DNA of 54,221 nucleotides, the filler included, from Jimgerdemannia flammicorona (lineage: Eukaryota), in assembly GCA_003990765.1 (NCBI GenBank). It is 2 parts of 2 records of this genome, joined end to end, with 100 filler letters (N's around TTAATTAATTAA, not from the genome) between each part and the next. Parts side by side here need not be neighbours in the genome. Positions count along the whole stretch, not along the records: positions 1 to 27,064 come from RBNJ01000666.1; 1 more part is not named here. One strand, written 5' to 3'. This document shows, piece after piece, positions 1-54,221 of the stretch. The notes below the pieces were generated by a model. The model saw only the letters and a program-made list of their open reading frames with translations, was not told where the DNA came from and did no database searches. The translations under genes were made by a program, and so were the position numbers. How positions within the stretch are numbered: the first letter of the stretch is position 1; each line of letters opens with the position of its first letter.

Positions 1-69
1 TTTTTTTTTTTTTTTTTTTTTATAGTTACTTAGACTCTCTTATTTATTATTAAACTAATCTATACCTAT

Positions 70-536
70 TGTGATAGTATAGCCAGATTTGGAAGAAGGA
101 AATAGGGAACAGACACTTGATTGCACCCAGTCCCAAAGTAGTATAGCCACATAGTTAGTAGTCCTCAATTCCGCCATTTGCTAAATATTTCACAAAGTGC
201 GAGATCGAGCTTCTCAATTTAGTATAGCATTTCACAACTGGCGAAATATTTCACAAAGTGTTAAATGACTCATAACTTAGCCACATAACCCAGTAACCAT
301 CTCATAGCTAGCAAACTTATATAAATAACCCAGTATCTTTGAGTGAATAAACCTCAGATTGAAATAGTTCAAAGCAAAGAGATAGCAAAGGAACTAGTAA
401 GCCTGCAGGCAGATATACTTCAAACTCACCCACCCTCCCCTGCAACTTCAAGAGACTCTATAAGAGTCAGAACAGTCAAGTTTTCAAGATATAGAAATCC
501 GACATACTTTCAAGAGTAAGCATCTGCTACATTACA
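70..536 (+). repeat. 5' LTR of element 1
   Basis: TG...CA ends (TGTGATAG...ATTACA), direct repeat of 5109-5534, TATA-like TATATAAATA at ~318-327, and internal direct repeat AAATATTTCACAAAGTG at 183 and 244. Confidence 0.95.
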
Positions 537-539
537 ACT

Positions 540-556
540 TGGTACCCATTGACTGG
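540..556 (+). promoter_or_regulatory. Primer binding site of element 1 (tRNA not assignable)
   Basis: TGGTACCCATTGACTGG starts 3 nt after the LTR end. TGG is complementary to the tRNA CCA end. Confidence 0.7.
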
Positions 557-650
557 TAATTCAAGATGAATTCCTCGCTTTCAAGCTGAACAATAAACAA
601 GCACCACTACCCGAACAACCTTACAAACTGAGCCCCAATACCCAGACAAG

Positions 651-3437
651 ATGGATATGAGATCACCAGTATTCTATAGATATACCTCAGATGAATCAAT
701 CATCACCTTCATTGACAATTTTGAGCAGTATGCCACTGTAAGAACCCTGACAGCAGCACAGCAAGTAGCCCTCATGCCCTTCAGCCTATGAGGTCCTGCC
801 AGAGCAGCATTCACAGCTGCAACCCATACAGGAAATGATACTGATGCTATACTGACAGCACAGAAGACCTGGCTCTGAAATTCATATTATATAGTTGAGA
901 TCAAGCAAGCCCTGAAGGATCAGCTCAATACAACAAACCAAGGAATGAGTGAGGATCCAAACACATTCTATACCAGAATTCAATATCAGATAATCCTTGC
1001 AGATTATGCTGCTGCTATCCGAGACCAAGTAGCTGAAGCAACCTTCATGAAAGGAGTCCATCCAGAAATAGCCATGGCCATCCACTCATCACCAGTGATT
1101 CTGGATCTGCCACCGAAGGTCACCTATACTCAGCAATACTGGATAGCCAGACATCCACAAGACCATACAATGGAAAAGGTTACAGGAGTCAGAATTGAGG
1201 CACCTAAGTCAACCAGTGTGATCTCCACCACAATGATCAATCGAAACACACCTCAGCCCAAAGCTACAGAGCAGCAAAAGAACAGTGACCCTATGGAGGA
1301 ACTTGCCAAAAGGTTTGCCAAAATGACTGCCCACCTGGGAGATATGGTAAAGAAAATTCAAAGAAGAGACTGCCACTCTGTTCAGAAGTTTGATGCCACC
1401 TCAGACAAGAAGAAAGGTACCTGCTACAGCTGTGGAGAAGAAGGCCACTACTCCTATGAATGCATGAGTGAAACTAAGTGCAAGGCTCAACCAAGCAATG
1501 TCACACAAAACAAGAAGCAGGCCAATACAATCACCTTTGAAGAAATCGGAGAATCCAATGAAGAGGAATGGAAGGCCTATCCTGCTCAGACCATCCTCAT
1601 TGGCAATCAATGGCTTCACAAAGCCAAGGCAGTAATCAATCTCAATGCTCAGAAGATGCAGATCACCTACCAGGGACAGAAGATATGAATTCCCATCAAT
1701 GTCAACAAAGGAGTCCTGTCTGACATAGAGGAAGAAGAGAGCAAGCAAGAGGAAGCTTATATGGTGACTACTCCAAAGAAGAAGAAAGTTGGATAGATAA
1801 GTAAAGAAGAATAGTACAAGAAGATCACAGAAGGTTATGCCCCACAAGGAGTCTGTACTCATGGGATCAAGATGTACTGTATGGAGTATATCAATGATTG
1901 CTACCAGTGTACTATCGGAATCAAGAAGATCCACCAGGAAAGAAGGCAGAAAGCTCTTGAAAAACAGATCAGGGAAGAAGAGAAGGAGGAAGATGAGGAA
2001 CCACCAGCCCTCCTAGAGAATAGTGATAATGAAGAAGAAATCAAGGTCAAGATTCAAAAGATTCACCCTGATGCAGTCTTGCCAGAATACAAGTCAGAAA
2101 ATGCAGCCAGAATGGATATCGCTACAGTAGAAGAGACTATACTGGAACCCCAGACAACCACCCTACTTGCAACTGGACTGGAGATGACCATCCCAAAGGA
2201 TCATATTGGGATTCTCAAGACAAGAAGCAGCCTGGCCAGAAGCAAAATTACTATCGAAGGAGGAGTCATCGATTTAGACTAGCCTGGAGAATTTGCCCCA
2301 AGACTCTATGTTGACTACAGAAAGCTCAACATGGTTACCAAAAAGGATCACCAACCACTGCCTCTCATCAATGACATCCTCATAATACTAGGAGATGAAG
2401 CACAGTACTATAGCACTTTGAACTTATACTCAGGATTCTACCAAATTGGACTCACAGACATAGCAAGTGAAAAGTCAGCTTTCATCACCCCAGATAGAAC
2501 CTACATCTACCTATGAATGCCATTTGGAATGTACAATGCACCAGCAAGTTTCTAGCAAATGATGAACAAAATCTTCCACTATGATATGGGAAGATGGATG
2601 ATGGTCTATGTTGATGATATAATCATCTACAGCCAGACACCAGAAGAACACCTGCAGCATATCTGGTAGATAATGGAAAGACTGAGAAAGCATGGCCTAT
2701 ACATCAAGCCCAAAAAATGCAAATTTGCAGAAATTGAGATCTCCTATCTTGGCCACATCATCAACTGAGAAGGAACACACACGGACCCCCTCAAGATACA
2801 AGCAGTAGTAGCATACCCAAGACCCACCACTGTTACAGAAGCCCAAGCCTTCATGGGACTTGCCTCCTACTATCACAGAGTTATTAGAGGATTTTCTAAT
2901 ATTGTGGGACCAATCTACAAACTTAACAAGAAGGATACCAAGTTCCAGTGGACTGGCAGACAACAAAAAGCATTCAATGAACTCAAGGTCAGACTGACCC
3001 AGGCACCCATCTTCAGAAGACCTTACTGGACTCAAGAATTCATCCTACAGACTGATGCAAGTGCACAAGGACTAGGAGCAGTCCTAGCTCAAAAGAAAGA
3101 CAAAGTGGAGTATATCATTGCATACCTCAGCCATGGAACCTGAGGAGCTGAAAAAGAATATGAATCCTACAAATTGGAATGTCTTGCAGTTATCTGAGCC
3201 ATAGAAAAGTTCCACTACTACTTGGCTGGGAGACACTTCACCATCCAAATAGACCACTCAGCTCTCACCTGGCTACTGACAACTGGATAACCCAAAGGGA
3301 TCTATGCCAGATGGATAATGAAGTTGCAACCTTATGATGTAACCATTGTACACCACTCTGGAAGAACCAATGCCAATGCAGATGCCCTCTCACAGATATC
3401 CCAAACTACCTCCAACCAACAAATCAACAATGAATAA
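651..3437 (+). pseudogene. gag-pol: gag-pol (Gag, CCHC knuckle, partial protease, Cys/His module, partial dUTPase, RT, RNase H) in one frame with in-frame stops
   Basis: CYSCGEEGHYSYEC knuckle; ILIGNQWL protease C-terminus; RLYVDYRKLN, MPFG and YVDDI RT motifs; LQTDAS and NANADALS RNase H motifs. All lie in the same frame. Confidence 0.9.
2040..2292 (+). pseudogene. dut: dUTPase domain of element 1 (motifs 1-3; C-terminus deleted)
   Basis: KIHPDAVLPEYKSENAARMDI...TGLEMTIP...KTRSSLA...GGVID. Confidence 0.9.
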
Positions 3438-4620
3438 GGAGCTCTACTATGGAATCATCACATACCTGGGACAGCAAAAGATACCCCAACATCTGGAAGA
3501 ATGGACACAAATGATTATCAACAGAACATAGAAATAATTCAAAACTGATGGAGAAACACTGAAGAAAGGAAAACTACTAGTCATACCAGAATACAAGAAG
3601 GAGCAAGCGATGAAATCAGTACACAAACTTGACCATCTAGGAGGAACAAATATATATGACAAGGCAAGAAGAACAATATAGTGGCCAGGGATGGAGGAAG
3701 ATATCAGAAAATTCATCAAGACCTGCAACAAATGTCAGAAACAGAAACAAGACCAACAAAATCAAGCCCCAGGATCAGCACACATAGAACCAGTACCATT
3801 TGACATTGTAATGGATGTAATTGGCCCTCTACTCTTGACTTTGACTGGCAACCGATACATCATCATCATCATAGACCTTTTTACAAAATGGATAGAAGCA
3901 GGACTTCTTATGGAAGCAAATACACAGTCAATCGCCAATTTCTTTCACAAAGAAATCATCTGTCAGTTCAAGACCCCAACACAAGTAACTACAGATAGAG
4001 AAACAGAATTTGTGAACCAGTTCTTTGAAGTTCTCTACAAGAAGTACAAGATCCAGCATATTCAGACCACAGTATATCACCCTCAAGGAAATGGACAAGT
4101 AGAAAGGACCAACAAAACCCTCAAGAATGTTATTGCCAAGATCTGCGATAACTATGAGAACTGGAATCACTATCTGCCAATAGCATTATCTACTCTTCAG
4201 GATATCTGATCACAAAGTACCCACTTTACCACTCGAGAAATACTGTTTGGAGAAGAATGTTCTCAGGGAACCCTATCATCCAATGGAGATGCTGTATGGA
4301 AACATGTGGACTTGGAAATACAGAGACTACACCAAATCAGGAAGATGGCTGAGGATTACATAACCAAGGTGCAGACACTACAATGGAGGAATGTGGAAAA
4401 GACCTATAAACTCTTGGAGATTATCAAGATAAGAGACAAAGTCCTAGTGTATCGGAATATGGTAGAAGCTTCATGGTCATGAAAACTTGAGCCCAAGTGG
4501 GAAGGGCCTTATCTGGTGCAAGATATAAAAGGGACCACCTTTTGGCTACGAAAACCCTTAGGCACAATAATCCCCACCAATATTCACCGAAACTGACTCA
4601 AGAAATATCATGGCCAGTAA
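3430..4620 (+). pseudogene. Integrase of element 1, in its own reading frame
   Basis: HHCC zinc domain (H..DHLG...CNKC), MDVIGP, TDRETEF, HPQGNGQVERTN and WEGPY motifs. ATG at 3430 overlaps the RNase H stop at 3435-3437. Confidence 0.9.
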
Positions 4621-5100
4621 CAAAAGTACTATAATAGCACTCAAGATCACTAGTGCTGCCCAAAGAGCCATTGAGAGACAACGGTGCACCACCAAGCCTC
4701 CGACCATAGAGGAGTCTTATGACAGTATCCAAAGCATTATACAGACTCATCTCTCTTGGATCTCACACTTCAAGGCCTATCAGCATCAAAACGAATTCCA
4801 AGAGTACTTCAAACTTGGCCAAGTACTCAACCAAGACCCAGAAATGACTAAAGAAAATTGGATTGCAGAATGCCACCTCTCCTATTCCCAGATCACCATT
4901 GCTAAGAGAATCTACAAGCTATTCTGAGAGGATGAACCAGCACTAGCCCACCTGCGAGAAGTGACTCCCTCAGACTTCGATCAAGTTAGGCAATACCATT
5001 GGGAAATAGTAATGCAACAAATCGCACAATACAAGACCATATAGACCATTGAAGCTTAGGAGTTTGAATAGATACTTCAGGGATGAGATTATCTATTCAG
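4610..5100 (+). pseudogene. Extra 3' ORF3 of element 1, unknown function
   Basis: ATG at 4610 overlaps the integrase stop. The ORF reads on through TGA/TAG stops likely derived from deamination and aligns with ORF3 at 48469. Confidence 0.7.
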
Positions 5101-5108
5101 GAGGAAGT

Positions 5109-5534
5109 TGTGATGGTATAGCCAGATTTGGAAGAAGAAAATAGAGAACAGACACTTGATCGCACCCAGTCCCAAAGTAGTATAGCTACATAGTTAGCAT
5201 CCTTGATTCTGCTATTTGCTAAATATTTCACAAAGTGCAAGATCGAGCTTCTTGATTTAGTATAGCATTTTGCAACTGGTGAAATATTTCACAAAGTGTT
5301 AAATGACTCATAACTTAGCCACAAAACCCAGTATCTTCAAGTGAATAAACCTCAGATTGAAATAGTTCAAAGCAAAGAGATAGCAAAGGAACTAGTAAAC
5401 CTGCAGGCAGATACACTTTGAACTCACCCACCCTCCCCTGCAACTTCAAGAGACTCTGCGAGAGTTAGAACAGTCAAGTTTTCAAGATACAGAAATCTGA
5501 CATACTTTCAAGAGTAAGCATCCACTACGTTATA
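5109..5534 (+). repeat. 3' LTR of element 1
   Basis: Direct repeat of 70-536 with transition differences and a 40-bp deletion. The terminal CA has become TA. Confidence 0.95.
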
Positions 5535-8500
5535 CTATATAATATAAGAGTGAGGCCTGACCCCCTACCCAACTCCCTCATAGAACTCACTTCTAACTCC
5601 TTCTCTACAGAACTCATTTACTCCCCCAATTATCTAAATCCTCCACTTATTCTTTATATAGATCTACTCTGGTATAAACCCCCTCTGGAGCTCTATCCAG
5701 CCTATCACTCATTCAATAATTCCACTAGTAACTACTCCCATCTTATCACATCTCCTAATCATCCTCAAAGATAAACAGCTAATGTCCAGAAAGACTGATC
5801 TATATCATAAGGGCCCAATCTACAGAAAGCTACTTGTTATCAACCTTCTCTATGAGATATAACTAAAGGGCACCCTACTACTCCATCCACTCTATCTAAT
5901 TACTATATCTCTAGCTAGCCCTCAATAGTTAGTCAGAAGTCTGATAGTACCTAATACTCTCTTAGTCAATATTCTGAAGTCTGTATTACTCTACTCTTCT
6001 TTCCAATCTTGTCAGCTCTCAGGCCACAGGTCTCCACTCTGCTCTTACTGATACTCTATACTATCTTTTAGCCAAAAGTCAATCACTGGAGAACTCTTCA
6101 ACAGAAGACAATTCCAATATCATATCCTTAGTCTCCAGGCTATCTCTCACTTATATCTATATTAGCAGATTTCAATCTGATGAGCTCTATTTACCACCTC
6201 CTATTAGAAGTCCTTATACTATATTTGATGACTTCTCTCTTATATTATAAAGAATAGTAAGTCACTAGAGATTCTCCTAGAGGACAATTATACCTTCTAG
6301 ATAATCTGTATATGAGGTATCCAGCTTTAGTCCCTCAGCTCTCTGGTCTATTTTAACCACTATACTCTCAAATAATACTAATACTTCATAAAGTCAACTA
6401 GGCTAAGTTTCCCCCAACCCACTGATAGTATCAATATATCTCAGCCTATCTGACTATACTACTCAGCCTAAATCTGAGATCTAGTCAACTTCAGAAGCCT
6501 CTTTACTATCTATGTAGAGAAGTCTAAGTGATATTTCAAATACTATAACTTAGACAACTAGTATATATTTATTACTATAATCCTCTTTACTAATAATATA
6601 CTGCAGCCACCTCAGTCCAGGAAAGCATTCTCTCACTCTATCAGCTTCCACTCTTACTATACTCTGGACAATATGAGCTATATACTGAGAATTAAATTCT
6701 CAGATATCAGACCACCTTTTCTGTTGGAACAATTGTTTCAATCATACCTCCTCTCACTATCTCACTACTAAGCACCAATGTCTCATACTTGTATTAGTTG
6801 AATTTGGCTCCAAAGTACTTCTCATACTACTCCATTACTCTCTTCAGTATAGTACTGCATTCTCTACATAGTCCAGCCCAACTACTATATCATTTGCAAA
6901 GACCCCCAACTTCCAATTTATCTCTAGCACTATTAACCCCCCTACTCTGTATTTTATTCAGTCCAGCAAGGGTTCCAAAGAGAGGACATAAAGGATAGAT
7001 GACAGTGGGTCACTCTGTGGCACCCTTCTATCCAAAGAGAAAGATATCTCCTAGTGGCTATTGACTGATATATATAGCTGCCCTACTTCCCTCCAATATA
7101 CTATCTAAGAAATACCAAAAGTCTAAAGAGATGCTAATATATTTCAGCACTCTATTCAACCCTACCCTCTGCACTCTGTTATATACCTTCTTCTGGTTGA
7201 GAAAAACCAGTCATTTATCTATCCTAGCTACTCTGGTCTCTTCAATAATGCCATAGACCCAGACAGTTCTGTCTCAAATTAAATAGCCTCCAATAAAGCT
7301 CTGCTGCTCCTCACTTAGTACTCTCTGAACCATACCTTGTAGTCATACTATAATGACCTTTATGACCAGCTTTCAATCTATTAATTGAATATTAGTTCTT
7401 TCACTTCTCTCTTCTCTATTTATCCTTAAACAGCAGAGCCATCAGTCTTAGACACTGGCCTCCTAGCCATACTCCAGAATCAATAATCTCATTATACATT
7501 AGCTATAGTTCCTCTAAGATTACCTCTACTTCTGCCATTTGTTTCCAAAAGTCCCAGAGTAGTCTATTCTCTCCCAGAGCTACTATAAGACTGATCTATA
7601 CCAAGACCTTGAGAATCATCTATCTTGGATCAGATTCCTCAGCTCTGCCAACTCCTCTACTAAGACTGTCCTCCAGATAGTACTTAATTGTTTGTGTATT
7701 CTTACCTCCCTTCTTCTTACTCTACAATGACCCCCTACCTCTCACTCAGCTGGTCCAAGATAGTTTAAGTCTCTACCATTATCTCTCTCTCCTCATCCAA
7801 TACTCTATTCCAGTGCTGATATACTCTTCTCATCTAAAGAAGCCTCAACAGAAATCTTTTCAGTCTCTCTTCTTTCTTCAGATCCTACCACTATAGTCTG
7901 ACTATACTTATATACTCTCCTCAGCTTAAAATATATATTGCAGCTACTCTATCTCTAATCAGATATGCTGAATCCTTCAATTCTCTACTCTCTCAGTATC
8001 CTGCAGATCAGTCAATCCCTTCAAGAGCTTATCCAACCTCTATGAGACCCATTATATCCTCTCTCTCTTCTAAGCACTCTTCATTCTCTCTGTCTTCTTT
8101 CAGAAATGCTGAACATCAGACTTCAGACTCTGTTATCAGTCACTAATAGCAAGACCTTTCTCTCTCTAAGTGAGCACCTTGGGCCCAATATCTGCTACCC
8201 AAGTCTCTATTGAAGATTTGAAAGAAAAAAGCAACAGTAAAAATTATAGTAATCTTGATCTATATCTAACCAAGATCATCTCTAGGAAAATAGTCTACCC
8301 AGCTAAAAAAAAGAAGAGACCAGTAGAAAGGTTATCTAGAAAAATAGATAAAGAAGAATAGGTCAAAATACCTCTCAGCTCTCTCTCACTCTTTGTATCT
8401 AAAACAAAAGAACTACTAATATAGATTAATAAAATTGAATAAAAACAAAAGTGTAGTATCTCAAAGCTCAAAAATAAGTATATTCTAAGAACTGTGCCCA

Positions 8501-10329
8501 GATATATCTATAATGAAGCCTGGCAAAAAAAATTCAAGAAGCTAAGATAGAAGTCTCTCTCCTATAGTTCCTATAACTAATATCTGCTAGAGTTCAAAAT
8601 AAACTATTGATAATCACCAGATTCAGCACTAGCTGAGTCCCAATCTCACAATAAGAATTAGTACCAATTATTATACAAACTGCAGAAAGATATATAGGTA
8701 CATATTTATATATAGATATTGAAGAACAAAAGACAAAAATCCTCATTAATATAGAAGTAACTATCTGTATTATTGCTAAATAATACCTAGATACCCTCCA
8801 GTAGCTCATTGATAGACTATTCAACCTCAGTATCATAGTAACAGATGGCACCTAAACTCAACCTCTTAGAGAAGTATAAAATATCACAATCTCTCTTGGA
8901 CACATTCAGTTCTCTATTCCAAAAGCTGTTGTCATCAAAGCTGTCACCTATCATATGATTCTTAGCATCAACTAGATAAAGGAAATAAATGCAGTTATTA
9001 ATATTGGCTAATAGGTGCTCAAATTCGGCTATAGAGGAAATAAGTACATAATCAAAGTGATCATATATGAGTAATTAAAAAAGAAGAAGAAGGTTATTAT
9101 CCAGAAAGAGTGTGCCAGCAGCAAAGAATCTACTACTGAGGAAGAAGAAGAATCTGAAGATAGAAATGACCCAGACTCAATCCACAAACTAATCTGGTAA
9201 ATGAATGATCAAAAGGCAATGTATGGGCAAAAATCACCATCCCAATTATAATTGGAGCCATTACAGAATATGTCAGAGGATATCTCATATATTTTAAGAA
9301 ATACAAGTACTCTAAACACTCCTCTGAGATCATTGGAAGAAGGAATTTGTCTGGCATAGCCTGCTCTGAAAGTAGAAAAAGAAAGAAGAAACATAATCAC
9401 TCTCCAAAGTTACCTATAATTGAAGCTACTAAAGTATAAGCCATCTGGGGTTAAGAAATATCTGATGAAGAAACCCCTGAACAAGAAGTTTCTGAACAGG
9501 AGGAACTTTCTGAACTTATTTCCAGAAATGATCTCTACTATATACTACCAGAAGATAATAATCCCTAAAATATTTAAGAAGGACCAAGTATAGTTACCAT
9601 TGTTCCAAGATAAGAAACATACCAGAAAAGAGCCTTTTAGCTAGAAAGATACCAGCATCAGATAGTCTTTCACTCTTTCAGAGACTACTGTTATCAGTGC
9701 TATATACTAGATCAGTAATAGAGATATTTCAGACCAGAATCTCTGATCATAATCATACAGATAATTACTTTTCAAAAAACTACTACAATATTGAGAAGAT
9801 GAGCCTATAGATAAGATCACTTTATCTAAACTGAAGTATATCTCCTAGCCACCCTCTTCTTAACTTATAATAAGAATAGATACTAATTTCCAATATAGCA
9901 AAAAGTCAATAACTGAGAGCTATATCTTTGAATAATGGAATTTGTAGTTATGGAAAACACCCAGACTGCTAAGACTGATAATATCAGAGGATTCCACTCT
10001 GTTAAGATATTAAGCACATATATTCAAGAGAGATGATTACAGAGCTGAGATCTGAAAAAAGTAGGCCAAAAAACTAAAGAAGAAGACCCTCAAGATTCAT
10101 AATCTAGGAATTGACATCCTAGATCTCATTATATATAAAACTCATCAAGAATAAATTGAAGATACTGTCAGCATCATAAAAGCCCCAGATCTTATAGGAA
10201 AAAGAATAATTAATTACCTCTGAGACTCCTTTACTGGAGCCAGATGGCAACACCTCAACCTTAAAGTATAGAGACTTATATTCACTGGAGCTTTAGCTTA
10301 AGAATAATCTAAACTCAGCAAAGATATTA

Positions 10330-10735
10330 TCCAGTATATCTTATTATATCCCAAGGCCAAACTCCCAACAAAAGCTCATCAGGAAGATATAGGACATGAC
10401 CTTCACTACCTCAGAGATGAATCTATTAAGTCTGAAAGAACAATAGTACTTAGTACAGAACTAGCTATACAACCATCCAAAGGAACTTATATCCAACTGA
10501 TCTCAAGGTCTGAACTCACTAGATAAGTAATAACTGTAGAAGGAGTGACAATAAACCCTAGATACATAACCAAAATCATTGTCATCCCGAACAATAGCAG
10601 TATAGAATAGAACTATATGTATCTACAAAGGATAAAAGATTGTCCAAGTATCTTAATGAAGGTTAAGACTCCACAACTACAAGAAATCCCTAAACTGACT
10701 CAAGGCACAAGACAAACTAAAGAATTTGGAAGCTC
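10330..10735 (+). pseudogene. dut: dUTPase domain of relic G
   Basis: PKAKLPTKAHQEDIGHDL, TELAIQPSKGTYIQLISRS, VEGVTINPRY and TRQTKEFGS correspond to decayed motifs 1, 2, 3 and 5. Confidence 0.8.
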
Positions 10736-10799
10736 AGATAAGAAAGCAGTGCACCTCCTCCAGGTCAACCACTTCAAGAAGGGTGCTCCCCAACAAGTA

Positions 10800-11404
10800 T
10801 ACTGCCAACCAGTCAGGCTATACAAGAACCTCACTTTTGATACAACTTCATGCAAACAAAGCCAGTCTCTGACGTAACTTTGCCCAAGAAGCCCGCCGTT
10901 TCCAAGAAACCCGCCGATTCAGGAGAATCCACACCAAAACCGAGTTATCCACCAACCTGCTGCTTAATACGGAATGCCGCCGAATCGTTTGTCTCCAGAA
11001 GGAAACTGCTAAATTACCAGATCGTCCCACATAAGGAATCCACTTGTGCTACACAAGACCGTCATACCAGAAATCACATACTTTTGAAGATCATTGCGCT
11101 ACACAGAGATCATCGCGCTATACAAGAAATCGTCATACAGAAATTGCCTACTTTTGGAGATCGTGGCACTACACATAAAACATCTGTATTATCCAAATTG
11201 CCACTACACCCAGAACTGTCCCAATAAGGAATCTGCCAGAATTGACTGCTTTATCTATATTTGATTATTATACTGTTAAACTCCAACAAGGACACCAGAA
11301 ACTATTGAATATTTTATTGCTTTTTGTCAAGTAACTTGGGGCTTAAGCCAAACTACATCAACCCTCAATCTTATAATTTGCCTCTATTGAGCCAGTACAT
11401 TATA
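10800..11404 (+). repeat. Partial LTR of the G/H family with a CpG-rich core
   Basis: Shares CCAGAAACTATTGAA, GGCTTAAGCCAA and CTCTATTGAG...TACATTAT with 13474-13587. Confidence 0.75.
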
Positions 11405-11697
11405 CTATATATATCTTCTATATATATATATCTTAACTATTATCTTCATATATATCTGGGTTACACTATTTTAAGAGTATTTTTTCTTCTGAGAGTAAGA
11501 CTTCAACATAGCTAATAATGTTTTAGTAAATGACCACTTTATCCTTAGTATATTAATTAAAGAAAACTATACCTATATTGGTATAGTGATATTTTATTTA
11601 TAGATTATATAGAGTCTTTCTATAGTAGTGACATATTTTTGTAACAGTTCAACAACTATAACTATATAAAATACCCTAGTGACAAGAGTGAATAAAT

Positions 11698-11700
<3 letters not shown>

Positions 11701-11744
<44 letters not shown>

Positions 11745-12913
11745 GGACTCAATGTCCCATGGATTTTTATTGAAAGGGAACCTAGACTATATAGGCCAAA
11801 ACCCTCCCCCACTACCCATCAAGCACTGCCCCCCCATTAACCTAGGCTAGCTATTGTCCAGCAGCTCGATCATACCAGGCACAGCAGGGTCTATAGTGGC
11901 TCATATCTCATTCTGTATACCATGCTCTCCCTACCACCAGGGAAAACCCAGCCATATGCCAATGACCAAAAGCGCATACCAGAGAACCCAATGTATGTAC
12001 AAGGCCATGTCCAAGCCAAATAGAATTGCCCCTGCCACTCCAAAGAGAATGACAGGCAAAGAAAAAACCCTCATCAAAGCACAACATGATGGGTAGGGCC
12101 TGGTTCTCTCAGTTAAGATGAGTAAAGAACTTACACGTAAGGTGGGAGGAGACCCCCAATACCCCACTACTCAAGCCTGTGGGCCTCAATCATGTTGCCA
12201 TATCAGTTCCTAGTTCCAGTTGAGTGGAGCTAAGACATCTGAAATGGGTAGCCTCGGGCCCCCTGACCCCCCCCTGACAACTGGAGCCCAACCTACTGAA
12301 TCACCAAAAGAAGCTGAGAGTGACACCTATCACCTAACCATGCTACACCAATCAAAAGGCCCCACTGAAGCAGTACCCACCCCAGCTCCAATAACTGCTC
12401 CTAGCCTAGTACCTTACTGGTTTACCGTTATCACCCTTCCTCCTATCTGTGATGGCCATCTCTCCTCCCATCCCAACAACACCTGAAAAGCAGTCACCTA
12501 CACCAGAACCATGCTTGCCAGGAAGCTCACCAAAGCCAAAGGGCCCCACTACAGGCACTGAGGACCTGCAAGTAATCTACACTGAGCACTTGATGCCCAA
12601 GGTCAGCTGACTCTCTACATAGTCCAAGACACACTGAGACAGCACCTTGTTGGTGATGGCAAAAGGAAGAAGGTGCCACACCAAAACAGATGCACTCTAG
12701 ATACAGCCGAAGGCACCAGATACTGCAAAAAAGTAGAGAAGACACTGATCTGATACTGATAAAGGGGCAACTCATCACCATTGCCTCCCTCCCACTACTC
12801 TGCAACAGGCACAGCAAACCAACCCAAGGTAGAGAGAGTAATAATTGTAGAAGTGGACTCAGAAGGTTGTCTACCAAACCATTGAGATTAGTAAGGTAGC
12901 AGAGAAAGGGGTG
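11701..12913 (-). mobile_element. LINE E: 5'-truncated non-LTR retrotransposon
   Basis: Poly-T at 11701-11741 and a 16-bp TSD AGAGT(G/A)AATAAATCTC at 11685-11700 and 12914-12929. AATAAA precedes the tail on the minus strand. Confidence 0.9.
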
Positions 12914-13589
12914 AGAGTAAATAAATCTCAATCTGAAAAGTTCTAAGTAAAAGATAAGTCTGTCTTATACTCTTTAAGAGATATACCTACCAAAAGCCAC
13001 TTGATCTAGAAAGGATTGAAATACTTAGGAGAAAGATCCACTCTATTACTAATTATTAGGAGATTGTAAGCTTTCTTTTCTAATTTAGTTCACTTTTTAA
13101 TACAAAGAAGAGAAGTCCATCATCTCTTGCCTAAGCCAGTCAATGAGATATACTTTTATAGTAAACTTATTCATATAAACAAAGCAGTTAATTGATATAA
13201 CTTTACTAAGAGAAGTCTGCTAATTTTGCCCTACTTATCAGATTAAGTCTGAATTTGAGAACTCTGTCAATTTTGGTCTATTTTCCAATAAAGTTAGAAT
13301 TATTTGCCCAAAGTTTAAATAAAGAACTTAACTATAATACATATCTAGAAAAATCCACTAGATATAGAATCTGTATTATTAGAAAATAATCTACTAAATA
13401 TGTCTCATTATACTGAATCTGCCTAATTAGGAAACTGCTGAAATTATCTATATTATATACTATCTGAACTTGTACCAGAAACTATTGAACATTTTGTTAG
13501 TTTTTAACAAAATAACTAGAGGCTTAAGCCAATCTACATAGTAGCTTCAACCTTGTAATTTATCTCTATTGAGTTAGATACATTATGTT

Positions 13590-13607
13590 TGGGGGCACAA
13601 CTGAGAG
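13590..13607 (+). promoter_or_regulatory. PBS of relic H, tRNA-Pro-like
   Basis: TGGGGGCACAACTGAGAG resembles the canonical tRNA-Pro PBS TGGGGGCTCGTCCGGGAT, allowing for deamination. Confidence 0.7.
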
Positions 13608-15443
13608 AATTTTTTTTGAAATCTATATTACATTTTACCTCATAAGAACCTAAAAGTCAAACTAGATATATTTGATATAGTACCAATCTCTACTATAGGA
13701 GAACAAATCATCAGCAGTATTTGAACAGAAAGAGGAGTAATTACCTCAAGATTTGCCAACTATTCAGTATTAGAAAGATCTCAACCAAAAGCTAGTATAG
13801 TTCAAAATTCTCAATCAGCATTACTTTAATCACCAAGAGTATAGCTTATAAATATCTCAGAAGTATCAGCAGACTCATCACTAAGAGATCTGACCCAGCC
13901 AGATAATATAGAAGATTCTGTCTAAAACTTTAACAAACTTATATAAGAGCTTAAAGATCACATTACCAGATTTCAATTTCTCTTAGAAGTTTTACCTATC
14001 TTATCCATATCCAGACTAGCAAATTCTCTAAGCTTAGTACCTTCAAGAATACTAAAGACATTTCAGTACTCTAAAGACTAAGCATATATCTTTCAATTCT
14101 ATTAATTACAATAGCTTAACTAGACTCAGTATATCTATAATAAGTGAAACAGACTTAGAAACTGAAGAAATACTAGAAGACAGTGATAACAAAATAACAG
14201 TACTACTAACTATATTTATATAATATTCAAAAGAAGACTCAAGGAAATTTCTAAATACCTTTAAAAGACAAATTACAGTTTTTGAAGTACAACTCTGAGA
14301 GTCAGCCAAAGGAATCTTTACCAGAATATTAAATAATTAAAACTCTGATCTAGATAAGTTAAGCCAATATACACTATTATGCAGACCAATCTGAAGCCAT
14401 CTCTCACTAGCTTATTGAAAGTATACAAGTATAGAAACTTATTACAAAGTTTAAGAATCTATTATAAAAATAAAGATTAATCTTAAAGAATTATTATATG
14501 TATTCTTAATAAGAATTTAGAAGAGAATATATACTACCAGATTCAGTACTACTATTTAAGATATTATTGATTTAATAATCTTTATAAATAGAATTCCACT
14601 CAATATTACTCAGTATATCTGTATACTTAGTATTATGAAATCTAGTGAATAAGTAGATACAGCCTAAGAATACTTTAATGTTAACTAAGAAAACACTTGG
14701 AATAATAATAAGAAGAAGATAAGAATGACCTCTTGGTCAAGACTCTCTAAAGAATCCTCTAAAAAAACCCAATAGAAAAGTAGTCCACAAAAGAATAAAA
14801 GAAGAATAAGAATGAAATCTAAGACCTTATCTCTAAACTAGACTAATTGATTGAGCAAATTGAAAAACTCACCATATGTGAAAATGAGAGATACATACAA
14901 GACAATAGAGAGTATAAACTATAAAGGAACTAAGATTATCTACCAAGAAATAACAGGAGCTACTAGCTATAAAAGAGAGAAGATACTCACTCTGAGATAG
15001 AGCTCAAGTCTAATGCTTCTACTGTAGACAGTTTTGACACTATGCTATAAAATGTAACAATAGAAAAAGTAACTGAAAGAACTCAGAACTATCATAAAAC
15101 CTAGTATAAGAAGACTAAAGCCCACTCTATAAAAGACTTTGAAGGGACAGATAATGAAGACAACATTGATCTGAACCTATATCTGACTAAGATCATATCT
15201 ATAAAAACAGTCAACTATATTAAAAAAAGAAATGATCCATAGAAAGACCATCCAGAAGAGTAGGCAGAAGAACAATCTAGGAAGAAGATAGAGAAGATGA
15301 AGAACAGCTGGTTGAAATAACTCCTTAGTCTTCATTATCTTTTGTCTCTAAAACTATAACCTAGAAAGAAAACCTTCTATCTAAAGATAGAGAAATAGAG
15401 CAGAAAGAATAAGACTAAGCTTTGCTTGGTTTCAGACCATTTC

Positions 15444-15640
15444 AGAGTCGGTTTATAATATTCTGAAAGCATTGGCATGCTATATTTTGTCTTAGATATA
15501 TTGGTTTTATATAGAACTGTGAATTTATCTATCTAAGACTTATATATGAGACTTTGGGTAAAACTAGAAGTGAAATATAGTAATAAAAGAGTGTCTCAGC
15601 TCTCATAGAGTTCCCTTAGCTGTTTGGAAAGCTTGGCAGT
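15444..15640 (+). repeat. Left inverted terminal repeat of DIRS I
   Basis: Reverse complement of 25669-25863 (e.g. TAGTAATAAAAGAGTGTC / GACACTCTTTTATTACTA). Confidence 0.92.
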
Positions 15641-15679
15641 TCACCTTCTTCCTTTCAACCCCCAAAACGTTTTTTTCTA

Positions 15680-16868
15680 ACTATGAACCATGAACAACTT
15701 CAACAGTAACAGCAACAGGCCACCTTGGCTGAATGGGCTGAGTTTATTTGACAGATTACAGAAGTGGTCACAGTCTACCTCTACTCTATTCTGCTATCTA
15801 GCTATCACAATTATGTAAATGTGAACAACAGCAGGTCATCAATTCTCTCTTCCTCCAACAGACCAGATATATCAGGGGCCCAGCTCCTGGATCTAATGGA
15901 CAACCTGATGGTATGGATAATGATACCTCTATCAATAATGATAGTAGCAATGAGAAATTCCTCATCACAATAAGAATAAAGGTTATTGGCCATTTTACCA
16001 TCTCATCTACCTTTACTGATATTATTTCTACAAAATGCATCCTTGTATACCTCACTCCCCCCAGCCTCAGAAAGCTTATTTGCTGCAATCCAGAGTCCAA
16101 GGGTAGTATCTTTCAAACTCTCACTATTAACAAGGCATATTCCTTAATGATTTTCCCAAAGCTGCTCAGGATGCTAACCACATCTTCACTGACTCATAAT
16201 ACATAATCTACAATATACTCTGCCCCATTGTCATTCTCCTCCATATACTTAAGCCATAGAGTGATGGGGCCAATATTCATCAAGACTTAGTCCATAAAGC
16301 TATCATTGTCTCCATAGTGAGAATCCTTCAAATTCCCTCTGGATCAGATTCTATGAAGCTGAAAGCATCTGCATCTACTGATATATCAACCTTACCAAGG
16401 CTGCTGGATAGTCCTCCACTCTTATCTCCATATGCTATATAGTCATCTTTAGTTCTGAGTATGATGGTGATCCCTTTAGTACTGATTTTGTCTACTATTT
16501 TCATGATGATGCCAAATATCAGAAGTACTGACTTATGGTCTAAATGGCCTTCAGCAAGCCCTCTACTCCTCAGAATAACTCCTTCTCTACCTATGGCAAA
16601 TTCACCTCCAGAAGCCAGGGCTGGGGAAATAGATCTCAGAGTAATCAATGCTCTGACTTTCACTACTCTCAACAATCCTCTCAGAACTACACTCCAAGTT
16701 AATGAGGAAGCTTCTAGAGCTGGACCCTAGGGCCAAGTACATCAACAACTACCACCAACCCCTAAAGGATTCTCCTCTATATCACTCACTAGTCTCAAAG
16801 GTGCCCAATATCTCCAAGATAAGTATCTGACTGACTCAAGTCCCTGAATTGGTTTGGCAGATATTGAG
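15680..16868 (+). pseudogene. gag-like ORF1 region of DIRS I
   Basis: Lies between the left ITR and RT and contains fragmentary ORFs. No diagnostic motif was recognised. Confidence 0.5.
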
Positions 16869-17605
16869 TCAATGTTTTTACCATTATGTCAATCTACACT
16901 AGGGAGGCATAACTATACTACATTTTGTATAATATCAACTATGCTATGCTCATGTGATATCAATCTTCATGATAAAACACCAATAACCCCATATCACTGC
17001 ATCACCCCAAAATCCTAGGAAAGAAACCTCAAATAAATGAATAATTGTTCTGTATTTGGGTGGAAACACATGGTATAAAAGACTGGCCCAACCACTATGT
17101 ATATATATGTAGGGTGAGGTGGGTGGTAATGAAATGCATATGAATGTATGGAAGCACAAAAGCATAAGTGTAAAGTGCATATGAAGTAATGTTGGGTGAA
17201 TGGTAGAATTACATATAGAAGTAATGTGCATACTACGCTAGTACCAAAAAAGGAGACTAGGCCTGATTTAGAAATGCCTTAGACAAACAATGGCATTGAA
17301 ACATTTTGGGTGCTATATGCCCAAGACCTTCCTGCATTTATTAACCTGTGGTCTCGAGCGAACCCCCTCATTCAATGTTTTTGCTGTAATGTCGATCTAT
17401 GCTAGGGAGGTATAACTATACTACATTTTGCATAATATCAACTATGCTACACTTATGTGATGTCAATCTTTGTGATAAAACACCAATAACCCCATGTCAC
17501 CAAAATGACCATGCATCACTCTGAAATCCTAGGAAAGAAACCTCAAATAAATGAACGATTGTTCTGTATTTGGGTAGAAACATATGGTATAAAAGACTGG
17601 CCCAA
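16869..17605 (-). repeat. Ngaro 3' split direct repeats B2 (16869-17091), A2 (17127-17372) and B1 (17372-17605)
   Basis: B1 and B2 align (TCAATGTTTTT...AAAAGACTGGCCCAA). A2 aligns with 22318-22563. Confidence 0.93.
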
Positions 17606-17786
17606 ATGTTATATATAAAATGTGTAGAATGATGATGTGTAGCAGGGTGAGTTGGCAGTGCCAAAAGAAAGAACTCAGCTCAAATAAAGTAAAAAGGGGG
17701 GTTATGGATGTGGAAATGTGAGTAGAGTAGAAGATAGAAAGGTGCCGAAGGCTTAATAGAAAGGCCATGCTCAATGTCGATGATAT

Positions 17787-18152
17787 GGCTGATGTCGCGA
17801 GCCACATGATTAAAACCGAGGGCAGGTATTGCAAATCATGTGAAAGCCAAGAAGCTAATTTAATGAGCCCAGTGATTGAGGGATAGAACTGGTGTCGCGA
17901 GTTGTATGAGGGTCCAAGTAGGCTGGTGTTGTGAGCTGCGCAATAACAAAAAGAAGGAGGGCTGGTGTCACAAGCCACGCAATGTCAGAAAAGGTTGGTA
18001 TCATGAACTATGTGGTGGCAAGAGGCTGAGGTGGGTGGATTAAAGACTAGTGTTGTGAGCTGCATGGTGATATAAGGCCGATAAGAAGAGATAAAGGCTG
18101 GTGTTGTATGCTGCACAGGACCTGGAATAAGCTGGTGTCGTGGGCTATACGG
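17787..18152. repeat. Array of about ten 23-bp repeats (inferred consensus GGCTGGTGTCGCGAGCCGCGCGR) with unique spacers
   Basis: Copies start at 17787, 17821, 17853 (degenerate), 17887, 17921, 17960, 17993, 18045, 18096 and 18130. Confidence 0.8.
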
Positions 18153-18259
18153 TAGAAAAAGAGGAATGGGAAAATTGTTAACTGCACATAATATGAGTAG
18201 CAGAACAAGTATTACAAGTTAATGAAGCCCAAAGGTGGAGAATGCGAGAAATAGGTATG

Positions 18260-19200
18260 TGAATATAGCCTTTAAATGCCACACTCTCCCACTGACCTAA
18301 CATCTGAATCTTGTAATCAGATAAGCCAGCCACAGTGGCATTGGATGTTGTGCCAATCCAAAAACTATGCTCGGCATAAAGAAATGGATTCAGACTAATC
18401 CATGGAAGTAATACACAAAGACGACTAACGAGATAGGCCCAAGAGAATGATCAATTCATAGAATGCTAGAACAGAGGGGTGTCGGGTGGGGCTGGGTGTA
18501 CCAGGTAAAGAAGGTGAAGTAAGGATACAATGCATGGCGTGGCAGGATCTGTTTTGGTGATAAAAAGTGATACACTCTGGCAAAATGAGTCTGTTTTAGA
18601 GGCCGGCAGGGTGAGTATAATATGGGTGGGGTTGGCAATGCTAGGTTGAAAGACCACAGAGCCGCAGGACAGCTGGGAAATGGGATCAAAAGACCCATCC
18701 CACATAAATTTGCCGGAGCAAAGAAAACTGACATATGCAAGTGACATTGTGGTCGCAAGGTGCAGATCATCATAATCAGATAGCCAAAGCAGACTGATAA
18801 GACTGCGAAGAATACTGAGCATGATAGGAAGCCGAGGTTGAGTTGGGCATATGCCTAGCCACAACTTCATACCACGCATCACTTGGAGAAGTTGGTGAAG
18901 ACCAATGAATGGATTGGCAAAGCTGGAGTCGATGTGTAAAGAATGAACAGCCGAGAGGTAATGTTTGATTGTGGATGGTTGAAGCTGTCGCAAGGCCAAG
19001 CTACAGACCCACTGCATTAGCACCAGTTTGGACATGGGCAAAGGCCCACCGGAGGCATGATTACCACCATAGAGATTGCAGAATTGGAGGAAGCTGTGTT
19101 GTCCTGAAGAGTATGAGTGGCACATTGATTTTGCCAGTCTAAACTACAAAAAGAAGGCAACAATGGGTGGAAGTATGGAATGCATATAATACCAATCATG
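18260..19200 (-). pseudogene. Tyrosine recombinase of Ngaro J
   Basis: STIKHYLSAV, AYVSFLCSGKF (catalytic R>C), LPASKTD, EHSFWIGTT (HSFRIG) and IQMLGQWESVAFKGYI (GRWxS...Y). Confidence 0.9.
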
Positions 19201-20750
19201 GTCAGGAGCATCTGAGCATAAGGGGCAAGACAATAGAAATGAGAAAGATCAGCATGGGATAAAGCATCAGCAATACCATTATCAGATGTTGAGATGAATA
19301 TGTCATGAAGTTGAAAAGCGTGATGTGCCATTTGAAAATAGAGCTGGCAGAGAAGTTCCAGCAGAAGAGGGTTGCATGAAGAGCCCAAGTTGATAATAGC
19401 AATGACTGCCTAATTATCAGAATGAAGCAATATATGGTGAAAACGCCATTGAGTGCCCCAGGTAGCAGTGGCAGTGACCATGGCATAAAGTTCCTTAAAC
19501 TGAATATTGTGTGAGGCTATATCGAGAGGCCAGGGAGTGGAAAACCATTTACTATTGAAATGTGCACCAAAGCCTTAGATCCTGCTAGCATCCATCCATA
19601 ATTGTACATCAGGCTCGTGGAACCATGCCACCAGATGTATAATGGAAATACTATTCCAGTAGGATAGGAATTCGAGCCACCAATGAATGTTGGTGTAGAA
19701 TTCCTCATTTAGTGAGATATGGAATGAGGCATTGCTAGAAAGAAGGTTGATAAACTACTGCAGGAATGGGTGGCCCAGCAGAATGATTTTACAGGCAAAT
19801 GCCAAGGAACCAATAAGCGACTACAGTTGAGAGTGTGTATATAACGTGTGCGATAGCCACTGCTGAAGAGTGGCAAGCAATGTATCAAGCTTGCTGAGAG
19901 GCAGGCGAGCTTCCATAGCTATTGTATCCAATTCGATGCCCAGAAAGATGAGTGATATTGTTGGGTCTTCGACCTTGTGCTCTTGAATTGATCAGCTGAG
20001 ATGATGACAGATGGAAAGAAGTAAACATATGTCAGAGAGGGCAAGCAGCCAGAATGGTGGTGAAACAAGAAGAAAATCATCAATGTAATGGATAAGCAAG
20101 CATATGTCATGATGGTGGGTGATCTATGTGAGAAGTTCCATGAAAAGGTTGAAAAGAAATGGTGACAAGGATGCACCAAAAGGAGCAAACCGATTGAAAT
20201 AAAACTGCCCTGACCACTTGAAACCCAGAAACTCCCAATCCATAGGATGGATGAGAATATGATGATATATATTGGTGAGGTCGACCTTCAATAGAAGACA
20301 TCTCTGGCCAAAATGACAAACTAAGTCCAAAGCCTTGTCAAACTTAATGTAAGTGAGCCAGAAGGTGTCAGTATCTATGCCAGCATTTACTGAATCACTA
20401 TGATGGGGCCAAGAAAGGTTGTAAATACGATGCCATGCACTATTAGAATTCTTCTTTGTAATGGTGCTGAGAGGAGATGAGTGAAAGCATTCGAATGGAG
20501 GGGATGAGAATAGACTACAAATTCTACTGGCAGTGACTTCTCGCTCAATGTCAGATGTGATCGCTTCTGGGTGGTTGAGAGTGGAGCGATGATTGTAGGA
20601 CAGCAGGCACTGACAAGGCCCATCAAAGCCGAGAAGAGTGCCTTGAGTAATAGTGGTGATGGCAGCCTGAGCTACCTGCAGGTCAGGATATAACTGGAGC
20701 TCATGCACCCATGCGACAGGGTAAAGAGCAGAAGAAGGAAGAGGAAAACG
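19200..20750 (-). pseudogene. RT/RNase H of Ngaro J
   Basis: KVDLTNIYHHILIHPMDW, APFGASLSPFLF, HYIDDF, MDAS, KELYAMV and NGIADALS motifs. Confidence 0.92.
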
Positions 20751-20869
20751 ACATAGAATGTCTTGAGCAGCTTCATTAAGAGGGGTGGTAAATGGGTGAT
20801 GGAGTAGGGTATTTGGAGCGGCCAGGGGTATGTGTAAAGAATAAATGGAGGTGAGTTCCTAGGGGTGAG

Positions 20870-22310
20870 ACAATAGATTGTAGGAGCATCGATACCATGG
20901 ATGATCACCATTGCAGTGAGAACAAGAATGCACATAAGGGCATCCTTTTCTGTTGCACCCAGGATCCTTCATGGGTGATTCATTGAATAGAATGCCATTG
21001 TATGCTCAACAAGTAGACCATTGAGAGGCATTCCCAGAAGATGGAGCAGAGGAGCCATCAGTGAGATGTAGCCCCTGTTGTATATTGCAAGACTTGAAGG
21101 ACTTAAGTGGATTAGATGTAGAGGTCAGAGTTCGTGGACGTTGATGTAGACTAAGGATCATAAAGAGGTCAGGGTCGCATTGGGCCCAGTGCTCATACCA
21201 TATCAAAGAAATACCATTGTTTGCGATCTCCGCCAGTCATTTTGTGTAAAAGGAGACATGATAATTGAGAAGCACGGACCAATATGATGATGTTGATAGT
21301 AAAATAAAATCCACGACATATGAAAAGAATGGAGTAGGATTGGTGAGGCCCGGGTATGTATCATGAAGAATGCTGAAATATGTAAATGGGGTGGCGAGGA
21401 AAGCAGAGATGTCCAGAAGATCTTTGATAAGAGATGGCAGCTTTCGAAGAATGATCTGAGCACCCGATTCATCAAACGTTTCGATGAATTGAGCATCAGG
21501 AAGACCATCGATAGAAACAACATTTCACTCCAAGAAATGGCCAAGTGATATAGTGGTGAACGAATTGTTGATGACTGTGGCCAATAGCCATTGATTAACA
21601 TGGGCATATTTTAAAGAGAGATTGACACCTCAGACAATGGTATGGGCAGAGATAACAGAAGGAGGTATAGAGATAGACTCACCCTGGGGATTACCGGCAG
21701 GGCCATGAATACCAGTGGACCAAACTGAAGGGATAGTCAGTAAGGGCTGAGATGAGGATGGGGATGCAAGAACTGCTGAAAGAGAGGCAGTAGCATGATC
21801 GATAAAGACTTAATTGATGATGGGAGACACATCCTGACCAGAAACAGCAGGAACTACACTAGTCAGTGCCACCAAAGATACGATGTCGGGGTGAGAGCAT
21901 AAAAGCTGAAAAAGTTCATCAAACTGATGGTCTTGCACAGATACATGCTCTTGGAGCTGAGCAATGCTGGCTTCAATGGAATCATCAGAGGCCAGTGTGC
22001 TGAAAAAAGCTGGTCTGGCTGCCGTAGTGCTAGCGGGAGCCTTGGATGTGGCATGCACTGATAGATACATGATTCGGTGGGGTGCAGAAGTAGAGTGATC
22101 AGGGAGGGTGGTGAGATAATCCATGAGGATAGCAATATCGGGGTTCTTGCTATCAGATTCCAGGTTGTCTTGCAGAAAGCGGAGCACATGCTCAATGAAA
22201 TTAACATCCAAGTGGAAAGAGCAGGTGGCAGAGCCCAGGTTGTGTTGGCCCTTCGACATATGGGAAGGGTTGTATCGACACAAAAGGCAGGAATTTGCAG
22301 AGAGGACCAT
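20870..22310 (-). pseudogene. gag-like ORF1 of Ngaro J with C-terminal zinc finger
   Basis: ATG at 22310 directly after A1, and CNRKGCPYVHSCSHCNGDHPWYRC at ~20885-20960. Confidence 0.8.
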
Positions 22311-22317
22311 GGGAATA

Positions 22318-22563
22318 TAATGAAATGCATATGAATATATGGAAGTGCAAAAGCATAAGTGTAAAGCACATATGAAGTAATGTTGGGTAAATAGTAGAAT
22401 TACATATAGAAGTAATGTACATACCGCGCTAGTACCAAAAAAGGAGACTACATCTGATTTAGAAATGCCTTAGACAAACAATAGTATTGAAACATTTTGG
22501 GTACTATATGCCCAAGACCTTCCTGCATTCATTGATCTGTGGTCTCAAGTGAGCCCTCTCATT
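22318..22563 (-). repeat. Ngaro 5' repeat A1
   Basis: Direct repeat of 17127-17372. Confidence 0.95.
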
Positions 22564-23965
22564 ATCAACTACTGAGGGAATGATACAGCCCATGGTAAGA
22601 TATATATCAACTAGACAAACCTCTCAACTCCACTATATATCTAGCCCTACATCTTATATTAATGAGACATGACTACTATAGAGAAGACCCTAATAGACAC
22701 TGCTGTCCAGGACTTCTATAACAAAGAGGTCATCTATGAGGCCCATTCCAGAGAAGAGCTCTTCTTTTTCAGCATCTTCACTATTCCCCAGATCAACAAG
22801 AATTGGGTCTGTCTTGATATATGTTTACTGAATAAGTTCATATAGTGATTATACTTCAAGATGGAAGGTATTCAAATGCTCCACTACATGGTATACTCAG
22901 GGAACTTTCTCATCAAGATAGACATCAAGGCTACATACCTCTATGTCTCTCTTCACCCTACTGACTAAAGATTTCTGGTCTTTCAATAGTAATAAATCAA
23001 CTGAAAATTTCAGACCATACTATTCAGCCTATCTCTGGCCCCTCAGAATTAGATATAGATAATGGCCACTGTTCTGAAACCACTACTGCAATATGGTACC
23101 TCACCTACTATATTGACAACATTTGCATCCTGGCCTTCAGTTATAATGAGGCTGATCACTATGACCAGTTGGTTTATAATTATCTGAAAACACTGGAGTT
23201 CCTCCTCCATCTGACAAAATGTGCATAGGACCTCAAGCAAGTTCAGACATTCCTTGAGTTCCTGGTAGACACCAATGCCATAGAGCTATTCCTACCCATA
23301 GACAAGATATGCAAGATCTACAAGAAGACAGCCTTTCTTCTTTGTCTGGCCTCCAAATCCAGTATCCTGATCTGTAAGGTGGTCTCTCTTTGGTCTATAC
23401 AACTTCATGACCCAGGCAATTTTTTCTGCTCACTTCTATATCTGGATACTGATCTATGATATACAGACTGCTTGATTAGAACAGATGGATGATACTCCTT
23501 CCAGTATTATTGACTGATCTCTGCTGGTGGTCCCATAAACTGCTGGGATGAAATGGCCATTCTCTCTCACTGAGGTTCCTAAGATCATGGTGGATATAGA
23601 TGCCAGTGATGTGGGATGAAGCTTCAAGATCTCCTCCTCCACTACCAATATCAGTCAAATAGTATGATAAGTGGTTAGCACCTAGACATTCTCAGAATAC
23701 TGCCTGTCTATTAACTACTATGAGCTGAAGATAGTTCTCTTTGCCCTACAGATCAACTCACACCATTGGCAGTACTACATGGTCCTGGTCTGAATAGACA
23801 ATATTATCACATAGGTATTCATCAACAAACAAAGGGGCTCTCTTCACTATCTCTATACTATTACAGTATATATTCATCTGATCTGTACAATACACTATAT
23901 TTATCTCTTTACAGAATATCTCCTGGGTTCAGAGAACCTGTGAGCAGACTTTCTGAGCCACCTGC
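22564..23965 (+). pseudogene. RT/RNase H of DIRS I
   Basis: FKMEGIQML, KIDIKATYLYV, FSLSLAP, YIDNI, IDASDVG, INYYELKIV and ADFLS motifs. Confidence 0.88.
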
Positions 23966-23974
23966 ATCCTGATC

Positions 23975-24330
23975 CCAATGACTGGAAGCTATATCCAGTG
24001 GTCTTTCAGTATCTATATCACCTATAGAGCCCAATCTGGCTCAACCTATTTACCTCCTAAATGACCATACAGACTCTACTCTTTTACAGCTAGCAGGCTG
24101 ACCCAAAGGCTTTGGGGATAGATGCTTTTTGATACTATTGACCTCCAACCAGGGTGTATATGAATCCTCCTTAGATTCTGATCAATTGTACCCTATACAA
24201 GATGAAGGAGGACCAATGCTCTCACCTCATCCTTATTATTTCCTTCTGGCCACAATAGAACTGATGGCTCAAACTCCTGGAAATAGTAATTGTCTCCCAA
24301 ATTTTCCTTCCACATTGGGCTCTGACAGCA
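23975..24330 (+). pseudogene. N6-adenine methyltransferase-like (MT) domain of DIRS I
   Basis: DWKL...NLFTS (DLFAS), DPKALGIDAF and YMNPP* at 24163-24174 (NPPW with TGG>TAG). Confidence 0.8.
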
Positions 24331-24399
24331 GCAATATAGATACAAGCAACGCTGATGCACTATTGAGATGCCCTTACTTGATTGATCAGTGATACTCCC

Positions 24400-25335
24400 C
24401 AGACACCATGATGCTGACAGAACTAACTCACAACCTTATCTGAGCCAGTATCCAGACCTCTTCTCATAAGAATCATAAGTTTGCTTACTAACACTATGTT
24501 TATTGATATCATTAATGATATATTGATCACCTTTATACTTCTATTGAGCAGCAGATGAATTGTCTCACTCATCTCTTTTATGAGAGCATGAGCACTCAAC
24601 AATACTGAGGCATTTGTACTACCATTAACTGATGGACCCATACTGTCAACAGTATCTAATTCTCCAAACTCTCCATGATCTCTCACCTTATCCAGAAGGC
24701 AGACAACTTATGCCCCCCTCTACCTAAGGATAAAACTCAATGGTGGGACATTTCTGTCCTTATCCACTGGCTAGCCTCTTTAGGCCCCTTTGACTCTATT
24801 GAGCAGTGGGTCCTGTATGGCAAGAAAACTCATACCCTTCTAGTACTTTATATATTATAGCATAACAAAAGTGATTTTGCTCAATATTAGATAATGGTGG
24901 ATTTCTGGGGCAGCCAAGTAGACTGGCCTGCTGAAATAGTTCTCACAGCAGACATAACTAAGAAATATATACCCAACTCTTTCTATAAGACCACCCACTC
25001 CATCTCTGCACTTCTGGAGAATAAGGATATATACCCAGTATATTGAGTACCACTGGATACATGAAATGGGACCCCTATGACCACCATAGCAAAGACTGCC
25101 TTTTCATCAGTATATACTCTCCCCATTATAACCTAACCACAGACTATCTCCACAACTGGTTCTCAGAATATATAGTGGCTGCTAGTATCAACCCTATCCA
25201 TCACCCTTATTCTGTTTAGGTGGAATCCTCTACTGAGATATTGGAAGAGAGAACTCCCATCAATGAAGTTCTAGAGAGCAGGAATTGGAACTCCAAGACC
25301 ACTTTTGAATATTATTACCATCTATTTCATAGGTT
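24400..25335 (+). pseudogene. Tyrosine recombinase of DIRS I
   Basis: C-terminal PYSV*VESSTE...NWNSKTTFEYYY matches HSxR...GxWxSxxTFxxxY. Confidence 0.8.
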
Positions 25336-25446
25336 GCTAGTTCTATCCAAGATCTCTTGAACAAAGTCTTTGATGTATATGGTCCTCTGATACAAGGCCA
25401 TTATGCCAGCCTGATGCTCTACTCATCTCTTATCTATGAACAACTA

Positions 25447-25546
25447 ACTCTGAAATGGTCTGGAACTAAGTGAAGCTTAGTCCTAGATGAATGAGATGTC
25501 ATAAGTACTGAAGTCTGTCCCAGACTTTGCAAGCTTGAGGAAGACC
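25447..25546 (+). repeat. Internal complementary region (ICR) of DIRS I
   Basis: 25447-25482 is the reverse complement of the left end (15413-15448). 25483-25546 is the reverse complement of the right extension (~25869-25931). Confidence 0.93.
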
Positions 25547-25668
25547 ATAAAGAGTTAGTTTCTCATCCATCTCTACCCTTTTTATTTCCTTCCTTATGGA
25601 TTCTTCTTCCTTCCTTCCCTGGTGGTGTCAGCTACTGGGCTTTTTTTCCTTACTTCTAATTTGAGCTC

Positions 25669-25933
25669 ACTGCCAATCTTTCTTGGCTAAGAGAACTCTA
25701 TGAGAGCCAGGACACTCTTTTATTACTATGTTTTACTTCTAGTTTTACACAATGTCTCACACAATAAGTCTTAGACAGATGAATTTGCAGTTGCATATAA
25801 AACAAATATGTCTAAGATAAAATAAAGCATACCAATACTTTCAGGATGGTATAAACCAACTCTTCACAGTCCTCTCCAAGCTTGCAAAGTCTGGAATAGA
25901 CTTCAGCATCTATGGTGCCTCATCCACCTGAGA
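25669..25933 (+). repeat. Right ITR plus right extension of DIRS I
   Basis: Inverted to 15444-15640. The extension is complementary to the ICR. Confidence 0.92.
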
Positions 25934-26027
25934 ACCCATTACTTTAAAGTCCAAGAAGAAGTATATCCTGAAGATCATATTTTGAGATATCTAAAATAAA
26001 GTCTGACAAAAGATTCAAGATATAGAA

Positions 26028-27040
26028 AACCACCTTTTCCTATTAATATTTCCATAACACAACTTCACAATATACTCTTGAGCAGTTTATTAGAGAAAGG
26101 CATATATAATATGATAACAAATAGACTATCTAACAAGTATACTGAGTCAGGAGAACCTGAGGCCTTCAACTGACAATATATTGAGAGGGGCTATAGTATT
26201 GGAATGGAGTTCTTTAGCAGTAGATATAAGTATAGAGAGTAGTGTAGAAGTTGACTATCACATCTAGGTAGAGGAGAGCAGGGGTCAATAAGTTTTGCTG
26301 ATAAGGTAAAGGTGGGGAATTGGTCTGGAGATATATAGAGCAATAAGGCAGGGGAGAAGGAGAAGATAAATACTAGAAGGGCTAGTAGACTAATGACTGG
26401 TATAATAGATATAGGGACTAGTGGGGCTGTAGCTGAGAGCAGGAGTGAGGCTACTAATAGTGGTATAAAGGGAGATCTGGAAAAAAATCCAGATGTGAGC
26501 ACTGATAGTAGAACTGAGCTGGTGGGATATAGAGGAAAAGAGAACCTAGTAGATAGTATAATAGACTTAATAGTAGCTCTATTACTTAAGAAGTCAATTT
26601 TGAAATTTGCTATCATATTGTGCTTTCAGAGGCTAGTAGTAATAGTGAAGATAGTTCTGGAGCTAATCTTAAAGCAGATAACTGAAGCAGCTTTGGTGAA
26701 ATTCCTGCAGAGATTGGAAGAGGTTGTGGTGGGTTTTGAGGAGGCAGAGCTATTAGAGGAAGTATTGAAGGCTGAGTTGGTAGTTGGTGAGATGGTAGTA
26801 CTAATGGCTCAATACTTGAGATAGAACCTAAGAGTTGTTCAGCTCTTGGTAAAAGGGATATCTATATTGATAGTAGCTGAGATAAGAAGGAGGGTGGAGA
26901 ATGTTATAGTAAAGTATAATAATATCATAGATGTTAGATTCTGAGTCTGGGAGGGGACCTCATTCAGAACTGAGGATGTAGATATCTGGCTCTAGCTTGC
27001 TGAGAAGGAGGTAACTAGAAAGACTTATATATAACAGATC
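26028..27040 (+). mobile_element. LINE D, 5' part (5' UTR and ORF1 from 26111), heavily deaminated
   Basis: ORF1 is homologous to LINE A ORF1 (GDLEKNPD vs GDLAKNPD; AALVKFL; VGFEE). The 5' motif is shared with LINEs A and C. Confidence 0.85.
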
Positions 27041-27064
27041 TTTTTTTTTTTTTTTTTTTTTTTT
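27041..27064 (-). repeat. Poly-T, probable poly-A tail of a minus-strand LINE running into the gap
   Basis: 24 T at the contig end. Confidence 0.6.
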
Positions 27065-27164
27065 NNNNNNNNNNNNNNNNNNNNNNNNNNNNNNNNNNNN
27101 NNNNNNNNTTAATTAATTAANNNNNNNNNNNNNNNNNNNNNNNNNNNNNNNNNNNNNNNNNNNN
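27065..27164. other. Assembly gap spacer (44 N + TTAATTAATTAA + 44 N)
   Basis: Exactly 100 bp. The 12-mer gives stop codons in all six frames. Confidence 0.97.
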
Positions 27165-27383
27165 GAAGCCGAGAGTGTCACCTACCACCTAACCACGCCG
27201 CACCAATCAAAAGGCCCCACCGAAGCAGCACCTACCCCAGCCCCGACGACCGCCCCCAGCCTGGCACCCTACTGGTTCACCGTAATCGCCCTTCCGCCTA
27301 TCTGTGATGGCCATCTCCCCTCCCATCCCGACAACACCCGAAAAGCAGTCACCTACGCCAGAACCACGCTCACCGGGAAGCTC
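27165..27383 (-). mobile_element. Young, CpG-intact fragment of the LINE E family, 5'-truncated at 27383
   Basis: Colinear with 12310-12528. It has 15 CpG versus 1 in the old copy. Confidence 0.92.
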
Positions 27384-30300
27384 GTGTGACCTATTGCTAT
27401 AAGTGAAGTATGTACTGGTCATATGAGGAAAATTCCTAATTTCAAAGATATCATCACTTATAGTTGTGGTTACACAGGGTTAACAGGTCTTGGTCCTCTT
27501 TTTTTTTGTCTGGTTGATGCATTTGTGAGGACTGGCCATTCTTATCTAGGGTGAGAGCTCACATTGTTATGGCTGGGGGTTCAAACCTCTCAGAAATAGA
27601 ATTTCTTGTAATTTGAGGCAATTCCTAGTAACAATATCTGTCATGTAGATGGACTTAGACTGGTTTCAATATTGTCAGCTTTCCTAAGTTCCATATGAAA
27701 TGTCCATCATCATCCAGCAGAGATGATACAGATGATATAAAATGGAGTTATTTAAATGTGTTTTACTGTACTATGCTAGATTGTTTATCACCTGAGTGTC
27801 TTTTCATTTATTAATTATAGTGTTCCTTTTTCTACAATGTTCAGTATTATATGTTACAGATAAAATATATAGTATCCTTCTGCTCACTATGTGCTCTAAT
27901 TCTTAAAGCTGTAGTTCCTTCCTTTGCTGGGGGGTGAGTGTTTTCATATAGTCCTAGAGGGCTTGTATGTATTCTTCAGAGTTTCTTCTTTTTCCCAAGT
28001 GGCATCATGGGTGGGGTAACCCTTCCACTTGATCAGAAAGAACTACTTGACTGTTTTGGAATATTTGTGGACCTTGTGGTCAAGTACTTCCTCAATTTTG
28101 AATTTCTCATGATCATTGATCCTAATTAGGGGTGGTGGTGAAACTATATGCTCAGGGAATGGGTTCTCATGGTAGTTCACCAATTGGCTGATATGGAATA
28201 CTGGGTGTACTCAGATATTGTGGGGAAGTTGCAACTTGTAGTTGACTTTGCTGACTTTTTCCACAATCTTGTATAGTCCAATTCTTCTAGCACAGAGTTT
28301 CTTGGCTGATTGTTGTGCTAGGGTATCCAGGTGGAGGTGATATGTTCTAAGTATGACCATATCACTAATATTGTAGGAGACTTCTCTTCACTTCAAGTTC
28401 ACACACTTGGTCTGATAGTCTTGCACTTCTATGAGAGCATCTCTTGTCATTTGGGTAAGATCAGAAATGATCTCAGCCAGATCTTGGACTGCTGAGACTG
28501 CTGATTTCACAGTAGTACTCAGAGTCCTTGGGTGTTGACCATAGTTCAGAAAGAATAGAATCTTCTTCATGGAGATTTACTGACTGTTGTTATAGGCAAA
28601 CTTGGCATAGGCTAGATACTTGTCCTAATCATTTTGCTTATAACAGCAGAAGATGCTAAGCATCTGTTTGAGAGTTCTGTTGGTTCATTTGGTTTGGCCA
28701 TTAGTCTGAGGGTAGTAGGCAGTAGAGAACTTCAGCTTGGTTCCATAAAGAGAGAAAAATGCCTTCCAGAGGTTGCTTGTGAACTTGGCATCTTAGTCAG
28801 ATACAATAGTACTAGACATACTATATAGCCTAAATACTTGATTGAGAAAAATCTCAGCAATCTCTAGAGCTATAGTGGTGGTCTTAGTGAGTGCAAAATG
28901 GGCTTGTTTACTTAGGCAGTCTATGAATACCATGATGGCATCCCATTCTGTCTTAGTCTTGGGGAGTTAGACAATGAAGTCTATTGTAATCTGATCTTAG
29001 TTATGACTCAGGATTGGTAGCAGTTGCAGAAGTCCTGCTGATAGCTTGTTACTACTTTTGAACCTTTGGCACATCTCACATGAGACCACAAAGTCTTTGA
29101 TGTTCTTAGTCATTTTAGGCCAGTAGAACTCTCTTAAGAGGAGGTTGTAGGTCTTTTTGAAACCAAAGTGTCCTACTGCAGGGGAATCATGGAGTTCCTG
29201 CATGATCTTGAGTTGTGGAGTATTATTATGGATACAACCACTCTGTTATGGTCTCTATAGATAAGTCCATTATGGTAAGTGAATCTCTTGGACATTTGCC
29301 TCATGAGTTCTGGGATCTTGGCTTCTGGGTCTTGGCAGAATTGGAGGAATTTCATTAGGGGGCTGTCCTGCTAGCCATCCTTGATCATCTGGGTCAAATA
29401 TCCAATTACCTTGACTATAAAGACAAGTTCATCTTCCATGTACCTAGAGAAACCATCAGCCATACAATTGGTTTTGCCTGAGATATACTTGATTTCCATA
29501 TCAAAGTTAGCAATGATTTCCATTCAGCAGGCTTGTCTGTGGGTCAGCATAAGCTGTGTGTGAATATACCATAGAATATGGTAATCAGTATAGACCACAA
29601 ATAGTTGTCCTAGAAGGAAATAGTGCCATTCCTGGAGTATAGTAACAATGGCCAGAAGTTCCTTCTCATGAGTAGTATATCAGGTCTCAGCTGGCTTGAG
29701 CTTTTGAGAAAGGTAGGCTACTGGGCAGTCTTTTTGGCTGATTACTGCCCCAATAGCAATGTCAGAGGCATCTGTGGTCAGAGTGAATGGCCTAGTAGGG
29801 TCAGGTGCAATTAGCACTGGGGCCTCAATAAGGAGTCTCTTGAGATGGTCCATAGTCAGGGTGTATTCAGGGGTTCATTCAGTTTTGATGTTTACTCCTT
29901 TGTGGGCCAGGCTGGTCAGTGGGGCTGCAATAGTAGAGTATCCTTAGATAAACCTTCAGTAGTAACTAGCAATACCCAGAAAGTACTATAGTAGCTTGAG
30001 GATAGTAGGGATAAGAATATCCTTAAGGGCTGATATCTTTCAGGAGTCCATATTGATACCTTCAGCAGAGATGATATGTCCTATATACTCAATCTGGTCT
30101 TGATAGAATTTGTATTTGCTCATCTTAGTATAGAGTTGGTGTTCTCACAGAAGGGTCAGTACTTGTCTGAGATAGGTATAGTGTAGCTCTACTGTTTCAC
30201 TGTAGATTAGTATATTGTCAATATATATAAGGATACAGATATTGAGGAGTGGTCCAAAGATGTCATTTATCAGATACTAGAATATTGCTAGCATATTAGT

Positions 30301-33300
30301 CAAACCAAAAGATATGACTTGGAACTGGTAGTATCCAAACCATGTTCAGAAAGCTGTCTTCTCAATATCCTTCTTGTCAATGAGAATCTGGTGGTAGTCA
30401 TTTCACAAGTCTAGTAGAGAAAAGGTCTTGGCCTTAAAGATTTGATATAGCAGCTCACAATTCTAGGCAAGGCATACCAGTTCTTGATGGTGATCTTGTT
30501 GAGAGCTCTGTAGTCAATATATATTTGCAGAGAGCTGTCCTTCTTCTTAACAAATAGAATGGGGGCTCCAAATGGAGAGTGGCTGGGTTCAATATATCTT
30601 TGGGCCAGTAATTTAGTCAACTCATCCTTAAGAGTCTTGAGCTCAGGTTGGGTCAGTTGATAGATACTCTTATATGGGGGTTCAGATCCTGAAATAAGAT
30701 CAATTCCATGTTAGATTTGACACTTGGGTAGAAGTCCTTGAGGATCTTGGAATATATCTCAGAATTCCTCAAACAGTTCTTGGACTTCTATTGGAATTGG
30801 GCTACTTGTAGCTTCAGTAACTTCTTGTACTGTGCAGATGAAATAAGTGTTTTCCTTTTTTCAAGAGAGTCTCTTCATTTGAATGGCAGAGATGATTTCA
30901 ATTCCTTAGTGGTTGGTACCTTCCTGGGGTGTCAGGGTGATCTTTCTGCCTTCATGGGTCAGGTTAACCTCGTTGGTTCTCCAGTTGATATCTGGGTTAT
31001 GCTGGGTCAACCAGGCTTTTCCTAGGATAATGTCTTGTCCTGGGAGGTCTACAATGCTGAAGTCCAACTTCTCTTGATATTTGCCAATCTTGAGCAAGAG
31101 ATCTTCACAGATTTTAGTCAATGGTGTAGTTTTACCATTACCAAAGATAACACTTCTTTTCTCAGTAGCTGGTCTGCTTCAGACTCCAATCTTCTTGACA
31201 GTCTTGATACTGATATAGTTTTCAGTAGCACCACTATCAAGCAAGACATTGATATTCTATCTGTAGACTTGGCCTGTGAACTTGATGCAACTGTCCTCCT
31301 TCTTGATGGTGTTGAGCTCTTTATTCTCATTATTGTCCCAATTGCTATCAGTCTCCTCAAAGTTAGTTTCTTCCTATCTTTCACAAGGAGGGTTGTCTTG
31401 TTTGGATTCCTCAGTCTGTTGGACTTGACACTTCTTGGATTGAATTTTGAAATCTTTGGAGAGGTATATATGGTATTCACCAATATGTTCTATATAGTAC
31501 ATTTGAATAGAATGAGGGCATCGTCCACATAGTGTATAACCATCTGCAATTCTCTTATACCAGTTTTCATCATCTTTCTTCATGGTAGTGACCTTTTGAC
31601 TGAGAGGTTTGTTGGTTGATCCAAACCCTTTCTTACTATGGTCTGTTTGTAAGAGCTTAGGGACTTCTTCAATGGTGAGATCTTGATAGATTTCTTCAAT
31701 AATTGTTTGAGCAATTCTTTGGCCTACTTTGACTTCAAATGATGTATCCCCAAAATTTTACAAGATGATACAGATTTCACCAGTAAATTCTTAATCAACT
31801 ACTCCTCTTCCTAGCCCAATATTGAACTCTTTGGCTAGGCTGCTTCATTCAGCAAGTTGGATGTATGTATCTTGGAAGCTTGTATTGTAATTCCTATTCA
31901 CACTGTAGCATTGGTACTTGGTAGAATAGTGAGGTCTTGACTGCTGTCGAGGTCATATCCAGTATCAGTTGGGTGGGCCTTAGTGGGGATGGTGTCCTTA
32001 TACCATATCTTCTGTACTTTGATGATATTCTCAGAGTTCTTCTTTCCTGGACCTTCTCCAATGATAGTAATGTTCTGGTTACTGTGTTTGCCTGATGTTT
32101 CTCTTCTCAGGGCATTTAAATGAGATGTGTCCTACCTTCTTACAGATGAAGCACAATCCCTTTTCACAGAGCTGCTTCTTTTCATCCTCAGTAGGAGGTC
32201 TGGGTCCTCTGGGGTTTCACTGGTTCCTTTGATCACTTCTTTGCTCATTTCTCTAGTCATTCCTTCTGGTAGGATTCCTCCTATCTTGGTTATCCTTCTT
32301 GTGTTCTTGATTTTATGGAGCTTGTGCAGCAAGGATTTTACAGGCTCTTCTTTGTACTTAGGCAAAGCACTATGAGTAGTAGGGACATCCTTGGGGAAGA
32401 CCTTGTTCCTTGATCTTCTGGGTGAGCCAGTCTGATAGGGCTGCAAAAAGATGGTTGGCTCTGATACCATTGATGACCAAATTGTTCTCCTGATAGGTAA
32501 GTCCAACAGTTTTGAGATAGGCATCCATTCTGATGGCAAAGATCTCTAGATTCTCTTTGCCATTCTTGTGGAACTTTATCTGGGACAGTTTGTTCCAAGT
32601 TTCTTGTATGTAGGCCATATTTCAGAATTTGGTCAGTAGCAAGGCCTTGAGTCCTGGGCCTGCTTCATAGTCATCCCAACCTGGTCTATTATTGGTAGGT
32701 GCTTGTCCATTGACTTGAGGGTGGTCTTCCCAGGTTACTGGATATTATTCTAAGGTTTGCCAGAATTTGGCTGCTGTTTCAGTGAAGAATATAGCTACTG
32801 TTTCCACTTATACTGCTGATGTGGCAAACAGCTGTTAAAGGGTGTTGTTCTGGTTATTTATGAGTATTCCTATAGGCACTCGGTTGTCATTCCATTGGTT
32901 TGCTCAGTAGTCTGTATCAACTATATTGATGATGTTTTCGATGTTACTGTTTTTTTCACTGAATATTGGGATTCACAGGGTCTTGGTTGGTTTGTTCTGT
33001 TCAGCAATCTGTCCTACTATCCCTGCTAGTACAGCTAGGTGGGTAGTCAGTGCTGCAATATTGACATCTACCATTGTATTGACTATTAGTGGTGGGCCTG
33101 TTGGGGTAGATTCTCCTGAAGATTGTTCTACTTGGTGGAGTTATGGTGTTGTATGACTTGGAGTTACTTGGTTCTCAGATATCAGATCAAAGAGTCCTGT
33201 GAGAGAGGGTAAACCAAACCTCTGTATAGATGACTGGGTTGGTTCTGGGGTCTGATTTTCTTGACCTGTGGTTCCTTGATAAATTCCTAGGCCTGCTGTT

Positions 33301-34744
33301 CCTAGTTGGCTATCATCAGACTGGTAACCTGTAGAGTCTTCATCTGACTTCCTTTCCTGATGAGAAAGTGCATCCTCATACTGGCTAGGTCCTTCAAAGA
33401 GGATATCAGTCTCTAGCTAGGTAGATGGGCCTGCTCCTTGTTCAGCAGTAGGAGATGGGTGGCCTGCTTGCTCGTTCTCATACCTGGTTATGGCAGAGGT
33501 ATAGTATACAACCAGCCTGTAGTAGAGAGAGGTTTTGGTAGGAGTATGATGATATCTGTCAGAGGCAATCCACTTGACAGCTGCTTCTCTTGCAGCAGGG
33601 GGTGTGATATAATCTAGAAAATCCTGGGTAGCTGCAGCAGTAGATTCTGGGGTTCCAGTGGAATGTGTCCTTGGAGAAGTTCATAGAACCTATGGTAGCT
33701 AACTATATTCCTAAGTCCTGAGTGGTAAGTCCTAAAGGCCTGGTATAGATCCTTATAAGCCTGGTCAATTACAAGCTGGTAGGTCCCTGGGTCTGTGGCT
33801 TCCTGATACCACCTGGTCCTAATGGCAAGGGCTTCTCTGGTTCTGATTTGGGGATCTACAGTTGGTCCTGGGGGTTACTCCTCTCCAAGGTTGGTCTTGT
33901 TCCAACTTCTCAGGAGTGTGTTCTTGATGTCTTCTTGGCTGGTAATCTGCTGCTACCAAGTTTTAATAACTCTCACTTCTACCCCTCTCTTATCCTTAGG
34001 ATAATTAGGGAAGTAAGACTATTACTTAGGAACTTAGTATATAATGTGTACCAAGAAGCCTTCAGTTTGAGGAAGTACTTGCTTATAAATAGTTGTAGTG
34101 GCAGTACCTTCTATTTCAAACATCTTTCTCTAGTTTGCCCTATCTTTCAAGAGTCTTGTACTTTGCTGTGCACAGACTGAATTCACCTTGGAATTCAGGT
34201 TCAATGGGTTTACTTAAGTCTTTGGGATTTATATACTGGTCTCAGTTCTGGCAGAAGTTAGCTAGGCTTCTGGAGTTTAGTCAGAAACACTAGAGTCACT
34301 TAGATGTCATTACTAAGACTCAGAAGAATATATGTGTGTGGGGGGGACTTGATTCTTGTATCAAGGACTGAACTAAAACTGCTTTATTTCAGATGGAAAC
34401 TGGGGGTATTTATAAAAGTTGGTCTGCAATTTCTGACTAAGTATGTGTGACTAATTTGATAACTATAATGAGGTTTGTGATCATGATCTTTGTTAGATGG
34501 TTTTTGGTAAAAACAACTTTGTGATCAGGACCTCAATTACTAGATAATGATTAGCTGCTGTGGTAATAGTTGCTGTGGCACTGGTTGTCAGAAATAAGCT
34601 GGATATTGTTTTTTGCATCATTTTTCACATCATTCATTTGTTCGTTATTTATATGTCATGCTTGATCATATGATGATTTCATTGCCAGGTCATGTGATCA
34701 CTTATTGCATCTTGTCTATTTGCTTGTTCATTCATTCTATTATA
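27384..34744 (-). mobile_element. Chromodomain Ty3/gypsy copy K (5' LTR, gag, dUTPase, PR, RT, RH, INT, CHD); 3' end missing at the LINE/gap
   Basis: Reverse complement of 40979-~48340. PBS TGGTAGCAGCAG at 33958-33947. Confidence 0.95.
33962..34744 (-). repeat. 5' LTR of copy K
   Basis: Inverted copy of 40979-41747 and 49308-50086. Confidence 0.95.
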
Positions 34745-35602
34745 GAGGTAACTAGCAATGACCCATATGCTGATAGAATGTTTGAGGTCTGAGAGGAGGC
34801 CTGAGAGAACTCACCTACTCCTACTCCTCTTATCAGTGAGGTCCAGCTTCCTGAAGCAGAGTGGTAGAGGATGTGCTAATACAGGGGGTCTAGCAAGTAC
34901 AATTTGGAGTTCCAGAGGTGGCAAATGGGAGACAAGTGGTGGCAGTTGGAGAGGAGGAACTGGTGGATATCCTGGAGGTGTGAGATGCATCTGCAAATGC
35001 CAGAGCTGACACCATGATGCTAGAAGGAGAGAGGCCAGCAACTCCTAGAGAGAAGGAGGTGGGGAACCATCTTTGGATATATAGAATGATGAATAACCTA
35101 GTGGCTGAAGAGTTGGGGGAGGTGGACCTGAGAGTAATATGTGATGAGCATTGGGCAAGAATCCTGCAGGGGGATGGAGTAGTGATGGTATTGAAGGCAG
35201 AAATCCTTGCAGTGTATCTGAAGGAGGAAGGGTATGAGGTGGATAAGGAGTGAGAGATAGAGCTGGTAGGTGTTACTGGGGAGAGAGCTGAATACTACTG
35301 GACCAAGCATCATACATAGATTGCAGCTCTGGCAGGAGGCCTGCCTGGAGTACTGGGAGGAGTTTGAGGAGAAAGCAGATGGGGAGATGAATGAGCTGTT
35401 GGCTGAATTGGAGACTCAGAGGGCTGAAGAGGAGGCAGTGACTGCAGAATATAATCTGGATATGGCACAGGAAGAGGTAAATAATGAGCAGTAGAGATGG
35501 ACTTGATAACATACTATATTTTATTATGAATAGTATAACTAATATTTTTTCTTTGAATGTGAATAGATTACAGAGTACTTCTTGATATAGAAACATTTTT
35601 CA
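34745..35602 (+). mobile_element. LINE D (or a sibling), ORF1 C-terminus and start of ORF2 endonuclease (ATG 35526)
   Basis: EELGEVDLRV...WARILQG...EILAV matches LINE A ORF1. MNSITNIFSLNVNRL is an APE endonuclease N-terminus. Confidence 0.85.
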
Positions 35603-36044
35603 GACAGCTTTCACCGGTAACATTTGGGTGACACAAGACTCAGATGACACTTTTTACAATGTTTTTGGTATCTGATGAATAACAACATAGATAGCAAAAA
35701 TTGAACTGGTGAGCATACTGGCCAGGGGGGTGATGGCACCTTTGGCTGGCAGCAGGTGGAGAGGAGGGGAGATGGTTTGGGGATGCCGGGGGCCTCAATG
35801 GCTAGCTGGGGCCCAGGTGGTGGAGGGAGGGGTGGTCTGCAGCAGAGAGGAGGGGAGAGGTCAACCTTTGCTGGGACTTCTTTTACTCAAACCATTCAGA
35901 GTGAGCTAAGCCAAACAGATATCACTTCATGACAAGTAACACATTTTCAAGTTTTCACTTTGGTTATACTGGTGTATAAGGTGCAGCAAAAGTCTGGCAA
36001 TAGTTTACAACAAGTTTCATCGAAATCCATCAAGTTTTTGTGAT

Positions 36045-37898
36045 ATGGTGACTCAAAGCTCATCAAGCTCAGAGCACCTGGAGAGGAGGAGGCCTGACCT
36101 GGGCCTCCCCAAGAGTTTTGCAGTGGCTGTTGGTCAAGGTGGAGCTAGAGGGCAGGTGGGTGGTCAAGGGCCAGCAGCAGGACTGGATGGTTGGCGCATG
36201 GTGATGGGGAGTAAGTGGGCAGCCTCTAGGCCTATGGTGGGGGGGCAGCAGGGGCATAGTATTGACAGGGGTGGACATCAGGTGACTGGTCAGCTGACTG
36301 GCCAGGGACCCAGCAGGGGTCAGGGGTCCCAGGGTGTGATGACTGGGACTAGCTTTCCTGGGGCTGGACCAGTGGCTGGGGGTGGGACTGCTGGTGGCAC
36401 AGTAGCTCCTGGTGAGGTAGTAGCAGGTGTGTTCGGCAGCAAGAATAAGGCAACTCTGGTGGCAGGAACTGGGGAGCTGGTAGTATGACCATTCTTCCAT
36501 AAGTCAGTATTGACTTGGGCAGTTTCCACCAATTTCTTGGGCCTTGGTTTGTCAGCCAAGGAAGTTCTATGACTGGTGGGTGAGGAGGTTGCAGGAGCTG
36601 AGTCACTGAGGTTTATCCCCTTAGCAGAGACAGTGGAGGTCAGATTTGTAGAGGAGGAGGCTATGGTGAAGACCTTGGAGAAGGGGCTGGTGGTTAAGAA
36701 TGTTAAGGTGGGAATGGCGAGGTGCCTAAGATGGGACCCACATGCAGTGAGGTTGGTGGTGGAAGGATTGCCAACATTGAGCAGACAGGAGACTAAGATA
36801 GTGATCACCAAGGTGCTGGAAGGCTTTGGGGAGATGGTGGATTTTGGATTTATGTTCTGGGAGGGTATGAAGTTGGGAAATGGCAATTGTGAGGCAATGG
36901 TGTGGCTGGAGGGGAAGGAGACAATGGGTCTGGGGCAAGACTGGTCAGAGGTCATTCGTGTTGGGGAGCAAGACTGTCGGGTCTGGAGGAGGAAAGGCTC
37001 CGAGCAGGAAGAGGAGGAGCTGCTGATAGCCCTTGAGGAGCGTAATGAGGCGAAGGCTTTGCAGAAAAGGAAGTGGGAGGAATTCGCTAAAGATTGGGTC
37101 TGGATTGAGATAGATGGCAAGAGGAAGCGTTGGTATAGGGCAAACTGGGAACGGCTGCAGGCAGTGTTGCAAGCATCTTTGGAGGAGGAGGTTGAAAGAG
37201 TAGCATCTGACAGGAACTGAATAGAAAGGGTAGAGGTGACCGAGGTGTCCTTCTCCCAGCTGGGGGGAGTGGGAGAATCTGCATAAGCACCAGTGACTAG
37301 GAAGTGGGCAGATGGTGAGGAGGAGTGAGGAGGGGGCTTCAAAGATAATGTGAGGTGGTTCCAGAAACTCAGATAGAAGACATGGTGATGGCTAGATCAG
37401 CGAATGTACACTGGGAATGTCCAGAAGTGGGGGAGGTAGTGAGGTTGGATAAGATCTCTGAAGAGGATGAGCTGGTGGATATTGCCTCGGATGTATCTGC
37501 AGATAGGGAATTGCTTCAGGAGCTGTATAGGACTCCCAGGCCTGCGACTCCTGAGCCATTGGCAATGGTGGTGGATGGCTGGTTCCAGGCAGTTCTGGAG
37601 GAACTGGCAGAGGATGACATTAAGGAAGTGGATGTATTTTAGGACTCCTCAGAGACATGGGAAGGATTTCTTAAGGTGGCATTGCAGGGACCGAAGCTGG
37701 TGACAGTGATGGTAGCAGCCCTTCTGGAAGATGAAGGGTATGAGGTAGATGATGGCCGAATGGCAGATATTCATAAGGTAGCATCTGAGTGAGTAGACCT
37801 CTTCTGTGGTAGTGACAATGGTGTGAGAATTTGGAGGGCTGTTTGTGAGGAGCATCGAGACATCATTAAGGGCTGAGCTGAGAAGGTGGTGGCAGTAG
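36045..37898 (+). pseudogene. LINE B ORF1
   Basis: SFA motif, Gly-rich N-terminus, and homology to ORF1 of LINEs A and D (VxFxEE, MAxCxxWDP). Confidence 0.8.
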
Positions 37899-40800
37899 TG
37901 GCTGATATCTAAACTCCAAATTCTCCATGATAAAGTACAACCTACGAATTCTGTCAATCAATATCAATGGTTTGTAAGATGGAGTAAAGTGACGGTATCT
38001 GTTTTGGTGGTTGAAAGTCCAGGGGTATGATGTGGTGTTTCTTCAAGATATTTAGGCCTATGGTGAGGAGGATTATGGATCATGGAGTAAGAAATGGTTT
38101 GGAGATACTGGGTGGAGTAAGCAAGTTGGTATTTTGGTCAGGGTTGGAAAGGGGGAGTTAGTGGATGTGGAATGTTTTAGTGATTGACTAGTGTGGGGCA
38201 GATTGAAGGGAGGAAAAGGAGATGGACTCTTGGTGGGCTCTGTGTATCTGCCAGTAGTTGGTAGAGAGTGAAAGCAATGGGTGGAGGAGTGGCTGGCTTG
38301 GGAGGATTGGGTAGCCCTAGGGTTAGACATTTTGGGGAGTAATTTTAATATGGTTAGAGACTGTGCACTAGATTGGTCTGATGGTGGGGCTGGTGTAGCA
38401 GTTTCTCCAGGGTTATCTCAGTGGCTTCAGGTGGAAAAGGGTATGAGATTGGTGGATGGTATAAGATTGCAGGCAGGAGATGAGTCAGGACCCTTTACTA
38501 GGTGGCATTCTATAGACAATGAGATGGTTGGCACATGGATTGATTGGATGCTAGTAGCTGAACATTGGGGTAATGTTTTCGATACAGTCAGAGTGTGGTG
38601 GTGTCCTTGGTCAGACCATTGGGGAGTTGAGATGAGTGGACAATTCCAAGCTATTAATGGAGGAGGTGGGCATTGGCATCTTAATGTGGCTCTGCTTCGG
38701 CATCTGGTGGAGTGAGAGCAGTTTGTGCACTTAGCCTGACAGAAAGTGGAGCGGTGGGTGGCTGGTGGTCTATCTATTGCTGATTGGTGGGGTAGATTCA
38801 AACACCTTGCCAGTGCATATTGGAGAGATGCTGGGGAGGTGGTGGGGAAGGAGCATAAGGACAAGGAAAGGAGAGTTGAAAGTGGTCTATGGTGGCGGCT
38901 AAAGTTGTTAGAGGATGGTTCTCTGACAGAAGAGAGGAAGGGTCAACTTGCTAGAGAGGTAGTCGACTTACAGGTGACTTTGAGAGAAGCAGAGAATAGA
39001 GTAGTAGATGGGCTACTGGTATGCCTGAGGACTAAATGACTGGAAGAGGGTGAACGATCAACAAAGTACTTATCTGGTGTCCTGAAGGCAAGAAATGTTT
39101 GATATAGCTGGTCATTGGTCCTGTGAGATGATAGTATTGAGATTACCAGTATGATGGAGATGTTGGAGGAGATTTCAGGACAATGGCAGGCTCTCTGGGG
39201 TGATGATGAGGTGGGAGGGAGGGTTGGAGTAGGGGATATTGCAGAGGCACCTCTTATGCGTAATTGGCCAGTGGTGCCATTACCTGCTATAGGAGCTACA
39301 GTACTAGGCAGAGTGTCTTTGGAGGAGGTATTAGAGGTTCTGCAGAAGGCACCGAGTGGTTCATCACTAGGGGAGGATGGACTCCCTTGGGAGTTTTTGA
39401 AGGAGTTTCAGGTGGAATTTGGAGATTGGTTGGTTAAAATGGTTAATTTTGTGTTGGAGGAGGATCAGTGGATTGGGAATGGAAACTTAGGTCTGGTGTC
39501 CTTGTTGTATAAGGAGAAAGGTGACAAGAGGGAGTGGTGTAATTGGCAGCCAATCATGCTGTTGAATGTCAACAGGAAGCTAGTCTCTAAAATCTTAGCA
39601 GGGTGATTGCAGCAGTGGATTGGAAGACTGGTAGGAGAGGAGCAGAGGGGCTTTGTGAAGGGTTGGCAGATTAGAGACAGTACTGCCTGAGTGCAGAATG
39701 TTTTGGAAGGTTATAGGAGTTGGCAGGTGGATGGGAGGATGGTCTTCTTAGATCAAGAGAAGGCATATGATAGGGTTGGTGGTATTATCTTGAGGCAATC
39801 CTTCAGAAAGTAGGATTTGGTTTTAGAGAAGTTGGAAGATTGATGGGGCTGGTGCAAGGCTGTTGAGGGACAGTGCTGATGAATGAATGGTGCAGTCAGG
39901 AGTTTGCCTTAGGAAGAGGGGTTCTACAAGGAGATCCTCTTTCCCCTCTTCTTTACATTCTTTCACTAGAACTGGTGCTGGCCTGGCTAAGAGGACGGCT
40001 GAATGGATTGCATATGGGTGAGGTAGTATGGAAGCTGGGAGTCTTTGCAGATGACATGGTGGTGGAGCTTGGCAGTGTGGCAGATGTGGACATTTTAAGA
40101 GACGGAATTGAACAGTATGAGGGGTTGGCAGGTGCAAAGCTGAATTGGGAGAAGTGTGAAACCTTAGAGCTCAGTGTGGGTTTAGGGGCAGCAGGGTTTG
40201 GATGAGTGGTGCCTTCAGGGAAGCTGTATGGTATTTAGGGATATGGTTCTCAGTATTTGGGACCATTTTGCTGAAGGAGTGGTGGAGTTCCATGGTTCGG
40301 AAATGGGAAGGTGTGCTGACAGACTGGGCTGGTCGAAACTTTTCTTTGGTGGGAAGAGTGGTGGTCCTGAATATATACTGGCTGCCGAAGCTGTGGTACC
40401 TGGGCTACCACCTAGATTTTCCTGGATGGGTGGTGTGGCATCTTAAAAAGGCTATGGAAGGGTGGCTTTGGAAGGGGAGACGGCCATAGATTGGATGGGA
40501 GGCATTGGTGCTATCAATTGCTGATGGTGGTTTGGGGTTGGTGGACTTTCGGCGAAGGTTGAAGGTGCTTAGGGGCTGGTGGGGTTGCTGATTAGTAGAG
40601 TTAGGAGAGGAGAGCTAGGGCAGATTGGCATTAGACAATTGGGAGATCAGATTCTGCCTCTGGAGTGCAGAGAGGAAGGATATGCGAGGGCTACTTCAGG
40701 TTGAGTCTGTGGGGAGGATGAGGTTCAAAGGGTTCTGGTGGGGCATTGTTGAGGCCTGGCTTATGATGGACCTAACAGGGCCAAAGGTGGAAGCTATAGA

Positions 40801-40978
40801 GGAGGGGGTGGACCCTGAACAGCAGTGGTGGCACCTGGACTTCTCAGGGTAGGAGGGAAGGAGTTGAAGGGCTATTCTCTGGTTAAGGTGATGGAATGGG
40901 CCAGATCCAGCCCTCTCGAGTGGTGGCCAGTTGGTTGGCAGACAGCTGGTATTGGTGAGATGTGGGAATGGGTTAGAA

Positions 40979-41747
40979 TGTAATAGAATGAATGAGCAAA
41001 CAGATGGGATGCAATGAGATGAACGATCATGTAACCTGGCGATGACATCATCATACGATTGAGTATGGCATATAAATAACGAATGGACGAATGATGTGAA
41101 ATGATGCAGAAAACAATATCCAGCTTATCCCTGACAACCAGTGCTGCAGCAACAGTTGCCACAGCTGCTGATCATTGCCTAGTAATTGAGGTCCTGATTA
41201 CAAAGATATTCTTTACCAAAAACTACCTGATAAAGGTTGCGATCACAAACCTCATTATAGTTACCAAATTAGTCACCCATACTTAGTCAGAAATCACAGA
41301 CCAACTTGTATAAATACCCTCCAGTTTTCCATCTGAAATAAAGCAGTTTTAGTTCAGTCCTTGATACAAGAATCAAGTCCTCCCACCCCACACACATTCC
41401 CCTGAGTCTTAGTAATGACATCTAAGTGACTCTAGTGTTTCTGACTAAACTCCAGAAGCCTAGCTAATATAAGCCAGAACTGAGACCAGTATATAAATCC
41501 CCAAAGACTTAAGTAAACCCATTGAACCTGAATTCCAAGGCGAATTCAGTCTGTGCACACCAAAGAACAAGACCCTCGAAATAGGGCATAAGAGAAGGAC
41601 CTTTGAAACAGAAGGCACTGCCGCTACAACTACTTTAAGTGAGCGCTTCCTCAAACTGAAGGCTTCTTGGTACACATTGTGTACTGAGTCCCTAAGTAAT
41701 AGTCTACTTCCCTAATTATCCTAAGGATAGAAGTGAGAGTTATTACA
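40979..41747 (+). repeat. 5' LTR of copy L
   Basis: TGTAAT...ATTACA inverted termini, TATAAATA at ~41309 and AATAAA at ~41337. Confidence 0.97.
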
Positions 41748-41849
41748 ACTTGGTAGCAACAGTTTACCAGCCAAGAAGGCACCAAAGAACACACTCTTGA
41801 AGTTGGAACAAGACCAACCTTGGACAGGAGTAACCCCCAGAAATAACTG

Positions 41850-44800
41850 TGGATTCTCAAACCAGAGCCAGAGAAGCCCTTGCCATTAGGACTAGGTGGT
41901 ACCAGGAAACCACAGACCCAAGGACTCACTAGCTTATAATTGACCAGGCTTACAAGGATCTATACCAGGCCTTTAGGACATACCACCCAGGACTTAGGAA
42001 TATTGTTAGCTGCCATAGGTTCTATGAACTCCTCCGAGGACACATTGGAACCACTAGGACCCCAGAATCTACTGCTGCAGCCACCCAAGATTTTTTAGAT
42101 TATATTATACCCCCTGCTGCAAGAGAAGCAGCTGCCAAGTGGATTGCCTCTGACAGGTATCATCATACACCAACCAAGACCTCCCTCTACTACAGGCTAG
42201 GTGTATACTATACCTCTGCCATAACTAGGTATGAGAATGAGCAAGCAGGCCATCCATCCCCTACTGCTGAACAAGGAGTAGGCCCATCAACCTAGCCAGA
42301 GACTGATATCCTCTTTGAAGGACCTAGTCAGTACAAGGATGCACTATCTCATCAGAGAAGAGAGTCAGACGAAGACTCTACAGGTTACCAGTCTGATGAT
42401 AGCCAATGAGGAACAGCAGGCCTAGGAATTTACCAAGGAATCACAGGTCAAGAAGATCAGACCTCAGAACCAACCCAGCCACCTATACAGAGGTTCAGTT
42501 TACCCTCTCTCATAGGACTCTTTGACTTAATATCCAGGAATCAAGTAACTCCAAGTCATATAGTACCACAACCCCACCAAGTGAAACAATCTTCAGGAGA
42601 ATCTACCCCAACAGGCCCACCACCAATAGTCAGCACAATGGTAGATGTCAACATTGCAGCACTGACCACCCAGCTAGCAGCACTAGCAGGGATAGTAGGA
42701 CAGATTGCTGAACAGAACAAACCAACCAAGACTTTGCAAATCTCAACATTCAGTGGAAAAAACAGTGACATTGAAAACTTCATCAATGCAGTTGATACAG
42801 GCTACCGAGCAAACCAATGGAATGACAACTGAGTACCTATAGGAATGCTCACCAATAACCAGAACAGCACCCTTCAACAGCTGTTTGCCACATCAGCAGT
42901 ACAAGTAGAAACAGTAGCCACATTCTTCACTGGAACAGTAGCCGAATTCTGGCGAACCTTGGAACAACACCCAGTAACCTGGGAAGCCTGCCCTCAAGTT
43001 AATAGACAAGTACCTGGCAACAATAGACCAGGTTGGGATGACTATGAAGCAGGCCCAGGACTCAAGGCCTTACTACCGACCAAATTCCAAAATGCAGCCT
43101 ACATATAAGAAACATAGAACAAACTGTCCCAGATGAAGTTCTACAAATGGCGAAGAGGATCTAGAGATCTTTGCCACCAGAATAGATATCTATCTCAAAA
43201 CTGTGGGACTTACCTATCAGGAAAACAATTTGGCCATCAATGGTACCAGAGCTAACCATCTCTTTGCAGCCCTACCAGACTGGCTCATCCAGAAGATCAA
43301 GGAACAAGGTCTTCCCTAAGGATGTCCCCACTACTCATGGTGCTTTGCCCAAGTACAAAGAAGAGCCTGCGAAATCCTTACTGCACAAGCTCTATGGAAC
43401 CAAGAACACAAGAAGGATAACCAAGATAGGAGAAACCCCACCAGGAGAAATGATCAAAGATATGATCAACAGAATGATCAAAGGAACCAGCGAAACCCCA
43501 GGGGATCCAGACCTCCCACTGAGGATGAAAAGAGGCAGCTCCATGAAAAGGGATTGTGCTTCATCTGTAAGAAGGCAGGACACATCTCATTCAGATGCTC
43601 TGAGAAGAAGAATAGAGCAGGCAAACCTGGTAACCAGAACATTACTGTCATTGGAGAAGACCCAGGAAAGAAGAACCCCAAGAATATCATCAAAGTACAG
43701 AAGATATGGTACAAGGCTACTATCCCCACTAAGGCCCACCCAACTGATGCTGGATATGACCTCTACAGCAGCCAAGACCTCACCATCCCACCAAGTACTA
43801 ATGCTATAGTATGAACAGGAATTGCAATGCAAGCCCCCAGAGGTACATACATCTATCTTGCTGAGTGAAGCAGCCTAGCCAAAGAGTTCAACATTGGGCT
43901 AGGAGGAGGAGTAGTTGACCAAGGATTTACTGGTGAAATCTGTGTCATCTTGCGAAATTTTGGAGACACATCATTTGAAGTCAAAGCAGGCTAAAGAATT
44001 GCCCAAGCAATCATTAAAGAAATCCATCAAGATCTCACCATTGAAGAAGTCCCTGAACTCTCCCAGACAGATCATGGCAAGAAAGGGTTTGGATCTATCA
44101 ACAAACCTCCCAGTCAAAAGGTCACTACTATGAAGGAAGATGATGAAAACTGGTACAAGGGAATTGCAGATGGTTATGCACCATGTGGACGATACCCTCA
44201 TTCTATTCGAATGTACTACATGGAACATGTTTGTGAATGCCATGCATGTCTCTCCAAAGTTTTCAAAATTCAATCTGAGAAGTGCCAAGCTCAACAGACT
44301 GAGGAACCCAAACAAGACAACCCTCCTTGTGAAGGATGGGGAGAAACTGACTTCGAGGAGACTGACAGCAATTGGGACAACAATGAGGATGAAGAGCTCA
44401 ATACCATCAAGAAGGAGGACAGTTGCATCAAGTTCACAGGCCAAGTCCACAGACAAAATGTCAATGTCTTGCTTGATAGTAATGCTACTGGAAACTACAT
44501 CAGCACCAAGACTGCCAAGAGGATTGGAGCCCGAAGCAGACCAACTACTGAGAAAAGAAGTGTTACCTTTGGTGATGGAAAGACTGCACCATTGACCAAG
44601 ATCTGTGAAGACCTTTTGCTCAAGATTGGCAAATATCAAGAAAAGTTGGACTTCAGCATTGTAGACCTCCCAGGACAAGACATTATCTTAGGAAAAGCCT
44701 AGATGACCCAGTACAACCCAGATATCAACTGGAGAACCAATGAGGTTAACCTGACCCATGAAGGCAGAAAAATCACCCTGATACCCCAGGAAGATACCAA

Positions 44801-47800
44801 CCACTAAGAAATCAAAATCATCTCTACCATTCAAATGAAGAGACTCTCTCGAAAAAAGGGAATCACCTACTTTATCTGTATAGTACAAGAAGTCACTGAA
44901 GCTACAAGTAGTCCAATTCCAACAGAAGCTCAAGAACTGTTTGAAGAATTCCAAGATGTATTCCAAGATCCTCAAGAACTTCCACCCAAGTGCTAAATCC
45001 AACATGGAATTGATCTTATTCCAGGATCTGAACCCCCATATAAGAGTATCTATCAACTGGCTCAACCTGAGCTCAAGACCCTCAAGGATAAATTGACCAA
45101 ACTACTGGTCCAAGGATACATTGAACCCAGCCACTCTCCATTTGGAGCCCCCATTCTATTTGTCAAGAAGAAGGATGGCTCTCTGCGAATGTGTATTGAC
45201 TACAGAGCCCTCAACAAGATCACTATCAAGAACTGGTATGCCTTGCCCAGGATTGATGAGTTACTACACCAAATCTTCAAGGCCAAGACCTTTTCTCTAC
45301 TGGATTTGTGAAATAGCTACCACCAGATTCTCATTGATGAGAAGGACATTGAGAAGACAGCTTTCCAAATATGGTTTGGACACTACCAGTTCCGAGTCAT
45401 GCCTTTTGGATTTGCCAATGCACCAGCAACATTCCAGTATCTGATGAATGACATCTTTGGACCACTCCTCAACATCTGTATCCTCATGTATATTGATAAT
45501 ATACTAATCTGCAGCGAGACAGTAGAGCTATACTACACCCATCTCAGACAAGTACTGACCCTCCTGCGAGAACACCAGCTCTATGCCAAGATGAGCAAAT
45601 GCAAGTTCTACCAAGACCAGATTGAATACCCAGGGCACATCATCTTTGCTGAAGGTATCAAAATGGACCCCCGAAAGATATCAGCCCTTAAGGATATCCC
45701 TATCCCTATTACCCTCAAGCTACTCCAGTGCTTTCTGGATATTGCCATTTATTACTGAAGGTTTATCCAAGGATACTCTGCTATTGCAGCTCTATTAACC
45801 AGTCTGGCCTGCAAAGAAGTAAACATCAAAGCTGAATGGACCCCCAAATACACCCTAGCTATGGACCACCTCAAGAGACTCCTTACCAAGGCCCCAGTGC
45901 TAATTGCACCTGACCCTACCAGACCATTCACTCTGATCACAGATGCCTCTGATATTGCTATTGGAGCAGTACTCAGTCAAGAAGACCATCCAGTGGCCTA
46001 CCTCTCCCAAAAGCTCAAGCCAGCTGAGACCCGGTATACTACCCATGAGAAGGAACTCCTGACTATTATCACTGCACTCCAGGAATAGCGCCACTTCCTC
46101 CTAGGACAGCCATTTGTAGCCTATACTGATCACCATGCACTGTGGTATATTCACACACAGCCTATGCTGACCCACAGATAAGCCCACTGGATGGAAATCA
46201 TTGCCAACTTTGATATGGAAATCAAGCATATCCCAGGCAAACCATCCATATGGCTGACGGTTTCTCCAGATACATAGAAGATGAACTTGTCTTCATGGTC
46301 AAAGTAATTGGAGACCTTACCCAAATGATCAAGGATGGCTACCAGCAAGACAGCCCTCTGATGAATTTCCTTCAATTCTGCCAAGACCCAGAGGCCAAGG
46401 TTCCAGAACCCATGAGGCAAATGGCCCAGAGATTCACCTACTATGATGGACTTATCTACAGGGACTATGACAGAGTGGTTATACCCAACAATGATACTCT
46501 GTGACTCAAAATCATGCAGGAACTCCATGATACTCCTGCAGCAGGACACTTTGGTTTTGAAAAGACCTACAACCTCCTCTCAAGAGAGTTCTACTGGCCA
46601 AAGATGACTAAGGATATCAGAGACTTTGTGGCCTCATGCGAGATGTGCCAAAGGTTCAAATGTGGTAACAAGTTACCAGCAGGACTCCTGCAACCCTTGC
46701 CTATCCCGAGTCACAATTGGGACCAGATTGCAATGGACTTCATTGTCCAACTCCCCAAGACCAAGGCAGGATGGGATGCCATCATGGTATTTGTAGACCA
46801 CCTAAGTAAATAAGCCTATTTTGTACCCACCAAGACTACCGCTACAGCACCAGAGATTGCTGAAATTTTCCTCAATCAAGTATTCAGGCTACATGGCATG
46901 CCTAGCACTATTGTATCTGACTGAGACACCAAGTTCACAAGCAACTTCTAGAAGGTATTTTTCTCCCTCCATGGAACCAAGCTGAAGTTCTCTACTACCT
47001 ACCACCCTCAGACTGATGGTCAAACCGAGCGAACAAACAGGACTCTCAAATAGATGCTTAGCATCTTCTGCTGTTACAAGCAAAATGATTGAGACAAGTA
47101 CCTAGTTTATGCTGAGTTTGCCTACAACAACAGTCAGCAAACCTCCACAAAGAAGACTCCATTCTTCCTGAACCATGGTCAACCCCCAAGGACCCCAAGT
47201 ACTACTGTGAAATCAGCTGTCCCAGTAGCCCAAGATCTGACCGAGACCATTTCTGATCTTACCCGAATGACAAGAAATGCTCTCATAGAAGTACAAGACT
47301 ACCAGACCAAGTATGCAAACTTGAAGTAAAGAGAAGCCTCCTACAATATTGGTGACAAGGTCATGCTTAGAACAGACCACCTCCACCCTGATACCCTGGC
47401 ACAACAACCAGCCAAGAAACTCCATGCTAGAAGAATTGGACCATACAAGATCATGGAAAAAATCAGCAAAGTGAACTACAAGTTACAACTTCCCCACAAT
47501 ATCCAAGTACACTCAGTATTCCATATCAGCCAATTGGTGGACTACCATGAGAACCCATTCTCCAAGCATACAGTTCCACCACCACCCCCAATTAGGATCA
47601 ATGATCATGAGAAATTCGAAATTGAGAAAGTACTTGACCACAAGGTCTGCAAATATCCCAAAACAGTCAAGCGCTTTTTCCTGATCAAGTGGAAGGGTTA
47701 CCCCACCCATGATGCCACCTGGGAAAAAGAAGAAGCCCTGAAGAATGCATGCCAAGCCCTCCAGGACTATATGGAAACACTCACCCCCCAGCAAAGGAAG

Positions 47801-47815
47801 GAACTACAGCTCTAA
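41850..47815 (+). pseudogene. gag-pol: gag-pol of copy L: Gag, CCHC, dUTPase, Cys/His module, PR, RT, RH, INT, chromodomain
   Basis: [37 protein letters not shown] and YIDNI; TDAS; GHFG...CEMC; MDFI; HPQTDGQTER; GPY; FEIEKVLDH...IKWKGY...ATWE. Confidence 0.95.
43685..44095 (+). pseudogene. dut: Complete dUTPase domain of copy L (also at ~31615-32030 on the minus strand in copy K)
   Basis: All five motifs: DAGYDL, *SSLA, GVVDQGFTGEI, RIAQ and HGKKGFGS. Confidence 0.93.
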
Positions 47816-48396
47816 GCATGGGAGCACACAGCAAGCAGAAGGGTACTACATATTTTTAACTGGAAACATATAATACCAAACATTGCAGAGAAAAAAGGAA
47901 CACTATGGATAACCAACAAGAAGATACCTGAGCAAAAGAACAATCTAGTACAGTATAGCAAAATGCATTTGAACAACTCCATTTTATACCATCTGTATCA
48001 TCTCTGCTGGATGATGACAGATGCTTCATATAGAACTTAGGAAAGCTGACAATATTGAAACCAGTCTAAGTCCATCCACGTGACAGATATTGTTACTAAT
48101 AATTGCCTCAGATTATAAGAAAGTATATTTCCAAGAGGTTCGAACCTCCAGCCATGACAATGGGAGCTCTCGCCCTAGACAAGGATGGCTAGTCCTCACA
48201 AATGCGTCAACCAGACAAAAAAAAAAATGGACCAAGACCTGTTAACCCTGTATAACCACAATTATAAGTAATGATATCTTTGAAATCAGGATTTTCCTCA
48301 TGCAACCAGTACATGCCCTGCTTACAGCAACAGGTCATGTATTTTGCCAGAAAATGTGATCAAAGGAAGGTCACATCAGATGGGTGAATAAGTACA

Positions 48397-48468
48397 TATA
48401 AATACCCAAGGTAAGAATACCCTGCAACTCTCATCTCCCTCTTCTCACAAAGAAAAGACAAGACAAAA
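48397..48468 (+). promoter_or_regulatory. Putative internal promoter for ORF3
   Basis: TATAAATA at 48397, a CT-rich tract at ~48428-48447, and AAAATGTCT start context. Confidence 0.45.
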
Positions 48469-49296
48469 ATGTCTGCCACCTACCACCAAACTACCCACCA
48501 TAGCCAGCCCCTCCTAAGCCAGGTTAACCACCTCTTTGGACACATCCAGGTTGCTATCCAAGGAAGGAACTGCTGCTCAGAGGCCCTTAACCTCTCCAGC
48601 CAGGACCTAGGACACTATGTCCTCAACTGCTGTAAAGTCATCGAAAGAGCCTACCTTGCCACCAGCCACCTAGAGATCTGGCATAAATACAAGATTGGCC
48701 ATCAACTCCTCCAATGGGCAAATGACCTGCCCATGGACCAAGTCTCTGACTGGACTCACCTAGACAGGCATGAGCAAAGACTTGCCAAGAAGGTCCATCA
48801 AATCATGTGCCATGCACCCTTTGCAATCCCCAACTTCAACTATGTCCAACTGAAGGACTTCCAGAACCTCTCTTTCTTCAAGATTGATGAACTAGAGATC
48901 AAGGTAGCCCAAGAAGCCAACTCCTGGATCACTCCCAAATCTACTAACTGCGAACCCTACTGGAGCCCCCTCCTGAATGACAACCCTAACCAATGACTCC
49001 AAGGCCTCTCTGACCTCTTTAAAGGACCACCTATTCGAATGGATATTCCCAGGCATGAAGATCAAGTGCCCTACTTGGATGGCCCCAACCACATCAAATA
49101 GAGAACCCCTACACCAGTACCTATCCAAATGCAAAAACCATTTGCAGACCTCATTGACTTCTCTATCCTAGACAGCAAACCACCAGTAACCACCCCCCCT
49201 GCCCCTAAAGAAGATGGTAACAACCCTGAGAAGGATTCCCCACCTTTCTCTCCCCTGGTTCTCAATTTCTCAATCAACGAGGACATTGATTTTTAA
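48469..49296 (+). pseudogene. Extra 3' ORF3 of copy L, unknown function
   Basis: 175-aa open part (48469-48996). The frame continues through TGA and TAG to TAA at the PPT. Homologous to ORF3 of element 1. Confidence 0.75.
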
Positions 49297-49307
49297 GGGG
49301 GGAAGGA

Positions 49308-50086
49308 TGTAATAGAATGAATGAGCAAACAGATGGGATATGATGAGATGAACGATCATGTGACCTGGCAATGACGTCATCATATGATCAAGCATGGCAT
49401 ATGAATAATGAACAGATGAATGATGCGAAATGACACAGAAAACGATATCCAGCTTATCCCTAACAACTGGCACTGCAGCAACAGTTGCCACAGCTGCTGA
49501 TCATTGCCTAGTAATTGAGGTCCTGATCACAAAGATATTCTTTACCAAAAACCACTTGACAAAGGTCATGATCACAAACCTCATTATAGTTACAAATTAG
49601 TTACCCATACTTAGTCAGAAATTGCGGACCAACTTGTATAAATATCCCCCAGTTTTCCATCTGAAATAAAGCAGTTTTAGTTCAGTCTTTGATATAAGAA
49701 TCAAGTCCCCCCTCCCCACATACATTCCCCTGAGTCTTAGTAATGACATCTAAGTGACTCTAGTGTTTCTGACTAAACTCCAGAAGCCTAGCTAACACAA
49801 GCCAGAACTGAGACTGGTATATAAATCCCCAAAGACTTAAGTAAACCCATTGAACCTGAATTCCAAGGTGAATTCAGTCTGTGCACACCAAAGAACAAGA
49901 CCCTCGAAATAGGGCACAAGAGAAAGACCTTTGAAACAGAAGGCACTGCTGCTACAACTACTTTAAGTGAGCACTTCCTCAAACTGAAGGCTTCTTGGTA
50001 CATATTGTATACTGAGTCCCTAAGTAATAGTCCACTTCCCTAATTATCCTAAGGATAAAAGAGGGGTAGAAGTGAGAGTTATTATA
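49308..50086 (+). repeat. 3' LTR of copy L
   Basis: Direct repeat of 40979-41747. The terminal CA has become TA. Confidence 0.97.
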
Positions 50087-53000
50087 TAGAATTTGGAGAT
50101 GGGCAGCCACTTTGAATAAGGTGGTGCCTCCTCGATATTAGGTAGTTTGGTGGAGGTTCCTGAGAAGGAATGTGATGCTGAATTATTGGATGAGTTAGAT
50201 GGTGATTGATGGGTGCAAGGATTGTGAATGGTGTATTGAGATCTTGGGAGAAGTGGCTCAGACCCTGGAGCATGTCATAGAGGTCTGCCCAGGAGTGGAG
50301 GGTTACTGGAGGATGCTGGAGGAACATTGGGGTTCTGATCAAAGGAGGCCAGGAGAGTCAGCCAGTGCTGTCATTCGGAGGAGACTGGTGTGAGATATTG
50401 GGGATGTTTGGGGAGGTTTTGGGTGGATTTTGGGAGTATAGATTTTAATGGTGGCATACTGGTGATGGGTCTTTGAGGGTGAATGTTGGATGGGAATTGG
50501 GGATCTGGTGGAGAGATGGCGTTGGCTAGTGTGAGAGGTAGTATAGTGTTGGTGGTACCAGGGGAGGCAGCAGGAGTTAGGGGCAGTTAAGAAGGTGCAA
50601 GATGTCATTTTGGGGAGTCAGGGTCATTTGCTGCTAGGTGAAGGTGGGGTGTAGTAGAAAATTGGAGTAGGTTGATTGGACCTGCTAGGTTTATTTTGCT
50701 CAGATAGTAGGGGATAGGTAGTGGGTGGGGAAACCTTGTAGTGTAATTCATATAGACTAGTGGAATAAAGGAGTCCAAGTGACTATAAAAAAAAAGGTCA
50801 ACCTTTACTGACAAGGTCAGAATGGGGAAGATGGCAACTGGTCTAGATAGTTGGCTGGGCCTGGGGAAGGCATCGACGGCTGCTGCTGGGGGACAGGGAG
50901 GTGTGCCCATGGGAGCTTCTGGTGATAGGGAAGGAGCCAGAGTAGGGGCTGGAGATGTGACTGTTGATGGGGCTGTGACTGGGGATCTGGCAAAAAATCC
51001 AGATATGACAGTGGTCAGCAATTCAGGACAAGAGGTGGGCATGAGGCCTGGGGACCTGGTGGATGGGGTGACAGGAATGGTGTTGGCCCCATTACTCAAG
51101 AAGTCGAGGTCAGAATTTGCAGTCACAATGAGTTTCCAGGGCTTGGCAGTGATAGTGAGGATGATCTTGGGGCTGGTGGTGCAGGAGGTGAAGGGGGCAG
51201 CCTTGGTGAAGTTCTTGAAGGAGAAGGAAGGGGTTGAGGTGGGGTTTGAGGAGGAAGATGCCTTGCTGGTAGCTCTGGAGAAGGGGGTGACTGTCAGTGG
51301 AGTTGTGGTCCATATGGCCAAGTGCATGTGCTGGGATCCTTGAGTGGAGCAGTTGATGGTGTTGGATCTCCCTACAGTATTGAAAGAGAGGACCAGAGAG
51401 TTGGTTGTAGAGGTGATCAAGGAGTATGGAAAGATTGTGGACATTGGGTTCAAGGTATGGGAGAGTATGGAGCTCTAGACAGGGGGTGTCGATGTCAGGG
51501 TGAGGCTGGCTGGGAAGGAGAATACAGGAAAGTTGAGAGACTGGCCGGTGATGCTGAGGTGGGGACCAGTGGAGTACAAGGTCACAAGGGTGAAGGGGAC
51601 TCAGGAGGAGGAGAAAGATCTGCTGGAAGCTCTGAAGGATCTGGAAGGGGTGGTTGCAAGGAGGAGATTGGCCTGAAAGGAGTTTGAGACCAGAATGGTG
51701 GTGGGGGAGGTAGATGGGAAGAGGGTCCGGATGAAGAGGGGGGCTTGGGAGAAGATGCAGGGGAGGAAACTCCAGAGGGAGCTGTTGGCAAAGTTAGATG
51801 GGGGTAGAGCTGATAGAAGCTCAGGGGAAGGGAATGCGGGATTGCAGGAGAGCACCTGGGCTGTGGAGGGTGAAAGGGCCCAGGGTGGGACTCGGAGCAG
51901 ATTGGAGGAGGCAAGGGAAGATAATGTGGAGGCAGATGTGGAAATGAGCAACGGCGCATGCCCTCAGTATAGTGTCCCAGGTGGAGTTGAGGGGGAGGAG
52001 GAGCTGCTAGATGTGCCAGATGAGGAGTGGGATGAGTCAGTAAGGAGGAGCTGCTAGATGTGCCAGATGAGGAGTGGGATGAGTTGGTGAGGAGGAGCAC
52101 TCTGATGGACCCCGAGGTGGATGGGGGACAAATTGTCCAGAGTGTGGTAAAGGCGGTGGATGAGGAGAAGTGGATGTGGAAGACCCTGGAAGGGGTGGCG
52201 GCAGAGGAGCTGGGGGGAGAGGATTTCAGGGTTATGGAAGTAAGGTATTGGGAGGAGATCCTACAGGGGGAGGAGGTGCCAAGAAAGATGAGGAATGAGA
52301 TCCTGGCTGTTCTCCTGAAGTCAGTTGAGTATCAAGTCGATGATCAGTGAGAAGAGGAACTTAGGAAGATTGCGAGTGACCAGGTGTTATATTTGTGGAA
52401 CTCAAGGAAGGAACTAGAGACGTGGTTCATGGTCTGCCTGAACTACCAGTCAGAGATGGAGGTAGTGGATGGGGTGGAATGTCAGGAAATCTTAGAGGCA
52501 CTGGATGCTCAGGTTAATGCTGAGGGTGACTTAGAAGTGGAATGGCGCTTGGATCTGGCTAGGGATGAGATGAGCATGGAGTACTAGACTGGGATCCCTA
52601 TTGCAACATTTCTTCAATATGAACAGTACAACTAAGATATTCTCTTTGAACGTCAATGGGCTAAGGGGGATAGCTAGGAGGAAATATATATTTGGATGGC
52701 TTAAGGGACTGGATGCAGATATCTTCTTATTGCAGGATACTCATTATGAGGTGGATGTCGATTTACAGGATTGGACTAAGGAATGGGGGGGGGCAGTGGT
52801 ATGGAGGGAGAAAGTGGGTATTCTTATTTGGAAAGAGATGGGGGACATTGGGGACATTGGACACTGGAGGTCTAGGGTGATGTAGGGAGTATGGAAGAGG
52901 CCTGGATGGGGCTTGTTGACAGTTGGGTCTGTTTACTGCCCAGCTGAGAGAGGGGAGAGGGTGGATTGGATTCGCAGATTGAAGGAGGCTGGTGTCTTAG

Positions 53001-53933
53001 GTGAAGTTGGGTTGGACTGCCTGGGGAGTGATTTTAACATGGTTCGGGATAAGGAGATGGATAGGACAGATGGAGGGAGGGGCATGAGGAGCGAGAGTGG
53101 TGGGCTAGGTGACTGGTTGGAGACAGAGAGGTTGAGCAAATTAGTGGACTCTGGAAGACAGTTTTGGGACAAGCGATGGGTGTATACCCACTGAGCAGCA
53201 GGGCTGGGCTCTAGGATTGACTGGGTTTTGATAGCGGATTGTTGGGGGGTGGATGTCTGGGTGGTGCTTATGGTAGTTTGGTGTCCATGGTCAGATTACT
53301 GGGAGCTGCTAGGTGGGGGAGGTTTGGGGGAAGTGAGGAGGGACCTGGATATTGGCAATTAAATTCTTCCTTATTAGAGGATAGGGTGCTGTGGGAGGGT
53401 TGGGAATCAGAGATGATCAGGAATATTAGTAGGTGGTGGGAATGGGGCTTAGGGATTGGGGACTACTGGAGGAGGCTGAAGGCAAATGCTCAGAGGTATT
53501 GGAGGGAAGCTGGGAAAGGAAGGTGTGCTCAGTGGCAGCAGCAGGTACTGTGGGCCTCACAGTGCCTAGTGACACTCATGGGGAGATGGGCAGGTATGCT
53601 AGAAGATGGGGAGGTGGTGGACTGACATATTGTGAGAATCTGTAAGGAGGTGGAGGAGCTTAAAGGAGTACTACATAGTGAGGAGGAGGTGAGGCTGCAG
53701 GGGATGGTGGCCCGGCTGTGGTGGTAGGAGCTTAAGTAGGGGAAGAGGCCTACTAGATTTGGGGGCTCTAGATGCAAATAGTGAGCTAGTGGTGGGGACT
53801 CAGGTGATTTTGGATTTACTGAGAACCCATTGAGGGAATTTATGGAGTGAGGGGGAAGGAGGAGTGGATGCCAGGGACATTCAAAGGTAGCTGGAGGATT
53901 GGTATCCAAACCCTATGATGGGCCGATATATAT

Positions 53934-54221
53934 GACCATCTTTCTCTGGTAACATTCAGGTTACACAACCCTTTGGCAACACTTTCGACAAAGTTTCTGG
54001 AGAAAAGCTACTAGTATCATGGCAACCAACGAGCATCCGGAGGTGCATACTGGGCAGGGTGGCCCTGGAGCATTTGAATGGCAGCAAGTGGGGAGAGGCC
54101 CTGGCTTGGGGGGAAGTATGAGGGGCCTGCTGGCAGGGGGCTGTGGTGGAAGAGGGGGTGGAGCTGGAGGTCAAGGGTCTGGCAGGGTGAGCTTTGCGGA
54201 GAAGATGAAGGGGGGTCGGCA
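53934..54221 (+). mobile_element. LINE C 5' end and ORF1 start (ATG 54019), running off the window
   Basis: 5' motif shared with LINE A. HTGQGGPGAFEWQQV matches LINE A HTGQGGDGTFGWQQV, followed by an SFA motif. Confidence 0.88.

Follow-up and report, generated by a model that had tools for sequence, protein, structure and literature searches.

A shared family of small helical accessory proteins in chromovirus and non-chromovirus Ty3/gypsy elements of Jimgerdemannia flammicorona

Two Ty3/gypsy elements of Jimgerdemannia flammicorona each carry an extra gene behind pol, and we found that the two genes (ORF A and ORF B) are distant homologues. Their products belong to a single family of accessory proteins, soluble, all-alpha and without a name so far, encoded by fungal Ty3/gypsy elements. 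At least four high-copy lineages of this one fungal genome carry the same small extra gene, apparently swapped between them, and sequence comparison indicates that it moved between chromovirus and non-chromovirus lineages. As to function, we propose with a probability of about 40% that the protein regulates transcription of the element that encodes it and is itself made from a separate transcript; it would be nuclear and act on the element's DNA or chromatin.

The window, that is the whole stretch of 54,221 nucleotides analysed here, joins two contigs of a 231-Mb repeat-rich assembly (GCA_003990765.1); positions 1-27064 are the first contig and ORF B lies on the second. The fungal nature of the host is borne out by the fungal Zn2Cys6 domain, matched by 88 of 150 scored candidates here and by none in 14 control genomes. 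Element 1 (70-5534) has the order gag-CCHC, Cys/His motif, dUTPase, RT, RNase H, integrase, ORF A, polypurine tract (PPT) and LTR (Table 1). Copy L (40979-50086), identified as a chromovirus by the Pfam Chromo match at the end of pol, has the order gag, dUTPase, Cys/His motif, protease, RT, RNase H, integrase, chromodomain, a 650-bp spacer and ORF B. CpG was strongly depleted in both elements (o/e 0.14 and 0.13). An inverted second copy of the L family (27430-34716, minus strand, ~88% identical) stands beside the assembly gap at 27065-27164, and other sequence interrupts it just before the place of ORF B. A further LTR element at 17127-22563 (minus strand) showed a weak RT match, and the accessory-ORF profiles had no match there. 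L itself is inserted in a G-rich repeat (35000-40978 and 50090-54221) with a GC skew of ~0.5 and long minus-strand ORFs without Pfam match.

Table 1. Features of element 1 and chromovirus copy L in the window.
Feature	Position	Strand	Evidence or remark
Element 1 5' LTR	70..536	+	Direct repeat with 5109-5534; TSD CTAT at 66-69
Element 1 Cys/His motif (1815-1949), then dUTPase	1815..2279	+	Pfam dUTPase, E 2.3e-10
Element 1 pol (RT, RNase H, integrase), decayed, without chromodomain	2331..4620	+	Pfam RT_RNaseH_2 and rve; three-frame reading
Element 1 TATA-like box, within integrase coding sequence, 80 bp before ORF A	4524..4530	+	In 23/24 copies
Accessory ORF A, 153 codons, three internal stops in window copy	4610..5071	+	Start and stop kept in 24/24 copies
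Element 1 polypurine tract	5097..5108	+	Sequence
Element 1 3' LTR	5109..5534	+	Direct repeat; TSD CTAT at 5535-5538
L 5' LTR	40979..41747	+	TSD TAGAA at 40974-40978
L dUTPase, then Cys/His motif	43689..44288	+	tblastn; partial Pfam dUTPase
L chromodomain, end of pol	47615..47776	+	Pfam Chromo, E 7.6e-13
L non-coding segment common with non-chromovirus family D (80-81%), there upstream of PPT	47957..48209	+	blastn of D loci L085 and L086 against window, E <= 1e-57
L TATA box in non-coding spacer, ~70 bp before ORF B	48397..48403	+	In at least 25/29 chromo-selected copies
Accessory ORF B, 275 codons, two internal stops in window copy	48469..49296	+	Stop overlaps PPT
L polypurine tract	49295..49307	+	Sequence
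L 3' LTR	49308..50086	+	TSD TAGAA at 50087-50091

A first-pass annotation of this DNA had described an extra sense ORF between pol and the PPT in both elements, and both were found there in decayed form. It had carried ORF A on to 5100, about 30 bases too far: a TAG stands at 5069-5071 in all 24 integrase-selected copies, all of which also keep the ATG start. The window copy of ORF A is interrupted by stops at codons 106, 145 and 150. Reading of the window, Pfam and blastn bore out the 4-bp TSD and missing chromodomain of element 1, and the 5-bp TSD and differing LTR of L. Pfam Chromo was not matched among the element 1 ORFs scanned, where ORF A stands directly 3' of integrase, and the LTRs of the two elements gave no blastn match to each other. 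The description of the two lineages as unrelated was overstated, with RT-RNase H 36-38% identical and both dUTPase and a Cys/His motif common to both.

This Cys/His motif, which has no name and lies beside dUTPase in element 1, in L (44154-44288) and in another family, C (locus L088), is a second exchanged module. It was 44% identical between element 1 and L over 45 aa (E 6e-8), gave no match in the Pfam scan of the window, and its order relative to dUTPase in element 1 is the reverse of that in L.

The protein motifs quoted earlier from ORF A and ORF B are present and can be aligned with one gap, and the pairwise test against shuffled controls was borderline: with BLOSUM62 the score was 41, with 15/80 columns identical, and 360 of 10,000 shuffles reached it. 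Profiles of A copies and B copies compared without bridging families gave an hhalign E of 0.051. The homology became significant through added bridging families and not from the pair alone. The flanks of genome matches exposed two more high-copy families, C and D, which were ~30-40% identical to B, the ORF identity between families ranging over 12-42%. With a B+C+D profile, 37 of 40 A rows scored above the best of 2,000 shuffles (window A 20.7 bits, shuffle maximum 11.3), and hhalign of B+C+D against A gave 92.7% and E 4.3e-7. Each ORF had at least 150 genome matches (150/150 scored); the first-look candidates, 1,765 and 5,893 for the two ORFs, are not copy numbers.

Through a search of 1.84 billion protein representatives, we found 27 proteins at E <= 0.001. 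One of them (P0015) is an ankyrin repeat protein and was dropped as a false positive; the remaining 26 representative candidates had no match in curated Pfam, and nine of ten looked up were unnamed or "hypothetical" environmental proteins. Three fragments (P0013, P0014 and P0025) were excluded from the alignments. A profile of 19 distant environmental relatives, holding no row from families A to D, scored window A at 68.7 bits and B at 50.6 bits (shuffle maxima 9.7 and 3.4). Because these 19 were recruited with a mixed profile holding A and B-D rows, the cleaner evidence of homology is that for seven of them both profiles, A-only and BCD-only, give at least 20 bits. With P0035 as sole query, window A was recovered from the genome (E 2.9e-6). 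In the family pattern a long helix closes with aromatic-x-aliphatic-Gly-x-x-Leu; Ala-x-basic-aliphatic-aromatic-x-x-Phe follows, and then a series of short helices. The tie of the ORF family to Ty3 elements is drawn from this genome and one metagenome contig (L093); among the viral contigs and metagenomes searched, no locus was confirmed for the distant environmental relatives and one B-like locus was found.

Exchange between lineages was indicated by a conflict of trees. In the RT-RNase H tree family C joins element 1 (55-62% identity; support 100/99), far from L (34-40%), whereas in the ORF tree C joins B (38-42% identity; support 94/95) and not A (13%). An ORF clade of A and C was rejected (p-AU 0.00076); the trees hold 7 RT rows and 21 ORF rows, and the long A branch may account for part of the conflict. 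Independent of the trees, family D, whose integrase ends without a chromodomain, has 257 bp in common with the L spacer at 81% (Table 1), and this match stands just before the PPT of D. The tree conflict and the DNA common to L and D together lead us to regard the ORF as an exchanged module, which agrees with the earlier suggestion of a protein kept by or exchanged between lineages. These lineages swap modules, and the exchange may have run in either direction. The gene is a portable 3' module, and template switching close to the 3' end would be the simplest route of its transfer.

Within or beside the segment common with family D, the spacer before ORF B also holds a tRNA T-arm/B-box-like palindrome with an A run (48137-48227), partly echoed in L093. 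ARAGORN and Rfam found no tRNA or Rfam RNA in this spacer, and the palindrome is possibly a SINE-like or Pol III relic. By eye, we also noticed in the D locus L086 a second degenerate dUTPase-like stretch after the first, between protease and RT, and a Cys-rich motif unlike that of element 1, C and L.

The first-pass annotation placed this family between pol and the PPT, which holds for A and B and fails for C and D, where the ORF lies inside the LTR. Eleven C and eleven D copies have a common 5' boundary 210-240 bp before the ATG, most with unrelated flanks, and a PPT precedes the boundary in 3/11 copies of each family. The ORF-bearing LTR of family C was found behind integrase, before gag and as tandem LTRs. 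Since the main TATA and AATAAA follow the ORF in C and D, the ORF is placed in U3. The C/D layout could have arisen from the B layout if the PPT moved to a position 5' of the gene. Many C and D LTRs (flanks of L061-L084) start right after a TATA-like target sequence, and several lie in or beside copies of the element 1 family. MMTV sag and HIV nef, which are retroviral membrane-associated proteins, are likewise encoded by ORFs in or overlapping U3; C and D resemble them in having a coding ORF inside the LTR, and homology is neither expected nor found.

For retention and selection we used copy sets chosen without regard to the ORF, 30 loci by integrase similarity for A and 30 by chromodomain for B. 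In the integrase-chosen set 24/30 loci cover ORF A, and the ORF was present in all 23 that reach the 3' LTR; the core of ORF B was present in 29/30 chromo-selected loci. The pN/pS of ORF A on transversions was 0.31 (0.16-0.59) in integrase-selected copies; integrase gave 0.16, the LTR 0.78-1.09 and shifted frames 0.87-1.61. For ORF B the values within the genome were 0.67 (0.26-2.26) for the core and 0.42 (0.20-1.08) for the tail. The metagenome homologue L093 has the same ORF-PPT-LTR layout and ~66% identity to B, and against it the pN/pS of ORF B was 0.41 (range 0.37-0.44 over 30 copies, uncorrected). Purifying selection, for which a test on transversions had been proposed, was detected for A within the genome and for B only across samples, against L093. 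When copies were instead selected by similarity of the ORF itself, the estimates (A 0.22, B 0.40, C 0.59, D 0.32) were biased low, and those for A and B were replaced; those for C and D come from such copies only and keep this bias.

In the four families 141 of 143 stops can be derived by one or more C>T/G>A changes from a sense codon present in another copy, indicating decay after insertion and confirming that stops can be explained as deaminated codons. The alignment column with a stop in A and Cys in B, which had been put down to deamination, is a CpG-decay hotspot in both families and holds a sense codon in 18/24 A copies.

It is very improbable that A and B are unrelated or that the ORFs are neutral passengers. 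Such a reading could draw on the marginal pairwise score and the within-genome value for the B core, but it is opposed by the selection on A, and on B across samples, and by the same helix pattern in the models of A and B, and it is largely refuted by the bridging profiles with their shuffled and reversed controls.

AlphaFold2 modelled a naturally open A copy as a compact all-alpha domain (pLDDT 89.8, pTM 0.80) and a B copy likewise (pLDDT 76.2). The last six helices of the two models match with an offset of 8 residues, as in the sequence alignment; the models have alignment rows in common and are not independent. With the homology established by profiles, the predicted all-alpha structure upholds the earlier proposal of a conserved helical accessory protein. 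The product of ORF B consists of a helical core of ~150 aa and an acidic Pro-rich tail. The net charge of the last 50 residues is -13 in B, -14 in C and -10 in D, and the tail of L093 is also acidic, whereas the acidic tail is missing in A (net -3) and in 8 of 16 other relatives. Conserved basic positions occur in helix 92-105, and the N-terminus of B, C and L093 is basic (net +5 over residues 1-40). A Pro-hydrophobic-hydrophobic-Leu-Asn-Phe motif is kept after the divergent acidic tail in B (~49260-49280), C, P0010, P0011 and L093, and could be a candidate host-binding motif.

The position of A and B between pol and the 3' LTR is where an env-like membrane protein might be expected, but this reading is hardly tenable and already refuted by the missing membrane segment. 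The usual threshold of a Kyte-Doolittle 19-mer is 1.6, and no hydrophobic membrane stretch was found in any of 21 proteins (maxima 0.15-1.47; 0.15 for A and 0.49 for B); the models are also compact and soluble. The former judgement that the ORF is not env-like agrees with this, on hydropathy only.

Neither Pfam, with 33 family members scanned, nor PHROGs, PDB sequences or Foldseek against PDB and BFVD gave a significant match to the family; the proposed check for an already described domain by Pfam and Foldseek (PDB, BFVD) therefore revealed none. The best VIA-align scores, Z 6.1 (a photosystem I subunit) and 4.0, were taken as background and are not proof of a new fold. Searching two members against phages with tblastn gave nothing. 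The DNA-binding domains of ParB, SopB, VirB and KorB recurred in one register for both models over 83-88 residues, with Z 3.2-4.6 and rmsd 4.3-5.5, inside the tool's background for helical proteins; SopB gave Z 4.6, rmsd 4.8 and 86 aligned residues with one model and Z 3.7, rmsd 4.9 and 88 with the other, again at background level. The helix order of the ParB/SopB/KorB/VirB helix-turn-helix can be aligned with both models, whereas the family has no ParB N-terminal domain. In a sequence test with SopB 151-275, a single SopB sequence, 1,627 and 267 of 2,000 shuffles scored as high with two profiles, and hhalign gave E 0.38. Atlas neighbours included DUF3102 (0.92 at rank 30) and HTH_3, and Atlas feature hits included a closterovirus coat protein and a phage translation repressor, all of them leads only. 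DUF3102 (PF11300) was matched by 0/33 members in the Pfam scan and not found in the genome, and DUF1016_N was not among the Pfam matches of family members. A ParB-like helix-turn-helix in the modelled protein is no more than a sub-threshold hint.

In A, B, C and L093 the ATG is preceded by TATAAA, which D lacks in canonical form. The box before A lies in integrase codons, so its conservation may be protein-driven. A common target motif was not found: the best 6-mer occurred in 6/8 promoter regions, and 284 of 300 null draws reached at least 6. A GTGAYC sequence, picked by eye, occurs 1-3 times per region in the 240 bp before ORFs B, C and D and in the U3 of L, and 0.1-0.3 times in pol; it is absent before A and in L093. 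In the regulator reading, a TATA promoter of its own probably drives the ORF and yields a short message. The protein would act in the nucleus, on DNA or chromatin of the element itself, as the helical core with a conserved basic helix, and the acidic tail in B, C and D, may suggest. The role could be like that of an element-encoded transactivator or de-silencer, in a host which would methylate and deaminate CpG in repeats.

Unlikely, yet to be considered beside this, is that the protein counters host silencing through host proteins of the RNAi or DNA-methylation machinery and not through DNA. The heavy CpG decay of the elements would supply the motive, and both the fast divergence between families and the short C-terminal motif kept in B, C and relatives fit a host-binding adaptor, as does the contact-rich, fast-evolving character of accessory transposable element proteins described in the portion of PMC13547354 consulted; but the helical core is conserved far past a linear motif, and no match to known suppressor families was found. 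It is rather improbable that the protein acts on element RNA or on the particle, whether in packaging or export, in the control of copy number or in restricting sister elements. A sequence-independent role of this kind would fit exchange between lineages, expression from LTR copies would give a high-dose trans-acting factor, and the N-terminus of B, C and L093 is basic, but the protein resembles neither gag nor nucleocapsid, nor a solved or viral fold, and the EIAV matrix, a weak PDB-sequence hit (E 0.72), was not significant. Integration-targeting domains are normally fused to integrase, and a separate targeting factor is quite improbable here; while C and D copies often stand behind TATA-like flanks and inside other elements, the carriers differ in TSD length and in presence of the chromodomain.

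Returning to the separately transcribed regulator, our analysis suggests that several retrotransposon lineages supply their own regulator. Going further, we might speculate, as an unlikely case, on a "complex retrovirus" layer of fungal Ty3/gypsy elements: a new family of HTH-like transcription regulators that might descend from a ParB/DUF3102-type protein of prokaryotes or phages, that have a promoter of their own, and that have travelled between chromoviruses and non-chromoviruses and on two occasions into U3. If this were true, a solo LTR would by itself hold an intact regulator gene whose product could act in trans on every member of the family. The usual view is that gag and pol suffice for fungal Ty3/gypsy elements. 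A conserved third gene which at least four high-copy lineages keep, which has crossed between chromoviruses and non-chromoviruses and which has moved into the LTR points to a function that repays its retention under CpG silencing. Because the family is small, soluble and confidently modelled, and has naturally open homologues, the role of non-env additional ORFs becomes directly testable.

In the full-text literature, the scope of which excluded subscription journals and Repbase, we found neither this family nor an ORF within the LTR of a fungal retrotransposon described. Sense additional ORFs between pol and the 3' LTR (aORF-3S) of LTR retrotransposons are described in the accessible part of PMC7264820. 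ORFs A and B have the same position and, like aORF-3S, are kept in most copies (23/23 and 29/30 loci) and under selection; some of the plant env-like aORF-3S have a transmembrane segment, whereas the present family has none and no known family match, and lies in U3 in two families. In PMC2864245 (text and Fig. 3 legend) the position of dUTPase differs among fungal Gypsy elements, and an "add. ORF" without known function is shown, which may or may not be the present family, and the portion of PMC3248453 available has no mention of "additional ORF" or dUTPase. In bdelloid rotifers, according to excerpts of PMC5408684, LTR retrotransposons carry ORF3s, one ORF3 type occurs in unrelated lineages, and there are dUTPase-bearing elements. 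Those ORF3s are DEDDy exonucleases, GDSL esterases or env in the excerpts, whereas the present protein matches none of these in Pfam and has no catalytic signature.

For the proposed function, VANC, an anti-silencing protein with a MAIN-like domain in plant VANDAL DNA transposons (PMC13547354, in part), is a possible working analogy of an element factor against silencing, but the MAIN-like domain was found by Pfam in 0/33 members. Tas/Bel1 of foamy viruses, as the passages of PMC517496 considered present it, is a 3' accessory gene with an internal promoter and a C-terminal acidic activation domain whose product binds its own promoters directly. It is a working analogy only, with no sequence or structural likeness, and the acidic tail of B, C, D and L093 is absent in A. 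Additional ORFs and their sharing between lineages are already known; new here is the protein family that occupies this already described position, including its unusual form inside the LTR, together with its controlled link to the chromovirus ORF, the tree conflict, the DNA common to D and L, and the unbiased test of selection.

Follow-up and report, generated by a model that had tools for sequence, protein, structure and literature searches.

A small Cys/His module, apparently unnamed, in the dUTPase region of Ty3/gypsy elements of Jimgerdemannia flammicorona

Based on analysis of a stretch of J. flammicorona DNA of 54,221 nucleotides (the window) and of related copies we found that Ty3/gypsy retrotransposons of several families carry a small Cys/His module in the dUTPase region of pol. 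The module is coding and under selection, has a four-ligand pattern, occurs in three domain orders (dUT-M-PR, PR-M-dUT and M-dUT-PR, with M for the module and PR for the protease) and gives a tree that conflicts with the protease tree. The domain is real, small and apparently unnamed, and the elements that carry it are of a known kind. We tentatively read it as a zinc-binding, optional accessory of the dUTPase region in Ty3/gypsy Gag-Pol that was anciently exchanged, with a function that we infer; as a whole we put this reading at a little below an even chance.

Modules and elements in the window

The two contigs of the window meet at 27065-27164 (two runs of N), with element 1 and relic G on the first (1-27064) and K and L on the other. 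Decayed retroelements make up the window throughout, and the copies in it are dead. The features are as follows.

69..5532, + strand: element 1 (E1), from LTR to LTR; Ty3/gypsy, LTRs 91-94% alike
1593..1690, + strand: C-terminal remnant of the element 1 protease; 222 codons upstream (the catalytic half) deleted relative to L046
1812..1910, + strand: module core of element 1, long form; four of four ligands, order PR-module-dUT
2046..2279, + strand: N-terminal half of the element 1 dUTPase; remainder deleted into RT (176 codons, the second dUTPase half and the RT start)
9650..9700, + strand: module of relic G, short form; x-x-H-x10-C-x2-C, Tyr at the first ligand, inside a long protease-dUTPase insert
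10350..10742, + strand: dUTPase relic of G
27430..34716, - strand: copy K, inverted sister of L; 78-95% alike by segment, mostly 86-90%
31464..31562, - strand: module in K, decayed; terminal C-x2-C gone
40970..49892, + strand: element L, LTR-Gag-dUT-module-PR-RT-RH-IN-SH3-chromo-LTR; chromodomain-type Ty3/gypsy
43557..43598, + strand: Gag CCHC knuckle of L (PF00098, E=0.006, under the cut-off), separate from the module
43689..44105, + strand: dUTPase of L (Pfam PF00692); stops interrupt the reading frame in the window copy
44106..44150, + strand: short variable linker of L from dUTPase motif 5 to the module, with KVTTM at 44118-44132; unlike between families
44151..44249, + strand: module core of L, long form; W...C-x-H-x12-C-x2-C, Tyr at the first ligand and at the middle Cys
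44250..44291, + strand: predicted C-terminal helix of the L module (helix 39-55 in the model of an E1-family copy)
44292..44423, + strand: acidic linker of L from module to protease
44424..44790, + strand: aspartic protease of L (Pfam PF13975/PF13650)
46505-46813: integrase domain of L (Pfam search)

Having LTRs, Gag, the PR-RT-RH-IN order and a dUTPase domain, the module-bearing elements are dUTPase-bearing Ty3/gypsy LTR retrotransposons. The LTR parts of element L are 88-95% alike, and its chromodomain follows the integrase at 47330-47815 (PF00385, E=7.6e-13; PF24626); none was seen in element 1 (69..5532). Relic G belongs to a further Ty3/gypsy family. Open frames past the integrase at 4571-4927 (element 1) and 48415-48996 (L) matched no Pfam family above the cut-off, and their pairwise E was 0.37. 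The window also holds an element at 16869-22563 (- strand) whose terminal repeats are split and which carries RT (PF00078, E=8e-7); its ORF at 18466-19143 is presumably tyrosine recombinase-like, and we take the element to be DIRS-like. Strongly G-skewed, decayed non-LTR-like elements, with endonuclease/RT-like frames seen by eye, flank L at 36000-40500 and 50600-54000 (+ strand).

The 33 residues of the L module (44151-44249, + strand) read WYKGIADGYAPCGRYPHSIRMYYMEHVCECHAC, and the element 1 module at 1812-1910 reads *YKKITEGYAPQGVCTHGIKMYCMEYINDCYQC. By BLASTP 20 of 45 residues were identical (E=7e-11), which bears out the counterpart that the preliminary description had proposed for element 1. 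The same description gave one string for K and L together. It is true of L, but the K module (31464-31562, - strand), WYKRIADGYTLCGRCPHSIQMYYIEHIGEYHIY, is without the terminal C-x2-C; the string therefore belongs to L alone, and the two copies had been merged. The motif reported for relic G was also present, as ...ERYQHQIVFHSFRDYCYQC with its end at 9700, but with a His-to-Cys spacing two residues below that of the long form, for which reason it is called the short form here. The acidic flanks of the module were found as described, and so were the orders dUT-M-PR in K and L and PR-M-dUT in element 1, the latter confirmed in the fuller copies L046, L048 and L050. A linker common to L and element 1 had been suggested as well, but did not hold up: VTT is out of register by six residues and absent from other families, and the best DNA match of L with E1 (73% over 100 nt) covered the module alone, with the VTT linker outside. 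A profile built from relatives scored 70.8 bits for E1, 68.3 for L, 53.6 for K and 10.8 for G, scores that are circular for L, E1 and G, and at best 1.4 in 20 shuffled windows. The Cys of 'VCEC' in L is a private change; the remaining copies compared have Gly or Ser there, or in one case Asp.

Ligand pattern, predicted fold and relatives

The ligands that stay constant, both in the genomic copies and in 20 metagenomic proteins, form the pattern C-x-H-x12 (or x10)-C-x2-C. The long form has W/F-Y..G-Y.P.G.C.H-x12-C..C and the short form A-F..G.C.H-x10-C..C, and the two aligned profile-to-profile (probability 92, E=6e-7); their linked differences are W/F-Y..GY.P.G in the long form versus AF..G and F.SP.D in the short. 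The middle Cys, found in 6 of 14 long forms only, and the second His were rejected as ligands. CHCC is complete in 17 of the 19 whole modules from databases, in keeping with the Cys/His conservation expected earlier. Judging from this pattern, the Cys-x-His and Cys-x2-Cys pairs probably hold one Zn2+. That the pattern is metal-free or due to chance, and the stretch a conserved helical linker, appears highly improbable; sequence and fold searches gave no homologous zinc finger, but exactly four potential ligands, arranged as C-x-H and C-x2-C pairs, are near-invariant among families that are 25-45% identical.

AlphaFold, run with a 16-row alignment on an E1-family copy, gave a model (pLDDT 91.7, pTM 0.73) with a helix at 6-14, short strands forming a hairpin, and helices at 32-37 and 39-55. 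The model suggests that the module folds as a small domain of its own, some 45-55 residues long. As the preliminary description had it, the domain carries no familiar name: profile searches and structure prediction led to no significant match in Pfam, PHROGs, NCBIfam, the PDB or the fold searches. With 16 members, Pfam gave sub-threshold matches only (zf-C5HC2, DUF1451). Three named domains were considered and rejected. For zf-C5HC2 (PF02928), which has five conserved Cys plus His, the best score was 18 bits versus a cut-off of 22, in 2 of 16 members, and the middle Cys is confined to the 6 long forms mentioned. The Gag CCHC zinc knuckle (PF00098) has C-x2-C-x4-H-x4-C versus the order C, H, C, C here and matched none of the 16 members; the integrase HHCC zinc domain (PF17921/PF09337) likewise matched none of the 16, and the integrase of L lies separately at 46505-46813.

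The zf-CHCC, DnaG CHC2 and GRF zinc fingers have the ligand order Cys, His, Cys, Cys. This is also the order in the module, which differs from them in its spacing, C-x-H-x10/12-C-x2-C, and in a predicted fold that is mostly helical. None of the three had a Pfam match at E<=1 among the 16 members, in searches where HMMER filters drop most matches above about 0.1, and their absence from the fold-search lists is compatible with a common fold. PDB sequence searches gave best E values of 1.6 and 0.22, Foldseek against the PDB and BFVD gave 0 matches at E<=0.001, and VIA-align over 48,161 chains reached a best Z of 3.8, an absence of match that is no proof of a new fold. The best ESM Atlas score was 0.86, to unnamed clusters, with no usable match otherwise, and the PHROGs and NCBIfam matches were weak, concerned one or two members only and were never significant. 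Full-text literature searches did not find a description of the motif; TE libraries or the supplement of PMC2864245 could hold one.

A three-family profile run against 1.84 billion representatives gave 15 matches, 12 of them with the module. Two were repeats (P0007, P0013) and were left out, as was P0015, a look-alike outside retroelements; this protein of 167 aa has two C-P-H-G-x8-C-x2-C repeats in tandem and a part at its N-terminus that is hydrophobic. Through word searches P0016-P0022 and P0023 joined the set, so that the module-bearing database proteins number 20. All 20 came from metagenomic or run-derived sources and 0 from NCBI or UniRef; the 19 that were checked (all except P0021) are singletons, P0022 excepted. 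By eye, P0001, P0002, P0018, P0019, P0021 and P0022 resemble families of this genome. In IMG/VR 0 of 16 candidates were confirmed, and the sole candidate from JGI metagenome contigs (L116, 1 of 33) was a false match, antisense to a bacterial gene. The known range of the module is this genome and metagenomic pieces.

Genomic copies, selection and a probable old exchange

When the modules of L, E1 and G were searched against the genome (231 Mb surveyed), 4640, 4820 and 1079 candidates came up, of which the best 150 each were scored, so that all counts are lower bounds. Because such searches rank by likeness to the module, loci were also sampled by neighbouring DNA, 30 by the L protease (29 mapped) and 30 by the E1 dUTPase (27 mapped). 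All four ligands were intact in 17 of 29 L copies and 22 of 27 E1 copies from these samples; in the L sample the successive ligands were retained in 28 (Cys), 28 (His), 24 (Cys) and 22 (Cys) of the 29. Departures from the commonest base were mostly G>A or C>T (124/139 in L, 89/136 in E1), and from this pattern the ligand losses in genomic copies are decay after insertion. Tyr at the first ligand was seen in the window L copy only, among the 29 L copies mapped, and the soil runs X1, X2 and X3 have Cys codons at the positions where L has Tyr; a 425-nt contig of soil run X2 spans the dUTPase end, the module and the protease start.

G>A and C>T changes also dominate the mutation spectrum of L- and E1-family copies as a whole (L187-L246) and weigh far heavier in the G family, which suggests a methylation- or RIP-like process. 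Internal deletions were noted in two copies: at L054:1262-1471 one fuses the EEEW of Gag with the EEEW of the module, which are similar short words, and in L157 another fuses the tail of an H-family module (VPMP) with RT.

Six pairs of L and E1 copies were compared. The 33-codon core was 61-70% identical, RT 44-47%, dUTPase 37-39%, CCHC 29-39% and protease 23-28%, so the module is indeed more alike than Gag or protease, as first described; 0 of 225 33-codon windows of RT were at 60% identity or above. Silent sites were saturated throughout (pS 0.61-0.84 in the module, 0.65-0.78 in RT), and pN was lowest in the module (0.21-0.25, with 0.37-0.39 in RT). The likeness of the module therefore reflects strong purifying selection and no recent DNA swap, and a recent transfer between L and E1 is ruled out, since pS is saturated as in RT. 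Between G and G2, the module had a pN of 0.08 and a pS of 0.97.

Trees were built from 12 rows for the protease and 5 for RT, and the AU test of the module used 13 rows and 45 columns, with P0006 and P0016 placed by domain order as their proteases were too short for the tree. The protease tree split elements with dUTPase before protease from those with protease before dUTPase (100/100), and the RT tree of 5 rows agreed. Either side of this split has modules of the long as well as the short form, and the long/short division of the module tree (100/98) runs across it. Constraining the module tree to the protease lineages was rejected over the 45 columns (p=0.0014) and non-significant with the 28-column core only (p=0.06), and for the long forms alone vertical descent stood unrejected (p=0.29). 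AU tests of the dUTPase tree for co-transfer of module and dUTPase gave p=0.09-0.14, a result that speaks neither for nor against it, with L and E1 dUTPases as divergent as stated above.

Since the lineage-constrained tree is rejected and both forms occur in two protease lineages, the sequences support an old exchange between these lineages. Of the swap between families put forward at the outset, the conflict with the protease tree thus holds, less clearly in the core, but the saturated silent sites make the swap an old one. Recombination would long ago have carried the module between chromodomain-type and non-chromodomain lineages. Alternatively there was no exchange, and the module came down vertically from a common ancestor that already had it, while the long and the short form arose repeatedly and the domain order was reshuffled. 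We consider this improbable: saturated silent sites, the compatible long-form tree and the core-only p value agree with it, but the full-module AU test, the crossing of two well-supported splits and the several linked features in which the forms differ argue against it.

Association with dUTPase and possible role

Further module families in the genome are L137 (dUT-M-PR), L169 (PR-M-dUT), and G2 and H (short form). A dUTPase was present in 7 of 7 module-bearing families seen in the genome and in 14 of the 20 module-bearing database proteins, the remaining 6 being pieces of 82-248 aa; no module without dUTPase in full context was found among the 7 families or the 14 sufficiently long proteins. 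P0023 is an intact 1569-aa frame of Gag-PR-M-dUT-RT-RH, and P0020 has the third order, M-dUT-PR, in which dUTPase stands between module and protease. It is therefore adjacency to dUTPase, rather than to protease, that is constant.

In the favoured reading the module would sit at the C-terminus of dUTPase (dUT-M-PR) or at its N-terminus (PR-M-dUT, M-dUT-PR) and may still be fused to it once the protease has processed the precursor. The fused module could then keep dUTPase close to the RNA and reverse-transcription complex or to the capsid. Such a fusion with a tethering role is plausible by analogy, although we hold it with less confidence than the reading as a whole. The module is near neutral (K+R 3-10 and D+E 4-7 per 41-45 aa), so protein binding is favoured over nucleic-acid binding.

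Several observations count against the accessory reading. One dUTPase family does without the module: 28 of the 29 loci L118-L146 gave no profile match, the protease motif lies at the same short offset in 15 of them, dUTPase joins protease directly in the three that were read fully, and the element (e.g. L127) is Gag-CCHC-dUTPase-protease-RT. The module was also looked for and absent in a host-type dUTPase (L117, a probable host gene). The near-neutral charge and acidic flanks, unlike basic NC, weigh the same way, and in G and H the module lies about 250 codons upstream of dUTPase, amid other Cys/His clusters. Against the exchange part of the reading count the AU results for the core (p=0.06) and the long forms (p=0.29).

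The long protease-dUTPase insert of G, G2 and H (window 9170-10350; L108, L113, L114, L098, L148) contains C-x2-C-x5-C-x2-H, C-x2-C-x6-C and C-x-H-x5-C-x2-C clusters and a conserved LDP...TGA-x-WP block. Comparison of G with G2 shows the insert to be under selection (pN 0.26, pS 0.64).

Two other roles were weighed. The module may serve as a spacer or regulator, stabilised by zinc, where protease and dUTPase meet; it would allow the protease dimer and the dUTPase trimer to fold within a single precursor, or time protease activation, and would have no role after processing. In both main orders the module does lie between the two enzymes, with acidic linkers on the far side, and its long predicted C-terminal helix could self-associate. 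We nevertheless regard a spacer as unlikely, as the module of P0020 is upstream of dUTPase and away from the protease, the dUT-PR family manages without it, and conservation above that of RT would seem to exceed what a spacer usually needs. The second possibility, in our estimate rather unlikely, is a small zinc protein set free on its own, whose partner would be a host factor or some element protein apart from dUTPase, the interval between Gag and RT merely tolerating cargo. The hydrophobic beta-type runs KVTTM and LNTIK beside the L module, which we take to be putative cleavage sites, resemble other domain borders; the same interval of G and H holds several other Cys/His clusters, and identities of module and dUTPase do not track each other. 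Set against release are the constant company of dUTPase in every full context and the mostly short polar linkers at the dUT-M junctions.

Fungal Ty3/gypsy elements are known to have dUTPase at variable pol positions, among them the Pol N-terminus and the interval between PR and RT, and both sites found here match those of PosPlaTy3-3, -4 and -5 of Postia placenta and of Phanerochaete and Tuber (Tmt1) elements (PMC2864245). In the part of that source available, only CCHC and HHCC zinc motifs are named for these elements, with no C-x-H-x10/12-C-x2-C beside dUTPase, and what dUTPase does in fungal LTR elements is described as unclear (PMC2864245). Planarian elements have dUTPase between PR and RT (PMC6431247), and the accessible part of an Entomophthora preprint reports dUTPase enrichment only (10.1101/2023.09.13.557621). 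Juno LTR retrotransposons of bdelloid rotifers have an extra zinc motif after dUTPase in pol, as in dUT-M; this additional knuckle lies between dUTPase and RT, and the comparison is by description, with no rotifer protein among our named matches (PMC5408684).

The betaretroviral NC-dUTPase (MMTV p30, MPMV) is a zinc domain fused to a trimeric dUTPase, as proposed here, and the fusion has been suggested to bring the enzyme to the site of reverse transcription (PMC4531489). The betaretroviral NC is a basic, N-terminal CCHC protein of Gag, fused through a gag-pro frameshift (PMC4531489). The module is instead CHCC, near neutral, in a single open frame and on either side of dUTPase, and does not belong with it. 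A bolder version of the accessory reading, which we think quite unlikely, would make the module a new small zinc fold and a plug-in adaptor passed between distant lineages, tethering or regulating dUTPase from either end and convergent with NC-dUTPase.

The finding extends the known inventory of Ty3/gypsy elements modestly; its scope is narrow, and the copies here are dead. It contributes a small domain so far undescribed, which may be a new zinc fold, and a clean example of shuffled domains, with three orders in two lineages. P0023 offers an intact example of a module-dUTPase element, and the presence in one genome of dUTPase families with and without the module provides a natural contrast for testing the role of dUTPase.
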